A stretch of DNA of 64,000 nt from positions 13,675-77,674 of the forward strand of contig CAZUZW010000001.1 in assembly GCA_964624855.1 (NCBI GenBank). The letters run 5' to 3'. Source of the stretch: an uncultured Vicinamibacteraceae bacterium. Its GTDB lineage: Bacteria; Acidobacteriota; Vicinamibacteria; Vicinamibacterales; UBA8438. The position numbers and the translations under genes were made by a program. Below are positions 1-64,000 of this stretch, in pieces (within the stretch, counting starts at the first letter, position 1; every line of letters starts with the position of its first letter). The notes under the pieces were generated by a model. That model was not told where the DNA came from. It did no database searches and saw nothing but the letters and a program-made list of their open reading frames with translations.

Positions 1-1422
1 GATAGCGATCGTTTGGCACCGCATGTTCGGTATGCGGACCAAGCTATTGGCCTGCGTGCTGATTCACCAGACGATACCTATCTTGACATCAAAAAGTTGC
101 TTGACGCTGCTCATCAAACCGGGGCAGAAATGGTGCATCCTGGATACGGATTTCTCGCTGAGAACGCTGAATTTGCCACTGCCTGTTTAGACGCAGGACT
201 TAAGTTTGTAGGCCCTCCGCCGGAGGTCATTGCTCTGATGGGAGGCAAAACGAGCGCTCGGTTGGCGGCTAAGAAGGCCGGCGTACCTGTCGTGCCTGGT
301 ACTGAATCACCCCTAGATGTCTCCTCTGCGGAGCATGCAGTCTTGGAAACAGCCAAAAATATTGGCTATCCACTTTTCGTAAAAGCTGTTGCGGGTGGCG
401 GGGGAAAGGGAATGCGCTTGGTAAAAGAGTCTTCCGAGTTAATTGGCGCGGTCCAGACTGCCCGTTCAGAAGCTCAAGGTGCATTCGGTGATTCAGCGGT
501 TTATCTGGAACGTTCTGTGAATCCGGCCCGCCACATTGAGGTGCAGATAATGGCCGACAACCACGGACGGGTTGTGCCGTTTGTCGAACGCGAATGTTCG
601 GTACAGCGTCGGCACCAGAAGGTAATTGAAGAAACCCCTTCACCTGTCGTTAGCGAGGAAACCCGCCAAGGGTTAGCTGCGGCTGCTCGTGCCCTTGCTG
701 AGGGTGTGGGCTATGTCAACGCGGGAACCGTTGAATTTCTTCTAGATAACGAAGAGAAATTTTACTTTTTGGAAATGAACACCCGACTACAAGTGGAGCA
801 TCCGATAACAGAGATGGTCACGGGCATCGATCTTGTTCACTGTCAGCTTCGTGTTGCGGCCGGTGAGGCGTTGAATCTTGACTCCGAGAAGGCAATCAAG
901 CCTCACGGGCACGCTATCGAGTGTCGGGTCTACGCGGAAGATCCCGAAGTGGGTTTTATCCCATCTCCTGGCCGTATTACGAGGCTTGTCCAGCCGTCGG
1001 GACCTGGAATTCGGGACGACAGCGGTGTCGACGCCGGTTTCACAGTGCCAGTGTTTTACGACTCGATGATCTCAAAACTTGTTGCGTGGGCCCCCGATCG
1101 AAATCAAGCCATTGAACGAATGAGGCGAGCATTGGGCGAATATCAAATTGAGGGTGTCAAAACGACGCTACCGTTCTTTCGTTGGATGCTTCGACAACCC
1201 ACTTTCTTGGAGGGGAATGTCGATACCGCATTTCTAGACCAACTTCTGGGGGATAGGCAGCGTGGCAGTTTTTCCGTGGTCACCAGTGAGGCTGAGGAGC
1301 AAGTTGTGTTAGCGGCTGCGGTCCACACATTTTTGACGACCAAAAATAGCTCGTATGAATCATTGCCGACCCAGGACTCCGGTATATGGCGTCGGATCGC
1401 ACGAGGGGAAAGTCTTCGATGA
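1..1422 (+). CDS. accC: Biotin carboxylase subunit of a biotin-dependent acyl-CoA carboxylase (5' end lies off-window)
   Basis: Frame 1 is open from nt 1 (DSDRLAPHVRYADQAIGL...); the track ORF at 13 only begins at an internal TTG. ATP-grasp biotin carboxylase hallmarks are present: HPGYGFLAENAEFA, the GGGGKGMR glycine loop and EMNTRLQVEHPITE. The C-terminus extends about 50 aa beyond a typical AccC. Confidence 0.9.
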   Translation, partial: DSDRLAPHVRYADQAIGLRADSPDDTYLDIKKLLDAAHQTGAEMVHPGYGFLAENAEFATACLDAGLKFVGPPPEVIALMGGKTSARLAAKKAGVPVVPGTESPLDVSSAEHAVLETAKNIGYPLFVKAVAGGGGKGMRLVKESSELIGAVQTARSEAQGAFGDSAVYLERSVNPARHIEVQIMADNHGRVVPFVERECSVQRRHQKVIEETPSPVVSEETRQGLAAAARALAEGVGYVNAGTVEFLLDNEEKFYFLEMNTRLQVEHPITEMVTGIDLVHCQLRVAAGEALNLDSEKAIKPHGHAIECRVYAEDPEVGFIPSPGRITRLVQPSGPGIRDDSGVDAGFTVPVFYDSMISKLVAWAPDRNQAIERMRRALGEYQIEGVKTTLPFFRWMLRQPTFLEGNVDTAFLDQLLGDRQRGSFSVVTSEAEEQVVLAAAVHTFLTTKNSSYESLPTQDSGIWRRIARGESLR

Positions 1423-1949
1423 CAGCGCCCAGACCGATCGAAATCGAGGTCGCGGGAAAGCTGTATAGCGTGACCGTGGAACCAATTTCAACGGTGGCCG
1501 GTCACTTCCGCGTAATTTGGGGTGAGAATGAGTACGTCATCAATGCTGGCCGACTGGACTCGCAGACTTTGTCGTTGATAGAAGTTGGAAAGAATAATTC
1601 AAGCATTGAAGCACGAATAGTGGACTTCGGGAGTCGAGGCGACCTTAACGTTACGATCAACGGCTTGTCGCAACGTGTCAGAGTTAACCAAGGACCGCGA
1701 GTTGTTAGTGGCGATAATGGTGATACGTTGGTGGGACAGAACGAAGTTGTTGCACCGATGCCAGGAAGAGTAGCAAGGTTGCTGGTTCAAGTAGGGGATA
1801 TGGTTGCAGCTAACCAGAGTGTTGTTGTTGTCGAAGCGATGAAGATGGAGAACGAAATTTCGACTGAACGAGCTGGTACCGTTAAACAAATCTTGACCTC
1901 GGAAGGGGCATCTGTGGATGCAGGAACCGTGCTTCTCGTAGTTGAATAA
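1419..1949 (+). CDS. Biotin carboxyl carrier (biotinyl/lipoyl domain) protein with an extra N-terminal domain
   Basis: C-terminal biotinylation motif VEAMKMENEI. ATG at 1419 overlaps the accC stop (ATGA, 1419-1422) and is preceded by GAGGGGAAAG. The track start at 1386 would overlap accC by 37 nt. Confidence 0.8.
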   Translation: MTAPRPIEIEVAGKLYSVTVEPISTVAGHFRVIWGENEYVINAGRLDSQTLSLIEVGKNNSSIEARIVDFGSRGDLNVTINGLSQRVRVNQGPRVVSGDNGDTLVGQNEVVAPMPGRVARLLVQVGDMVAANQSVVVVEAMKMENEISTERAGTVKQILTSEGASVDAGTVLLVVE

Positions 1950-1963
1950 TTGAGTGCGAACAT

Positions 1964-4900
1964 ATGAGTGACGAACAGTCAACGTCATCTGAATCGTCGT
2001 CGACGAACAGTACCAGTGTGTCGTGGTCAACGCGGTGGCGGCGTCTATCTCTAGTCCAGTATCTACCTCTCAAGTTTCGCCGGTATGCTGGCCGATTGGT
2101 TCTTGCTGGTGTTGCGCTGATTGCCGCAGTATTGGTGTCCGTAGTTACGGTCGATTTAGGTCCTGCTGTGAGGGCACAAGCCGAACGAGCTGCATCAACT
2201 CAGCTCGACCGACCTGTGCATATCGGTCGCCTTGGCACTTATTTGCTTCCTGGGAGGTTCCTAGTTGAGGACTTGGTTATCGAAGGGTTGTCACCTAGGG
2301 ACGAACCGTTTTTTACGGCCGATCAGATTATCGTGTCGACCTCGTGGCTAGCTTTACTTCGAGGTGAGATTCTTGTTGATGACGTTGAAATAGGTCCTTG
2401 GCGAATGGTTGCGGAAAGTTTTCAAGATGGTCGGCAGAGTTTTCCTCGGTTCGTGGTCCAAGAAGAAACTCGAGCTGAGGCGGCTATTGATGATGAAGAT
2501 GTAGTTTTAGACCAAAATAATGGTCGACGTATTGTGACGACTGTCCAGAGACTTCTCGCGCATGACGGCGAGTTTATTTACCGCGACCACAATGTTCCGT
2601 GGAATGTGACCGCTAGAAATGTCGACATGACGATGGCTAAGGGCGACAACTATGGCGGGGAAGTGTCGTTTACTGACGGTTTGGTAGAAATCATGGCATT
2701 TGAGCCAATGACGGCCAAGATGCGTGCCGACTATGAACTAGATGGTGGTGACGTGAATTTGTCTCAGATCGACTTGACGATGGACGGGTTTTATTCGGAT
2801 CTCACTGGACTAGTTGACCTTGCAAATTGGCCAGAACAGACATACCAAATTGTGGATTCGGATATTGATCTGCCCACGATGAAGGATATTTTCTTTGCCG
2901 ACGACCCCTTCACAGTTACTGGTGATGCTCGTTTCGTTGGGGCGTGGCACATCTTTGATGGTGGCCGTGAACTGACGGGGCAGTTTCAGAGCGATGACTG
3001 GACACTGAATGGGTTGGCGTTTCCAGGCACGAATGGCTCCTTAGTTTGGACACGAGATAGGTTCGAAGTTTTCGACTATGTGTCTGGGTTTTACGGTGGT
3101 GATGCTCGATTGACGTATTTGATGGCTCCGCTTGGCACTAGCCAGCAGGGCATGGCAACCCTCGATACTGTAGTCACGAATGTTGATGTTTTCGCTTTGT
3201 CAGAAGCCGTGGCATTGGCCGGCGTGAGGCCAGCAGGATCGGTCAGTGGACATAATCTACTTCGTTGGCCACTGGGTCAGTTTGACAGTCATACCGGCAC
3301 AGGACGTCTTGAGGTCACGGCACCGAGTGGATCTTCTCCGCTGATGACTCCCCAGGCAACGGGCAACAATCCGGCTGCAATTGGGTCATACGCCGCCGTC
3401 GAATTTTTACCGAGTGGCGAGCCTTGGATGTTTCCAGTCGGAGGTGAGGTCACCTACACGATCAAACCTGACTGGATTGAGATTGCACCGAGCCGATTGG
3501 CCACACCGGCAACCTGTATCGAGTTTGAAGGTAAGACGGCCTTTGGTGAGGAATCCAACATACCGTTCAAGGTATCTAGCATCGACTGGCAGGAAAGCGA
3601 TCGATTGATGTCCGCCTTCATGACTGCCTTTGGCCGTGAGACCAATGAGTTCTCGATTGGTGGTCGAGGTCACCTAAATGGAGTCATGTTGGGAACATTT
3701 TCTCGACCTCGGATTGAGGCTACTTTTGACGGTGTGGCGATCGAAGCATGGAATGCATCTTGGGGTCGTGGCACGGGTCGCGTAGTTGTTGAAAATTCTT
3801 ATCTTGACGTGGTTGATGGCGTTTTTGACCAAACTGGGGCGGTTGTTCATGTGGATGGGCGATTCGCTATTGGTTTTCCGAGGGTTGATGGCGGTGAAGA
3901 AATCAATGCTCGATTTGATCTGGTTTCGTTTCCTGCCCAGCGTTTGCGCGATGTCTTTTTAATTGATGGATATGCGATTAATGGTCCCCTTACCGGTGAG
4001 ATTCATCTGTATGGCTACTACCGGGAGCCGTTCGGTTTTGGAAGTTTGAGCCTCGCGGAACCAGAAGCATGGGGTGAACCCTTTGACTTTGCAGCGGCTG
4101 GTCTTCGGTTCGAGGGGGCCGGTGTCAGAATGGATGGCTTGGAAATTGATAAGGGGAGTGGCCAGCTTACAGGCGCTACTTACATTAGATGGGACGGAAC
4201 TTATTCGTTCAATATCGATGGCCGAGATATCCCCCTGGAATCAATTCGAGGTTTTGGCGTTACCCGTGCGCGATTGGGTGGAAGTGCAACGTTTGCAGCT
4301 AGCGGAGCCGGGGTGTTGGCTGACCCCAGCTATCAGCTTCGTGGTGCCATCAGCGACCTCAGTGTTAATGATGAGATTGTGGGACAGTTGTCTGGTCGTG
4401 TGAACGTCCGCGAGGGTCTGATGGGGATTGAAGTCGAAGCTGGGTCACCAAGTTTGGCAATCTCGGGTTCTGGGCGTGTCGACCTGTCTTCTGATAATGA
4501 CGCTGATTTACTTTTGCGTTTTACCAACACGACATTAGACCCTTATGTTCGTGCATATACCTCAGTGGTGCCTCAGGCGGCGTCAATGGTGGTTTCAGGC
4601 ACGCTTCAGGTGACGGGGCACTTGCAAAATATTGACTCGCTTCTCATGCGAGCTACTGTTGAGCAGCTTGAACTGGGTGTTTTTGACTACCTGGTCAGGA
4701 ATCAGGATCCGGTTGAACTCGTGCTTGACGACAACGTTCTTCAGGTTCAACACATGAATCTTGTTGGGGAAGGGACCGCGCTCAATGTGTTCGGCGACGT
4801 TGATTTGGTTGATGAACAGATCGGATTGCGTGCTGAAGGCGATGCGAATCTTAGGTTTTTACAAGGATTTTTCCCCGATCTTCGCAGCTCCGGGACGGGA

Positions 4901-6148
4901 CACTTGATTGCTGATATCACCGGAACATTTCGCCAGCCAGTTATCGTGGGTAATACCACTGTTGCGGGCGGTCGGGTTAGACATCTTTCCCTTCCCCACA
5001 GTCTTGAGGATATTGGTGGCGAAATTGTATTCGAGCCGAACGGTATTCGCTTCGATGCTCTGAGTGGTGTGATGGCCGATGGCCAGGTCCAGTTTGGCGG
5101 ACGAGTTGGACTCAGGGGCTACGAGCTTACAGAACTGAACATCACCGCCACGGCGGCAGAGATGAAGCTCAGGTTCCCAGAAGGTATCCGTTCTGTAGTT
5201 GACGCGGAGCTAACACTTGGTGGCGAGATCGATGACGCCGTACTGACTGGTCGCGTCGACGTTCGAGACGCAGTGTGGCTGAATTTGTTTGAGCCGAGCA
5301 CGGAATTTTTGAGTTTTGCGAATCCAGACAGTGTGGTAGTTCAACAGTCTGTCGAGTCAACCTTGCCGCTGAGATACGACGTGCGTATCGTTGCTCCTTC
5401 GAGTTTACGTATCAGTGACAATACCGCTCGCATCGTGTCGAGTGCTGAGTTGACCTTATCTGGGACCTTCGATCAACCGCTTCTTTTGGGTAATGCCGAG
5501 ATTGAGCGAGGGGAAGTATTTTTTGAGGGAAATCGCTACCGGGTTACGCGTGGCAGCATAGCGTTCACCGACCCGACGTCGACTGAACCGTTCTTCGACA
5601 TCGAGGCTGAGACTGATATTCGTGTGCCTGGCCAGACCTATCGGGTTACGATCGGCGTCAGTGGAACCATGGATCGGCTCGATCCTGAATTGTCGTCAGA
5701 TCCGCCATTGCAAGAAACGGAAATTCTGTCGCTTTTGCTCGGTGACATTCGGGATCCTCAAGCGGCTGAGATTCGGGCGTTACGAGCCCAAGAAGCGTCC
5801 CGCCAAGAACTTCTGCAAGCTGGCGCGGCACGTCTGTTGACTAGCCCAATTTCCTCTGGTGTTGGCCGTGTTGTGGAAGAGTCTTTCGGTGTTGATTCAT
5901 TTGAAATAACTCCAGCCCTGGACCCTGCGACGCTGCAGTCAACTCAGTTGTTACCGACGGCGAGGTTGTTAATCGGAAAACGTATTTCGAGCCGAGCCCA
6001 TGTCACGTTTTCTCGGGCGGTGAGCGGTGCTAATCAAGATTTGATTGTCGTACTTGAGTACGACCAAAATGATCGCCTTTCTTGGATTGTGTCACAGAAT
6101 GAAGATCGGACCTACGCACTCGATTTCCGGGTGCGCCATGCCTTCTGA
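1964..6148 (+). CDS. tamB: TamB/AsmA-like translocation and assembly module protein (DUF490 C-terminus)
   Basis: 1394 aa with a single N-terminal TM anchor (LVLAGVALIAAVLVSVVTV) and a long beta-rich body. The DUF490-type C-terminus reads ...FFDIEAETDIRV...LSSDPPLQETEILSLLLG...ALDFRVRHAF. Its stop overlaps the bamA start (TGATG). Confidence 0.7.
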   Translation: MSDEQSTSSESSSTNSTSVSWSTRWRRLSLVQYLPLKFRRYAGRLVLAGVALIAAVLVSVVTVDLGPAVRAQAERAASTQLDRPVHIGRLGTYLLPGRFLVEDLVIEGLSPRDEPFFTADQIIVSTSWLALLRGEILVDDVEIGPWRMVAESFQDGRQSFPRFVVQEETRAEAAIDDEDVVLDQNNGRRIVTTVQRLLAHDGEFIYRDHNVPWNVTARNVDMTMAKGDNYGGEVSFTDGLVEIMAFEPMTAKMRADYELDGGDVNLSQIDLTMDGFYSDLTGLVDLANWPEQTYQIVDSDIDLPTMKDIFFADDPFTVTGDARFVGAWHIFDGGRELTGQFQSDDWTLNGLAFPGTNGSLVWTRDRFEVFDYVSGFYGGDARLTYLMAPLGTSQQGMATLDTVVTNVDVFALSEAVALAGVRPAGSVSGHNLLRWPLGQFDSHTGTGRLEVTAPSGSSPLMTPQATGNNPAAIGSYAAVEFLPSGEPWMFPVGGEVTYTIKPDWIEIAPSRLATPATCIEFEGKTAFGEESNIPFKVSSIDWQESDRLMSAFMTAFGRETNEFSIGGRGHLNGVMLGTFSRPRIEATFDGVAIEAWNASWGRGTGRVVVENSYLDVVDGVFDQTGAVVHVDGRFAIGFPRVDGGEEINARFDLVSFPAQRLRDVFLIDGYAINGPLTGEIHLYGYYREPFGFGSLSLAEPEAWGEPFDFAAAGLRFEGAGVRMDGLEIDKGSGQLTGATYIRWDGTYSFNIDGRDIPLESIRGFGVTRARLGGSATFAASGAGVLADPSYQLRGAISDLSVNDEIVGQLSGRVNVREGLMGIEVEAGSPSLAISGSGRVDLSSDNDADLLLRFTNTTLDPYVRAYTSVVPQAASMVVSGTLQVTGHLQNIDSLLMRATVEQLELGVFDYLVRNQDPVELVLDDNVLQVQHMNLVGEGTALNVFGDVDLVDEQIGLRAEGDANLRFLQGFFPDLRSSGTGHLIADITGTFRQPVIVGNTTVAGGRVRHLSLPHSLEDIGGEIVFEPNGIRFDALSGVMADGQVQFGGRVGLRGYELTELNITATAAEMKLRFPEGIRSVVDAELTLGGEIDDAVLTGRVDVRDAVWLNLFEPSTEFLSFANPDSVVVQQSVESTLPLRYDVRIVAPSSLRISDNTARIVSSAELTLSGTFDQPLLLGNAEIERGEVFFEGNRYRVTRGSIAFTDPTSTEPFFDIEAETDIRVPGQTYRVTIGVSGTMDRLDPELSSDPPLQETEILSLLLGDIRDPQAAEIRALRAQEASRQELLQAGAARLLTSPISSGVGRVVEESFGVDSFEITPALDPATLQSTQLLPTARLLIGKRISSRAHVTFSRAVSGANQDLIVVLEYDQNDRLSWIVSQNEDRTYALDFRVRHAF

Positions 6149-9105
6149 TGCATGCCACGAAGAAGTGTTTGTTGAAAGGGGCGCTGGTCGTCAGCTTTGT
6201 TGTTGCAGGTTCTTTTTCAGCGAACGCCTCCCAGATTGACCAATTAGTTGGCGAAATTGTCAGCGATGTCACACTTGTCAGAGAGGGGCGAGTTCTTCAA
6301 GATCCGTCGGTTTTGGAACTTGTTGAAACAAAAGTCGATCAACCACTTTCGATGCGACAGGTTCGTGAGAGCCTGAGCCATCTATTCAGCCTTGGCGTCT
6401 TCGAAGACGTTCAGGTTGTTGCTGGTCTAGGTTCGTCCGGGCTGTCTCTGCGGTACGATCTTCAACCGCTTGTCGTGATCGATCGGATCGAGTTCGAAGG
6501 CGATATTGAGATCTCCACTGGTGAACTTCGCGATGCAATGCGACAGTCTCACGGGGCGTCTTTTGAAGCCAGTATGGTTGAATCAGCAACCCGCACTATT
6601 CAAGATGTCTATCAGTCAAGGGGATTTTTTCAGTCTAGTGTGTCCACGCGGCTAGAAAGAACGGGTTCCGGACGCACACTTTATGTCGCGGTTGAACCTG
6701 GGCCACGGGCTCTGATTGCCCAGATCTTTGTCACGGGTATTTCGTCTACTTTGTATTCCTTCACACTCAACCGACTTGATCTCGAAGTAGGGCAAGTCTA
6801 TGACGGTAACGTCGTTGACGAACGATTAATTGACTACGAAGATGACCTCAGGCAAGAGCGTTACTATGAGGCAGATTTAAGTCACTCGATTGAGGTCAGT
6901 CCAGCAGGCGACCGAGTTGACCTGAGATTGAATATCCGGCGTGGGCCACGCATTGACGTCATGCTTGCTGGCGACAACGTTCCCGGTGCTGATTTAGCTG
7001 AACTGGTTCCCGTTGAACGAGAAGGCTCGGTTGATGAAGACCTTTTAGAAGATGCTGACCGAAGAATTGAAGGGCTTCTCACAGGACTAGGATACCGAGA
7101 TGCCACCGTCCTTCACAGTCGCGAGAGTGCGGATGAAGACCTTGCGATCGTTTTTATGGTTAACCGGGGGCAACTATATGAAATTGGAGAGGTAGTGATC
7201 AGCGGTCATGTTTCCGTGTCATATCCAGAATTGCAGGAACTGATTGACTTGCCGGTTGGCCGCCCCCTAATTACGAGTGAACTTGATACGGCAGTTTCCT
7301 TGATCACAGAACATTACAGTCGACTGGGGTTTGCGACGGTTTTAGTAGAGCCGGTAGTTACGCAGATGGATAACTCAGGACAGACAAATGGTGAGGTAAA
7401 AGTACTTTGCGAGATCAAAATTACCGAAGGTGTATTGACGCGAGTGCAATCAGTCACGATAGAAGGAGATCGACAGTTGCCTCGACAAGTCTTGGAGACG
7501 GCTATTCGGTCGCGCGTCGGTGAGCCGTATTATCCACAGCAAGTCGTTTTGGACCGAGATGCCGTTCGCCTTCTGTATTTAAACGCAGGATTTGAACGCG
7601 TAGTCGTCACAGTCGAGCCGCAGTTCGATGACAGTTTGGAAACCGTTGACTTGGTTTATCGGGTAATTGAGGGGCCCCAAGTCATGATCGAACACGTGTT
7701 GATTGTTGGAAACAATACGATTGAATCTGCAGCAATCAGACGGGAAGTCACCCTGCGTGCCGGTGAACCCTTGAGTTTAGTCGAGGTTGCAGAGACTAGA
7801 CGTCAACTCAATGCGCTTGGACTTTTTCGAAGGATTGATATTCGAGAGTTTAGTCATGGCGGTCGAGACCTACGCGATGTAGTGGTGATTGTCGATGAAG
7901 CACCGGCTACTAGGATCGGATACGGCGGTGGGCTTGAGGCTTCGGTTCGACTGCGGCGTGAGACTGACTTAGAGGGGAGTCAAGCAGTTGAGCGGCTTGA
8001 GTTTGCACCAAGGGGGTTTTTTCAGATTGGTCGGCAAAACCTCTGGGGTAAGAACCGTTCGATCAATCTTTTCACTCGCGTGAGTCTGCGCCGACAAAAT
8101 GATCCAGTACGGCTGCAGATAGGGCAAGGAGTTAACAGTCTTGGGTTTAATGAATACCGCGTGCTCAGCACGTTTCAAGAACCGCGTGTGATGGGGACCA
8201 ATTGGGACGGTTTCATTACGGGTTTTATAGAGCAAGCTATCCGACCTGGATTTGACTTGTTTAGCCGAGGCGTTAATGCCCAGATCGCACGTCAGTTTAC
8301 CTCCACGATAACCGCGTCCGTTGATTACGGTTGGGGGCAAAACAATACTTCGAACAAGGCACTGAACCCTGAAGACGAACCGTTGGTCGACCGACTGTTT
8401 CCGCAGGTCCGATTATCCACTTTTTCTGGGAGCGTGGCTCGTGACACTAGAGACGATCCAGCGGATCCTAGGCGCGGTGAAGTGCTTAGCGTAGATGCTG
8501 AGGTGGCTGGTCGAACTATCGGGTCAGAGGTTGGATTTGTCAAGACGTTCATGCAGGCCTTTGTCTATCGAGAAATTCCAGGAGCGTCACGCTTTGTCGT
8601 TGCTGCCGGCGCGCGAGTCGGTCTTGCAAGGGCATTTATGAGATCGGTTGATTTTCTTGATCCACAAAACAAATCGATTGCAGTTCTCGGGTCTCCGGTT
8701 GAGCTCCAGGTAGGTGAGTTACCACTTAGTGAAAGATTTTTTACGGGCGGTGATACCACTGTTCGAGGATTCGCACTGGACCGACTTGGTGATGACGACA
8801 CAATCGATCAAGATGGATTCCCGCAAGGCGGTAATGCAGCGCTAATTTTTAACGCTGAATTACGCACCAGAGTTACTAGAACAATAGACCTCGTTGGATT
8901 CTTGGACGCTGGTAATGTTTATAACCGTGTCAGTACGGTCAGTCTGTCTCGTATAAGGGCTGGCGCTGGGTTCGGTGTACGATATCGTTCGCCGGTTGGT
9001 CCAATTCGCGTTGATCTGGGTTTCAAGCTGGACCGCCAAAATTTTGACAATGGTGACTTGGAGCGACTCACAGCCCTTCATATCAGTATCGGGCAAGCGT
9101 TCTAG
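6148..9105 (+). CDS. bamA: Outer membrane protein assembly factor BamA (Omp85 family), long form
   Basis: Signal peptide, repeated POTRA-like modules, and an Omp85 barrel starting near ATRIGYGGGLEASV. The C-terminus ends ...HISIGQAF with a terminal Phe. 985 aa. Confidence 0.85.
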   Translation: MHATKKCLLKGALVVSFVVAGSFSANASQIDQLVGEIVSDVTLVREGRVLQDPSVLELVETKVDQPLSMRQVRESLSHLFSLGVFEDVQVVAGLGSSGLSLRYDLQPLVVIDRIEFEGDIEISTGELRDAMRQSHGASFEASMVESATRTIQDVYQSRGFFQSSVSTRLERTGSGRTLYVAVEPGPRALIAQIFVTGISSTLYSFTLNRLDLEVGQVYDGNVVDERLIDYEDDLRQERYYEADLSHSIEVSPAGDRVDLRLNIRRGPRIDVMLAGDNVPGADLAELVPVEREGSVDEDLLEDADRRIEGLLTGLGYRDATVLHSRESADEDLAIVFMVNRGQLYEIGEVVISGHVSVSYPELQELIDLPVGRPLITSELDTAVSLITEHYSRLGFATVLVEPVVTQMDNSGQTNGEVKVLCEIKITEGVLTRVQSVTIEGDRQLPRQVLETAIRSRVGEPYYPQQVVLDRDAVRLLYLNAGFERVVVTVEPQFDDSLETVDLVYRVIEGPQVMIEHVLIVGNNTIESAAIRREVTLRAGEPLSLVEVAETRRQLNALGLFRRIDIREFSHGGRDLRDVVVIVDEAPATRIGYGGGLEASVRLRRETDLEGSQAVERLEFAPRGFFQIGRQNLWGKNRSINLFTRVSLRRQNDPVRLQIGQGVNSLGFNEYRVLSTFQEPRVMGTNWDGFITGFIEQAIRPGFDLFSRGVNAQIARQFTSTITASVDYGWGQNNTSNKALNPEDEPLVDRLFPQVRLSTFSGSVARDTRDDPADPRRGEVLSVDAEVAGRTIGSEVGFVKTFMQAFVYREIPGASRFVVAAGARVGLARAFMRSVDFLDPQNKSIAVLGSPVELQVGELPLSERFFTGGDTTVRGFALDRLGDDDTIDQDGFPQGGNAALIFNAELRTRVTRTIDLVGFLDAGNVYNRVSTVSLSRIRAGAGFGVRYRSPVGPIRVDLGFKLDRQNFDNGDLERLTALHISIGQAF

Positions 9106-9157
9106 CCGCGACCGCGCACATCCTCGGTTTCACGGCTCGCTTTGTTCGGTTCTGGCT

Positions 9158-9670
9158 ATGGCAACTCTGCTGTCTCTAGTTTCTTCTGTTGCTGTTATTG
9201 CCCAGGCTGTGACACTTGACAGAATTCTGGCGATTGTCAATGGCCAGGTTATAACCCACTCTGATGTCCGGGCCTTTATCGATCTGCGTCTTGTAGATAT
9301 CCAGGATGGGCCAGTTCCGGAAGTTGAAGTGCTGAATTTCTTGATCGAGCGTCGGGTCGTTCTGGATGAGGTTAACAGGTTTGTAATCACTGAACCGACT
9401 TCCGTTGCTGTTGACCGGCGCCTAGACCTTCTGCTGAACCAATTGCCCGATGGGTTGGAACTCAATTTGGTTCTTGATCGTGTTGGTCTAACAGTTGGTG
9501 ACCTCCGCCAACTTCTTGCTGATGAGATTCGCCGTGAAGTTTATTTGGTAGATCGTTTCGGCGTGACAGGAGATGAACGTCGTCAAGTGGCGGAAGCCGA
9601 CTGGGTGGCAGAGTTAGTCCGTCGTGCCCAAGTTAGGCGTGTGGTAGAACCGCCGGACATTCGGGAATAG
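9158..9670 (+). CDS. Small periplasmic SurA N-terminal-domain-like chaperone (no PPIase domain)
   Basis: ATG at 9158 gives a signal peptide MATLLSLVSSVAVIAQA. The following LDRILAIVNGQVITHSDV...FLIERRVVLDEV pattern is typical of the SurA_N domain. The track start at 8975 lies inside bamA. No SD was seen. Confidence 0.5.
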   Translation: MATLLSLVSSVAVIAQAVTLDRILAIVNGQVITHSDVRAFIDLRLVDIQDGPVPEVEVLNFLIERRVVLDEVNRFVITEPTSVAVDRRLDLLLNQLPDGLELNLVLDRVGLTVGDLRQLLADEIRREVYLVDRFGVTGDERRQVAEADWVAELVRRAQVRRVVEPPDIRE

Positions 9671-9715
9671 TTATTGAGGCTGTGAACGAGGGTGATGTCG
9701 ACAGGTTAGGCGATA

Positions 9716-10444
9716 CTAACTTGAACTGTTACTTATTCCAGTCAGAAAGAGGCAGATTTCGACGATATTGAAACTAGTGTGACTAACGATCGTAGAAATG
9801 ACACTGCGCCTTAATAAATAGACGCTTCCCCACAGTGCACCGAGCAACGCTGTTATGATCGCCGCGTCCCAACCTTGGAGAGCGTGCCCTAAGCCAAAGA
9901 CCAAACTAAAGATTACAAGACCGACTTTGGCACCTCCGAGATGTTGGTCGAAGCGGAAAAGGATGAACGCTCGCTGTAGTTCCTCGCGGAAGCCACCCGC
10001 AATTACCGCTACTGCTGTGAAAAGGACAATGTTCATAGGCGACGTCAAAAGTGCATTAAATGGGTTTTCTGGTACGGTGCGTAGACTGGGCCAGAGATGA
10101 TGCAGTAGTGCTGCGCCTGTCAAAGTTATTCCCAATATGAATGGCGTTAACATCAGGCCGAATAGAAACTCGCGTCGAAACTGACGGCGACCTAGGAAAA
10201 TCTCGACTGGATTTTCTTGGCGCTGTCTTAGGAAGTAAAAGATCAAGAACAGAAGCAGTATGGTGTCTGAGATTGACAAGAGAAAGATGTAGCTAATCGA
10301 TAGTGTTCCGGACGCATCTGTTGAAGCTATACCGAGCATAGAGAGTATGCCGACAAACAAAAGCTGCGTAGGAAACCCACAGCAAATCACAACTTCGAAT
10401 AAGGCGGTCCATTGTTGGTTCCGTTTGGAGTTCTCGGGTGTCAT
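9716..10444 (-). CDS. CPBP family intramembrane glutamic endopeptidase (CAAX protease-like)
   Basis: Polytopic membrane protein with the three CPBP motifs: REELQRAF (EExxxR), FGLGHA (FxxxH) and SHTSFN (HxxxN). Confidence 0.75.
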   Translation of the reverse strand: MTPENSKRNQQWTALFEVVICCGFPTQLLFVGILSMLGIASTDASGTLSISYIFLLSISDTILLLFLIFYFLRQRQENPVEIFLGRRQFRREFLFGLMLTPFILGITLTGAALLHHLWPSLRTVPENPFNALLTSPMNIVLFTAVAVIAGGFREELQRAFILFRFDQHLGGAKVGLVIFSLVFGLGHALQGWDAAIITALLGALWGSVYLLRRSVISTIVSHTSFNIVEICLFLTGISNSSS

Positions 10445-10564
10445 AAGGACCGTTAGTGGTAAAAACTGAGGAATGTTTTTGTTTTGACGGTCGGGAGAGA
10501 CTTTTTGGACTCTACCAATAGCGGCACTCTATCATAGGCTAAAGTCAAAATATGAATACTCGAA

Positions 10565-10611
10565 CCACATATTGCGTTTATCGGAAAGAGTCAACCCCAC
10601 ATCTGGTGTTT
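10565..10611 (+). promoter_or_regulatory. Two 15-nt direct repeats phased 32 bp apart upstream of nrdJ (candidate repressor boxes, possibly NrdR-type)
   Basis: CCACATATTGCGTTT (10565-10579) and CCACATCTGGTGTTT (10597-10611) match at 12 of 15 positions. The second ends 7 nt before a TTGACA. They do not fit the canonical 16-bp NrdR palindrome well. Confidence 0.3.
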
Positions 10612-10617
10612 TCTACC

Positions 10618-10647
10618 TTGACAGACAACAGGCTATGGCCGCATAGT
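10618..10647 (+). promoter_or_regulatory. Candidate sigma70-type promoter for nrdJ
   Basis: TTGACA (10618-10623), an 18-nt spacer, then CATAGT (10642-10647). This would give a leader of about 150 nt containing two hairpins (10675-10695 and 10752-10781). Confidence 0.3.
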
Positions 10648-10802
10648 AAGCGTCTTAGCGGGGATGGGCGGCCACGAGAATATTCCAGTTTCTCGACTAC
10701 CGTATAGAGAGTAGACCGGTCGTTCCCGTGTCATACCAGTGAGGCAGTTTTGGGCACGGCGTTGGGGTAGCGGTGATGCCCGATTTCGGGAGAGGCAAGA
10801 AC

Positions 10803-13622
10803 ATGCCAAGAGGTTCTGCACAAGAGCACGAGTCTCATCACCTTCAGTCACAAACCACGCCAATCGAACCTGATGATACGGCTCCAGGAATTACATTCCT
10901 CAGGTACTTCAGCCGAGAGGGTATAGATCCTTTCGATGAGATTGAATGGGAGCTGCGATCGGCGGTAATTGCCAACGAGAAAGGTGAGACCGTTTTTGAG
11001 CAGCATGATGTCGAGATGCCAGAGACTTGGTCGCAACTAGCCACCAACATAGTTGTATCCAAATATTTTCGAGGCCCACTCGGTTCACCGGAACGTGAAC
11101 GGAGTGTCAAGCAGTTAATCGGACGGGTGGTCGATACGATTACAGAGTGGGCACGGAAGCAAAACTATTTCGTTGGCGACGATGACCTGAATGCTTTTAG
11201 TGCCGATCTTAAATATCTTCTTGTTCATCAGAAGGCGGCTTTTAACAGCCCCGTTTGGTTCAACTGTGGATTTGAGACTGCGCCGCAGTGTTCGGCGTGC
11301 TTCATTAACTCGGTTGACGATACGATGGAGTCCATACTGACGTTAGCCAAGACAGAAGGAATGCTATTCAAATTTGGCTCAGGAACCGGGACAAACCTCT
11401 CGTCGATTCGATCGTCCAGAGAGATGTTGGCCGGCGGCGGAACGGCGTCAGGTCCGGTATCTTTTATGAAGGGATACGATGCGTTTGCTGGTGTCATTAA
11501 GTCAGGTGGGAAGACCCGCCGGGCAGCCAAAATGGTAATCCTTGATGCTGACCATCCCGACATTGTTGAGTTTATTAACTGTAAGGTTGAGGAAGAGCGG
11601 AAAGCTTGGGCGTTGATTGATGCGGGTTACGATGGTTCGTTCACTGGGCCGGCTTATGCCTCGGTATTTTTCCAGAACTCTAATAACAGTGTACGAGCAT
11701 CAGACGATTTTATGCGAGCGGTAGTGGACGATGGAGAATGGCAGACCCATGCCATTCGTGATGGCAGTGTAATGGATACTTACCGCGCGCGAGAGTTAAT
11801 GGACATGATCGCGGAAGGCACGAATGTTTGCGGCGATCCGGGAATGCAGTTTGATACGACCATTAATGACTGGCATACATGTCCAAATACCGATCGAATC
11901 AACGCATCAAATCCTTGTTCAGAGTACATGTTCCTTGATGATTCCGCGTGTAACCTGGCGTCACTTAATCTCATGGGTTTTCTTGGCGAGACTGAAGGTG
12001 GCGAGGTGGACTTTGATGTCGCTGCATTTAGGGCGGCAGTGCGGACGCTAATAACGGCACAAGAAATACTCGTGCCCAATGCGAAATATCCCACGCCGTC
12101 AATTAAACAGAACAGCCATGACTATCGCCCGCTGGGGCTTGGTTATGCGAATCTGGGTGCCCTATTGATGTCCCGAGGTGTACCTTACGATAGCGACGAA
12201 GGTCGAGATTATGCTGCGGCAATTACTGCAGTGATGACCGGTGATGCTTACGCTCAGTCCGCACGTATAGCAAGGGACCACGGCGGTTCATTTGATGGGT
12301 ATTTGGACAACCGCGACCCATTTTTGCGGGTCATGGGGAAACACCGTTCGGCACTCAAGGATGTAGCCAAGGCCTATGTGCCTAAGTCGCTTTATGATGC
12401 GGCACAGGAAGCGTGGGACGATGCGGTAGAGCTAGGTGAGCAGCATGGGTATCGCAACGCTCAGGCAACCGTGCTGGCACCTACGGGCACCATTGGATTC
12501 ATGATGGATTGCGACACAACCGGCGTGGAGCCTGACATCGCACTCGTTAAATACAAGAAACTCGTGGGCGGTGGATTGATGAAGATTGTCAATCAGACTG
12601 TGCCAATGGCGTTGACGAGGCTCGGTTACACAGAAGAACAGATTAAAGCGATTGTCGAGTACATCGACAGCAACGAGACGATTGAGGGAGCGCCGCATCT
12701 AGACTCAAAACATTTGCCGGTATTCGACTGTGCCTTTAAACCGGCCAATGGTCAACGGTCAATACACTATGCGGGACACATCAAAATGATTGGTGCGACA
12801 CAGCCATTCATTTCTGGTGCGATTTCAAAAACGATTAATGTCCCGACTGATGCAACTGTCGAGCAGATAAAACAGGCCTATATTGATGCATGGCGTCTTG
12901 GAACGAAGGCTGTTTCTATTTATCGAGACGGGAGTAAACGTACACAACCGCTTAATACCTCGCAAGATGCTCAAATGGATGAGGCGATTGCCCAAGCTTC
13001 TGGCGACTCTCAACCGGTAAGGCGAAAATTGCCTGACGAAAGGCAGGCCATTACGCACAAGTTCGATATAGCAGGACACGAGGGGTACATCACCGTAGGC
13101 TTATATGAAGACGGATCACCGGGAGAGATCTTCTTGGTTATGGCCAAGGAGGGTTCAACGATTTCTGGTTTTGCTGATGCTTTTGCGCAGGCCGTGTCCT
13201 ACGCGCTCCAGTATGGTGTTCCACTACAGGCCCTTGTTGATAAATTTAGCCACGCTCGTTTTGAACCGTCCGGGCTGACGAAAAATCCTGATGTCCGGTT
13301 GGCGAAATCGATAGTTGATTATATTTTTCGCTGGATGGCTACTAAGTTTTTGTCTCAGACGGCACAGTACCGGGCTGGCGTCAACCTTCGTGAGGAGACC
13401 GCCGATGCCGCCGATGCTGAGCAACTTGAACTGACCCAGACCCAGAAGGATGTAGGAGAAGAGTCGGTTTCAGGAGAGGAAACGAACAATCAAAAAGCCA
13501 CGCCCTTTGCGATCCAAAACGACCAGGACGCACCGCCGTGTTCCACATGCGGTGCAATCATGATTCGCAACGGTGCATGCTACAAATGTGTGAATTGTGG
13601 TGCAACCAGCGGCTGTGGCTAG
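10803..13622 (+). CDS. nrdJ: Adenosylcobalamin-dependent (class II) ribonucleotide reductase
   Basis: Class II RNR motifs include ASNPCSEYMFLDDSACNLASLNL (thiyl-radical Cys loop) and a C-terminal CxxC...CxxC tail (CSTCGAIMIRNGACYKCVNCG). ATG at 10803 follows GGGAGAGG (10788-10795). The track start at 10773 is also possible. Confidence 0.9.
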   Translation: MPRGSAQEHESHHLQSQTTPIEPDDTAPGITFLRYFSREGIDPFDEIEWELRSAVIANEKGETVFEQHDVEMPETWSQLATNIVVSKYFRGPLGSPERERSVKQLIGRVVDTITEWARKQNYFVGDDDLNAFSADLKYLLVHQKAAFNSPVWFNCGFETAPQCSACFINSVDDTMESILTLAKTEGMLFKFGSGTGTNLSSIRSSREMLAGGGTASGPVSFMKGYDAFAGVIKSGGKTRRAAKMVILDADHPDIVEFINCKVEEERKAWALIDAGYDGSFTGPAYASVFFQNSNNSVRASDDFMRAVVDDGEWQTHAIRDGSVMDTYRARELMDMIAEGTNVCGDPGMQFDTTINDWHTCPNTDRINASNPCSEYMFLDDSACNLASLNLMGFLGETEGGEVDFDVAAFRAAVRTLITAQEILVPNAKYPTPSIKQNSHDYRPLGLGYANLGALLMSRGVPYDSDEGRDYAAAITAVMTGDAYAQSARIARDHGGSFDGYLDNRDPFLRVMGKHRSALKDVAKAYVPKSLYDAAQEAWDDAVELGEQHGYRNAQATVLAPTGTIGFMMDCDTTGVEPDIALVKYKKLVGGGLMKIVNQTVPMALTRLGYTEEQIKAIVEYIDSNETIEGAPHLDSKHLPVFDCAFKPANGQRSIHYAGHIKMIGATQPFISGAISKTINVPTDATVEQIKQAYIDAWRLGTKAVSIYRDGSKRTQPLNTSQDAQMDEAIAQASGDSQPVRRKLPDERQAITHKFDIAGHEGYITVGLYEDGSPGEIFLVMAKEGSTISGFADAFAQAVSYALQYGVPLQALVDKFSHARFEPSGLTKNPDVRLAKSIVDYIFRWMATKFLSQTAQYRAGVNLREETADAADAEQLELTQTQKDVGEESVSGEETNNQKATPFAIQNDQDAPPCSTCGAIMIRNGACYKCVNCGATSGCG

Positions 13623-13748
13623 AAAATGGTATGAGGTAGAGTTCGTTTAACCTTTCTTTGCTTTGTAAAGCTCAATCTATACGTGGTGTAGGTTCACGGT
13701 CTATTTGAGTCCTGTCTTCATCCCATCCCGCATATGCGAGTGTGATTT

Positions 13749-14528
13749 ATGAATCTTGAGTTGACAGACAAGATCGCAATCGTTACTGGTTCGAGTCGTG
13801 GACTCGGCCTTGCTAGTGCGAGAGCGTTACTTCTAGAAGGGTGTCGCGTCTGTATTTGCGCCAGAGGACAAAAGCGACTGAATGAAGCAGCTGATGAGTT
13901 GAGAAACCAAGTTGGCGCTCATGAACGCGTCATTACCGTGAATACCGATTTAAGCCAGAGAGAAGGAGTGGAGTCGGTTATCCAAGAAACTGTAGACCAC
14001 TTTGGCGGACTGGATATCCTTATCAACAGTGTGGGGAAGGCCGGAGGTGGCGATTTGCTCGACACAAGCGATGAGGACTGGGCGAGTGCTTTCGACCAGA
14101 CGTTATACCCAGCGATACGGGCTTCCAGATTGGCTGTACCCCACATGCAGAGACGAGGTGGAGGAGTTATTTTGATTATTGCATCGATCTGGGGTCGAGA
14201 GTCTGGAGGTCGAATGACCTACAATGCTGTTAAGGCTGCTGAAATTAGTTTGGCAAAGGCCTTGGCTCAACAACTTGCTTCGAAGAACATAAGAGTCAAT
14301 AGCGTGGCGCCAGGTTCAATCTTGTTTCCCGGGGGTTCATGGCATCGTCGCCAGCAAAGTGATCCGGAGGGAATGGCTACCTTTGTGTCCCAGAACTTGC
14401 CATTTGGACGATTTGGGGAAGCGGACGAGGTAGGAACAGTGGTTGCTTTCCTGGCTTCTCCAAGAGCGAGTTGGGTAAGTGGCGCTAGTATTGCTATCGA
14501 CGGTTGCCAATCTAGGTCTCTATTCTAG
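13749..14528 (+). CDS. SDR family oxidoreductase (FabG-like)
   Basis: Rossmann motif TGSSRGLG, NSVG, and the catalytic YNAVKAA (YxxxK). Confidence 0.85.
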   Translation: MNLELTDKIAIVTGSSRGLGLASARALLLEGCRVCICARGQKRLNEAADELRNQVGAHERVITVNTDLSQREGVESVIQETVDHFGGLDILINSVGKAGGGDLLDTSDEDWASAFDQTLYPAIRASRLAVPHMQRRGGGVILIIASIWGRESGGRMTYNAVKAAEISLAKALAQQLASKNIRVNSVAPGSILFPGGSWHRRQQSDPEGMATFVSQNLPFGRFGEADEVGTVVAFLASPRASWVSGASIAIDGCQSRSLF

Positions 14529-14538
14529 TTTTTGCAGA

Positions 14539-14802
14539 CTAGGAAGAGCGCTCTGCCAATTTTTTCTTACGATCGAGTTCTTGTTGTTTCCTCGTTTCAA
14601 CCGTCACTTGGCCAAATTTCTTAGTAAAACGTTCGACTCGACCTTCCGTATCGACAAGTTTCTGACGCCCAGTAAAGAATGGGTGGCAGTTTGAGCAAAT
14701 TTCAAGGTGCAGTTCTGGCTTAGTTGAGCGTGTTTTCCACGTTGCACCACATGCGCATCGAACGTCGACGTTGTGATATTCGGGATGTATCCCTGTCTTC
14801 AC
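14539..14802 (-). CDS. rpmE: 50S ribosomal protein L31 (Zn-ribbon type A) with a C-terminal extension
   Basis: [10 protein letters not shown]...CACG...[13 protein letters not shown] start preceded by AAGGAG at 7-nt spacing. Confidence 0.9.
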
Positions 14803-14835
14803 TGTGTGCTCCTTAATACGACCTAGAACTTCCCA

Positions 14836-15492
14836 TTATAACAGTCTTAACAGACGCTTCAATTCTTTCCAGAGTAGCGGCATGTTCTCGCCGGTCTCCG
14901 TCGAGACCGTAACCAACAGCGGTGATTCTGAATTTGATACATCCTCAGATTGATGAAGTGTTTCGAGATGTTTCTTTGCCATCTTGGTCCGCATCGAACG
15001 GGAAATCCGATCGGCCTTAGTCGCCACGACGACAGCTGGGTAACGTTGCCTTGAAATCCAAGCTAACGCCTCCTTGTCAGATTCTAGGCCTGGGTGTCTC
15101 ACATCAACGACAAGTAACACTCCGGCCAGTTGAATCTGACCTGTGGCTGGGCCAGGCACACCTACGATCACTTGTTTGAAGAAGCTATCGGTCAAGGTCT
15201 GAAAAGATTGACGGGTTTTGGTTCCACCTCGAGCGTAGCCATAGCCAGGTAAGTCGACTAGCAAGAATGGGCGAACGTTACTAGAGGGTGTAGCAATTCG
15301 GTACAGATTGATCAGTCGTGTTGTTCCTGGCTTTCCGCCAGACCGTGCTACACGTTTTCTAACAAGAGTATTAATCAGACTTGATTTACCAACATTCGAT
15401 CGACCGACGAGTGCGATCACTGGAAGTCCGTCGGTAGAAACGACGTCACCCGCCGAGACGCTCGTTACGAACTTCCCGACCAAAGGTTTCAT
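14836..15492 (-). CDS. engB: Ribosome biogenesis GTPase YsxC/EngB
   Basis: G1 motif GRSNVGKSSLIN, G3 motif DLPGYGYA, and a position downstream of lon as in Bacillus. Confidence 0.85.
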   Translation of the reverse strand: MKPLVGKFVTSVSAGDVVSTDGLPVIALVGRSNVGKSSLINTLVRKRVARSGGKPGTTRLINLYRIATPSSNVRPFLLVDLPGYGYARGGTKTRQSFQTLTDSFFKQVIVGVPGPATGQIQLAGVLLVVDVRHPGLESDKEALAWISRQRYPAVVVATKADRISRSMRTKMAKKHLETLHQSEDVSNSESPLLVTVSTETGENMPLLWKELKRLLRLL

Positions 15493-15610
15493 AAAGAAAG
15501 GTAAGTCAAGTGAACAGAAACTAGAGATGTCATTAAGACAGTTTCAACTCACGTTTACAAAGCAACTGAGGTTTATCGCTTTTTACTCCGATTCAATCCG
15601 TGTGTATTAG

Positions 15611-17989
15611 TTAATGTGTGATTCTCTCAGACGTAGTTGGCTGATCGACATTGTCGTCCGATGTTAGGTTAGGACGCATCGGTTCAGCCAATGCAACCTT
15701 CAGGACTTCGTCGATGCTGTCAACCATATACAGATCAAGCGTGTCTAGAATATTCTTCGGGATGTCGGCGAGGTCTTTTTCATTGTCCTTGGGGAGAATG
15801 ATTGTCTTGAGCCCAGCGCGATGTGCAGCCAAAACCTTTTCTTTAACGCCTCCGATCGGTAGAACTTTGCCACGAAGGGTCATTTCGCCGGTCATTGCGA
15901 CGTCGCGTCGAGTTGCGATGTTGGCTAAGGTTGAAACTAACGCTGTTGTAATGGTTATACCAGCCGAAGGCCCGTCCTTAGGGATGGCACCTTCTGGGAC
16001 ATGAACGTGTACGTCTGTGCGTCGGTTAAAGTTTTTGGGAATACCCAATTGATCCGCTTTTGCGCGCACAAAACTCATTGCAGCTTGGGCTGATTCCTGC
16101 ATAACGTCGCCAAGTTGCCCCGTCAGTGTTAATGCTCCTTTGCCTGGCATCAAGCTGGCCTCGGTGACCAGTAGTTCACCCCCTGCTTCGGTCCAGGCTA
16201 GACCAGTGGCAATGCCAACCTCATTCTCCTCCTCGGCCATAAGGGGTCTATACTTGGGAACACCTAGATATTCAGTTACTTTTTCTTGTGTGATTTCTTC
16301 AGAGAAACCTTTACCGTCGGCGACAACTTTTCGTGCGATTTTTCTACAGATCGAGGCGATTTCTCGTTCTAGATTCCTGACACCTGCCTCACGTGTATAT
16401 CGGCGGATAACTGTTTCGTAGGCGTCGTCTGTGAAAGAGACATTCTTACTTGTTAAACCGGTCGCCTTAAGGGTTTTTTGAATAAGAAAACGCTTCGCAA
16501 TCTCAATCTTTTCAGTCTCGGTGTAACCAGCCAGCTGCAAAACTTCCATTCGGTCTCGTAACGCTTGCGGAACGGTGTGAAGTACATTGGCAGTGCAAAC
16601 GAACATTACATTCGAAAGGTCATATTCAACATCCAGGTAATGGTCTAAAAACATGTGGTTTTGTTCCGGGTCTAGCACTTCGAGCAACGCCGCTGACGGG
16701 TCACCGCGAAAGTCCATTGACATCTTGTCTACTTCGTCAAGTAGGAACACTGGATTCAATGTCCCTGCCTTTTTCATCATCTGAATAAGTTGACCTGGAA
16801 ACGCACCTATATAAGTTCGGCGATGTCCACGGATTTCGGCTTCGTCTCTAACTCCACCTAATGAAAGCCGAACGAATTTTCGATTTGTCGCGTGGGCAAT
16901 TGATTTGGCTAGAGATGTTTTTCCGACTCCAGGAGGTCCTGTGAGAGTCAGAATCGTGCCTTTTGGTTTTCGAACCAGACTACGAACCGCCAAAAATTCA
17001 AGGATGCGGTCTTTGATTTTTTCAAGACCATAGTGGTCTTCGTTCAAAATATTTTCGGCGCGATTTAGGTCACGACCCTCTCGGGTCTTTTTGTACCACG
17101 GAACTGCAATCAGCCAGTCAAGATAGTTGCGTGACACCGTTGCTTCTGCCGACATAGGTGGCATGGCTTCCAGCCGCTTAAGTTCTTGAATCGCTTTTTC
17201 CTCAACTTCATGAGGCATTTTACTTTCTTCAATCTTCTTTTTAAGGTCTTCGTTTTCGTTGCCTCGTTCTTCCTTTCGACCCAATTCTTTTTGAATCGCC
17301 TTCATTTTCTCGTTGAGGTAGTACTCTTTTTGAGCCTTCTCCATTTGTTTCTTAACTCTGGATTGAATTCGGCGATCAACCTGGAGTTTCTCAACCTCGT
17401 TTTCTAGGAGACTGGCTATACGCACTAGTCTTTCAAGTGGAGAAATAATCTCTAATAAGTTCTGTTTCTCTTCTACGCCGACAACGAGATGGGCAGCGAT
17501 GGTGTCAGCGAGCTTGCTCGGGTCATCAACCCTCACAGCAGCAACCATTGCGTCATATTGAAGGGTATTCGATAGTTTTACATATTGTTCAAAGAGAGAC
17601 ACGACGTGGCTCATACTACCTTCGATATCTCCACTGACCTCTGGGTGAGAGAGTACTTTGGAGACCACCCGGAAAAACCCTTTGTCCTCTTTCCATTCGA
17701 CAACTCGTGCACGTTCCACACCTTCAACCAATACCTTGACGTTTCCGTCAGGAAGTTTAAGGCTCTGGACCACGTTTGCAATACAACCGAGAGTGTAGAT
17801 TTCGTCTGGAGTAGGGTCGTCATTTGCTGCATCTTTTTGAGCGGAGAGAAAGATACGTTTGTCTTGGAGCAGCGCATGGTCCAAGGCGCGAGTTGACGAT
17901 GGTCGCCCAATCACAAATGGCATCATCATGTGGGGAAACACCACGACATCACGAAGAGGAACGATGGGGAGGGTATCGAAATCTTCCAC
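15611..17989 (-). CDS. lon: ATP-dependent Lon protease (LonA)
   Basis: LON N-domain, Walker A GPPGVGKTS, and a protease domain with the DGPSAG catalytic Ser. The GTG start overlaps the clpX stop by 1 nt. Confidence 0.95.
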   Translation of the reverse strand: MEDFDTLPIVPLRDVVVFPHMMMPFVIGRPSSTRALDHALLQDKRIFLSAQKDAANDDPTPDEIYTLGCIANVVQSLKLPDGNVKVLVEGVERARVVEWKEDKGFFRVVSKVLSHPEVSGDIEGSMSHVVSLFEQYVKLSNTLQYDAMVAAVRVDDPSKLADTIAAHLVVGVEEKQNLLEIISPLERLVRIASLLENEVEKLQVDRRIQSRVKKQMEKAQKEYYLNEKMKAIQKELGRKEERGNENEDLKKKIEESKMPHEVEEKAIQELKRLEAMPPMSAEATVSRNYLDWLIAVPWYKKTREGRDLNRAENILNEDHYGLEKIKDRILEFLAVRSLVRKPKGTILTLTGPPGVGKTSLAKSIAHATNRKFVRLSLGGVRDEAEIRGHRRTYIGAFPGQLIQMMKKAGTLNPVFLLDEVDKMSMDFRGDPSAALLEVLDPEQNHMFLDHYLDVEYDLSNVMFVCTANVLHTVPQALRDRMEVLQLAGYTETEKIEIAKRFLIQKTLKATGLTSKNVSFTDDAYETVIRRYTREAGVRNLEREIASICRKIARKVVADGKGFSEEITQEKVTEYLGVPKYRPLMAEEENEVGIATGLAWTEAGGELLVTEASLMPGKGALTLTGQLGDVMQESAQAAMSFVRAKADQLGIPKNFNRRTDVHVHVPEGAIPKDGPSAGITITTALVSTLANIATRRDVAMTGEMTLRGKVLPIGGVKEKVLAAHRAGLKTIILPKDNEKDLADIPKNILDTLDLYMVDSIDEVLKVALAEPMRPNLTSDDNVDQPTTSERITH

Positions 17990-19239
17990 TAGCCTGCCTT
18001 TTCAACGAGAGTGATGGGCGTGTCCTTTGCTAGGACCGCCTCACGAGTGATCACGCATTCCTTGACCTCTTTTTGTCCAGGTAGCGTGTACATGAGTTCA
18101 AGCATTAATTCTTCAATGATCATTCTTAGACCCCGCGCACCGATTTTACGTTCTAGCGTGGCGTCAGCGATTGCTTCAAGCCCATCATCAGTGAAACTTA
18201 ATTTGACGTTCTCATATTCAAAAAGTCGCTGATACTGGCGCGTGATTGCGTTCCGTGGAGTGGTGAGTATTTTAACCAACGCCGGTCGGTCAAGTTCGTG
18301 AAGAGTGCCAACCACAGGAAGTCGGCCGACGAATTCAGGGATCAAGCCATATCCAATGAGGTCTTCTGGTCCAACGTGCTCAAGCACGGAGCCAACCTTC
18401 GCATCTCCACTCGCCTGAATGTCAGCCTTAAAACCCAATGTCTTCCTACCACGTCTCCGCTGAACCAGCTTGTCTAGGCCAACGAATGCTCCACCACATA
18501 TAAAAAGTATATTTGTGGTATCCACTTGGAAAAACTCTTGGTGGGGATGCTTTCGTCCGCCTTGAGGAGGCACGTTAGCCACTGTGCCCTCAAGAATCTT
18601 GAGAAGCGCCTGTTGAACTCCTTCTCCGGATACATCTCTCGTGATGGACGGGTTCTCATCTTTTCGACAGATTTTGTCTATTTCGTCTATATAAATGATG
18701 CCTCGCTGGCATTTCTCGATATCACCACCAGCGGCTTGTAGTAGCTTCAGAACAATATTCTCAACGTCCTCACCAACGTAGCCAGCTTCGGTGAGTGTGG
18801 TCGCATCAACGATCGTAAACGGAACCGCCAAAAGACGAGCTAGAGTTTGCGCAAGCAACGTCTTACCGGTACCGGTCGGGCCTATCAAAAGTATGTTCGA
18901 CTTTGTCAGTTCTGTTTCTTGATGGTTCTTGGATTGTTTCTGAATTTCGACTCGCTTGTAGTGGTTATAGACGGCGACGGCAAGCTTTTTCTTAGTTTGT
19001 TCCTGTCCGATTACGTACTGGTCAAGAAACTTCTTGATCTCTTTGGGTACTGGAAGCGAGGAACCGAGTTCTTCTTTTTCACTAGAATCACCGTCGTCGG
19101 CAATAATATCGTTACAAACATCAACGCATTCGTCGCAGATGAACACCGTAGGCCCGGCGATCAGTTTTCGGACGTCGTTCTGGTCTTTGTTGCAGAACGA
19201 ACACCGAAGGATCTCGTTGTCAGAGCTTTTCTTCGTCAT
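17989..19239 (-). CDS. clpX: ATP-dependent Clp protease ATP-binding subunit ClpX
   Basis: N-terminal zinc ribbon CSFCNK...CDEC and Walker A GPTGTGKT. Confidence 0.95.
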
Positions 19240-19241
19240 GG

Positions 19242-19844
19242 TCAGCTGCGTTGTCTGATGACATCATCAATAATACCGTATTCACTACTTTGGTCAGCCG
19301 ACATGATGTAATCCCGGTCGGTGTCTTCTCGGATTCGTTCGAGAGATTGTCCGGTATGAGTCGACAAAATTTCATTTAATCGCGAACGCATGCGCAAGAT
19401 TTCTTTGGCATGGATGTCGATATCTGTTGCTTGACCCGCAAGGCCAGACATTAGTGGCTGGTGGATGATGATGCGAGAGTTTGGCAGAGAAAAACGTTTT
19501 CCTTTCGCGCCGGCGCTCAACAACACCGCAGCCATTGAGGCTGCTTGTCCAATGCAGTAGGTCTGGACGTCGGGACGAATGAACTGCATCGTGTCGTAGA
19601 TAGCGAAGCCGGCCGAGATCGATCCGCCTGGACTGTTAATGTAAAGAAGAATGTCGCGGTCAGGGTCTTCGGCCTCTAGAAACAGCATTTGCGCTATGAC
19701 CAGGTTGGCTAAACTATCGTCAATGGGCGCGCCAATAAAGACGATGCTGTCCTTAAGAAGGCGCGAGTAAATATCATAAGCTCGCTCTCCGCGATTGGTA
19801 TGCTCTACGACCATCGGGATTAACTGGTTTTTTAAGTCAGCCAT
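19242..19844 (-). CDS. clpP: ATP-dependent Clp protease proteolytic subunit ClpP
   Basis: [18 protein letters not shown], catalytic Ser in [11 protein letters not shown], and IHQP. Confidence 0.95.
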
Positions 19845-19910
19845 GGACTATCGCTCATTTCAGTATCGATTTTATTCAAGTTATTGAGATGTCGGAAGAT
19901 GACTGGATTC

Positions 19911-21212
19911 TTACGCAGTCACGATGGTTGCTTCCTTCAAGATGAAGTCGATTGTTTTTTCTCGTCTCAAACCTTCTTTGAGTTTCACTATTCCTCCATC
20001 TTTTTCTAAGAGCGCCCTCGCCGCCGAGAGCGTACGACCGGCTCGTTCAGCCTGGCGTTTTAGCTCCGCTTCAAATTCATCTTCCTTAATGGTTAGTGAC
20101 TCTTTGCGGGCGATCTCGTCAATTACAAGCATGCTCCGAACTGTTGCCGTCGCTGGTTCACGTTGTTCCTTTCTGAATGTATCCCAATCTATATTCGCCT
20201 GCCTAGGGTCAACGCGTTGTGCGATCAGGTGTTCGACAAATCGTTGGACCCGCCTGTCAATTTCCTGATCAATAAGAGCTTCCGGCATCTCTCCCGCGAT
20301 CGAGTTGGCCAATTTTTGTAAAAGTTCACTTCGCACCTGTCCATCAGCATCTAATTCAGCTTGGCTGGCTAAGTCCGTTTTCACTTGAGTGGTCAGAGCC
20401 TCTAGTGAATCGAACTTACCTAGGTCTCGTGCAAAATCATCGTCTAGCTCTGGCAATATCTTCTTTCTGATCAACTTAAGTTTTATTTTATATGCCACTT
20501 CAGTCCCAGCGAGGCCTTTGGATTCATGGTCGTCAGGGTAGTTCAGAACGAAGGTCTTTGTTTCTTCTAAAGACATTCCTATGAGTTCTTCGTCGAAGCC
20601 AGGTGGGTTCGACGAGCCGCCTATCTCGATTTCAATGTCGTTATGTGACTCTGGGGCATTATGTTCTGCCGAGTCTGGTGCCGAGGTTTTAATCACACGG
20701 CGTTCTAGGTCGATTGTGACTGTGTCTCCGTTTTGAACGTCTCTTGCTTCGACTGGTTCGAGGTGTGCGGAATGTTCACGTAAACGCTGAACTGCTTCGG
20801 TAACGGATTCGTCTGTAACCAGAATAGGCGGTCGTCGCAGGGTTAATCCTTTATATTCTCCGGGATCAACTGGTGGCAACACCTCAAAAAGTGCGGTAAA
20901 AGTTAGTGGCTGACCTTCTTCGGTCTTTACGTCTCGGATTGTCGGAGTAGCAATAGGTTGTAAGCCACGGTCGAGAATTGCTTCATCCAGAGCTTTTGGT
21001 ATCAGTGTCTGTGCTACCTCTTGAAGAATCTGATCGTGCATACGTGATCGAACAAGTTTGACCGGTGCTTTTCCCGGTCTAAAGCCAGGAATTTTCAGCT
21101 TGCGTCTGTAGTCTTGTGACAGTCGCTCAATTTCTTGGTCGACTTCCTCAGACGGAACCTCGACCGCGAGGCTCTTACGGGTTTCACTAAGATCTTGCAG
21201 TTCCACTTTCAT
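19911..21212 (-). CDS. tig: Trigger factor
   Basis: Ribosome-binding signature IPGFRPGKAP and a position upstream of clpP-clpX. Confidence 0.9.
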   Translation of the reverse strand: MKVELQDLSETRKSLAVEVPSEEVDQEIERLSQDYRRKLKIPGFRPGKAPVKLVRSRMHDQILQEVAQTLIPKALDEAILDRGLQPIATPTIRDVKTEEGQPLTFTALFEVLPPVDPGEYKGLTLRRPPILVTDESVTEAVQRLREHSAHLEPVEARDVQNGDTVTIDLERRVIKTSAPDSAEHNAPESHNDIEIEIGGSSNPPGFDEELIGMSLEETKTFVLNYPDDHESKGLAGTEVAYKIKLKLIRKKILPELDDDFARDLGKFDSLEALTTQVKTDLASQAELDADGQVRSELLQKLANSIAGEMPEALIDQEIDRRVQRFVEHLIAQRVDPRQANIDWDTFRKEQREPATATVRSMLVIDEIARKESLTIKEDEFEAELKRQAERAGRTLSAARALLEKDGGIVKLKEGLRREKTIDFILKEATIVTA

Positions 21213-21361
21213 GTTGTCGTATCGGTTGCGAACTCAGAAAGCATTCGCTTTAATTACAGCATTTAATGACTGTTCCATTTGGCCTGAATATAGAAGCCGT
21301 CTACATTTGATCACTCTGTCACGAGTATGCGGCGAACCGACTACTGAAACAAGTTATCTAC

Positions 21362-21448
21362 TGGTGCGAAAGGGGGGACTCGAACCCCCATGACCTTTCG
21401 GTCACCGGATCCTAAATCCGGCGCGTCTGCCAATTCCGCCACTTTCGC
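21362..21448 (-). tRNA. tRNA-Leu (anticodon UAG), CCA encoded
   Basis: The reverse complement folds as a class II cloverleaf. It has acceptor GCGAAAG/CTTTCGC, anticodon stem CCGGA/TCCGG with loop TT-TAG-GA, a long variable arm TGACC-GAAA-GGTCA, T arm GGGGG-TTCGAGT-CCCCC and 3' ACCA. Confidence 0.9.
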
Positions 21449-21782
21449 ATTCAAGCTTACGACGCGAGTAGAGACACTAGCATATCCACGCTTTACGGTT
21501 TTAACCTTGGTTCGTCGGTTATATCCACTGGCCAGTTGATAGGTCGTTACTACAGTAGCGTGCGTCTGAAGCTTAACCCCAGTTAGATGTGTATAGTGGC
21601 ATAGTAATTTGGAACGATCACGAAAGGTAAACCTCTGGGAGTGTTGGTGAAGTCATTGCCGTGGAGTTCTACACATTTAGCCCGTAATCGAGGTGACACG
21701 TCGGATCATCTCTTTGTTTCGATCGGAACGAGTTCGATGGTTTTTGGCGTTGTGCTTCCCGAATGCGTTTTTGAGTAAATCA

Positions 21783-22841
21783 ATGAACACGGAAGACCAT
21801 CGGCATTCTGACACGGGTACTAGATTTCTGGTTGGTGCCGCAAGTTTTGTGATCATCGTTGCGGGCCTTCGAGCTGCTCAGCAGTTGGCGGTGCCCTTCC
21901 TGCTAGCTGTATTTCTGGCGGTGGTGAGTGTCCCGTTTATGCGGTGGCTCCAGAGCAAGCATGTTCCGAGATTACTGGCGATGCTTAGCACTGTTCTCGC
22001 GGCGGTTGGGGTGATCGCCTTGCTAGCGCTTGTACTCGGGCGGTCCGTTAACCAGTTTGCGGAAGTGGCACCTCAATATCAGCAACGACTTGAAGTTTTG
22101 ATCGATGCATCGTTTGGTCTTCTTAACGGTTGGGGGATACCGACTGAAGAATGGCAGTCTTTGGACCTGTTACCGATGGGTCTGTTTGACGTTTTGGGTG
22201 GAGCTTTGAGTGCCTTGGCGTCGTTTGCATCCAACACTTTTCTTGTCTTGTTAGCGGTTGTTTTTATTCTCATGGAGGTTGCTGGATTTAATTCGAAGCT
22301 GCGAGTTGTCTTCGGAACTAACACTCAGTTTGGACCACTCGAAAGAATGACTCGCCAGATACAGAATTACCTTGTCATTAAGACGGTAATAAGTGCCGTA
22401 ACAGGTACAGTCGTGGGATGTTGGGTCGCGGCAATGGGATTAGATTTTGCGATCCTGTGGGGATTGGTTGCGTTTCTCCTTAACTTTATTCCGAGCCTTG
22501 GTTCAATTATTGCCGCAGTGCCTGCCGTCTTCTTAGCTTTGATTCAATTGGGTCCTGGGCGAGCAGCTGTTATTGCGGTTGGATATCTTGTCGTTAACAT
22601 CCTGTTGGGAAATTTCATTGAGCCTATGTTGATGGGGCGTCGACTGGGGTTGTCCACTCTGGTGGTCTTTCTGTCAGTCGTTTTCTGGGGATGGGTCTGG
22701 GGGCCGGTTGGTATGCTCCTTTCGGTTCCATTGACAATGGTGTTAAGGATCGCCCTTGAAAACACCGAAGACTTTCGATGGATGGCGTTAATGATGGATG
22801 CTGATCCGTCAGCCAGTGCGCCAACCGTAAAACAGATGTGA
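21783..22841 (+). CDS. AI-2E family transporter (PerM/UPF0118)
   Basis: Polytopic membrane protein with family-typical GNFIEPMLMGRRLGLSTLVVFLSVVFWGWVWGPVGMLLSVPLT. The start is uncertain: ATG at 21783 or GTG at 21693. Confidence 0.75.
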   Translation: MNTEDHRHSDTGTRFLVGAASFVIIVAGLRAAQQLAVPFLLAVFLAVVSVPFMRWLQSKHVPRLLAMLSTVLAAVGVIALLALVLGRSVNQFAEVAPQYQQRLEVLIDASFGLLNGWGIPTEEWQSLDLLPMGLFDVLGGALSALASFASNTFLVLLAVVFILMEVAGFNSKLRVVFGTNTQFGPLERMTRQIQNYLVIKTVISAVTGTVVGCWVAAMGLDFAILWGLVAFLLNFIPSLGSIIAAVPAVFLALIQLGPGRAAVIAVGYLVVNILLGNFIEPMLMGRRLGLSTLVVFLSVVFWGWVWGPVGMLLSVPLTMVLRIALENTEDFRWMALMMDADPSASAPTVKQM

Positions 22842-22858
22842 TCGTGGCGCCGGATAAG

Positions 22859-23404
22859 TTATTTGCGGCTACGAAGTTGTTTCACAGTTTCGAGATGTTC
22901 ACGGTAGGTCAGTCGAGCTTTGACAAAGTCGTCGTGGCTGAGTCCAAGTTCTTTGGCAATTTGTCCTGCCTGACCTTCTTCAAGCACACTAATTGATTCG
23001 TCTGCCGCTGACACGGCAAAGATGCAGTCAAGTAGCTCCGTTCGCTGCTCCTGAGATGTCATATCTTTAAATCGTCTTGTAATCAGGAAGTTTTCGGTTC
23101 CGCCGAACAACTGCACCTGACTTTTTGCTATCTCAACGACTAGCACAGCTTGAGCTTCTGGAAGGTGTCCAAGATCCTGGACAATTTCTTGCATCTTGGA
23201 GGTTTCCGCCTCACTGAATACCGAATCGGCGTGTGCGACCCGCCCGAGGATATAAGCAAAAGCGGCCACGTGATTCGCTTGATTTTCCGGCAACGTATCC
23301 AACTTGGCAGCTATGCGACTCATCGTGTCAGCCTCAGTTGCGGTTGGAGTTTTGGTCGTTTTACTCGTACTTGAATCTAACCCAAGATATCTAAGGATGG
23401 ACAT
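22859..23404 (-). CDS. TerB-family (tellurite-resistance-like) protein
   Basis: Two helical TerB-like repeats (AFAYILGRVAHADSVFSEAETSKM...; LLDCIFAVSAADESISVLEE...). The call rests on pattern recognition only. Confidence 0.55.
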   Translation of the reverse strand: MSILRYLGLDSSTSKTTKTPTATEADTMSRIAAKLDTLPENQANHVAAFAYILGRVAHADSVFSEAETSKMQEIVQDLGHLPEAQAVLVVEIAKSQVQLFGGTENFLITRRFKDMTSQEQRTELLDCIFAVSAADESISVLEEGQAGQIAKELGLSHDDFVKARLTYREHLETVKQLRSRK

Positions 23405-23422
23405 AGCGGCTATAGAACCATG

Positions 23423-25048
23423 TTAGAAGCGAGACGCTTGAAGCCAGATGTCTGAGCGTGCCCAACTGGCTTCGAATTCTTTGTCGACTTCTAGTGATGA
23501 TTTTCCTTGAGCTTCAAGGGCAGCTTTGAGTCCAAATAGCGACCACCCATTGTTCGGATGGTCCGCCAGCTCGTCACGGTAGACCTGTTCGGCTTCTTCG
23601 TATCTTTCAGCTTCAATTAGAAGAGCTCCTAGCCAGTGCCTCGCCGCAAAGGGTAGAGGTTCAGGTTCGTCGTAGACCAACTCATCTTCGAGTGTGACGG
23701 CCTCTTCAAACGAAACTATTGCCGAATCGGTGTCACCTAAATCCCTATGTAGCTCACCTAAAAGAATGGCGCCAACGATACCCAACAAATGTGATGCGGG
23801 GTGCCGTCGCAGTTCATCTTCAGAGGTTTCCGCACCATTCAATACTCGCTGGAGATAGACTTCGGCAAAGTCTCGCTCGCCTGTCCGAAGATACGCGTAA
23901 CCTTGCGCAAAATCCCACAAGCCGGCTGAAACTTCGTTGCGTTCTGAACGTCCATCTGTAAGCTGAAGGATTTCGTCGAATCGTCCGAATCGAAGCAAGG
24001 TGAGCGCATGATAGAGGCCATCACGCGTGACTTTGGTGTAGTCTTTGCCAGCTTGGATCGCAATCGCACCTTGACCGTCCATTGAGGCAGCGAATAAAAG
24101 CATGTGAAGATTATGTGATGGATAGATCGCGAAGCCTTTGCCGATCTCGGCTCTCTGATCGGAGTGCCATGCCATCAAATTAGACCGCACGCCATCCGCC
24201 CACCGTCCAATCTCATTCCACGTGTGCGAAGGCATGTGGTTGATATGACTGGCACCAGGAATCGCAAACCCAAGGTGTTCCGCGCAATCGGCGGCTTTCT
24301 CTGGAGCAGTGGTTGATTCAGTGGCGTGAATGTAGAGGTGGCAGGCGCCGGGGTGCTTGATATCCTTAGCCAACACACTTTCTAGAACGGAGTGAAGTCG
24401 TTGCACTCTTGGATCGTTAAGGTCTCTCGTGCCTCGCCTGGGTTCGAGTAAAAAGAGTGCATCTGCATAGAGGGTGACCGCATCAAGGTCGTCAGGATAA
24501 CGTTCCGCGACCAGTCGCATCGCTTCGGCGTACGCCTCGTCTTGCTCAACTCGTTTGTCCGGTTCGTAGTCCTCTACGTATCGAACTGACATGGCATTGA
24601 TAAAGGCTTGCTCTGCCGGGGTGGCGTGGTCGGATGCTAGCGCCAGAGCTTTTTGAATGGCCGCGTAGGCGTGTGGAGCGTCTTCTTCCCGAATCTGTCC
24701 ATTCAAGTATGAGCCCCATGCCCACGCTTCACCCCAGTAACAGATGGCGCAGTTAGGATCGAGCTTCCATGCTTCTCTAAATGATCTTGCAGCCTCCATC
24801 TTCGCGAAGGCGTACATCATTTGAAAGCCTTGATTGAAATAGTCTTGAGCGTTGGCGTCAGGGGTTGAGATGGCGCGAGTAAATGGTCCCAGAGCTTCGC
24901 TGTAAAGTGGAAATGTAGCGCGAAAGCCCTCCGGCAGGTTGGTGTCGTTTTCTTCTTGTGCTTCGGCATACGACACCGGGACCAGAAGGATAGCGATCAG
25001 TACTGGTATTAGCCATCCGAACGTCGTTCGGTTTGCACCACTCTTCAT
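23423..25048 (-). CDS. Secreted tetratricopeptide-repeat protein, function unknown
   Basis: Signal peptide (LIAILLVPVSYAEAQ), TPR-like helical repeats, and conserved His clusters (CHLYIHATE, INHMPSHTW). Strong SD GGAGGAG at 6-nt spacing. Confidence 0.6.
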   Translation of the reverse strand: MKSGANRTTFGWLIPVLIAILLVPVSYAEAQEENDTNLPEGFRATFPLYSEALGPFTRAISTPDANAQDYFNQGFQMMYAFAKMEAARSFREAWKLDPNCAICYWGEAWAWGSYLNGQIREEDAPHAYAAIQKALALASDHATPAEQAFINAMSVRYVEDYEPDKRVEQDEAYAEAMRLVAERYPDDLDAVTLYADALFLLEPRRGTRDLNDPRVQRLHSVLESVLAKDIKHPGACHLYIHATESTTAPEKAADCAEHLGFAIPGASHINHMPSHTWNEIGRWADGVRSNLMAWHSDQRAEIGKGFAIYPSHNLHMLLFAASMDGQGAIAIQAGKDYTKVTRDGLYHALTLLRFGRFDEILQLTDGRSERNEVSAGLWDFAQGYAYLRTGERDFAEVYLQRVLNGAETSEDELRRHPASHLLGIVGAILLGELHRDLGDTDSAIVSFEEAVTLEDELVYDEPEPLPFAARHWLGALLIEAERYEEAEQVYRDELADHPNNGWSLFGLKAALEAQGKSSLEVDKEFEASWARSDIWLQASRF

Positions 25049-25079
25049 GTTTTACTCCTCCGACAAGGCGGATATGGTC

Positions 25080-26096
25080 TTACGGTTTCATGTGCTTTCG
25101 CAGCATTCTCGGTCCGACCTCAGCACCGTAGACATTACCATCGTGGTCGACAGCAACGCCTTCTGCGGCACTAGTTCCAGAATTGTCTTGGTCAGGTTCG
25201 GGGTCTGGGATAAATGCGAAAATGCGCATGTCGCTAATATGAGCCACGCGAATCCCACGTTTGTACCCTGGATTTCGGCGAAAGTTTGATTCTGAATCGG
25301 CCACGTAAATATTATCGTCACGGTCAATGGTCACGCCGCTAGCGCGTCCAAAATTGTAGAAATCCTTTACGAACGTGCCGTCCTGTTGGAATACCTGAAT
25401 GCGTCGATTGCTGCGGTCTCCCACATAGAGTAGACCCTGCGAGTCCATCGCCAGTGCATGGGGTGTCCTGAATTGGCCGGGTTCGGATCCTGTTCCTCCC
25501 CATGCCATCAGATAGGTGCCGTCACTGGAAAACTTGACGATTCGATTGTTGCCATTAGCTGGATGTCCATCCGCAACAAAGACGTCGCCATTGGGAGCTA
25601 CGAGAACGTCGTTTGGTTGGTCAAAAGTCGTTGACGTTCGGCCAGCGACGCCGGCAGTTCCCAGTTTCATGAGAACCTCACCATCTGAGCTGAACTTTGT
25701 CACCTGGTGTCCTCGGTTGCCTTCACCCCTTGCATCAGCAACCCACACGTTACCGTCGTCATCTACGTCAATCCCGTGCGGCCAGACAAACATACCGGCA
25801 CCGAATTGTTTGAGGATATTTCCGTTGAGATCGAATTGGAAGACGATGTCCAAGTCGTCATGACCGACACAGGTATTTTCGCCACACCGGTCAATGGCCC
25901 AGATTGTTTGACCGTCTGGGGATGTTTCGACCGCACTGGTTGAGCCCCAACTGCGTCCGTCTGGCAGAGCGGCCCACACTCCTTCCACGGTTTGGTAGGG
26001 ATTGGGAGCACTGTTTTGCGCATAAGCAACAGTGGCGGACGCAAGCAGGGCGATGGCAGCTATACACACGAGTAATCGATGTTCACGTTTAAGCAT
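25080..26096 (-). CDS. Secreted NHL-repeat beta-propeller, peptidyl-alpha-hydroxyglycine alpha-amidating lyase (PAL)-like
   Basis: Repeated NHL blades, e.g. FDQPNDVLVAPNGDVFVADGH..NNRIVKFSSDG and FRTPHALAMDSQGLLYVGDRSNRRIQVF. These closely mirror the PAL pattern F.QP.DV...G.VFV.DGY.NSRIV.F / PHSLAL...L.VADRENGRIQ.F. Confidence 0.7.
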   Translation of the reverse strand: MLKREHRLLVCIAAIALLASATVAYAQNSAPNPYQTVEGVWAALPDGRSWGSTSAVETSPDGQTIWAIDRCGENTCVGHDDLDIVFQFDLNGNILKQFGAGMFVWPHGIDVDDDGNVWVADARGEGNRGHQVTKFSSDGEVLMKLGTAGVAGRTSTTFDQPNDVLVAPNGDVFVADGHPANGNNRIVKFSSDGTYLMAWGGTGSEPGQFRTPHALAMDSQGLLYVGDRSNRRIQVFQQDGTFVKDFYNFGRASGVTIDRDDNIYVADSESNFRRNPGYKRGIRVAHISDMRIFAFIPDPEPDQDNSGTSAAEGVAVDHDGNVYGAEVGPRMLRKHMKP

Positions 26097-26382
26097 GTAA
26101 GAGTTCTCCCTTGGAACAGTTACTACTGGAAATCAAGGCTGGAATTGTATCACTCGGAGAAGCCCGTTGTGGTCTGTTGGTGCTGGTGTTTCGACGTTTT
26201 TTGGCGCCACCGAACTTTTGTCACCTAGTGTGGCCTCGCGCAGTCTGGACTTTCGTAAGTCCGTCTTCTTCTTCAGACGTCCTCGGTGGAAGATGTATCC
26301 TAGTGTTTCAATCAACGGACGGTTCAGCCCAGAAGAGCTGACCGACATCGTAACTGTTAAATAGAGCTAAAGGAGCACACTA

Positions 26383-26835
26383 ATGAGCAGGTGGTTGCCA
26401 TTCGTTCTACTCACCGTGTTGAGTTGGGGGACATATATTCCTACTCTGCACAAAGGCCAAGTCGCGCTCAATGGAAGTGGTGTTCACGCGTTCCTGATGG
26501 TGGGTGTAGCTTACGTCTTGGTGGCAATTGCGATCCCAGGCGTCATGATTGCGAGGGCAGGTAGCTGGGACGTTTTCACGACCAGCGGTGTAACTTTTAC
26601 TATCGGGGCTGGAGTGCTTGGTGCGCTAGGGGCGTTAGGAATCGTGTTGGCTTTGGTAAATGGAGGTCGACCTAATGTTGTCCCACCTCTAGTGTTTGCA
26701 GGAGCTCCCGTTGTCAGCGTTTTCGTTGCGGCGCTGTACAATCCACCACAACAGAGTCCGTCACCGATCTTCTATTTAGGGATTCTGATGGCGGCGGTCG
26801 GAGCATGGTTGGTGTTGTCATATCGCCCTGTTTAA
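26383..26835 (+). CDS. Small polytopic membrane protein (4-5 TM), unknown function
   Basis: Hydrophobic segments run throughout. SD AAAGGAG lies 8 nt upstream of the ATG. No family was recognised. Confidence 0.5.
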   Translation: MSRWLPFVLLTVLSWGTYIPTLHKGQVALNGSGVHAFLMVGVAYVLVAIAIPGVMIARAGSWDVFTTSGVTFTIGAGVLGALGALGIVLALVNGGRPNVVPPLVFAGAPVVSVFVAALYNPPQQSPSPIFYLGILMAAVGAWLVLSYRPV

Positions 26836-26877
26836 AGTCCGAGGGCGACCGGGTACTTGTTTCGCCAACTTTGGTCT

Positions 26878-27612
26878 TTACTGACTGCCGGACTCGAACT
26901 GTGCTTCACCCTTCATTAAGGCTACCCTGATTGTAGCGGCCCAGATTTGTGTGCCTTTTTCGTTGAGGTGAAGATTATCGTCGACAAAAATGTCGGTCAT
27001 CACTTCACCGTTGGTATCCAACAGTGGCGTAGCAACATCGATGTAGGTTAGGAGGTCATTATCCGCAACTAATTTCTTGAGAAGTTCGTTGGTTTCTCGT
27101 GCTTTGTCCCAAAACGGCCGGCGTAACACGCTGGGTTTAACTGAGAGAACGTAGATGCGCGTTTCAGGCAGTGCGTTATGAATCTTGTCTACGATTTTGC
27201 TGAATTGGTCCACTATCGTTGAAGGTGGAACTAGATATCGTCCTGTGTCGTTATCACCTTCATAGACAACTACTGCCCGAGGCTTGTGTTTAATAGCTAG
27301 GCGGTCGATAAAGTGCAGCACATCTTTCATGGTGCTTCCGCCGAAGCCACGAGGAATGATGGTGAGGGGGGCGAGGTCTTTTACGATGCTGTTGTGCCAC
27401 CGTCGAATACTTGAACTGCCAGTGATGACAATGGCCCCCTCGGGTGGAGGATTTACGCGATCGTTGGACTCAAAAGCCAAAATAGCTTCTTCATAGCGAA
27501 GCGGGTCAATTGGTGGTGGGACAGTCTGTTGCGTCGATTGCGCTGTAGCGAGTGTTGTTAATCCCAGGACGAGCAATACCGTCATTCGGACTACGAACGG
27601 ACTATTCTGCAT
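26878..27612 (-). CDS. Secreted SGNH/GDSL-type esterase
   Basis: SGNH blocks are present: ITGSSS (block I Ser), GFGGST (block II), YEGDND (block III) and DNLHLN (block V DxxH). ATG at 27612 follows GAGAGGA, and the signal peptide is VRMTVLLVLGLTTLATAQ. The track start at 27651 would overlap the AKR gene. Confidence 0.7.
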   Translation of the reverse strand: MQNSPFVVRMTVLLVLGLTTLATAQSTQQTVPPPIDPLRYEEAILAFESNDRVNPPPEGAIVITGSSSIRRWHNSIVKDLAPLTIIPRGFGGSTMKDVLHFIDRLAIKHKPRAVVVYEGDNDTGRYLVPPSTIVDQFSKIVDKIHNALPETRIYVLSVKPSVLRRPFWDKARETNELLKKLVADNDLLTYIDVATPLLDTNGEVMTDIFVDDNLHLNEKGTQIWAATIRVALMKGEAQFESGSQ

Positions 27613-27631
27613 GTCTATCCTCTCAGGATTT

Positions 27632-28669
27632 CTATTTCTTTGTGAGCGCATCCAGATCTCTCAATTCACCAGGGAATCGATCGTCACCGAGTGAATCCAT
27701 CCAGTCAGGATACTCCACTTTGAGTGCACTGATGTCATCAAGTATCTTCATCTCTTCCCGTGTTAGCGTGACGTGGATCGATGCCAGATTGTCGTCCAGT
27801 TGTGCGATCCGCTTCGCGCCGATGATCACGCTGGTGACTGACGTTTTGTGAAGTAGCCAGGCAAGCGCGATTTGTGCGATGGATACTTCATGCGCTGTAG
27901 CGATGAGTTGCATCGCATCGATGATGTCGAAACCGCGGGTTTCGTCGACCGGCGGGAATTTAAACGTGGCTCGTCTTGAGTCTGGGTCCGAGCTGCCACT
28001 TCGGCTGAACTTGCCCGACAAAAATCCACCAGCCAGAGGACTCCACACAAGCAGTCCTAACCTTTGATTGTCCAGTAACGGGATGGTTTCACGTTCTAAT
28101 TCTCTGCCGACGAGTGAATAGTACGACTGGCTGGCCTTGAACAGTTCCAGGCCTTTTTGCCTTGAAACACCGAGGGCTTGCATTAATTTCCACGCGGGTA
28201 GGTTCGAACAGCCGATGTAACGAACTTTGCCAGAACGGACGAGTTCTGTGAGTGCAGTTAACGTCTCTTCGATATCCGTTTCATGGTCGGGACGATGGAT
28301 TTGGTAGAGGTCAATGTAGTCGGTACCGAGACGCCTGAGACTGGCGTCAACTGATTGGATGATATGCAGTCTCGACAGTCCGACCTCGTTCGGTCCAGGT
28401 CCCATTCGCCCTCGGACCTTGGTGGCGATGACGACATCTTGCCGTTTGTGCGCGAGGGATTTCCCGAGGATTTCTTCGGACTCTCCCAGTGAATATATAT
28501 CCGCTGTGTCAAAGAAATTGATGCCGGCATCCAAAGAACGATGCACTAGCTCGTCAGCGGCGTCTTGTTGTAGCGCCCCGATAGCTTCCCATCGACTGCC
28601 AAACGTCATCGCACCGAGACAGAGCTGTGACACAAACACGCCTGTATTGCCTAACTTTCGATATTTCAT
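27632..28669 (-). CDS. Aldo/keto reductase
   Basis: AKR motifs: LGAMTFG, FDTADIY, ATKV, LGTDYIDLYQIHRPD and IGCSN. Confidence 0.9.
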   Translation of the reverse strand: MKYRKLGNTGVFVSQLCLGAMTFGSRWEAIGALQQDAADELVHRSLDAGINFFDTADIYSLGESEEILGKSLAHKRQDVVIATKVRGRMGPGPNEVGLSRLHIIQSVDASLRRLGTDYIDLYQIHRPDHETDIEETLTALTELVRSGKVRYIGCSNLPAWKLMQALGVSRQKGLELFKASQSYYSLVGRELERETIPLLDNQRLGLLVWSPLAGGFLSGKFSRSGSSDPDSRRATFKFPPVDETRGFDIIDAMQLIATAHEVSIAQIALAWLLHKTSVTSVIIGAKRIAQLDDNLASIHVTLTREEMKILDDISALKVEYPDWMDSLGDDRFPGELRDLDALTKK

Positions 28670-28899
28670 CTATAGGCCTCGTCGTTGTCGCCAAATTTAA
28701 AGTAAGTCAGTGATTATAGGCTGATAAGAGTTTGTCGGTGTGACGTGTGACCATGATGCACAGTGAGTTGTGTTCGGTGTAGTTCACTGGCGCTGTCCTA
28801 AATTTCGATCACCAGTTCGAAAGTGACTAGACTACTCACGTGTCGCGGATACGGATTGTCATACTGAACGTGTGTATTGCTGTATAGCGTGAACCTTCA

Positions 28900-30174
28900 A
28901 TGAACTTAACTCGTCGTGCGTTATTGGCCGGTGGATTCGGCGCAGCGGCATCGGCTATTACCAATGCTGCCGGTCCAACGGGTGTGAGTGGCGTGTCGGC
29001 TGAAGCCATGGCAGTGTTGCTCGGTGACAGTAGACAGTGGCTTCACCAGCAGTATCCCGACCTCCGGCGGCATTTTGTTTTTGAGTACTACCCCTGGTAC
29101 GGCAGGAATCCGATGCGTCATTGGCAACAGTGGGGGCGTGTGCCACCGCTCGACCTTGCGGCAAATACGATGCCAGCATTGGGCGCTTACGACTCTAGGT
29201 CGGTCTCGGTTGTGGAACAACATGCGCGTTGGATCAATGAGTCGGGTGTTGGAGCGGTTAACCTGAGTTGGTGGGGGCGCGGTGAGTTTGAGGACCGAGC
29301 CGTCCATCTCATTATGGACGTCATGCACGCTCACGATATCCGTGTGACATTTCATCTTGAACCGTATGGCTCGAAACGTGCTGAGCAACTTCCTGCTGAC
29401 GTGGCTTATATCCTTCAGGAGTATGGAGAGAAACGACAGTGGGATTGTTTGTTGCTTCACCGGTGGTCTGATGGAACGACAGGGCCTGTTTTTAAACTAT
29501 TTAACTCGCTTGTTCCGAAAAGTATCCGTGATTGCCACGGCAAAGAGGTCGAATTACGTGATTATGTGCCCCAGGGGACATGGCGGCGCGTCACCGATGA
29601 AATACGGAGAACCCACAGACATGATTTTGACCACGTGACGATTCTTTCAGAATCGCCGAATGCTGGAGATGTTGCCTCCGCAGGATTTGACGGCCTTGCG
29701 ATTTATGGTCCGGACTCTCTTCAGACGCATTGGCTTGAATGGGCACTCGAGGCCAGCCGGAAGGGTTTGGTGTTTACGTTCAATGTGAATCCAGGTCTTG
29801 ACGAAATTGAGCGACGGAACGTTGCGTTTGGTTCATGCTATCAACCGCGTTCTTTCATACCGGCCACTTCGCCGTTTCAGTGGACCAAGAGCGCGGACCG
29901 TGAGCGAGCAACATATCTTGCTGAAAACCAAATTGGCGAGACGTTGGCGACCTCCGTGTTGTTACAAACGCATCCGTGGTTGGAAAATGTGCGCCAAGGA
30001 TTTTTTCTTGTGTATGTGTGTTCGTTTAATGAATGGCACGAGGGGCATCAGTTTGAGCCAATGAAGGATTGGGCAGCACTGACGCCCGACGAGCGTGTTC
30101 ATGGGTACCACAATCCGGTTAACGGAGCCTACCGTCTTCAATGTCTGCAGCGCTGGCTCCGGCGTTTGTTATGA
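28900..30174 (+). CDS. Tat-exported glycoside hydrolase family 99-like protein (endo-alpha-mannosidase-like)
   Basis: Twin-arginine signal MNLTRRALLAGGFGAAASA. GH99-like blocks are YYPWYG, PALGAYDSRSVSVVEQH, GAVNLSWW, VTFHLEPY and SFNEWHEGHQFE (compare MANEA: SFYPELGSYSSRDPSV, LALSWY, VTFHIEPY, SFNEWHEGTQIE). Confidence 0.75.
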   Translation: MNLTRRALLAGGFGAAASAITNAAGPTGVSGVSAEAMAVLLGDSRQWLHQQYPDLRRHFVFEYYPWYGRNPMRHWQQWGRVPPLDLAANTMPALGAYDSRSVSVVEQHARWINESGVGAVNLSWWGRGEFEDRAVHLIMDVMHAHDIRVTFHLEPYGSKRAEQLPADVAYILQEYGEKRQWDCLLLHRWSDGTTGPVFKLFNSLVPKSIRDCHGKEVELRDYVPQGTWRRVTDEIRRTHRHDFDHVTILSESPNAGDVASAGFDGLAIYGPDSLQTHWLEWALEASRKGLVFTFNVNPGLDEIERRNVAFGSCYQPRSFIPATSPFQWTKSADRERATYLAENQIGETLATSVLLQTHPWLENVRQGFFLVYVCSFNEWHEGHQFEPMKDWAALTPDERVHGYHNPVNGAYRLQCLQRWLRRLL

Positions 30175-30190
30175 CCGTGGAATTTTCAAG

Positions 30191-30787
30191 TTACCTCACA
30201 GGCAACTTGAATCCGCCGATTACGTAGAACGCTCTGGTCTTAGGGTGGTTGGTATCTGCCATGATGCTGTTTATGCCAGTGGTATACCGTGCTTCTAAGG
30301 TATAGCCGTCCACGTACACACCAGCGCCGAACACGCCACCGATATCGTTTCGCCTGATATGGTCGCCTGGTATGTCGGTTTCGACGCCATTTAATTCAAC
30401 TGTCGCATTAACGTTGGCGCTGACAGAACCACCGGCGTAGAAAAAGGGAACGACCGGCCCTTGTCTCGGGAGTGAGATCACGCCGAGTATCGGTACTTCG
30501 AGATAATCAAGGGTCACCGTGCCATCGAGATCTGGCGCCTCTAGTTTGGCACCCTTTTGAACCAATATGAGTTGTGGTCGAACGGAGAAGAAATCCGATA
30601 GCGCAAGATCGATGTAACCACCGGCGACGTAACCCCCTTTAGATCGTGGATCTGGGAAATCATCAGAATTTGTCAGAGTGCCCAAGCTGCTACCAAGCAG
30701 TCCTCCGTAGCTGATTTCCTGTCCAAAGCTAGAGTTCGTCACTAGTAGTAGGCACACGCATAGCGTCAAGCTCAGACGCAAGTTCAT
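30191..30787 (-). CDS. Small outer-membrane beta-barrel protein (OmpW/opacity-porin-like)
   Basis: ATG at 30787 with GGAGG at 6-nt spacing; signal peptide MNLRLSLTLCVCLLLVTNSSFGQ; alternating beta-strand pattern. The track start at 30892 adds 35 non-signal residues. Confidence 0.65.
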   Translation of the reverse strand: MNLRLSLTLCVCLLLVTNSSFGQEISYGGLLGSSLGTLTNSDDFPDPRSKGGYVAGGYIDLALSDFFSVRPQLILVQKGAKLEAPDLDGTVTLDYLEVPILGVISLPRQGPVVPFFYAGGSVSANVNATVELNGVETDIPGDHIRRNDIGGVFGAGVYVDGYTLEARYTTGINSIMADTNHPKTRAFYVIGGFKLPVR

Positions 30788-30968
30788 TCCGTTCCTCCGC
30801 ACAGTGGATGTATAGGTGTCAGATAGAGACGTAGTAACCCTCTGCTGCATAACAGTAACAGACGAAGTGTGCATGAGGCAGCAGACGGACAAGCGGAATC
30901 AACTTTGTAAGTCCGACGTGTCGTCGCAAACTATTGCGGCACCGCGCACCGAATGACTACAAATGTTT

Positions 30969-31991
30969 CTACTGTTCTGACCCTGTCTCGTCGGCTGTCG
31001 CCCGTTCCTCTGCCCGATGCCCGGCGAGGATTCCCTCCATTCCAATGTTTCCCTCGTGGCAGGCGTATTCAAAAATCGCATCGTCGGTATGTCGGAGAGG
31101 AATTGACGCCGTCCAGGGCTTTACCCATGTAGCTGTATCTTCAAACGTGACGTCATAATTCAGAATATCCGGACCTGTCCTCGTGAAGCGCTCTGTAACC
31201 TGTAGGTCACGTGTGGCTCCTCTGAAGGTGGATTCTGCAGTGTAGTTCGACGTTTCAATAACGAGCGTGTCGCCTTCCCAGTGAGCTCTGGAGTCGCCAT
31301 GAAGCTGTCGAATCGATTCTGGAAGAGCAGGATGGTCGCCGATTGGAATGACCCGTGCATCGTGAATCATTTCCTGATAAACCACGACATAGTCTTTGCT
31401 CTGAAAGATCTGGAAATAGCTGTTATAACCCGCGCCAATTCTTGGGACGCCATAACTGACACACCGTTCGGCTAAGGGGCGGTCAGTATATGTGTCAGCT
31501 GGATGTTCTTGCCGATGGACGGCTCGCTGTGCTCGCCGCGCTCTGGCTTGCGGAGTGACCTCCGGAATACGACCATCTGGTGGATCAATGACCAGTGATG
31601 TGCGGTCTGTGTTGAAGGTGCGGTTTGCGATCCAGAACTGATTGTAGTTGCCTGTCGTCGGATCGTAGGATTTGGCTGTGGTCTTTTCGATTGCGGCCAG
31701 AATGAGCTGGTCTCCGAAGAGGGCATCTTGGCCTGGGTCACTCGCTTCGGCGGCGGCGGCCATAACTTGACTTAGTTCTTCTTGGGAAAGATGTTCCTTC
31801 TCCGACCAAGCTTCAGGTCGTTGGAGGGGTGTTGCATTATTGTTTGCCCACACGCCCTGAAAGTCTGGTTGGTCATCACTCGTTCTCGGCACAGTCCACC
31901 CGTCTGGCGCGGGTTGTCCTATTGCCGGTATAGGCCCGAGGAACACTAAACTACAGAGAACTAGCCAACCGAACGGGAATACTCGTTTCAC
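30969..31991 (-). CDS. Secreted protein of unknown function
   Basis: GTG at 31991 lies 6 nt after GGAGG (31998-32002); the track TTG at 31997 abuts the SD. Signal peptide FPFGWLVLCSLVFLGPIPAIGQ. Conserved-looking blocks DFQGVWANNNATPLQRPE and FEYACHEGN. Confidence 0.6.
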   Translation of the reverse strand: MKRVFPFGWLVLCSLVFLGPIPAIGQPAPDGWTVPRTSDDQPDFQGVWANNNATPLQRPEAWSEKEHLSQEELSQVMAAAAEASDPGQDALFGDQLILAAIEKTTAKSYDPTTGNYNQFWIANRTFNTDRTSLVIDPPDGRIPEVTPQARARRAQRAVHRQEHPADTYTDRPLAERCVSYGVPRIGAGYNSYFQIFQSKDYVVVYQEMIHDARVIPIGDHPALPESIRQLHGDSRAHWEGDTLVIETSNYTAESTFRGATRDLQVTERFTRTGPDILNYDVTFEDTATWVKPWTASIPLRHTDDAIFEYACHEGNIGMEGILAGHRAEERATADETGSEQ

Positions 31992-32065
31992 GGGCAACCT
32001 CCAAAATTAGACAAACCGAAAGAAATACGTTATTCCGGTCATGATACTCGAGGAGTGTCGAACCG

Positions 32066-32091
32066 AACAAAAACCCCGGTTACCGTCCGGG
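32066..32091 (-). terminator. Rho-independent terminator after the TonB-dependent receptor
   Basis: The minus strand reads CCCGG-ACGGTAA-CCGGG followed by GTTTTTGTT, about 90 nt after the stop at 32182. Confidence 0.45.
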
Positions 32092-32181
32092 CAGCAGTTT
32101 GGTCTTTAGGCGGTGGAGTTTATCTGTTGTTGGATGAAGTCTGCACGATTGAACTCGGTCTTGTAGAAAACACGTCTGGTT

Positions 32182-34896
32182 CTAGAATTGGACTTGAATC
32201 CCAGCGAATCCACTGCGTGGAGCTCCAGGCCCGAGAAAACGGGGGTCTTCTGCGGTGGGTGCTTCTGCTATGTAAACCTCGAGTTCGGCGAGGATGCCGA
32301 ATGTGGAGTAGTCCTTATCGAATAGGTTCTCGATACGTACGAACATCTCGAGATTGGGGGTAAAACGATAGGTGGACCGCAGATTGGCAATGCCGTAGCC
32401 GTCAAGCAATGCTTGGTCGTTACCTTCGTCACCAACGAAGACTCGACTTGAACTGACGATAGTTTCAAGGTCGATGTTCCAGTCAGCTGTTACGGCTATG
32501 CCGAAACCAGTTTTGAAACTGTGCCTTGGGATGCCTGGCAATCGGTCGCCAGGTTCGACGGCAAGCGAACCCCGTTCTTCGTTGGCGGCATCGTTCACTT
32601 CAGAATTTCCTGGAAGCTCTAGTGGTGATGCGAAGGTTGCTTCTACCAGTCCGTAGCTGACAAACCCAGCGAATCGATCGGTTTGTCCGCGGACTTCGAG
32701 ATCCAGACCAAATCTGCGAGTGTCGCCTGCATTTTGAAAAAATCCAGTGCCGATCAGTTTGGGTGACGCCACGAACAGAATGTCGTCCTCTATTTCCGTG
32801 CGATACACAACCAGGGACCAATCGAGGTTTCCGCCTGATTGATAAACCGATTGTCCTCGCACACCGGCTTCGAGGGAATGGGCAACGATCTGCTCCAGTG
32901 GTGGGTCGGACACGAAGGCATTCGGTACCCGGCACGGTTCTTCCGGATCGGCGCAACTGAGTTCGGCTGCCGTGGGAGCGCGATTTGCCTCGCTGTACCG
33001 GCCAAAGACCGAGACACTATCGGTCGTCTCATAGACCGCCCCGACACCGATATTGAATCTGGAGAAGTTGTGTTGACCGTTGAGCGAAGTGCCCAAGAGG
33101 TCGAGAATGTCGACTTGGGCGTCGTTGAACCGCCCGGACACAGTCAGATGAGTTCGCGCGGTTACAGAGAAAGTGTCCGAGAAATAAAGGCCGATCGAAC
33201 GGTTGTTTGAGTCTAACGCGGTGTTAAAGATGTCATCGGGCGCAGTCCCAAACAATCCGGTAAAAAGGCCAGACCCAACCACGGTGCGTTGATCAGTAAG
33301 GTCGCCAATCTCACTGTTAGAGGAGAAGTTCACATCGGCCATATCAGCGGACAGTCCGAGAACCAGCACATTGGTTCGAACGTTCTCACCGGTCCGTGCT
33401 GTGGCCTGAATGGTTCCGCCATATCCGGTGGTGTGGGTCTGGCTTCGGTTGAAAGCTCCCGTGCCGTCGGTCTCATTCTCTGTAATGAATTCGCCGGTTC
33501 GAATATCGACTAGCGGGTGTTCTTCAGAGTCATCGTCGTCATCATCATCATCGTCGAGCGCGGTAAGGTCGTGAGCAAGGATTTCGTCATCGTCATCATC
33601 ATCATCATCACCGAGACAGAGGGTATTGGCTGGTGCACCAGTTGGCAGAGAATCATCGTCACAGGTCACGAACTCGGCTTCGTCGCCGTTAAGGGTGTTA
33701 CTGTCGAGGTCACGGTAATAGCCAGTCATTTGCACGGACCAGACAGGTGAGGCTTGGAGGTTGAAACGTCCTTGGACAAATCCAAGCTGATTTTCGGTGA
33801 TGTCGGGATAAGTGAAGACGGCAGAACGGTCGACTTGCAGTAATTCAATCGGTGCCGGACCGTTCCCGTTTAGACGCGAGTCTGCGTAGCTGAAGCTGAC
33901 GCCGGCATCGACGGAGTCCTTCCGGTAGGCCAGGTCGGCTACAGCCTGTGTAACTTCGGAGGGAGATTCAATTCGCCACCCAGTCTCATCGAACCGAGTC
34001 GCGCCGAGGTACAGAGCCCATGGTCCCCGGTTGGCACCCCATTCTGTGGTGGCACTGACACGGCCAAACGAGCCACCAGAAAGTTCTCCTCGAAATCCGG
34101 CCGCGTCAAATCCGTTCTTGAGATTGAGTGCCAGTGCACCACCCAACGCGTTTAGTCCATATGTTGGGTCGGCTCCCGCGCTCAGTTGTATCCGCTCAAG
34201 TGCAAACTGAGGGATGAGATCAAACTGCACAGTATCACCGAACGGTTCGTTGATTCGAACACCGTTTTGATAGACGGCGATTCCCTGAGGTAAACCAAGG
34301 AGCGGAGATGCCGTGAATCCACGGAATCGGACGGTCGGTTGAAAGAGATTTGCGGTGGTGCCTTCGATGCTGACGGCGCCCAATTGCTCTTGTAGCGCGT
34401 CGGCCAGCGAGACCGTGTGCCGTTCGCGAATTTCGGTCGCAGAAATGCTGGAGATCATTGCGGGAATGTGGTCCGGGTCTATCCCGGTTCCACTGAGAGG
34501 AGTTACTCCAACTACATCCACCTGTTGACTGAAGCCTCCGACCGCGAGTTCAACATCCACGGTGGTGACTGCATTTGGGCCCACTCGTACGCCTTGACGT
34601 AACTCAGTTTGGAATCCTGCCATCGTTATCGTGATGGCGTAGATGCCTTCGTTCAGTGATGGAAAACGGTACTGTCCGCTGCCGTCGGTTACAGTTTCCA
34701 CAGGTGGTGTCGCAGTTGAAGTAGCAATGACCGATGCCCCCTCAATGGAACCCCCTTGGCTATCTCTAACATAGCCGGTCAGTTCCACTGTTTGTGCCGC
34801 CACCGGGTGATTGGTTAGCAAGCTAACTGTAACGACTGTTCCCACGAACAACATGGAGCGAAGGCTTTGTGTTCCGAATAGACCAATATTTAGCAT
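32182..34896 (-). CDS. TonB-dependent receptor with N-terminal CarboxypepD_reg-like domain and an acidic poly-Asp loop insertion
   Basis: Signal peptide, carboxypeptidase-regulatory-like domain (VELTGYVRDSQGGSIEGASV), plug domain, a 22-strand-type barrel and the C-terminal GIQVQF. Confidence 0.85.
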   Translation of the reverse strand: MLNIGLFGTQSLRSMLFVGTVVTVSLLTNHPVAAQTVELTGYVRDSQGGSIEGASVIATSTATPPVETVTDGSGQYRFPSLNEGIYAITITMAGFQTELRQGVRVGPNAVTTVDVELAVGGFSQQVDVVGVTPLSGTGIDPDHIPAMISSISATEIRERHTVSLADALQEQLGAVSIEGTTANLFQPTVRFRGFTASPLLGLPQGIAVYQNGVRINEPFGDTVQFDLIPQFALERIQLSAGADPTYGLNALGGALALNLKNGFDAAGFRGELSGGSFGRVSATTEWGANRGPWALYLGATRFDETGWRIESPSEVTQAVADLAYRKDSVDAGVSFSYADSRLNGNGPAPIELLQVDRSAVFTYPDITENQLGFVQGRFNLQASPVWSVQMTGYYRDLDSNTLNGDEAEFVTCDDDSLPTGAPANTLCLGDDDDDDDDEILAHDLTALDDDDDDDDDSEEHPLVDIRTGEFITENETDGTGAFNRSQTHTTGYGGTIQATARTGENVRTNVLVLGLSADMADVNFSSNSEIGDLTDQRTVVGSGLFTGLFGTAPDDIFNTALDSNNRSIGLYFSDTFSVTARTHLTVSGRFNDAQVDILDLLGTSLNGQHNFSRFNIGVGAVYETTDSVSVFGRYSEANRAPTAAELSCADPEEPCRVPNAFVSDPPLEQIVAHSLEAGVRGQSVYQSGGNLDWSLVVYRTEIEDDILFVASPKLIGTGFFQNAGDTRRFGLDLEVRGQTDRFAGFVSYGLVEATFASPLELPGNSEVNDAANEERGSLAVEPGDRLPGIPRHSFKTGFGIAVTADWNIDLETIVSSSRVFVGDEGNDQALLDGYGIANLRSTYRFTPNLEMFVRIENLFDKDYSTFGILAELEVYIAEAPTAEDPRFLGPGAPRSGFAGIQVQF
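33529..33609 (-). repeat. Two in-frame (GAY)n trinucleotide tracts encoding Asp9 and Asp8
   Basis: 33529-33555 is nine consecutive GAY codons (plus strand gtcatcgtcgtcatcatcatcatcgtc). 33586-33609 is eight consecutive GAY codons. Confidence 0.95.
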
Positions 34897-35187
34897 TGAC
34901 TTCTTTTTCTTGAAGTGGTCAAAAACAGTCTAAAAGAGTTTTGATTATTCTAGATAAAAATATGCTCGCAAAAATTTCACAAGGAGCGGGTTTAGGTTGG
35001 CGCATTAAGATAAAGAGTCGCCTGCTGCCGTGTTTCGCACGGTATCATTTAATCAGAACAGTAAGAGATGTACCAAAACTACACCGTAAATCACACCAAT
35101 CATCTGGTTAATCTAAATGAAGCCAGTCTTTTAAAGCTGTCACGATTCAATCTTGACATACTCCTTCAGTATCCTCATTAAAATCCT

Positions 35188-36198
35188 ATGCGTCCACTTT
35201 CGGTACTTGATTTGGCTCCGGTTGGACCAGATTCGTCGCCCCGCGAGGCGATAGCTGATTCGGTCACTCTTGCGCAGCACTGCGATGCTCTTGGCTACGA
35301 ACGATATTGGGTGGCTGAGCATCACAGTATGCCTAGTATTGCGACGTCAGCGCCAGAAGTGCTGGTGGCGCATGTGGCGGCAGTCACACGACGCATTCGC
35401 GTCGGAACTGGCGGTATCATGTTGCCTAATCACAATCCTCTGCGGCTCGTAGAGATTTTTAGGACATTGGAGGCCCTTTACCCTGGGCGCATCGATTTTG
35501 GGGTTGGCCGTGCACCGGGCACTGACCCGGTTACCGCATCCGCGTTACAGCGTGGCGGAACAAGTGATCCAAATGAACGGTTGGCCGAGTTACTAGCATT
35601 CGATCAATCAGCATTTCCGGACCAACATCCGTTCCGCAACATAGTTCCGATGCCATCCGATGTTCGACTTCCACCAATCTGGATGTTGGGGTCAACGATG
35701 GCCGGTGCCACTATCGCGGCTTCTTTGGGATTACGGTACGCCTTCGCCGGGCATTTTGCGATGCGTAATGCACGCAGTGCATTGGCGTTGTACCGAGAGC
35801 AGTTCCGTCCTTCCAACGGTTTGGTGTCACCGCGCGCAATGCTCGCGGTTACGGTGATCTGCGGTGAAGATGACGCCCACGCCAATGACCTGACGATTCC
35901 GCTGAGACTGGCTGTGGTCAGAAATCGTACCGGCACACGGGCGCCGCTCCCGTCAATTGAGGAGGCGAAAGCGTACCGGTTCACAGCAGACGAAGAACGA
36001 ATTGCGGATGAATTTTTACACGGTGCGATCGTTGGTGGAACTAGCCGGGTGCGTGCGGGTCTTGAGCAATTGGTGTCGGAGACGGGCGCAGACGAGCTCA
36101 TGCTGGCCGCATTTGTGCCTGACATCACAGAACGTTTGCAATCATACGAACGCGTGTCCCAGGCGGTCGAACTCGAAAATGCGCCAGACGACACTTAA
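35188..36198 (+). CDS. LLM-class (luciferase-like) flavin-dependent oxidoreductase, YhbW-type
   Basis: N-terminus MRPLSVLDLAPV...YERYWVAEHH and overall luciferase-like TIM-barrel pattern. Confidence 0.85.
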   Translation: MRPLSVLDLAPVGPDSSPREAIADSVTLAQHCDALGYERYWVAEHHSMPSIATSAPEVLVAHVAAVTRRIRVGTGGIMLPNHNPLRLVEIFRTLEALYPGRIDFGVGRAPGTDPVTASALQRGGTSDPNERLAELLAFDQSAFPDQHPFRNIVPMPSDVRLPPIWMLGSTMAGATIAASLGLRYAFAGHFAMRNARSALALYREQFRPSNGLVSPRAMLAVTVICGEDDAHANDLTIPLRLAVVRNRTGTRAPLPSIEEAKAYRFTADEERIADEFLHGAIVGGTSRVRAGLEQLVSETGADELMLAAFVPDITERLQSYERVSQAVELENAPDDT

Positions 36199-36238
36199 AC
36201 ACATAGGTCCACACAGTCCCTTTGTTGAGATGTTTTAG

Positions 36239-38701
36239 ATGAGTATTGTCAGGTGGAAGGACCTCCGTTGCCTACACGTTCTTATGGTTTGCTTCTTGGT
36301 ATCGGGCCTACAGACCGCTAGAGCCCAACCTTTGACTACGGTCACGGGTGTGGTGCTCGATGGTGTGACCAATGCGCCCATCGCAGATGTTGACGTTGTT
36401 AGCGGACAGCGCACCGTGGTCACAGGTTCAGACGGTCGCTTTTCGATCGCAGTCGATACCGAAACATCCGAGTTGCGCTTTAAGGCAGATGGATATCTCG
36501 ATAGTGTCGCGCCGTTAGTCGGGGGGGACCTAGAGGTTCGACTCTTTTCCAGCCGGTTTGCCGAGACCGTCGAGGTGGTCTCCGACATTGCTGAAATTGA
36601 AGGGCCGTCATCTACACCAGTGACTCCAGACGCTGTGTTCAGGGCACCAGGTAGCATTGATAATGTCTTCCGCACTCTCGATACATTGGCGGGAGTAGCC
36701 TCGACCGACGATTTCGGGAGCCGTTTGGCCGTACGAGGTGGAACTCCTGACCAGAACCTGACGGTGATGGACGGTATCGAAGTACACAACCCTTACCGAC
36801 TTTTTGGTATAGCCAGTGCGTTCAACCCTGAAACCGTTGAAAATTTTCAGCTCACTGCCGGGGGGTTCGGAGCTGCATACGGGGACCGGTTGTCATCCCT
36901 CTTGATTGTTGACAACCGACGCGGACGGTCTGAATTTCACGGATCGACCTCAGTTAGTGTGACTGACGCCAACGTGGTCGTCGAAGGTGGTGTGCCGATT
37001 GGTCAGGGAGGCAGTTGGTTGTTTAGTGCCCGTCGAACCTACTACGACTTGGTGGCTGGGCGGTTACAAGACCAGAATTTTCCATCGTTTTCGGACCTAC
37101 AACTACAAGTGGGATGGGAGTTTGGTCCAGGGCATCGCCTGACCCTGACGGGGCTTCGAAGCATCGAAAACGCAGATTTGGATTTCGACATTGATCGACC
37201 CAACGAACGCGCAGCATTGGGTTCTGATGTTGTAAATAACTTGGCGTCGGCACGTTTCGACGCCGTCCTCGGCGGCAGGGCGACGACGACGACGACTTTG
37301 TCGTGGTACCGCAACCGGGAGACCATTGACTTTGATGGCCTTATACGTGCGGATGCCAGACGGTCGAACACTGCGGATGACGCGCTAGCATTTGGACTGT
37401 CAACAATCTTGTTCGACCGATCAATCAATGTTCGAGACCTTTCGTTTCGGCAGGAAGTTGGTATACAGGCTTCTCCGCGCCATTTATTCAGTACAGGAGT
37501 CGAATTGCACGGGTTGGCGACGAGTGTCGGTTTTTCAATTACCGGAGATCGCAATGAGAATGTTGCAAACGGGTCCAGCGTGCGAGGTGGCGCTGGATTA
37601 CCTGGGCAGCTCGACTCACAACTACAGGGCACGCGAGGTGCACTTTGGTTTCAGGACACCTTCACGCCGTCGACAAGATTTTCCTTTGAGCCCGGGCTGC
37701 GTCTGGATTGGAGCACTGTAAACGGAGGGACTACGGTCTCGCCGCGCTTAGCCGCCAGTTATTTGCTCGGCCGAGGAGCCAGAATGCGATTCGCGACGGG
37801 GTTATATACGCAGAGTCCTGGCTACGAGAAGTTAACTCAGTCCGACTATTTTATTGACCTGTCGTCGGCACGAGAGGCGGGTCTGCTTCATGAGAAGGCC
37901 GTACATGTGGTCCTTGGGATCGAGCAGGAACTCAGTTCTGATCTGACCGCTCGGGTGGAAGGGTATTTTAAGCGGTTTGACGATCTACTGGTTGGTCGTC
38001 TTGAGACTGATGCTGAACGGTTAGCGCGCGTTGCACAATACGATTTTCCTGTGGTGTTGCGAGACAGTATCCCGTTCGCTCCGAGTATCGTCAGCGATCC
38101 TACCAACGATGCGGGGGGGGATGCCTACGGACTTGATGTGTTCGTATCTCACTCGAATCCGGCGGCGCCGTTAACTGGATGGCTGTCTTACGGGTGGGGT
38201 CACGCCAACCGGGACAGTTACGGTCGCCGCTATGCATTTGAGTACGATCGACGCCATGCCTTCAATGCTGTCGGTCGGTATCAATTGACGAGTCGCTGGG
38301 ACGTGGCAGGTACGATGCGTCTTGCGAGTGGGTTTCCCCATACGGCTCCGGTCGGGCTTCGGGTTTCCGCCGTCCGGGATCGCCGGGGGCGATTGGTGCC
38401 TGCAACTGACGCGGTTGGCAACCTTGTTTACGGCGTGGACTACGGAGGGATCGATAATCTTAACCGGGCGCGGTTGCCTCACTATGCACGGGTAGATCTT
38501 CGTGTGACGTACCAACGTGGCGGAGCCAGCGGGCCTTGGTCGTTCTATATTGAGGTGATTAATTTGTTGAATCGTAACAACGCTGTGGTACTAGAACCTC
38601 GGCTGAGCCACGATCCCGGGTCTGAAAGACCCCGTCTCTCTGAAGTGCCGGAACAGGGCTTTCCCCGTATCCCGACCTTTGGATTACGAGTTCGCTTCTA
38701 G
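36239..38701 (+). CDS. TonB-dependent receptor-like outer membrane protein (CarboxypepD_reg + plug + barrel)
   Basis: Signal peptide ending TARAQ, VTGVVLDGVTNAPIADVDV, plug block LAVRGGTPDQNLTVMDGIEVHNPY, and C-terminal FGLRVRF. Confidence 0.75.
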   Translation: MSIVRWKDLRCLHVLMVCFLVSGLQTARAQPLTTVTGVVLDGVTNAPIADVDVVSGQRTVVTGSDGRFSIAVDTETSELRFKADGYLDSVAPLVGGDLEVRLFSSRFAETVEVVSDIAEIEGPSSTPVTPDAVFRAPGSIDNVFRTLDTLAGVASTDDFGSRLAVRGGTPDQNLTVMDGIEVHNPYRLFGIASAFNPETVENFQLTAGGFGAAYGDRLSSLLIVDNRRGRSEFHGSTSVSVTDANVVVEGGVPIGQGGSWLFSARRTYYDLVAGRLQDQNFPSFSDLQLQVGWEFGPGHRLTLTGLRSIENADLDFDIDRPNERAALGSDVVNNLASARFDAVLGGRATTTTTLSWYRNRETIDFDGLIRADARRSNTADDALAFGLSTILFDRSINVRDLSFRQEVGIQASPRHLFSTGVELHGLATSVGFSITGDRNENVANGSSVRGGAGLPGQLDSQLQGTRGALWFQDTFTPSTRFSFEPGLRLDWSTVNGGTTVSPRLAASYLLGRGARMRFATGLYTQSPGYEKLTQSDYFIDLSSAREAGLLHEKAVHVVLGIEQELSSDLTARVEGYFKRFDDLLVGRLETDAERLARVAQYDFPVVLRDSIPFAPSIVSDPTNDAGGDAYGLDVFVSHSNPAAPLTGWLSYGWGHANRDSYGRRYAFEYDRRHAFNAVGRYQLTSRWDVAGTMRLASGFPHTAPVGLRVSAVRDRRGRLVPATDAVGNLVYGVDYGGIDNLNRARLPHYARVDLRVTYQRGGASGPWSFYIEVINLLNRNNAVVLEPRLSHDPGSERPRLSEVPEQGFPRIPTFGLRVRF

Positions 38702-38797
38702 TGTCCACTGAATTTGTGAGGGTGCTTCCAATGGCTTGGAGTCCCCAGAAAGACGATTTCTTGGAACTTATTACTTATATTTTGGGACGTAACGACT

Positions 38798-40618
38798 ATG
38801 AATAACCCCCACCGTCGAAACGTGGCCATCATTGCCCACGTCGATCACGGCAAGACAACGCTGGTTGACGCGCTTTTTCATCAAAGTGGCGTTTTTCGGG
38901 CAAACGAACGCGTGGCGGAGCGCGCTCTCGACAACACCGATCTGGAGCGAGAGCGTGGTATCACCATCATGGCTAAGAACACCGCTGTTCGCTACAAGGA
39001 CGTAATCATCAATATTGTTGATACGCCTGGGCACGCCGATTTTGGTGGGGAAGTTGAACGAACCCTCTTGATGGTGGATGGTGTCTTGCTTCTAGTCGAT
39101 GCATCGGAAGGTCCACTGCCTCAGACGCGGTTTGTGCTTCGGAAAGCATTGGAACACGGTCTTGCACCGATCGTGGTCATAAACAAGATTGATCGTCAGG
39201 ATGCACGACCTACTGAAGTGCTCAGTGAAGTCTACGACCTATTTATCGATCTTGACGCGACCGAGGACCAAATTGAATTTCCTGTTCTCTATGCCAACGC
39301 TAAAGCTGGAACGGTCACCGTCGACGTTATGAGTCCCGGTGAGACGGCTCGCCCTCTTTTTGAAGCCATGTTGGACCGGATACCGCCACCGGACGGTGAC
39401 CCAGCTGCCGCACTCCAACTCCTCGTCGCGAATCTCGATTCAAGCGACTATCTGGGCCGGATCGCAATTGGTCGTATTTTTAACGGAACTGTCAAGATTG
39501 GTGACGATGTGGCCGTTTCGAAGCTTGATGGAGAGATGCAGCGAACGAGAGTGACCAAACTGTTTATGTTTGATGGCTTGCAGCGTGTGGAGGTCGAGGA
39601 GGCGTCTGCTGGAGATATTGTCTGTTTAGCTGGTCTCAGTGACATCACGATCGGCGAAACCATTACTGATCCAGACCAGCCGTCGCCTCTGTCAAAGATA
39701 CAGGTGGATGAACCCACTGTCTCGATGGTGTTTGGTGTCAATACGTCACCTATGGCGGGGCGTGAAGGCCAATACGTCACTTCACGTAATTTACGCGATC
39801 GGTTAGCCAGGGAATTGATTGGTAACGTATCGATTCGCGTTGAAGACACCGAGTCTGTGGACCAGGTCAAGGTCATCGGCCGTGGTGAACTTCAGTTGTC
39901 GATTCTGATTGAGATGATGCGGCGTGAAGGATATGAGCTTCAGGTGTCTCGACCTGAAATCGTGACGAGAGATGTGGACGGTCGCGTTGAGGAACCCGTC
40001 GAGGACCTAGTAGTCGACGTTGCAGAGGAATTTCAAGGAGTGGTCATTGCCGGACTTGGTACCCGCCGCGCGACGATGACGAAGATGGTGAATCATGGTA
40101 GCGGACGTATTCGATTGGAATTTCGTATCCCAACCCGTGGCTTGATTGGGTTCCGTTCACAGTTCCTCACGGACACTCGTGGGACCGGGATCATGAATCA
40201 TCTTTTCGCTGGCTGGGAACCGTGGCATGGTCCAATTGCGGGGCGTCCTACCGGTGCTCTAGTCGCGGATCGTAGTGGGCGAGCGACGCCCTATGCCATG
40301 TACAACCTTCAGGCGCGAGGCGAGCTTTTTATTGAGCCGACTACTGAGGTATACGAGGGAATGGTTATCGGCGAGAATGCGCGTTCCGAGGACATGGACG
40401 TGAACATTACGAAAGAGAAGAAACTCACTAACATGAGAGCATCGACTGCTGATGAAGCGATCCGATTAATCCCGCCACGCAAGTTTAATCTGGAGCAAGC
40501 GATTGAGTTTATTGGCGAAGACGAACTTGTTGAAGTCACACCGTTAAGTCTTCGGATTCGCAAACGTGAATTAACTGCGAATCAACGCACGAGAGACCAG
40601 CGGAGTGTTTCCTCGTGA
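38798..40618 (+). CDS. typA: Translational GTPase TypA/BipA
   Basis: [31 protein letters not shown], and the BipA-specific C-terminal domain. Confidence 0.95.
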
Positions 40619-40700
40619 ACCAAGTAAATTATTTAAGGTTGCCGACACCATCGCACACTCTTGGTGTGAATGTTTCACGCTAAGGGAATTGGAGGCTGAC

Positions 40701-41093
40701 GTGAACACAACTGTCATGAACCTATTTATTGTAGGGTCTGGCGGGTTTCTTGGCGTCGTCGCCCGCTATGGTTTGACTTTGCTGGTCCAGCGTTCAATTG
40801 GCCCCCTGACCGCGTTTCCATATGGAACCCTTGCGGTGAACCTTCTCGGATGCTTAGCTATTGGGATGTTCGCCGGCTTCGTTGAGTCTCGTCAGTTATT
40901 TGGTGCATCCTGTCGTTTGTTTGTACTTGTCGGAATACTGGGGGGTTTCACGACCTTTTCGACATTCGGTTACGAAACGCTCACACTGCTTCGGTCACAG
41001 CAGTTCATGCACGTCGTCGCGAGTGTGGGAATCCATGTCTTTGTCGGGGTTGCGTTGGTCGCGCTCGGTTTCTGGCTCACGATGCCAAGATAG
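40701..41093 (+). CDS. crcB: Fluoride ion channel CrcB/Fluc
   Basis: GGFLGVVARY...GGFTTFSTF. GTG at 40701 lies 5 nt after GGAGG (40691-40695). The track start at 40605 overlaps typA. Confidence 0.85.
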   Translation: MNTTVMNLFIVGSGGFLGVVARYGLTLLVQRSIGPLTAFPYGTLAVNLLGCLAIGMFAGFVESRQLFGASCRLFVLVGILGGFTTFSTFGYETLTLLRSQQFMHVVASVGIHVFVGVALVALGFWLTMPR

Positions 41094-41101
41094 GGTGAAT
41101 T

Positions 41102-41953
41102 ATGGGCAGTGGTGAATCGTTGACGGATGTACTAAAGGAACTTGCGGCGACACTGAAAATTGAGCGTCCTCTGGCTGTCGTGGATGTGGAGACAACCGGT
41201 ACGTGGATTAACTACGACCGAATTGTCCAGGTCGCGCTCGTGAGTATTACGCCCGACCTCGATGTGACCAGTCTAGATCAACTCATTAATCCAGAAATGC
41301 TCATTCCGGATGAAGTGATCGAAATTCATCGTATTACGAATGAAGCGGTGGCTCAGGCGCCAACATTTGGCGAGTTCGCACCTGCATTACGTGAAGCCCT
41401 GTCAGGTCATGACTTCGTTGGCTACAACTTCAGGTTTGATCGCGACATGCTTGAGGCTGAATTTACGCGTGTTCAGGTTCCGTTTTCGTTTTCAGGTTCT
41501 GCGTTGATTGATCCGCTGCATCTCTGGCAACGTGTCGAACCACGCACTTTGCAAGACGCAGCCGAACGCTTCGTCGGTGAGAAGCCCGCCGAAGCCCATC
41601 GGGCCGATGCTGACATCGAAACCACGGCGCGTGTACTACTCGGGCAATTACGAACTCATGGTGGCACAGAACAGCTTCCGAGTTCCGTCCCGGCGCTTGC
41701 GGCCTTACGGAGTGATCGGGGGGCGACGTCTCTTGACGCTGGCGGGCGGATCAAATGGCGCGATGGAGCAGCCAGACTTAACTTTGGGAAGCACAGAGGA
41801 GCCACGCTGCAAGAAATACGAGACAAGCATTCTGGTTATCTTGAGTGGATCCTAGCGAAAGACTTTCCAGACGATCTCAAAACGATTGTTCGTGAAGCGC
41901 TGAACGGCAACTATCCCGCTGATCCAAGTGCCGTGCATGATGACAAGATGTGA
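41102..41953 (+). CDS. DEDDh 3'-5' exonuclease (DnaQ/epsilon-like) with a DUF3820-like C-terminal domain
   Basis: ExoI VVDVETTG, ExoII GYNFRFD, ExoIII HRADADIETT. The C-terminal FGKHRGATLQEI...YLEWIL motif is present. Confidence 0.8.
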   Translation: MGSGESLTDVLKELAATLKIERPLAVVDVETTGTWINYDRIVQVALVSITPDLDVTSLDQLINPEMLIPDEVIEIHRITNEAVAQAPTFGEFAPALREALSGHDFVGYNFRFDRDMLEAEFTRVQVPFSFSGSALIDPLHLWQRVEPRTLQDAAERFVGEKPAEAHRADADIETTARVLLGQLRTHGGTEQLPSSVPALAALRSDRGATSLDAGGRIKWRDGAARLNFGKHRGATLQEIRDKHSGYLEWILAKDFPDDLKTIVREALNGNYPADPSAVHDDKM

Positions 41954-41954
41954 C

Positions 41955-41975
41955 AATCTCGAAGACGGCGAGATT
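41955..41975. terminator. Hairpin between convergent exonuclease and methyltransferase genes
   Basis: AATCTCG-aagacgg-CGAGATT is a perfect 7-bp stem. There is no U tract on either side. Confidence 0.3.
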
Positions 41976-41977
41976 CC

Positions 41978-43219
41978 TTATGCAGGCTGTTTCTTTTGGA
42001 AGACGACAATACGATTAGTATTTGTTCCGTCCGTTTGATTGTCGATGCCCCATGTGTTGGCCGTCTTGGTAAATTCCTGCACGTTGATCAACACGATTAC
42101 AGGTATGAGTCCCGCCTCAACACCGGCAGGAAGAACCAATTCTTCCAATAGGAGGGTTCCGTTTCTAATTTCTCCCACCTCAAACGCGACATAACCGCCT
42201 GGCCGGAGGACCCGATGCAGATCTTTCAGTACGTTGGTCACCATCAACTGCCAGTCTTCGACACGTTTCAGTTGTGCGATGTTGATGGTGGAAGAATCAA
42301 TGTCTAGAAACCAGCATCGCATCCAGTTGTCGGCTTGATAGTCAACCACGTCAAGAAAGGGAGGAGAGGTCACGACGAGTTGAGTTACGCCAGACGGGAT
42401 TCCTGTTGCGGCATAGGCTTCTTCCGTAGTTAATGTAGCGTTGAGGTCGAGGCAATGATCATTTCCAGCCGACGCCGTCCAATCCTTTAGTAGCGATTTC
42501 GATCGGCGAAGTATCCGAGGAACGATGTCCTTGGGTTCTGGTGTTTGCTGGCGGGTCTTATTGATTTTTGCTTGGGCTTCGATGGACACGGCCTGATTAG
42601 GAGGTAGCGAATAGACGGAAAAGAAGCCAGGCGAGTGCCCAGTGAGTCGGTTGATTGCGACCATACGAATCCATCGGTCGACTTGGTCGAGGGCACCTGT
42701 CTGCTCTCTTTTTAGCAAGTACTCCTTTAGTGCGATGATCTGTCGGAGTGTCGTCGAATGAAAGAATACTTCCAGCGCCGGGAAACTCTCTTTAGCCTTT
42801 GTAAGATCGATCGAATCGAGTCGTTCAGCAATGTTGTCGAGCGTTGGTGGGGTGAGCCGAGGTTCCAAGAGTGCTCGACTTAGCGGGTTAATGTCGTTGC
42901 CAAGTGGTCGACAGCCACGGAGAAAAGCCTCCAACGGGGTGGTTCCACGTCCCATGAACGGGTCGTAAACTGCATCGCCTGGGCTGGCCAGTCGTGAGAT
43001 GAAGAAACCTGGTAATTGGGGTTTAAAACAAGCTCGGTAGGAAATTTCATGAAGACTGTGTCCTTGACGCTGAGCGCTTGTCCAGTACTCGTTGAACGCT
43101 TTCAAGATGCGACCTGAGCGACTCCCAGTCGCCCACTTAAATTCTTCAAATCGAGTCTTCGTGCCGAATCCGTCGAAGGACTCGATAGAACTAATGAATT
43201 CGTTTTTGGTTAGTACCAC
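41978..43219 (-). CDS. Site-specific DNA methyltransferase (N4-C/N6-A amino-MTase), orphan
   Basis: SAM-binding motif I DPFMGRGTT (nt 42944-42964, residues 86-92), preceded by the FKPQLP block. Catalytic motif IV TSPPF (nt 42356-42367, residues 285-288), followed by VLRPGG. Confidence 0.8.
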   Translation of the reverse strand: MVLTKNEFISSIESFDGFGTKTRFEEFKWATGSRSGRILKAFNEYWTSAQRQGHSLHEISYRACFKPQLPGFFISRLASPGDAVYDPFMGRGTTPLEAFLRGCRPLGNDINPLSRALLEPRLTPPTLDNIAERLDSIDLTKAKESFPALEVFFHSTTLRQIIALKEYLLKREQTGALDQVDRWIRMVAINRLTGHSPGFFSVYSLPPNQAVSIEAQAKINKTRQQTPEPKDIVPRILRRSKSLLKDWTASAGNDHCLDLNATLTTEEAYAATGIPSGVTQLVVTSPPFLDVVDYQADNWMRCWFLDIDSSTINIAQLKRVEDWQLMVTNVLKDLHRVLRPGGYVAFEVGEIRNGTLLLEELVLPAGVEAGLIPVIVLINVQEFTKTANTWGIDNQTDGTNTNRIVVFQKKQPA

Positions 43220-43308
43220 GCTATTTCAATCCGCCTAAACGTATAGTTTACTAGCTGCATGTTTGAAGATTGGTTTTCTGAAACTAACAACCGGGCGAAG
43301 AGAAACTC

Positions 43309-45012
43309 ATGATGAATCTCATAGGGGTAGTCCTTGTTGCAGTTGGATTGGTGTTTTTCGGCGGATGTAGTCCATCGCCAAATGGACTCTGGGCAGACAC
43401 TGTGTATCACAACGGCGTGGTTGTCACGATGAACGGCGACCAAGTGGTGCAGGCGGTAGCAGTTCGCGGTGATGAAATCATTGCGGTGGGGTCCGATCAG
43501 GAAGTCCAGGAACTGGTTGGTGCGTCTACAGAGGTCATCGATCTTGATGGTAAGACCATGCTGCCAGGTTTTTATGCGCCACACGATCACTTTCCTGGGT
43601 CTGGTCGTGTAGCCGTTTCCTCGGTCGATTTGAATAGTCCTCCGATCGGCGACGTGGCGACGATGGCTGAGTTGGTCGCCGCACTGAGCGCGCGCGCGGC
43701 TGAGACTCCGGCTGGGCAATGGGTCCAGGGTCGTGGTTACGACGATACCCTGTTGGCAGAACAACGGCATCCCACTCGGGAAGACCTCGATGCTGTGTCG
43801 ACCGAACACCCCATCTATATCAGTCACACGTCTGGTCATCTTGGTGTTGCAAATAGTGTTGCGCTTGAGCTTGCTGGGGTCACTCGTGCTACACCGGACC
43901 CTCCCGGCGGTGTCATCCAAAAGGATCCGGATACTGGCGAACCGAACGGTGTGTTTGAGGAGAGTGGTGGCATGGTAAGTCGACTCATTCCACCCCCCAC
44001 CAGGGACCAACAGTTAGAGGCGTTTCGGTGGTCGGTTCAGGACTATGTCGAAGATGGTGTCACGACCGCTGTGATCGCTGGTGGTAGTCGCACCAGTCTC
44101 ATCAACTTGCGCCAGGCACGCGCCGAAGGACTTCTGTCATTGAGAATTATCACGATGATGTCACGAGGAAACTTGGAGCAACCGAGTGCCGCTGAAGCCG
44201 GGGGATTAGGGTCTCACTTTGGCGATACCCGCCTGAAAGTGGGGGCCATCAAGATTGTCCAGGATGGTTCAAATCAAGGATATACAGGATATTTCACCGA
44301 ACCGTACCATACTCCTTTTAAAGGCGACGCTGACTATCGGGGGTATCCACGACGGAGTCGTGAGGATTTGACGACGATGGTTAAGGAATTACATCGTGAG
44401 GGGTACCAAATCGCCATTCACGCTAACGGTGACGCGGCGATCGATGATGTCATTCATGCCTTCCGTGAAGCCCAGCAGGAATATCCGCGTTCTGACGCAA
44501 GACATCGGATTGAACACTGTCAGATGGTTCGGACGGATCAGCTGGACTCTATCGCTGAGTTAGGGTTATCGCCGTCGTTTTTTGTCGGCCATGTGTTTTA
44601 CTGGGGCGACCGACACCGAGATATCTTCATGGGTCCAGACCGAGCTGCAGGAATTAGTGCCTTACGTTCAGCTACGGATCGTGGGATTCGCTTTACGGTT
44701 CACGACGACACGCCGGTGACGCCAGTAAACCCTTTGCAATTGGTCTGGGTATCGGTCAACCGGTTGACGAAAACTGGTCAGGTTCTTGGGCCGGAGGAGC
44801 GTGTAACGCCGTTACAGGCCTTGCGGGCGGTCACAATTGACGCTGCGTGGCAGAACTTCGAGGAAGATATCAAGGGGTCGATTGAACCCGGTAAGCTCGC
44901 TGATTTAGTGATTGTGACCGATAACCCTTTGACTATTGATCCTGAAGCGATCGTGGAAATCGAAGTGCTGCAGACTATTGTCGGTGGAATTAGTGTCTAC
45001 GTTCGACCATAG
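43309..45012 (+). CDS. Amidohydrolase-3 (YtcJ-like) metal-dependent hydrolase, probable lipoprotein
   Basis: Lipobox-like VFFGGC at the N-terminus. Metal-ligand blocks: PHDHF, KIVQDGS, IHANGDAAID, RIEHCQM and VHDDTPV. Confidence 0.8.
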   Translation: MMNLIGVVLVAVGLVFFGGCSPSPNGLWADTVYHNGVVVTMNGDQVVQAVAVRGDEIIAVGSDQEVQELVGASTEVIDLDGKTMLPGFYAPHDHFPGSGRVAVSSVDLNSPPIGDVATMAELVAALSARAAETPAGQWVQGRGYDDTLLAEQRHPTREDLDAVSTEHPIYISHTSGHLGVANSVALELAGVTRATPDPPGGVIQKDPDTGEPNGVFEESGGMVSRLIPPPTRDQQLEAFRWSVQDYVEDGVTTAVIAGGSRTSLINLRQARAEGLLSLRIITMMSRGNLEQPSAAEAGGLGSHFGDTRLKVGAIKIVQDGSNQGYTGYFTEPYHTPFKGDADYRGYPRRSREDLTTMVKELHREGYQIAIHANGDAAIDDVIHAFREAQQEYPRSDARHRIEHCQMVRTDQLDSIAELGLSPSFFVGHVFYWGDRHRDIFMGPDRAAGISALRSATDRGIRFTVHDDTPVTPVNPLQLVWVSVNRLTKTGQVLGPEERVTPLQALRAVTIDAAWQNFEEDIKGSIEPGKLADLVIVTDNPLTIDPEAIVEIEVLQTIVGGISVYVRP

Positions 45013-45031
45013 GTGAATATAGGGGAGCGCG

Positions 45032-46384
45032 TTAGCCCAGTACGTCTCGAATCGATTCTGTGAGAATCTGCACAGCTTGGTCCATTTGCGTAGTCGTGAT
45101 CACAATTGCTGGAGCAAGCAGGTAATTGTCGCCCTTTATTCGACTAAATAGACCTCGCGTTATAGCTGCTTGGTTAACTCGGAGACCAATTTGATCGCTT
45201 GATTTGAACGGCTGTTTGGTCGATTTGTCTTTAACGAGTTCCACCGCGCACATCAACCCTTTTCCTCGGATATCGCCGACATGCGGATGGTCGGCTAACG
45301 CGGCGGTAACTGCTCGTAAGAGGTAGTCTCCCTTGTTTGCTGCTTGTTCAGGGAACCCTTCTTCTTTGATGATTCGGAGCGTGCGTAGTGCAACGGCACA
45401 GCCGACCGGATGGGCACTATAGGTATACGCATGCATCCAGGTATCTTCAGCGGCGCGTAGTGTCTCCGCGATCATGTCACTGATTCCGATGCCTCCAAAC
45501 GGGAAGTAACCCGAGGTGATCGCTTTAGCGAACTGCACAATATCGGGTTCGATCTCCCAATGGTCCAAGGCGAACAGTCTCCCGGTTCGACCGAACCCGG
45601 TAATGACTTCGTCGGCTACGAGCAACACATCGTACTCAGTGCAGATGTCTCGAATTCTCGAGAAGTAATCATCTTGCGGCACAATGACGCCCCCGGCGCC
45701 CTGAACGGGTTCTGCTATGAACATCGCTACTGTTTCTGGTCCCTCTCGCAAAATCGCTTGTTCAAGTTCATTTGCTGCGGCTATTCCTTGACTCGTTCCG
45801 GCGGGATTCTCGTAGCGATACGGGTAGGGTGAAGGAATATGCACAAATCCAGGCACGCGTGGTTCGAATAGCGGCCAGTAGATACTGAGTCCGGTGGCAC
45901 TCATGGCGGCCATAGTGACGCCGTGGTAGCCGTCGATCCGCGATATGACCTTTGTCTTCAAGGGGTGACCCTTGAGTTTCCAGTAGGCCCGCGACATCTT
46001 GATGCTGCTTTCGGTGGCTTCGGCGCCGCCACTGGTGAAGAAGAAATGATTAATAGAGGGGTAACAAAGAGTGGCAAGCTGTTCTGCCAGTTCGATCGCG
46101 GGTTGATTCGAACTGCCACTATAGCCCGATGCATAGGCGAGTGTTGATGCCTGCCCGTGCATCGCGTCAGCCAGTTCCGTGCGTCCGTGCCCGGCAGTGA
46201 CATTCCAGAGACCGGCCAACCCATCGATGAATTCGCGTCCATCGGCATTGGTCAATATGGCGCCGTTACCTCGGACCCAGACATGCGCATTTTCATGAAC
46301 CGCGCGGTTATGTAGGGGATGAATGAAATGGGCGAGGTCGCGGTCTCGTAAATTAGCGTTACTTTTTCGAGGAGAGGTGGACAT
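45032..46384 (-). CDS. Class III (omega) aminotransferase, taurine/beta-alanine:pyruvate-type candidate
   Basis: GLWNVTAGHGR, the LVADEVITGFGRTGRLFA block, and an AKAITSGYFP region with the PLP Lys. Confidence 0.85.
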   Translation of the reverse strand: MSTSPRKSNANLRDRDLAHFIHPLHNRAVHENAHVWVRGNGAILTNADGREFIDGLAGLWNVTAGHGRTELADAMHGQASTLAYASGYSGSSNQPAIELAEQLATLCYPSINHFFFTSGGAEATESSIKMSRAYWKLKGHPLKTKVISRIDGYHGVTMAAMSATGLSIYWPLFEPRVPGFVHIPSPYPYRYENPAGTSQGIAAANELEQAILREGPETVAMFIAEPVQGAGGVIVPQDDYFSRIRDICTEYDVLLVADEVITGFGRTGRLFALDHWEIEPDIVQFAKAITSGYFPFGGIGISDMIAETLRAAEDTWMHAYTYSAHPVGCAVALRTLRIIKEEGFPEQAANKGDYLLRAVTAALADHPHVGDIRGKGLMCAVELVKDKSTKQPFKSSDQIGLRVNQAAITRGLFSRIKGDNYLLAPAIVITTTQMDQAVQILTESIRDVLG

Positions 46385-46461
46385 GGTTCACGACCTTTCG
46401 GCGGGCAGCATAGCACGCGCTAATTGATTACTGACGCGACCGTGCAATCAGCAGAGTAGTC

Positions 46462-47892
46462 TTATGCAGACTTCCGAGATCGGACTTGGCCGAGGATCAG
46501 TCGGTCTAACGTATCTCCAGGAATTGAGGAATATGTGTGTGCCCGCATCAGCCAGAACATGAGGCCAAGCGTACACCAGACACTCAATGCGGCCCATGAT
46601 GGTGGAGCCATGAACGCTGGCATACCAGGGACGGACAACAGAACTACGAACCCTACGGAAAGGCCTGCCCCGCCTATCGCCATGATTCTGTCCCTCGTGG
46701 TGGTCCGATTGACGCCTGTGCGGGCGACAGCGTAGGCCGCGACACAGGTGTAGGCAAAACCGACTGCGGTGCCTACAGCTGACATGTCGACAATCCAGGA
46801 GATTACCTGCCGGCCGAACCATGGTGCCAGCAGTGACACTAACGCCGTGAAGAGAATGGCGTTTGTTGGGGTGCCGTGGGTGGGATGAATTCTGGCGAAC
46901 CACGCTGGAAGGAGTTGTGCCCGGCCCATGCTGAACAGCAGGCGACTCGTTGCCATGTAGAAGCCGTTAACGCCGGTGGCAACAGCGGTTACTACGGCAA
47001 CTGCCAGTAGTGTTAGTCCAGTCGGTCCCAGACTGGCTCGTACCGTCGTACCGGTCGCCCAGATCGGATGACCGGCTACCAATTGTTCCCAGGGCATCAC
47101 CGAGGCGGTGGCAAGAATGACGGCAACGTACATGATTCCGCCCGTCAGAATGGACCACACCATTAGTTGGCGACCACGGCGAGGTGGAAAATCAAATTCT
47201 TCTGCGGCCTGCGGCAAAGTATCGAAGCCGACATAGAGCCATGGAGAAATCGCTACGATGGCCAGTACTGCTGCGAGTGGTGATTTATCCGATGCGAATA
47301 GAGGTTGCCAATTGTCTGTCGAGGCCACCGTCGTCAGCGGCGTACCGATGGCTATGGCCATCACACCGCTGACGAGCAACACGGTTAGGAGTAGTTGCAG
47401 ACCACCAACTTGGCGCACCCCACGATATTGGAAGATACCAATGCCGACAATTGCCGCGGCTGCCAGTCCGACTTCACCCGCAAACACGTCAAATCCCGCT
47501 ACCGTGTAGAGATAACCACGGGCAAAGAGGTCAGGCGCCAGAAATTTTGCTAACACCCCTAAGGCTGTGGCGTTGAGGGGCACAATGCTGAGGTAACCCA
47601 ATGTCAGTAACCAGCCGCAAACATATGCATGGTACCGACCGGCCAGAGAATAGGCGTAGGCGAACTCGGCCCCAGCAACGGGAAAAACTTGGACCATGAG
47701 ACCGTAACTCCGGGCAATTACCAGCATCGCGAGGCCGCCGATAATCACCCCAAGACTGGCTCCGGCAGGACCAGCCGTCGCTAGAAAGTCTCCTGGAAGC
47801 ACGAAGCATCCGAAACCAATGATGCAGCCAAGTGCTAACGCTCCGACGTGAACGGGTTTGAGAATGGTTCTTAGTTGTGGCCGGTCGGTCAT
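46462..47892 (-). CDS. APC superfamily amino acid/amine permease
   Basis: About 12 TM segments with an APC-type pattern. SD GGAG lies 5 nt upstream of the ATG. Confidence 0.8.
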   Translation of the reverse strand: MTDRPQLRTILKPVHVGALALGCIIGFGCFVLPGDFLATAGPAGASLGVIIGGLAMLVIARSYGLMVQVFPVAGAEFAYAYSLAGRYHAYVCGWLLTLGYLSIVPLNATALGVLAKFLAPDLFARGYLYTVAGFDVFAGEVGLAAAAIVGIGIFQYRGVRQVGGLQLLLTVLLVSGVMAIAIGTPLTTVASTDNWQPLFASDKSPLAAVLAIVAISPWLYVGFDTLPQAAEEFDFPPRRGRQLMVWSILTGGIMYVAVILATASVMPWEQLVAGHPIWATGTTVRASLGPTGLTLLAVAVVTAVATGVNGFYMATSRLLFSMGRAQLLPAWFARIHPTHGTPTNAILFTALVSLLAPWFGRQVISWIVDMSAVGTAVGFAYTCVAAYAVARTGVNRTTTRDRIMAIGGAGLSVGFVVLLSVPGMPAFMAPPSWAALSVWCTLGLMFWLMRAHTYSSIPGDTLDRLILGQVRSRKSA

Positions 47893-47913
47893 AGTTCTCC
47901 GGATAATTCAACG

Positions 47914-47938
47914 ACGGTGGTGCGTTGCGCACCACCGT
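47914..47938 (-). promoter_or_regulatory. Perfect 11-bp inverted repeat (hairpin or operator) between xsc and the permease
   Basis: ACGGTGGTGCG-TTG-CGCACCACCGT lies 22 nt upstream of the permease ATG. No U tract follows on the transcribed strand. Confidence 0.5.
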
Positions 47939-48017
47939 GAAAGAACAGAATGATTTTTTCTCGCCATTCTTGTGATCGTGTGGGGTGGGCAACGGATGTG
48001 TCTAAATCATCAGGCGT

Positions 48018-49757
48018 TCATCCACGGGGCTTCTTGCCGGGGTTTTGATATTTCTCTAGTAGTCTGAGCGGTTGTGGACGAAAGGCATCACGTCGGAACG
48101 GCTCTGAGAGGTCTCGTGTCAGGTGTAATTCCAAGACTGTTGGCATGTTGGAGGCAACGGCTGCTTTGAGGGCGTCACCCACTTGGTCGGCATGACCGAC
48201 AGATATACCGGATGCACCCATGGCACGTGCGATTTCGGCAAAGCTCGGATTATCGAGGTCGGTCGCGACGCAGCGACCATCAAAGAAATCCAGTTGGTTT
48301 CGTTGTTCGGCACCCCACTGCTGATTTTCGAAGACTACAGCCACGACCGGAATCTGCTCACGCACACAGGTCATCACTTCGGTCAGACTCATGCCCCATG
48401 CCCCATCACCAACATAGGCAATAGCCGGTCGGTCCGGCTGTCCCACCTTGGCACCCATGGCGGCGGGCATCGCGTAGCCACAATTTCCCCAACTCATGGC
48501 GGCGAGAAAACTTTTGGGTTCTTCGAAGTTTAGGTAACTATTCGACACTGAGCAGACATTGCCAATGTCGGTTGAGACCATGGCGCGTGCCGGCATAGCC
48601 TTGGCGAGCTCCGTCAGTGCGGTTCTCGGATCGATCCGCTCGGCATCGGAATCAGGCGACTTGGCTTTATCTGCGAGTTCTCCAGCCCATAGAATCTTCT
48701 GTTTTATGATTTTTTGAAGACGGTCGGTGTGTGTCTCTGGGGAAGCGTGGAGAGATTGTAGACGGCCGTGCAGCGCGTTGGCAGCCAACGCTGCGTCGCC
48801 ACAAATACCTAACTCGATCGGCTTTACTAGTCCGAGCACTCGACTATCTGTGTCAATTTGGATGATCTTGGCAGCAGTTGGCCAGTAATCGATTCCATAT
48901 TGTGGCAGGGTCCCAAATGGGCCGAGTCGAGTGCCGAGGGCCAGAACGACATCAGCTTTGGATAAAAGAGTCATCGCTGCTTTTGATCCTTGGTATCCGA
49001 GTGGTCCACACGCCAAATCATGACTAGCAGGGAAGGCGTCGTTGTGCAAATAGCTCGTGACCACTGGACAGGACAGGTGTTCGGCCAAGGCTGTGAGCGG
49101 CGTCACGCCGTCTGCTATGACCACGCCTCCACCGGCAATGATCACTGGGAATTTTGCGTCGTTGAGCATGGCGGCAGCTTTGTCCAGCGAGTCCGACCCA
49201 CCGGCACTACGCTCAAGTGGTTGCGGTGGGGCGATAGAGGCATCGATCTCACCGTAGAAGTAGTCACGAGGCACGTTGATTTGGACTGGTCCCCGTTCAT
49301 GCAAAGCAATGGTCATGGCCCGATGGGTCAGTTCGGCGATTCGAGCAGGCGAATTAACATGTGTTTGGTACTTGGTAATCTTTGAAAAGATAGGAAGCTG
49401 GTCTGTCTCTTGAAACCCTCCGAGGCCCGCCGTCATACTTCCGGCTTCGGGAGTGATGGCAACAACAGGAGAGTGGGCCCAGTATGCGGCGGCGATTGCG
49501 GTTACAAAGTTGGTTACGCCTGGTCCATTTTGCGCGACGCAAACGCCGTGCCGACCAGTCTCTCTCGAGTATCCGTCTGCCATGTGCGCAGCGTTCTGTT
49601 CGTGGGCGACCGAGATAAGACGAATACCAGCTGCTGGAAATAGGTCCATGGCATCCATGTAGGCGGATCCAGCAATGCCGAAGATGTCACGTACGCCGTG
49701 AGCTACCAGTGTTTCGACGAAGGCTTCGCTTGGTGTCATTCTTGTGTGGCTACTCAT
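48018..49757 (-). CDS. xsc: Thiamine-diphosphate enzyme, sulfoacetaldehyde acetyltransferase (Xsc)-like
   Basis: There are long blocks matching my recollection of Xsc: FVETLVAHGV..FGI.GSA, NGPGVTNFVTAIAAAYWAHSP, HNDAFPASH...GPLGYQGSKAAM.LLSKADVVLALGTRL.PFGTLPQYGIDYWP and LSEPFRRDA. The TPP motif GDGAWGMS...N is present. Confidence 0.7.
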   Translation of the reverse strand: MSSHTRMTPSEAFVETLVAHGVRDIFGIAGSAYMDAMDLFPAAGIRLISVAHEQNAAHMADGYSRETGRHGVCVAQNGPGVTNFVTAIAAAYWAHSPVVAITPEAGSMTAGLGGFQETDQLPIFSKITKYQTHVNSPARIAELTHRAMTIALHERGPVQINVPRDYFYGEIDASIAPPQPLERSAGGSDSLDKAAAMLNDAKFPVIIAGGGVVIADGVTPLTALAEHLSCPVVTSYLHNDAFPASHDLACGPLGYQGSKAAMTLLSKADVVLALGTRLGPFGTLPQYGIDYWPTAAKIIQIDTDSRVLGLVKPIELGICGDAALAANALHGRLQSLHASPETHTDRLQKIIKQKILWAGELADKAKSPDSDAERIDPRTALTELAKAMPARAMVSTDIGNVCSVSNSYLNFEEPKSFLAAMSWGNCGYAMPAAMGAKVGQPDRPAIAYVGDGAWGMSLTEVMTCVREQIPVVAVVFENQQWGAEQRNQLDFFDGRCVATDLDNPSFAEIARAMGASGISVGHADQVGDALKAAVASNMPTVLELHLTRDLSEPFRRDAFRPQPLRLLEKYQNPGKKPRG

Positions 49758-49980
49758 GGCATACCCTTTGAGTGATTATTTGCCTGCGTTCCGAATCGTA
49801 CTTTTCGTGACACAGTGAGTTGTTAGTTAGCTGAACCATTCTGCAAATTGTGGTGTGTCAAGTTACCATGAATGAACAGCGTCACGTGGCAGGGTGATGG
49901 TGTCCGCAGTGATATCGCTTACCCAGTTCATTTCGTATTGACACATCAATATCGACTAGGTCCAGTAGTATTACCCTTCG

Positions 49981-52380
49981 GTGAGTACGGATTTTCTGAG
50001 AGCGGCGTCCGTTTTTTTGATTATTTTGGTGAGTGTGGTTCACCCAGAGCGGGTGCTCGTTCAATCGGACCAGCCTGTTTCTGATCAACGGAGGCATCCA
50101 CCTGGTACCGTAGCTGAAACCATTAACAGTGACCGGCCCGATGCAAGTCTAGTTGATGGTCCGTCCCCACCAATAGAACCTGATGTCATGCACCGTGACG
50201 ACCAAGGGCGTACAACGGTCCGTGCGATCAAGCTTTCGGCAGGTATTGTGCTGGATGGACGACTAGATGAACCGGTATATCAGAGCATTCCGGCGATCAC
50301 GGACTTTATACAACAGGTGCCGGACCCCGGGGCCGCCGCTACCGAGCGCACCGAAGCATGGATCATGTTCGATGAGACGAATGTCTATGTATCGGCACGT
50401 GTGTGGGATTCGGCGCCCGAGAGCGAGTGGATCGCTAATGAGATGCGGCGTGATACGAGTCAATTGCGACAAAACGATACGTTTACGGCCTTTTTTGACA
50501 CCTTTTATGATCGGCGGAATGGATTTAATTTTTACACCAATCCCCTCGGAGCACGTGCAGACCAGCAGTTCACTAACGAGGGAAATCCCAATTCGGATTG
50601 GAATCCGGTTTGGGATGTACGTACCGGTCGGTTTGAGGGTGGCTGGACGGCAGAGATGGAAATTCCATTCAAGACACTCCGTTATCGGTCTGGGGCGCCC
50701 CAGATTTGGGGTGTGCAACTCCGTCGGTCGATTCGGCGGAAGAACGAATGGGTGTATTTAACCCGCCTCCCGATTTCGGCAGGTGGGGGAAGAGGATCAT
50801 CCGGAATTTTTCGTGTCTCAGCCGCGGGAACATTGGTTGGCATTCAAGTGCCTCCAGTCAGTCGAAATCTTGAAATCAAGCCGTATGGAATTGGAGGTTT
50901 GACGACAGACCGCAGTGCGACACCGACCCTCGAGAATCACGGGTACGGGGAAGTTGGGCTTGACGTGAAGTACGGCATCACCCAGAACCTGACGGCGGAC
51001 TTTACCGTGAACACGGATTTTGCCCAAGTTGAAGTTGATGAGCAGCAGGTCAACCTGACGCGTTTCAGCCTATTTTTTCCTGAGAAACGTGAGTTCTTTC
51101 TGGAAGGCCGTGGCATTTTCGAATTTGCGCGAGGGGGTGTTGGTGGCGGCTTTCGCGGTGGGGCGGGCGGCGTCTTCGGGGGTGTGAATAGCCCGACGTT
51201 GTTTTATAGCCGGCGAATCGGATTGGCTAGTGGTCGGGTTGTACCTATTTTGGGTGGTGGCCGCGTGACTGGGAAGGTCGGGCAGTTTGATGTTGGCGCT
51301 CTGAGTATTCAGACTGGAGACGAGTCCGTCTCTGGAGCAGAATCAACGAACTTTACGGTCCTGCGCCTTAAGCGCGACATCCTCAGGCGCAGCACGGTCG
51401 GCGCCCTTTTTACAAATCGGTCAGTCGCGACTATGGGGCAGGGTAGCAGTCAAACATACGGCCTAGACACTACGTTCGCCTTTTATGAGAACGTCAGCAT
51501 GATTGGCTATGTGGCGCGGACAGAAATGCCAGGATTGGATGGTGAGAACTCGAGCTATCAAGCGCAGTTTGATTATGGTGCGGACCGGTATGGCCTACAG
51601 CTTGATCACTTGGTGATTGAGGACAACTTTGTACCGGATGTTGGGTTCCTTCGGCGGGATAATTTTAGGCGAACGTTTCTTGAGGGTCGTTTCAGTCCGC
51701 GGCCGGAATCAATTGACTTGGTCAGACGATTCAGTCTGACGGGTTCCATTGACTATATTCTGATGGCCAACACGAATGTTCTCGAAACGCGACTGAACCA
51801 AGTTCGGTTCGATACGCAGTTCGAGTCGAGTGATCAACTGTCGGTTACGGTCAACGACAATTATGAACTGCTGCTCAGTTCTTTTTCTCCTGCACCTGAT
51901 GTCAGACTGCCGGTTGGTGGCTACGACTTTACCGATGTGGAGGTGGCGTATGCGATCGGTGAACAGCGGAGGGTGAATGGCCAACTATCCGTCCAGCGAG
52001 GCGGCTATTTTAATGGCGACATTACGGCGTTTGCGTTTCGTCAGGGACGGGTTGCCGTGCTGCCGCAACTGTCGATTGAGCCGAGTATTTCGGTCAATTG
52101 GATTGACACCCCGGGGGGATCATTTCGAACAGATCTCCTAGTGACCCGGCTAAACTACGCCTTCAATCCTAGGATGTTTTTTAGCGGTCTCATTCAATAC
52201 AATTCGGCGAATGATACGGTGAGTAATAATCTTAGATTTCGTTGGGAATACAGTCCGGGTAGCGAGTTGTTTGTCGTCTACACCGAAGACCACACGACGA
52301 CGCCCCTTCGGCCCAATCGCGTTACCGACCTACGAAATCGTGGCTTGGTGATTAAATTTAACCGTCTGTTTCGCTATTAA
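49981..52380 (+). CDS. CBM9-like + DUF5916 outer-membrane protein
   Basis: GTG start and signal peptide. The N-terminal block GIVLDGRLDEPVYQSIPAITDFIQQVPD...TEAWIMFDETNVYVSARVWD is typical of CBM9/DUF5916 proteins. A beta-barrel-like C-terminus ends in NRLFRY. Confidence 0.6.
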   Translation: MSTDFLRAASVFLIILVSVVHPERVLVQSDQPVSDQRRHPPGTVAETINSDRPDASLVDGPSPPIEPDVMHRDDQGRTTVRAIKLSAGIVLDGRLDEPVYQSIPAITDFIQQVPDPGAAATERTEAWIMFDETNVYVSARVWDSAPESEWIANEMRRDTSQLRQNDTFTAFFDTFYDRRNGFNFYTNPLGARADQQFTNEGNPNSDWNPVWDVRTGRFEGGWTAEMEIPFKTLRYRSGAPQIWGVQLRRSIRRKNEWVYLTRLPISAGGGRGSSGIFRVSAAGTLVGIQVPPVSRNLEIKPYGIGGLTTDRSATPTLENHGYGEVGLDVKYGITQNLTADFTVNTDFAQVEVDEQQVNLTRFSLFFPEKREFFLEGRGIFEFARGGVGGGFRGGAGGVFGGVNSPTLFYSRRIGLASGRVVPILGGGRVTGKVGQFDVGALSIQTGDESVSGAESTNFTVLRLKRDILRRSTVGALFTNRSVATMGQGSSQTYGLDTTFAFYENVSMIGYVARTEMPGLDGENSSYQAQFDYGADRYGLQLDHLVIEDNFVPDVGFLRRDNFRRTFLEGRFSPRPESIDLVRRFSLTGSIDYILMANTNVLETRLNQVRFDTQFESSDQLSVTVNDNYELLLSSFSPAPDVRLPVGGYDFTDVEVAYAIGEQRRVNGQLSVQRGGYFNGDITAFAFRQGRVAVLPQLSIEPSISVNWIDTPGGSFRTDLLVTRLNYAFNPRMFFSGLIQYNSANDTVSNNLRFRWEYSPGSELFVVYTEDHTTTPLRPNRVTDLRNRGLVIKFNRLFRY

Positions 52381-52485
52381 TTTACATTGAGGGGTCAGGT
52401 TTTTTCCGGTCTTTTCGGATGATGCCACCTGCTAAGATCGGGGGCAAATAAACGCAGGGTTACCTCAACATATTAGGAGGATACT

Positions 52486-52848
52486 TTGGACTTGACCACA
52501 CCAACCGGTGAAGGCACTGTCACCATTACAACTGTGACCGTTGATGCCAGTGGAACGTCACTCAATTGTGAGGGTGATGTCGGGAAATACGGCAGAGTGT
52601 TTGTAACTCTGGACCTGACGGCCAGTGACGAAGCGCGTGAAGCTGGAGAACTTGAAGGTAATGCGCGAACTATTACTGACGATGGCACTATGATTACGGC
52701 CACCTTGGCCGGTTCGTGGAGACGAGACAAACAACAATTAAAAGTCTTCTTTGTAGACAACTGCAGTAATGGGGACCAAAATTTCGTCACGTGGGACATC
52801 GATATTGCGAATAAATCAGCTGCAATCAAGTTTTATTCGACTCTTTAA
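52486..52848 (+). CDS. Small (120 aa) cytoplasmic beta-rich protein, unknown function
   Basis: TTG start 5 nt after a strong SD TAGGAGGA (52474-52481). No signal peptide. Confidence 0.5.
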   Translation: MDLTTPTGEGTVTITTVTVDASGTSLNCEGDVGKYGRVFVTLDLTASDEAREAGELEGNARTITDDGTMITATLAGSWRRDKQQLKVFFVDNCSNGDQNFVTWDIDIANKSAAIKFYSTL

Positions 52849-52881
52849 GAAACTACTCAACCGAACTGTCTAGGAAGACAT

Positions 52882-53703
52882 ATGCGTGCACAGCGATTGT
52901 TATTCCTTTTGATCATCGGATTGTTTGTAGTCGAGAGTCCTGGGATGGGCGTCGGGTTATCAGCCGATGACGCCGCGGGGCGCTCACTGATCCTAAAGGC
53001 GCTGGAACGGTTTGCCTGGTACGACGAGCAGTATTTCGGGAGCCGCCGCCGGAGCTTGATGACTCGAGAGGTACGCCGTTTCGACGGCGATGGTGAGGTG
53101 GAAGAAAGCGATCAAGGGGACTACGAGGTCTTTCCTATTGACGGGGCTCCTTACAACCGCCGTCTCACAATAAACGGGCGTTCGTTGAGCGACGAGGAAC
53201 AGGGGTGGGAAGCTGAGCGAGAGGCCGAATTCCGTGAAGAACTCCAGCGAATCCGGAATGAGGAGAACGAGCCGGACGAGGACGAGGACGAAGTCGTTTT
53301 TAACGAACAGTTGATGGAACGGTATGTGTTTACGTTGGTCGGTGAAGAAACGTGGCGGAATCGTGTAACCCATCGGATCTCGTTCCAACCACGACAGGGT
53401 GATCTTCCGGTCAGGCGGAACATCGACCATGCCCTCAATAACACACAAGGCCAGGTGTGGGTCGATGCCGAGACTTTCGAGGTAGCCCGTATGGAGTTTG
53501 AGTTGATTGACCGGGTGCCTCTTTGGTGGGGAGTCCTTGGCACGATCTACGAGGCTCGGGGTTCGCTGGACCGGTCACCGGTAATCGATGACACCTGGGG
53601 TCAGATTCAGTACGAGACCTATAGCGACATTCGCGTGCTGTTCAAACGTACGCGCCGCGCCGAATTACAGCAGTGGCGTCAGTTCGAGTTGATCGAGGAG
53701 TAG
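52882..53703 (+). CDS. Secreted protein with an acidic linker, unknown function (LolA-like fold guess)
   Basis: Signal peptide LLFLLIIGLFVVESPG, an acidic run NEENEPDEDEDE, and SD AGGAAG. It starts 33 nt after the previous gene. Confidence 0.55.
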   Translation: MRAQRLLFLLIIGLFVVESPGMGVGLSADDAAGRSLILKALERFAWYDEQYFGSRRRSLMTREVRRFDGDGEVEESDQGDYEVFPIDGAPYNRRLTINGRSLSDEEQGWEAEREAEFREELQRIRNEENEPDEDEDEVVFNEQLMERYVFTLVGEETWRNRVTHRISFQPRQGDLPVRRNIDHALNNTQGQVWVDAETFEVARMEFELIDRVPLWWGVLGTIYEARGSLDRSPVIDDTWGQIQYETYSDIRVLFKRTRRAELQQWRQFELIEE

Positions 53704-53725
53704 ACGTCTCCAAGGAGTCGGCCTA

Positions 53726-54652
53726 ATGCTTCCTGTTCGTCTTGTGTTTGTGGCGTTATTACTTTTTCCATTTGTCCAAGATAGTGGACCTGCCTTTTTA
53801 AGATGGAGCGCAGAAGACCTATCGGAGCGGAATGTCGCCCTGTCGACACAGATGCGTTCTGATCAGTCCGCCCGAGAGACTCTAGCGGAGTACGGTAACC
53901 CGACTGGTGCGCATCGAATCCGTTTTATTCGACGCGATGCGGACGGTGTTCCTGAACAACATGTGGCTATTGAAGATGTGGTCTTCGTGCAAAGCGGTGC
54001 GGGTAGGGTGGTCGTCGGCGGCGAACTAATTGGTCAAACTGGAGGGTCCGGTGAGTACAGGGGGACGGACATTGAAGGAGGCCTAGAGTATGCCGTCGGT
54101 GCCGGTGATGTAATTCATATTCCCGCGAATGTTCCACATCGTTATCTCGTACCCGATGGTGGGCATGTGACGTATGTACTAGTCAGGTTGCCGGCATTGA
54201 CTGAGGCGGTTGTACCCGACGATGCACCGGTACTGACGTTCGATCCTCCAGGATTTGCCATTTGGAGCGAATCAGAACTTCAGAAGCGGCATGTGGCGCT
54301 GACCGGTCAGCTTCGTTCGGATCGTTCCGCGCGGGAGACGTTAGCGGATTTTGGGAGTCCAACGCGGTCGCATCGATTTCGCTACATCCACCGGGATGCG
54401 GAGGGTGTCCCAGAAATTCATGACGAGATTATCGACCTTGTTTTTGTGAAGAGTGGTGCGGGCATGGTGGTGGTCGGTGGTGAGATGCTGAACCGCCGTG
54501 GCAGTCTCGGGAGTGGTATTGCTGGCGGCATTGAGTATCCTGTCGCTGCCGGAGACGTACTACACATTCCAGCCAAGACCCCTCATGGCTATCTAATTCC
54601 AGACGGTGGTCACATTACTTATGTGCTCGTCCGGGTTCCTGCGTTCGGTTGA
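53726..54652 (+). CDS. Secreted bicupin (two tandem cupin-like domains)
   Basis: Signal peptide and SD AAGGAG. There are two copies of a module of about 130 aa, each ending GDV(I/L)HIPA..PH.YL.PDGGH.TYVLVR.PA. Confidence 0.65.
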   Translation: MLPVRLVFVALLLFPFVQDSGPAFLRWSAEDLSERNVALSTQMRSDQSARETLAEYGNPTGAHRIRFIRRDADGVPEQHVAIEDVVFVQSGAGRVVVGGELIGQTGGSGEYRGTDIEGGLEYAVGAGDVIHIPANVPHRYLVPDGGHVTYVLVRLPALTEAVVPDDAPVLTFDPPGFAIWSESELQKRHVALTGQLRSDRSARETLADFGSPTRSHRFRYIHRDAEGVPEIHDEIIDLVFVKSGAGMVVVGGEMLNRRGSLGSGIAGGIEYPVAAGDVLHIPAKTPHGYLIPDGGHITYVLVRVPAFG

Positions 54653-54663
54653 TGACTCATGAT

Positions 54664-54689
54664 TCGATGAAAGAAAACTTTTCATTCGA
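54664..54689. terminator. AT-rich imperfect hairpin between convergent bicupin and ytxJ genes
   Basis: TCGATGAAA-gaaaac-TTT(T)CAT(T)CGA: 9 bp with two single-T bulges. Confidence 0.3.
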
Positions 54690-54723
54690 CTAGAGTGATG
54701 TCTTGGTGTTGGATTAAGTGTTG

Positions 54724-55077
54724 CTAAGAGGAGTGCTGCTCGATAGCGTTGTTAATGGCGTCGGCGGTAACACCGAAATGGGACGCCTCCCACATGACAC
54801 GTCCTTCTTGAATTAATAGCACCTGCGGCGTTTCATGTCGCACATTGAAGTGTGTCTCGATGGCATCTGAAACGTTACGATGGGTTTGCACAGTAACGAT
54901 GCCGTATTGGGTGGTGTGTTGGTCTTCACTAAGATGTGCGACGAGTTCGTCGTGGGCTTGTGCACTGGTACCGCACGTGACACTGTGCTTGAACAACAAG
55001 ACTAAGTGCTCTCCTGAGGTCGCAATGATACGGTCGAGTGCATCAATGCTGTCGAGAACGATCAAATTTGAACCCAT
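54724..55077 (-). CDS. ytxJ: Bacillithiol-system redox-active protein YtxJ family (monothiol thioredoxin-like)
   Basis: LVLLFKHSVTCGTSAQA...RNVSDAI...HETPQVLLIQEGRVMWEASHFGVTADAI parallels B. subtilis YtxJ (LLFKHSTTCPISA...HESPQ...W.ASH..IT.DA). ATG at 55077 gives 117 aa; the track start adds 44 aa. Confidence 0.75.
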   Translation of the reverse strand: MGSNLIVLDSIDALDRIIATSGEHLVLLFKHSVTCGTSAQAHDELVAHLSEDQHTTQYGIVTVQTHRNVSDAIETHFNVRHETPQVLLIQEGRVMWEASHFGVTADAINNAIEQHSS

Positions 55078-55150
55078 GACGGAAGTGTAGCAGTGGTCAA
55101 CCCCCACCGGAGGTGATTCAAGGGGCACTCTCACGGGCTTCTGCTTCAAT

Positions 55151-55196
55151 TTGCAAGTGTTTTCGCCGTATCCTTGTATACAGGATAGGTTGCAAG
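55151..55196. promoter_or_regulatory. Candidate operator in the ytxJ-katG divergent intergenic region
   Basis: Inverted repeat ATCCT-TGTATAC-AGGAT (55170-55186), flanked by two TTGCAAG copies (55151-55157 and 55190-55196). Confidence 0.3.
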
Positions 55197-55222
55197 AAAT
55201 ATAGAACACGATTGGAGAGTAG

Positions 55223-57421
<2,199 letters not shown>

Positions 57422-57476
57422 TTCCAAACAGGTCCTTGTAACGGTTGCCTGAGAGCTGGCGGCGTCTAGTTAATGT

Positions 57477-57508
57477 AAAGAAGGCCGATTGTCGGATCGG
57501 CCTTCTTT
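57477..57508. terminator. Strong (bidirectional) intrinsic terminator after katG
   Basis: AAAGAAGGCCGAT-tgtcgg-ATCGGCCTTCTTT is a perfect 13-bp stem whose distal arms are A- and T-rich. Confidence 0.7.
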
Positions 57509-57597
57509 GCATTACGCATTGAATATTTGACTACAACTAGACGCAAGAGCAAGTTAGGTGAACGGCGTTGCTAGCTTTGGTGCGGGCTTAACCATTT

Positions 57598-58497
57598 ATG
57601 ACTGGGTATACGAACGTACTGCTCGCGACCGTGATGTTCCTTGGGTCTGGCCTGTGGACCAATCAGGGACTGACTCTTATTGAGGTCTTGTCGCGCTCGA
57701 CGGAGTCTGTAGATTCGCTACACCTGCAGTTGCAAGGTGTTGTCATGGAAGAGCGGTATGAGCAGCGTGTCAGCTCACGAGGGACCGGTGGGTTTGGTGG
57801 GTTCCAGAGCGACGGGTATGAACGTATTACATTGAGGTCAGATTACCTGTTGGTTCAACCAGAGGGTGCGGAGCGACATTTTGGCTTTCGTGATGTGTTT
57901 GAAACGGATGGTCGACCGGTGCGCGATCGAGAAGACCGGCTTACGCGGTTATTTCTGAGTGACACGCCGTCAGCCGAGCGTCAAATTCAGGGTATTTTGT
58001 CGGAGAGTGCTCGGTACAACCTTGGTGATATAGAACGAACTATCAATACGCCGACGCTCGCTTTGCTGTTTCTTAGCTCTGACTACAAACCACGATTCTC
58101 ATTTAAGCGGGGAGTGAGCGAGTCGGCGTCTCTTGGTATGGATTTTCCGGAGATGGATAACGCTGAGGATGTCTGGGTTGTTGAGTATGTCGAAACGTGG
58201 CCGTGGACAGTTGTGAGTGGGCGTAATGGTCGGAATATGCCTGCTCAGGGTCGGTTTTGGATCGAATCCAGGACGGGCGGCGTGTTGATGAGCGAAGTAC
58301 GATTTGAGGCGCGTGACTTTAATGCGACTATCGTTGTCGCGTACGAATTCAACTCTGAGCTGGGCCACGCGGTGCCTACGGAAATGCGAGAACGGTATCA
58401 AACGCGGAGCGGTTCTCGGATTGATGGCACAGCCACCTACACCGACGTTAAACGGTTTGAAGTGCAGGTTGACGTAGCGGAACCGTTTCGTGAGTAA
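57598..58497 (+). CDS. Probable secreted protein, unknown function
   Basis: Hydrophobic N-terminus VLLATVMFLGSGLW. No recognisable family and no clear SD. Confidence 0.45.
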   Translation: MTGYTNVLLATVMFLGSGLWTNQGLTLIEVLSRSTESVDSLHLQLQGVVMEERYEQRVSSRGTGGFGGFQSDGYERITLRSDYLLVQPEGAERHFGFRDVFETDGRPVRDREDRLTRLFLSDTPSAERQIQGILSESARYNLGDIERTINTPTLALLFLSSDYKPRFSFKRGVSESASLGMDFPEMDNAEDVWVVEYVETWPWTVVSGRNGRNMPAQGRFWIESRTGGVLMSEVRFEARDFNATIVVAYEFNSELGHAVPTEMRERYQTRSGSRIDGTATYTDVKRFEVQVDVAEPFRE

Positions 58498-58674
58498 CTC
58501 CTCGCCGCGGGGCTGGTTGGTGGTTCAACGGTTCGTGCCCATCGCGGTAGCCGGTCAGAACTCCTGAATGGAGCACCATCATTTCCAATAAACCCATTTC
58601 TGTTCCCTCCGAAAAGTGGCACAATGCCTCGATATGGAGGCGTTTACGGGACGAAGTCTCAAGGAGGGTGCAAA

Positions 58675-60543
58675 GTGAACCTACTAATCCACTCAAGTGC
58701 CAGAGTGTTGATTCGTATCTTATTGCTTCTATGCGTGTTTAACGTGCCGGCAGTCTCGGTTGCCCAGGAGGCTGCGGAGAGCGACCCATCGCAATGGGTT
58801 ATGCCCAACGCCAATTATGCAGGCTGGAACTACAGCGCACTGGACCAGATTAACGTTGAGAACGTCCAGACCCTCGAAATGGCCTGGACAATGCAGCTCG
58901 GCATCCAAGATTCACACGAAGCATCGCCACTCGTAATTGGCGACACGATGTATATCGTGACACCGAAACCGAACTATGTGTACGCACTCGACCTCATGCG
59001 TCAAGGGGTCATCAAGTGGGAGTTTCGGCCTGAGTTTCCTGACTTGGAAACAGCGGTAAGGAGTGCCTGCTGCGGCGCGCAGACCCGCGGCTTGAGCTAT
59101 GCCGACGGTCGGATTTTCTTCGCCACGCTTGACGGTCAGGTGTTTGCGCTCGATGCGGAGACCGGAGACGTCATCTGGCGGGCTGAGAACGCCGACATCA
59201 CAATCGGCGAGACGGTGAGTACTCCGCCGTTGGTCGTCAATGACAAGGTCATAGTGGGCGTTGCGGGCGGGGAATTCGGCGTACGGGGCCACGTCACTGC
59301 ATATCACATCGACACCGGTAGTTTCAGATGGCGCTACTACAGCATGGGGCCGAACAACGAAGTCGGCATCGGGCCCCGCTTTGACCCCTTCTACCCGGAC
59401 GATCGGATTGCCAACCCGGCGCTCGACTCGTGGTATGGCGATTCCTGGCGGCGTGGCGGAGGCTCGGTCTGGGGGTGGTTCACGTTCGACCCGGAGCTGA
59501 ATCTTTTCTACTACGGCACAAGCAACTGCGGCCCGTGGAATCCGGACTACCGTCGAGAGTGGGGCGTCGTCGAGCTGGACGAGCAGGGCGGGTTGACCGG
59601 CTATCGGAACAACTACTGCGCATCGATTTTAGCCCGCGATGCCGACAGCGGCGAGTTGATCTGGGCGTATAACGTAACCCCTCAAGACCAGTGGGACCTT
59701 GACGAGCCCAGCGCGATGGTGCTTATGGACCTTGAGATCGATGGTCGCCAGCGAGAGGCACTGGTGCACCCGGGAAGGAACGGGTTCTTCTATGTGTTCG
59801 ACCGCGCTACTGGGGAGATGATTGTCGAACCCTGGATGTTCGTCTACAACGACCTCATCGCGGGGGTCAACATGGAAACCGGCCGACCGCGGTACGACAT
59901 CAACAAGATGATGTTCACCGACCTCGAGGATCGACAGAATTACGTGCCAGACGCCGAAGATGTCGCCGTCGGCTGGTGTCCTGGAATCGCTGCCAGAAAT
60001 TGGCAGAACGACGCGTATTCGCCGCGCACCGGACTTGTGTACACCTCGACGTCAAATACCTGCGGACTTATTCAAATGGTTGAGGGCGACTATGTTCCCG
60101 GTAACCGCTATACCCTACGCGAGCGCGGTGGTCGGGCTCCGAGCCCGCCCGATGAGGAGGTTGTCGGAGAGCTGCAGGCCAACGACCCGATTGCGGGAGA
60201 GACCGTATGGAGGGTCCAGTGGACGACCGACAACAACACGCCGGTCATGGCTACTGGAGGGGATCTAGTCTTCCAGGGTGGTCCAAACGAGGGTGTGGTC
60301 CGCGCGATTGACGCTCGCAGCGGCGAGATTGTGTGGACGTTCCGGACCGGGAGTGACTTCCGGAATGCACCCATCACCTACATCGGACCTGACGGTCGGC
60401 AGTATGTCGCCATCATCGGTAGTGCGCGAACGGGTAACGACCAAGTGACGGCGGATACGGAACCGGACGACAGTGCCCGCTTTCGACGGGCAGGCAGTGC
60501 GCTCTATGTGTTCGCGTTGCCTGCAGCGCCAGCTCAAGACTGA
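58675..60543 (+). CDS. PQQ-dependent dehydrogenase, methanol/ethanol (MxaF/XoxF) family, lanthanide-type signature
   Basis: GTG at 58675 lies 6 nt after AAGGAGGG; signal peptide ends ...PAVSVAQE. Conserved MDH residues: HEASPLV, vicinal SACCG (nt 59068-59073), GGEFGVRG, GGGSVWGW, GTSNCGPW, TPQDQWDLDE (nt 59695-59706) and HPGRNG. Confidence 0.85.
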   Translation: MNLLIHSSARVLIRILLLLCVFNVPAVSVAQEAAESDPSQWVMPNANYAGWNYSALDQINVENVQTLEMAWTMQLGIQDSHEASPLVIGDTMYIVTPKPNYVYALDLMRQGVIKWEFRPEFPDLETAVRSACCGAQTRGLSYADGRIFFATLDGQVFALDAETGDVIWRAENADITIGETVSTPPLVVNDKVIVGVAGGEFGVRGHVTAYHIDTGSFRWRYYSMGPNNEVGIGPRFDPFYPDDRIANPALDSWYGDSWRRGGGSVWGWFTFDPELNLFYYGTSNCGPWNPDYRREWGVVELDEQGGLTGYRNNYCASILARDADSGELIWAYNVTPQDQWDLDEPSAMVLMDLEIDGRQREALVHPGRNGFFYVFDRATGEMIVEPWMFVYNDLIAGVNMETGRPRYDINKMMFTDLEDRQNYVPDAEDVAVGWCPGIAARNWQNDAYSPRTGLVYTSTSNTCGLIQMVEGDYVPGNRYTLRERGGRAPSPPDEEVVGELQANDPIAGETVWRVQWTTDNNTPVMATGGDLVFQGGPNEGVVRAIDARSGEIVWTFRTGSDFRNAPITYIGPDGRQYVAIIGSARTGNDQVTADTEPDDSARFRRAGSALYVFALPAAPAQD

Positions 60544-60600
60544 GCGGTGGTCAGTGGGGTGTCGATTCCTGAACAGTTCTCTGATTAAGGAGGAAGCGTC

Positions 60601-61638
60601 ATGAGGAATGAACGGAACGTCAGAACAGTGTTAATGGTCGCAGTGGTAGCCGTGTCGATCCCGATCTTGTTCGGTGTGCGAGCGGTGGTTGATCAGGCCA
60701 CTCTACTAGAGGCGGCACAGGAATCAACGTCGATGAGCGATCGTGCAAAATTTGTTGGGACGTACAGACTGATCACGACTGAGATCAAGGACGGAAATAC
60801 CGGAGAATGGTCCGAGACTCCAAACTTTAATCGAATCGGATACATCACTTATGCTGACACTGGTCATATGGGCGTACACATCATGCCCCGCAGTCGGCTG
60901 CCGTTTTCTTCTTTTCCGCCGCCCGGGGCTGAGGTGCAGGTTGCACTGCAAGGTTACACCGCGTACTTCGGATCGTTCACGGTGGATGAACAGCAACAGT
61001 TCGTCGAGCATCAACGCTTTGGCCACATTAATCAGGGCGGCATTGTTGACGTGAAACGTTTCTACGATTTCGAGGGTGACCGCCTGATTCTCACACCGGC
61101 TCCGGCAGATGGCGGCGGCAAGTCCACAGCGACCCGCCGGCTGGTGTGGGAGCGGCTGCCGAATGCGCCACTTTCAGCGGAAGCGAAGAAGTTCGTCGGG
61201 TTCCATCGTCTGTTGTACACAGACCGCTACAGGGAGAAAGACGGAGAGCAGACATTTCACGGCCAGCGTAACGAGGAACGTGCCGGCACCTCCTACATCA
61301 TCTACACACCAACCGGTCACATGATGGTTCACCTTATGCACAAGGAGGGCCGAACGCAGTACGCCGGTGTCCGACCGACTGCCGACGAGGCGCTAGAGGC
61401 GTTTCAGACTTACGGCGGCTATTTTGGGCGCTTCACCACCTATGAAAACTATGAGCCGCGGTTTGTTATGCACAATCAGCAAGGTAGTCTTCGCCCTGCC
61501 CGATACGTGGATGCGACGAAACGGTTCTATCAGTTCACGGGCAATGTGTTGCGGCTCGGCGGTCCGCCGAGGCTCAATGAGGCCGGCGAAATGGAGGGCG
61601 GTCACCTGTACTGGGAGAAGCAGGGTCCTATCGACTAG
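60601..61638 (+). CDS. Secreted/anchored tandem lipocalin-like (Lipocalin_5-type) domain protein
   Basis: SD AAGGAGGAAG and an N-terminal hydrophobic anchor. Two repeats share KFVG..RL, G.I.YT..GHM.VH.M, Y.GYFG.FT and KRFY.F.G..L.L. Confidence 0.6.
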   Translation: MRNERNVRTVLMVAVVAVSIPILFGVRAVVDQATLLEAAQESTSMSDRAKFVGTYRLITTEIKDGNTGEWSETPNFNRIGYITYADTGHMGVHIMPRSRLPFSSFPPPGAEVQVALQGYTAYFGSFTVDEQQQFVEHQRFGHINQGGIVDVKRFYDFEGDRLILTPAPADGGGKSTATRRLVWERLPNAPLSAEAKKFVGFHRLLYTDRYREKDGEQTFHGQRNEERAGTSYIIYTPTGHMMVHLMHKEGRTQYAGVRPTADEALEAFQTYGGYFGRFTTYENYEPRFVMHNQQGSLRPARYVDATKRFYQFTGNVLRLGGPPRLNEAGEMEGGHLYWEKQGPID

Positions 61639-61688
61639 CGGCGTGGACGTCCACACGCGATCAGATGAGATCACTCCGGAGGTGAGCT

Positions 61689-63386
61689 ATGAGCGAATCA
61701 GCGGACGGTAAGATGAGTTGTTACGACCTCGTCTACCTACTGAAGCGACGGCCGCGGATCAGCCGTCTGGTCATTGGCTTCCTGAGTGCCACGCTAGTGT
61801 GTGCCGTCATCGTACGCACCTCATTGGCCACCGCTGGTCAGAGCCCGGCAGCACAGGTGACTGCTTCAGAACAAGTTTGTGCAGAGTTGGTGAGTCTGAC
61901 ATTTGAAGGCAATACGACCATCGTGGCGACGACAACGGTATCCACGGGATCCTTGGTGACACCGACAGACCAAAGGTTGACAGACCTACCGGCGTTTTGC
62001 CGCGTGGTTGGTGTGAGCCGGCCCACTAACGATTCGACCATCAATTTCGAAGTCTGGTTGCCGGCCGACTCGTGGAACGGAAAGTTCGTCTCCTCAGGGG
62101 AAGGTGGCTTTGCGGGGAGGCTCAACTACACGCGGCTTGGTCTGGACGGTGGTCTTGATGAATGGTTGAGGCGTGGATACGCGACTGCGTCAACCGACAC
62201 CGGGCATCTTTCGACCGACGACAGCTGGGCCGTTGGCCATCCGGAAAGGGTGATCGACTATGCCTATCGGTCGAAACATCTCGTGACTGTGGCGGCGAAA
62301 GGTCTGATCGAAGCCTATTACGGCCGAGCGGCCACTTATTCCTACTTCAATTCGTGCTCGAATGGTGGACGCCAGGCTCTTATGGAGGTCCAGCGGTATC
62401 CGGGCGATTTCGACGGAGTTGTTGTGGGGGCTCCGTGGAATTATCAGTCGCACTCGAATGCGGGGTTTGTTTGGAGCGCGCAGACACTTAGTGCTCCAGG
62501 CGCCGCGATACCGCCGGCTAAGTTACCTGCGATTGAGGCTGCGGCGATTGCCGCGTGCGATGCGACCGACGGACTTGTCGACGGGCTGATTGAGGAACCT
62601 AACAAGTGCACCTTCGAGCCCGAGAGCCTGCGGTGCACCACGGCGGACAGCGATGAGTGTTTGACGGCGCCGCAGGTAGCGTCGTTGGAAAAACTCTACA
62701 GTGGTCCGAAGCATCCGCGGACCGGCGCTTCCATCTTTCCCGGGTGGACAATCGGTAGTGAGCGTGGTTGGGAGAGATGGGTTGTAGCCGACGGAGTGAC
62801 GAATCTCGGGCGGACCTACTTCTCGAACCTGGTGTTTGAAGATCCCAACTGGGACTATCGAACCTTTGATTTTGATGCTGACCTGGCGTTTGCTGAATCC
62901 AAGGTTGGTTTTCATGCTGACGCCATCGAAACCGATCTTTCGGCTGCAAAACAGCAGGGCGTCAAGATCATCCAGTATCACGGCTGGAACGATCAGACGT
63001 TGCAACCTGGTTACAGCCCGATCTATTACGAGAGAGTGGCGGCGGCAATGGGGGGGCTAGTTGAGACTCAGGATTTCTATCGACTGTTCATGGTCCCGGG
63101 GATGGCGCACTGCTACCGTGGCGCTGGAGCGAATAGCTTCGGAGGAGTCGGCCAACAGATTCCTCCCCATCGTGACGCCATGCACGACGTCCAGGTCGCC
63201 CTGGAGGAGTGGGTAGAAACGGGTGTGGCGCCAGACCAGTTAATTGCCACGAAGTACACCGACGACGACGCGGACACGACGAGTGTGGAGTTCACTCGCA
63301 AGCTCTGCCCGTATCCGTCCGTTGCGCGATACAGTCAAACGGGGGATTCCCGTCAAGCCGAGAGTTTCATCTGCACTAATCCGTAA
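61689..63386 (+). CDS. Tannase/feruloyl esterase family alpha/beta hydrolase
   Basis: SD GGAGGTG. The nucleophile block is FNSCSNGGRQALMEVQRYPGDFDGVVVGAPW, with multiple Cys pairs typical of the family. 565 aa. Confidence 0.8.
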   Translation: MSESADGKMSCYDLVYLLKRRPRISRLVIGFLSATLVCAVIVRTSLATAGQSPAAQVTASEQVCAELVSLTFEGNTTIVATTTVSTGSLVTPTDQRLTDLPAFCRVVGVSRPTNDSTINFEVWLPADSWNGKFVSSGEGGFAGRLNYTRLGLDGGLDEWLRRGYATASTDTGHLSTDDSWAVGHPERVIDYAYRSKHLVTVAAKGLIEAYYGRAATYSYFNSCSNGGRQALMEVQRYPGDFDGVVVGAPWNYQSHSNAGFVWSAQTLSAPGAAIPPAKLPAIEAAAIAACDATDGLVDGLIEEPNKCTFEPESLRCTTADSDECLTAPQVASLEKLYSGPKHPRTGASIFPGWTIGSERGWERWVVADGVTNLGRTYFSNLVFEDPNWDYRTFDFDADLAFAESKVGFHADAIETDLSAAKQQGVKIIQYHGWNDQTLQPGYSPIYYERVAAAMGGLVETQDFYRLFMVPGMAHCYRGAGANSFGGVGQQIPPHRDAMHDVQVALEEWVETGVAPDQLIATKYTDDDADTTSVEFTRKLCPYPSVARYSQTGDSRQAESFICTNP

Positions 63387-63414
63387 CAGGAGCTGACCTC
63401 TGGACGGTGTGACC

Positions 63415-63455
63415 CAGAGCCAACAACTGTTCTACTAGTGGTGCGCTCTTTTTTT
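63415..63455 (+). terminator. Possible weak terminator after the esterase gene
   Basis: AGAGC...GCTCT arms around a large loop, followed by a T7 run (63449-63455). Confidence 0.3.
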
Positions 63456-63544
63456 CGGAGGTGTCAGCCACCAATCACACCGGTGAATCTTCGGCTTGGT
63501 CTATCATGACTAGGCGAAAACAACTTCACGTAAGGGGAAGCGAA

Positions 63545-64000
63545 TTGGCGAGTTTCACAGAGCGGATGATCGGAGCGGCCAAGCTCGACGTGCATGTCTT
63601 TGAAGAAGTGGAGGCCGATAGTGGTGCCACTGGCCAAGCTGCTGGAGTGGTGCTTCTGACCAGTCTCGCTGGTGGGATCGGATCAGTTGGCTTGGGGGCT
63701 GGAGGTCTTGGCTTGTTCATTATCGGCGCCATCGCGGCGCTGATAGGGTGGGTCACTTGGGCCTTTACGACTTACATCATTGGTACCCGGTTGTTACCAG
63801 AGCCCCAAACGCGCGCAGACGTCGGCGAGCTTATGCGGACCTTGGGGTTCGCCCAAGCACCGGGACTGCTTCGCATTTTTGGAAGCCTTCCCGGTGTGGG
63901 TCCTCTTGTCTTGAGTCTTACGCAGATTTGGTTGTTGGTCGCTATGGTGGTTGCCATCCGCCAGGCCTTGGACTACCACAGTACCTTCCGGGCGGTGGGG
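63545..64000 (+). CDS. Yip1-family membrane protein (3' end off-window; absent from ORF track)
   Basis: The frame stays open to nt 64000. TTG at 63545 lies 7 nt after AAGGGGA; the alternative is ATG at 63506. The translation LASFTERMIGAAKLDVHVFEEVEADSGATGQAAGVVLLTSLAGG...YIIGTRLL...LMRTLGFAQAPGLLRIF is typical of bacterial Yip1 domain proteins. Confidence 0.65.
   Translation, partial: MASFTERMIGAAKLDVHVFEEVEADSGATGQAAGVVLLTSLAGGIGSVGLGAGGLGLFIIGAIAALIGWVTWAFTTYIIGTRLLPEPQTRADVGELMRTLGFAQAPGLLRIFGSLPGVGPLVLSLTQIWLLVAMVVAIRQALDYHSTFRAVG

What the first reader, a model, noticed from the sequence alone, without database searches (positions are those of the whole stretch)
33466..33687. TonB-dependent receptor with a 74-residue hyper-acidic loop containing Asp8 and Asp9 runs encoded by (GAY)n repeats
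Residues 404-477 read GDEAEFVTCDDDSLPTGAPANTLCLGDDDDDDDDEILAHDLTALDDDDDDDDDSEEHPLVDIRTGEFITENETD. By hand count, 32 of 74 residues are Asp or Glu and only one is Arg. Two Cys flank the first part. The insertion falls in the barrel region, where extracellular loops occur. Such a loop could concentrate multivalent cations (Ca2+, Fe3+) or rare-earth ions, and a lanthanide-type PQQ dehydrogenase lies 24 kb away, but that link is pure speculation. At the DNA level, the 27-nt and 24-nt GAT/GAC tracts (33529-33555, 33586-33609) are in-frame slippage-prone repeats. They could generate loop-length variants between strains.
Basis: partly seen in the sequence, partly recalled or inferred. Interest (0 to 1): 0.55.

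Follow-up and report, generated by a model that had tools for sequence, protein, structure and literature searches.

The report
Variable poly-aspartate loop on outer-membrane transporter
[quoted passage not shown] The loop most likely acts as a cation-binding "fishing line", but its cargo is unknown.

Summary
The gene at 32182..34896 (-) encodes a 904-aa TonB-dependent transporter. Residues 404-477 hold 24 Asp and 8 Glu, 1 Arg and no Lys, with D8 and D9 runs encoded by GAT/GAC.

The segment is extracellular loop L4, between strands 7 and 8. It consists of a conserved C-x14-C hairpin followed by a disordered acidic insert.

The protein is a well-conserved gene of Vicinamibacterales; the window is 96% identical to a Tara Oceans Vicinamibacteraceae MAG. 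Across 69 orthologs every other surface loop is fixed in length and 64-94% conserved. Only L4 varies (55-123 aa).

Genes more than 99% identical at DNA level carry (GAT)4, (GAT)5 or (GAT)6, or an extra GATGAC, giving D7, D8, D9 or D10. Other species carry perfect 15- and 24-nt in-frame tandem repeats, so slippage is demonstrated.

Acidic or Asp/His L4 expansions recur in distant relatives (Alteromonadaceae, Holophagales, Poribacteria). In Holophagales the transporter sits in an operon with a HupE/UreJ-type metal permease.

The best reading is a polyanionic cation-capture loop like ZnuD loop 3. This is an inference. The substrate is unknown, and the link to the PQQ dehydrogenase 24 kb away is not supported by gene context.

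The parts
32182..34896 (-). Gene for a 904-aa TonB-dependent outer-membrane transporter with an N-terminal carboxypeptidase-regulatory-like extension
   Evidence: ORF. Pfam CarboxypepD_reg 58.6 bits, Plug 52.6, TonB_dep_Rec_b-barrel 143.4, all above gathering scores. Foldseek matches to Fiu, PqqU, PiuA and YncD at E about 1e-26 to 1e-28.
34792..34896 (-). Signal peptide region (residues 1-35, ending ...HPVAAQ)
   Evidence: Read directly from the sequence. The AQT boundary is conserved in alignment A1. The cleavage site is inferred.
34546..34782 (-). N-terminal extension, CarboxypepD_reg domain (residues 39-117)
   Evidence: Pfam PF13620, E 8e-16. AF2 predicts a beta sandwich with pLDDT 81-87.
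34504..34527 (-). Candidate TonB box QQVDVVGV (residues 124-131)
   Evidence: Lies between the N-terminal extension and the plug. V125, V127 and V128 (model numbering, which is protein numbering minus 1) are invariant or nearly invariant in 70 orthologs. Its function is inferred.
34135..34470 (-). Plug domain (residues 143-254)
   Evidence: Pfam PF07715, E 7.6e-14. 74% mean identity across 69 orthologs.
33460..33687 (-). Extracellular loop L4 (residues about 404-479), between barrel strands 7 and 8. It contains the acidic segment of the finding.
   Evidence: AF2/DSSP strands at 385-402 and 479-501 (model numbering, which is protein numbering minus 1). Long and short connections alternate. Strand parity agrees from both termini. 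It is the only loop of variable length (55-123 aa) among 69 orthologs.
33616..33663 (-). Conserved Cys412-x14-Cys427 hairpin (CDDDSLPTGAPANTLC), probably disulfide-bonded
   Evidence: The spacer is exactly 14 residues in 207 of 211 homologs. AF2 places two short paired strands at 407-410 and 424-427 (model numbering, which is protein numbering minus 1). The hairpin is present in outgroups at 41-50% identity. The disulfide is inferred.
33586..33609 (-). Asp8 tract, (GAT)5-GAC-GAT-GAC: a polymorphic in-frame microsatellite
   Evidence: TRF reports period 3, 8 copies. Alleles (GAT)4, (GAT)5, (GAT)6 and +GATGAC occur in genes 99.0-99.9% identical.
33556..33585 (-). Spacer EILAHDLTAL between the two tracts, a short partly hydrophobic segment
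   Evidence: Read from the sequence. Analogous hydrophobic spacers sit between acidic tracts in many homologs, e.g. AMGFAAM, LLQSLASL and AEAATLTTS. No role is known.
33529..33555 (-). Asp9 tract, GAC-(GAT)4-GAC-GAC-GAT-GAC
   Evidence: TRF period 3 and 9. D8, D9 and D10 variants and GAT>TAT variants occur in the 90% cluster.
33481..33516 (-). Conserved C-terminal frame of L4, PLVDIRTGEFIT
   Evidence: PLVDxxTGRFIT is conserved in nearly all homologs.
32932..32955 (-). Second Cys pair (C648-x6-C655) in loop L7
   Evidence: Invariant in 70 orthologs. L7 is 94% identical across orthologs. It aligns to the Cys-containing L7 region of CirA.

Best explanation
What it is (shown). The segment is extracellular loop 4 of a conserved Vicinamibacterales TonB-dependent transporter. 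The loop has two modules:
1. A fixed C-x14-C hairpin inherited from a wide transporter family.
2. Directly after the hairpin, an intrinsically disordered poly-Asp insert.

How it evolves (shown). The insert grows and shrinks by in-frame replication slippage of GAY-based repeat units.

What it does (inferred). The polyanionic tether, with net charge -31 in this protein, reaches above the barrel mouth and binds multivalent cations. It thereby pre-concentrates the transporter's cargo and hands it to the conserved binding surface formed by the other loops. The cargo would be either a scarce metal cation or a metal-bridged ligand. TonB-driven plug movement would then admit it. This resembles the "fishing net" role described for the His/Asp-rich loop 3 of ZnuD. 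Repeat-number changes would tune the reach and capacity of the tether.
For: Topology and disorder:
- Strand parity, the alternation of long and short connections, and the L7 Cys motif place the loop outside the cell. pLDDT is below 50 for residues 430-455.

Family-wide feature:
- There are 168 distinct inserts of 4-81 aa at the same site. They are 42% Asp, 9% Glu, 0.1% Lys and 2% Arg, with net charge -47 to 0 and median -13.

Conserved surface:
- All other extracellular loops are fixed in length and 64-94% identical across 69 species-level orthologs, while periplasmic turns are 11-50% identical. The surface is therefore a conserved ligand-binding structure, and L4 is its only plastic element.

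Slippage:
- D7, D8, D9 and D10 alleles differ by GAT or GATGAC units in genes more than 99% identical.
- A 15-nt unit repeated 8.7 times at 100% identity in L036, and a 24-nt unit repeated 5.2 times at 97% in L002.

Recurrence:
- In 143 representatives at 35-50% identity, L4 is twice as acidic as the whole protein.
- 18 of these representatives, including members of Alteromonadaceae, Holophagales, Rhodospirillales and Poribacteria, have [DE] runs of 5 or more there.

Metal link:
- The Holophagales branch has a pure Asp/His L4. It is followed co-directionally by an unknown 231-235-aa gene and a HupE_UreJ_2 permease, with the flanking genes differing between loci.

Precedent:
- ZnuD loop 3 carries the clusters HSHEYDDCHAD and HDDDNAHAHTH and captures metal on a flexible loop (PMC4557270).
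- The BtuB aspartate cage binds Ca2+ and raises ligand affinity about 1000-fold (PMC7360065).
Against: - No metal binding has been measured, and the substrate is unknown.
- Gene context of the Vicinamibacterales orthologs is not conserved. It contains no metal permease, ABC transporter, Fur/Zur-type site or riboswitch.
- 84% of insert residues are Asp or single-nucleotide neighbours of Asp codons (E, H, N, G, A, V, Y). His, Asn and Gly enrichment can therefore be mutational rather than selected.
- About a dozen lineages have non-acidic or very short inserts, and outgroups lack the insert entirely. It is dispensable for the basic transport function.
- From general chemistry: in seawater a disordered poly-Asp would be saturated by about 10 mM Ca2+ and 50 mM Mg2+, so selective capture of picomolar metals is doubtful.
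- The AF2 model is only moderate (mean pLDDT 62), and no coordinates could be inspected.
Confidence: 0.4

Rival explanations
1. Neutral low-complexity expansion. The wider family has an ancestral short acidic patch after the hairpin, encoded by GAY codons. This patch seeds replication slippage. The site is sterically permissive, so tracts expand, contract and decay with little or no effect on function.
For: - Slippage alleles occur about as often as all point substitutions in the rest of the gene combined: 1 indel against 1-4 mismatches in about 2.7 kb.
- Perfect DNA repeats point to recent events.
- Composition matches the one-step mutational neighbourhood of GAY for 84% of residues.
- Some lineages carry decayed, non-acidic inserts, and outgroups have none.
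- No partner gene is conserved.
Against: - Acidity is retained in most of the 168 unrelated insert sequences, and Lys and Arg are almost excluded.
- Independent expansions occur at the same site in at least five distant lineages.
- The rest of the surface is under strong purifying selection, so an 80-residue polyanion above the binding site is unlikely to be invisible to selection.
Confidence: 0.3
2. Surface-variation (contingency) locus. Tract-length changes alter an exposed epitope so that phages, bacteriocins or predators using this conserved transporter as a receptor lose their grip. The negative charge adds electrostatic shielding.
For: - It is a hypermutable simple repeat in a surface loop, with several alleles coexisting in natural populations.
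- From memory, L4 of FhuA is the main binding loop for phages T1, T5 and phi80.
- The PqqU paper shows that a phage targets a related transporter (PMC12124388).
Against: - All other exposed loops are highly conserved in sequence and length. Receptor-driven diversification usually affects several loops.
- The changes are in-frame steps of one or two residues within a homopolymer, which barely change the epitope.
- There is no on/off switching.
Confidence: 0.12
3. A dedicated lanthanide (or Fe3+) harvesting loop. The poly-Asp tether captures trivalent hard cations directly, without a secreted chelator. It would feed the lanthanide-dependent PQQ dehydrogenases of these Acidobacteria.
For: - A methanol/ethanol-family PQQ dehydrogenase with the DxD motif (WDLDEP) lies at 58624..60543.
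- Marine Acidobacteria MAGs from Tara carry up to 70 predicted Ln-dependent PQQ dehydrogenases, yet LutH-like transporters were found only in Alpha- and Gammaproteobacteria (PMC11996626).
- The closest solved relatives of this protein are PqqU and YncD. Known Ln transporters are reported to have the same top PDB hit (bioRxiv 10.64898/2026.07.10.737718).
Against: - The dehydrogenase is 24 kb away, behind unrelated genes (BipA, an exonuclease, a TPP enzyme, KatG).
- No PQQ or xox gene is a conserved neighbour in 80 loci.
- The roughly 120-aa periplasmic partner reported beside Ln transporters is absent.
- The similarity to PqqU is remote (E 3e-16, partial).
- The same loop type occurs in taxa with no known lanthanide link.
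- The required selectivity against about 10 mM Ca2+ is implausible for a disordered tract.
Confidence: 0.08
4. A mineral-adhesion loop. Poly-Asp binds calcium phosphate, carbonate or iron-oxide surfaces and docks the transporter onto particles from which nutrients are released.
For: - From general knowledge, poly-Asp runs of 6-10 residues are classic mineral-binding motifs.
- A PhoD phosphatase lies convergently downstream in 7-9 marine loci.
Against: - PhoD is convergent, is confined to one sub-clade, and is absent from the window.
- There is no other supporting evidence.
Confidence: 0.05

Closest known systems
ZnuD (Neisseria zinc TonB-dependent transporter), extracellular loop 3
   Same: It is a TonB-dependent transporter with a long, flexible extracellular loop rich in metal-ligating residues (HSHEYDDCHAD, HDDDNAHAHTH). 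The loop captures metal ions and passes them to a buried site (PMC4557270). Some orthologs and relatives of the window protein have Asp/His tracts of the same flavour (L043, L044, L058, P0219).
   Different: - The loop differs: L3 in ZnuD, L4 here.
- ZnuD does not appear among PDB sequence hits at E of 1e-3 or better.
- The window tract is almost pure Asp, with two His in the 74 residues (one in the spacer between the tracts, one after the second tract).
- It is far longer and more acidic, and it is a length-polymorphic repeat.
- There is no evidence of Zur regulation.
BtuB calcium 'aspartate cage' (loops L2-L3)
   Same: Clustered Asp residues in extracellular loops bind Ca2+. This orders the loops and raises ligand affinity about 1000-fold (PMC7360065). 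It is a model for how a cation-loaded acidic loop could help bind a non-cationic ligand.
   Different: - BtuB uses five defined Asp residues in a folded site, not a disordered run.
- The window protein scores 35.5 bits against the BtuB model, whose cutoff is 599.7.
- No cobalamin riboswitch lies upstream.
PqqU/YncD clade (closest solved structures; reported neighbourhood of LutH-type lanthanide transporters)
   Same: - It is the best PDB match by profile: 9c4o at 3.4e-16 and 6v81 at 9.3e-15, against 2.4e-8 for the next hit.
- It is among the best Foldseek matches, with TM-score 0.74-0.76 on the target.
   Different: - NCBIfam PqqU scores 65.6 bits against a cutoff of 1200.
- The signature aromatic residue Y99 aligns to Leu in the invariant motif RGFTASPLLGLPQG.
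- PqqU has no N-terminal extension and no acidic L4.
In-frame repeat arrays in bacterial surface proteins (e.g. Ser-Asp repeats of staphylococcal Sdr/Clf proteins; tandem-repeat length variation in outer-membrane proteins)
   Same: These are codon-unit tandem repeats in a surface-exposed, disordered, acidic segment, with strain-to-strain copy-number variation produced by slippage.
   Different: Those repeats are stalks of Gram-positive adhesins or epitopes of pathogen antigens. Here the repeat sits inside one loop of a 22-strand transporter barrel in free-living environmental bacteria, and the rest of the surface is strongly conserved.
Oar / SusC-type transporters with a CarboxypepD_reg N-terminal extension
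   Same: The domain order is the same: CarboxypepD_reg extension, TonB box, plug, barrel (PMC6434023 listed).
   Different: - The SusC/RagA model scores 22.9 bits against a cutoff of 368.
- There is no SusD-like partner.
- No relation to the acidic loop is known.

Membership tests
TonB-dependent transporter (TBDT) | N-terminal plug domain inside the barrel | tested here: met
   Pfam PF07715 scores 52.6 bits against a cutoff of 23.9, residues 143-254.
TonB-dependent transporter (TBDT) | 22-strand C-terminal beta barrel ending in an aromatic residue | tested here: met
   Pfam PF00593 scores 143.4 bits. AF2/DSSP gives 22 strands if 538-547 and 558-576 are counted as one kinked strand. Foldseek E reaches 2.7e-28 against solved TBDTs. 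The C-terminal residue is Phe904.
TonB-dependent transporter (TBDT) | TonB box upstream of the plug | tested here: inconclusive
   The conserved motif QQVDVVGV (124-131) is in the expected place, with invariant Val residues. Interaction with TonB is not testable here.
ZnuD-type zinc transporter | Sequence relationship to ZnuD and His/Asp clusters in loop 3 | tested here: not met
   No ZnuD chain appears among PDB hits at E of 1e-3 or better, with either the single sequence or the profile. The acidic segment is in L4, and the window tract is nearly His-free.
ZnuD-type zinc transporter | Zur-dependent regulation / zinc uptake | not testable with these tools
   No Zur consensus is known for Acidobacteriota. 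The upstream regions share no common motif apart from an ECF-type promoter in 17 of 72 loci.
PqqU (PQQ importer) | Equivalog-level similarity | tested here: not met
   NCBIfam NF041535 scores 65.6 bits against a cutoff of 1200.
PqqU (PQQ importer) | Signature residues Y99 (F/W allowed), R304, R365 (PMC12124388) | tested here: not met
   Y99 (Y106 in 9c4o numbering) aligns to Leu in the invariant RGFTASPLLGLPQG. R304 and R365 lie outside the aligned stretches and were not assessed.
BtuB (cobalamin importer) | Equivalog similarity and an upstream cobalamin riboswitch | tested here: not met
   TIGR01779 scores 35.5 bits against 599.7. There is no Rfam hit in the window other than a tRNA, and none in 10 orthologous loci.
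LutH-type lanthanide transporter | Clusters with experimentally confirmed REE transporters (e.g. WP_060849375.1, WP_003609830.1) | not testable with these tools
Only the shared 'top PDB hit is PqqU/YncD' property could be seen.
LutH-type lanthanide transporter | Adjacent small (about 120 aa) periplasmic Ln-binding protein and/or PQQ/xox genes | tested here: not met
   The neighbours are a 342-aa unknown protein and an LLM oxidoreductase. No conserved small ORF (90 aa or longer) and no PQQ gene was found in 80 loci.
SusC/RagA-type transporter | SusC model match and an adjacent SusD-like lipoprotein | tested here: not met
   TIGR04056 scores 22.9 bits against 368. No SusD-like neighbour is present.
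Simple-sequence contingency locus (phase variation) | Simple repeat whose unit number varies among close strains | tested here: met
   (GAT)4, (GAT)5, (GAT)6 and +GATGAC alleles occur in genes 99.0-99.9% identical, from three different samples.
Simple-sequence contingency locus (phase variation) | Repeat changes switch expression on and off (frameshift or promoter spacing) | tested here: not met
   The repeat units are 3, 6, 15 and 24 nt, all in frame. Every allele seen encodes a full-length protein.

The most novel reading that the evidence does not exclude
The poly-Asp L4 tether is a chelator-independent harvesting device for hard trivalent cations (lanthanides and/or Fe3+). It would belong to a previously unrecognised metal-importing TBDT family, and would supply the missing outer-membrane lanthanide importer of marine and soil Acidobacteria. 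These organisms encode dozens of Ln-dependent PQQ dehydrogenases but have no LutH-type transporter. Repeat-number variation would tune the capacity of the tether.
Probability: 0.1. Interest if true: 0.85.

Novelty: new variant of a known kind. Interest (0 to 1): 0.5.

Why it matters
- **Substrate prediction.** TonB-dependent transporters are the main gateway for scarce nutrients in Gram-negative bacteria, and their substrates are notoriously hard to predict. This is a strongly conserved, order-wide transporter of Vicinamibacterales, abundant soil and ocean Acidobacteria. Its surface is frozen apart from one polyanionic, length-polymorphic loop. The same solution has arisen repeatedly in unrelated bacteria, including cultivable Alteromonadaceae.
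- **If the loop is a cation antenna.** It would be a simple, genetically tunable way to concentrate metals at the cell surface. That bears on trace-metal and rare-earth cycling and on the design of metal-binding surface displays.
- **If the loop is neutral.** It would be a clean natural example of a coding microsatellite tolerated inside a membrane-protein loop.
- **Testability.** Cultured carriers exist, so either outcome can be tested.

Tried and rejected
- **Gene-context inference.** I clustered all ORFs of 80 orthologous loci. Only sub-clade neighbours appeared: an unknown 340-aa secreted protein, a convergent PhoD, MoxR/VWA and an NHL protein. No transport partner was found.
- **Riboswitches.** Rfam found nothing upstream in the window or in 10 loci.
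- **Upstream motifs.** No common regulator site was found. A subset has an ECF-type promoter with an ECF sigma / ZAS anti-sigma pair, which says nothing about the substrate. No Fur box lies upstream of the Marisediminitalea relative.
- **Substrate-specific families.** NCBIfam models for siderophore, haem, PqqU, BtuB, copper, CirA, Fiu and SusC were all far below cutoff.
- **Fold search.** It returned only generic TBDT matches.
- **Metagenome DNA-pattern scan.** The scan for tract alleles returned nothing, even though a JGI contig with exactly that pattern was later retrieved by protein look-up. The alleles were therefore collected through protein clusters instead.
- **Literature.** Searches for poly-Asp or acidic loops in TonB-dependent transporters found no description.
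- **HupE_UreJ_2 permease.** The permease found next to the Holophagales relative was searched for in the window and in all Vicinamibacterales loci and was absent.
- **Rejected: His/Asn/Gly in the inserts as proof of metal-site design.** These residues are all one-nucleotide neighbours of Asp codons.
- **Rejected: general surface diversification.** All other loops are conserved.


Full report
**1. Observation**

The minus-strand ORF 32182..34896 encodes a 904-aa protein.
- They contain 24 Asp, 8 Glu, 1 Arg, 0 Lys and 2 His.
- The two runs are D8 (residues 430-437; nt 33586-33609; GAT×5, GAC, GAT, GAC) and D9 (residues 448-456; nt 33529-33555).
- Cys412 and Cys427 bracket the first part.

Chance is excluded. 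None of 20,000 shuffles of the protein gave an Asp run longer than 7. None of 16 other long ORFs in the window has an acidic run of 5 or more. Asp codon use in the loop (14 GAT, 10 GAC) is close to the window background (344 GAT, 422 GAC), so this is not a compositional artefact.

**2. What the protein is**

Pfam gives CarboxypepD_reg (39-117), Plug (143-254) and the TonB-dependent receptor barrel (410-858), all above gathering scores. The other expected parts are also present:
- a signal peptide;
- a conserved TonB-box-like motif, QQVDVVGV (124-131);
- a C-terminal Phe.

No substrate-specific NCBIfam model comes near its cutoff:

| Model | Score (bits) | Cutoff (bits) |
|---|---|---|
| Siderophore | 82 | 223 |
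| Haem | 80 | 317 |
| PqqU | 66 | 1200 |
| BtuB | 35 | 600 |
| SusC | 23 | 368 |

An AlphaFold2 model built from 70 orthologs has mean pLDDT 62, with barrel strands mostly at 70-85. It matches solved transporters generically: Fiu, PqqU, PiuA, YncD and FoxA at E 1e-25 to 1e-28.

By profile-sequence search the closest solved structures are PqqU (9c4o, 3.4e-16) and YncD (6v81, 9.3e-15), well ahead of CirA (2.4e-8). It is nevertheless not PqqU. The signature aromatic residue Y99 aligns to Leu in the invariant motif RGFTASPLLGLPQG.

**3. Where the acidic segment sits**

The model's numbering is protein numbering minus 1, because the first alignment row lacks Met1.

Long connections in the model (22, 76, 25, 32, 36, 18 and 38 residues) alternate with short ones (2-6 residues). 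Counting from the plug, where strand 1 starts in the periplasm, and from the C-terminus, where strand 22 ends in the periplasm, gives the same answer. The segment lies between strands 7 and 8, so it is extracellular loop L4.

The loop holding the second Cys pair (C648-x6-C655) is then L7. This agrees with its alignment to the Cys-containing L7 region of CirA.

Residues 430-455 have pLDDT below 50, as expected for a disordered tract. The stretch around the two cysteines is modelled as a small beta hairpin.

**4. Family and taxonomy**

More than 6,000 homologs score E of 1e-10 or better. The top 120 are 60-100% identical, and where they are named they are Acidobacteria or Vicinamibacterales.

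In one-genome-per-species GTDB representatives, 209 stretches encode a relative. The best 80 are almost all Vicinamibacterales or Vicinamibacteraceae MAGs. One is a Tara Oceans MAG at 96% identity (L004), so the window very likely comes from a marine Vicinamibacteraceae genome.

**5. Anatomy of L4 across homologs**

The loop has a rigid frame: TLNGDEAEFxxC-x14-C at the start and PLVDxxTGRFITxDDAxGxAAFNRT at the end.
- The Cys spacer is exactly 14 residues in 207 of 211 sequences.
- The frame is kept even in outgroups at 41-50% identity, including other Acidobacteriota, an Opitutales MAG and a Magnetospirillum MAG. These have almost nothing between the second Cys and (P)LVD.

In Vicinamibacterales that position holds an insert:
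- 168 distinct inserts of 4-81 residues (median 32);
- composition 42% Asp, 14% Gly, 10% Ala, 9% Glu, 4% His, 2% Arg and 0.1% Lys;
- net charge -47 to 0, median -13.

Many inserts, including the window's, have the form acidic tract, short hydrophobic spacer, acidic tract.

**6. The rest of the surface is frozen**

Among 69 species-level orthologs more than 55% identical, every other extracellular loop has an essentially fixed length. These loops are 64-94% identical to the window protein (L7 94%; L1, L6 and L8 83-84%). Periplasmic turns are only 11-50% identical. L4 is the single exception, at 55-123 residues.

A conserved surface with one plastic element argues for a conserved ligand-binding architecture. 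It argues against general diversification of the surface under phage or predator pressure.

**7. Slippage is demonstrated**

Within the 90% cluster around the window protein, otherwise identical proteins carry D7, D8, D9 or D10 in the first tract.

I retrieved the DNA of three of these alleles from three different samples. Outside the tract they are 99.0-99.9% identical to the window gene. Within it they differ by whole repeat units:

| Source | Repeat | Allele |
|---|---|---|
| L086 | (GAT)4-GAC-GAT-GAC | D7 |
| Window | (GAT)5-GAC-GAT-GAC | D8 |
| L085 | (GAT)6-GAC-GAT-GAC | D9 |
| L084 | window repeat + GATGAC | D10 |

One tract indel accompanies only 1-4 point differences in about 2.7 kb. 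The tract therefore mutates orders of magnitude faster per site than the rest of the gene.

The second tract is D9 in this haplotype and D8 or D10 in sister haplotypes, with occasional GAT>TAT or GAT>GTT changes.

In other species the insert contains near-perfect longer units:
- 15 nt (NGDDD) repeated 8.7 times at 100% identity in L036;
- 24 nt (DDDHDDNG) repeated 5.2 times at 97% identity in L002.

All units are multiples of three and every allele is full-length. This is length variation, not on/off phase variation.

**8. The trait recurs outside the order**

An exhaustive search of 1.84 billion representatives found 24,505 relatives, 1,013 of them at E of 1e-30 or better. Among 143 near-full-length representatives at roughly 35-50% identity:
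- most lack the N-terminal extension;
- the L4 region is twice as acidic as the whole protein (0.21 against 0.11), with median net charge -8;
- 18 have [DE] runs of 5 or more there.

Named examples are listed below.

| Lineage | L4 feature |
|---|---|
| Marisediminitalea and Alteromonas sp. AMM-1 (cultured Alteromonadaceae) | D3-5, spacer AEAATLTTS, D6-10, varying between strains |
| Holophagales | See below |
| Rhodospirillales | [DE] run of 5 or more |
| Candidatus Poribacteria | [DE] run of 5 or more |

The Holophagales cluster has an L4 made purely of Asp and His (e.g. GDDDDDDDHGHDDDHDDDDDHDHDEHDHDDDHDGDDDHDEF). It varies from about 15 to about 45 residues between strains.

**9. Clues to function**

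*Gene context of the Vicinamibacterales orthologs is uninformative.*
- No neighbour is conserved beyond sub-clades.
- There is no ABC transporter or binding protein and no riboswitch.
- In 17 of 72 loci the gene is preceded by a fixed-spacing ECF-type promoter (TGAAC-N16-GAAT[A/G]T) and a divergent ECF sigma / zinc-anti-sigma pair. The window lacks these.

*The one informative context is in Holophagales.* There the Asp/His-loop transporter is followed co-directionally by a 231-235-aa unknown protein and a HupE_UreJ_2 permease. HupE/UreJ proteins are known as inner-membrane Ni/Co-type metal permeases; this is my own knowledge. The trio is retained while the flanking genes differ. No such permease lies near the window gene or its orthologs.

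*Precedents.* Flexible His/Asp clusters of ZnuD loop 3 capture metal and feed a buried site, described as a "fishing net" (PMC4557270). Ca2+ bound by the BtuB aspartate cage raises cobalamin affinity about 1000-fold (PMC7360065).

**10. Interpretation**

Shown:
- an extracellular, disordered, polyanionic L4 insert anchored on a conserved hairpin;
- a family-wide and recurrent distribution;
- evolution by in-frame slippage.

Inferred, with about 0.4 confidence: the tether binds multivalent cations and concentrates or presents the cargo to the conserved binding surface.

Caveats:
- 84% of insert residues are Asp or one-nucleotide neighbours of Asp codons. His, Asn and Gly enrichment may be mutational.
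- A dozen lineages have non-acidic inserts, and outgroups have none.
- In seawater, Ca2+ and Mg2+ would saturate a poly-Asp tract.

Rivals:
- The main rival (about 0.3) is a slippage-driven, near-neutral expansion at a permissive site.
- A surface-variation role (about 0.12) is weakened by the conservation of all other loops.
- Mineral adhesion (about 0.05) rests only on general chemistry and a sub-clade PhoD neighbour.

**11. The lanthanide idea (about 0.08-0.1)**

For:
- The dehydrogenase at 58624..60543 is a methanol/ethanol-family PQQ enzyme (505 bits against a cutoff of 480) with the two-aspartate motif WDLDEP.
- Marine Acidobacteria MAGs encode up to 70 predicted Ln-dependent PQQ dehydrogenases, while LutH-like transporters were found only in Proteobacteria (PMC11996626). 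Their importer is an open question.
- Reported Ln transporters share the "top PDB hit is PqqU/YncD" property.

Against:
- The two genes are 24 kb apart, behind unrelated genes.
- No PQQ or xox gene and no small periplasmic partner is conserved next to the transporter.
- The PqqU similarity is remote.

It remains an attractive but weakly supported reading.

**12. Novelty**

Full-text searches found no description of poly-Asp or hyper-acidic repeat loops in TonB-dependent transporters. Database names are only "TonB-dependent receptor".

I file it as a new variant of a known kind: an ordinary TonB-dependent transporter carrying an undescribed, recurrent, repeat-encoded polyanionic L4 module.

Noticed in passing
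L001 7274-7894 and 6316-7158; L002 7313-7885 and 6261-7307; promoter motif 33-80 nt upstream of the transporter start in 17 of 72 loci: Many soil orthologs are preceded by a fixed-spacing ECF-type promoter (TGAAC-N16-GAAT[A/G]T) and a divergent ECF sigma factor. Next to it is an anti-sigma protein with an HxxxCxxC zinc motif. Its conserved periplasmic domain (AEYELDFLITPELGG...NLWPQPY) matches no family. The window gene lacks all of this.
   Followed up: partly
window 58624..60543 (+): PQQ-dependent dehydrogenase of the methanol/ethanol family (TIGR03075, 505 bits against cutoff 480). It carries the two-aspartate motif WDLDEP associated with lanthanide-dependent enzymes. It is 24 kb from the transporter, behind unrelated genes.
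   Followed up: partly
window 30969..31997 (-): A 342-aa secreted protein 185 nt downstream of the transporter, with no Pfam or NCBIfam match. Homologs occur in 11 of the fetched loci. They are adjacent to the transporter only in the window's own clade (window, L004, L055).
   Followed up: partly
window 36239..38701 (+): A second transporter with CarboxypepD_reg, plug and barrel (820 aa). It is divergent from the first, has no acidic runs and has no NCBIfam match at 1e-5.
   Followed up: no
alignment of 69 orthologs: Extracellular loops are much more conserved (64-94% identity) than periplasmic turns (11-50%). This is the reverse of what is usually seen in TonB-dependent transporters.
   Followed up: partly
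L089 7001-10840; L093 4001-7817; L094 1745-5561: In Holophagales a relative with a pure Asp/His L4 is followed by an unknown 231-235-aa protein and a HupE_UreJ_2 permease. It looks like an uncharacterised outer- plus inner-membrane metal uptake operon.
   Followed up: partly
L087 8544-8565 and 8829-8850: Upstream of the Marisediminitalea relative, a near-palindrome CCGGGAA-N3-TTCCCGG occurs twice about 285 nt apart. It could be a regulator site or a pair of hairpins. No Fur box is present.
   Followed up: no
L019 8884-10458 and 6-8 other marine loci: A PhoD-family alkaline phosphatase lies convergently 10-600 nt downstream of the transporter in one marine sub-clade.
   Followed up: partly
The DNA search on metagenome contigs versus L084: The exact-pattern scan of JGI metagenome contigs returned nothing, although a JGI contig (3300040814, Ga0436650_0002816) containing exactly that pattern was retrieved by protein look-up. 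The two collections evidently differ in coverage.
   Followed up: no
window 1964..9105 (+), 10773..13622 (+), 28900..30174 (+): Other genes in the window: a TamB-like and an Omp85/POTRA pair, a class II (B12-dependent) ribonucleotide reductase, and a GH99-family glycoside hydrolase.
   Followed up: no
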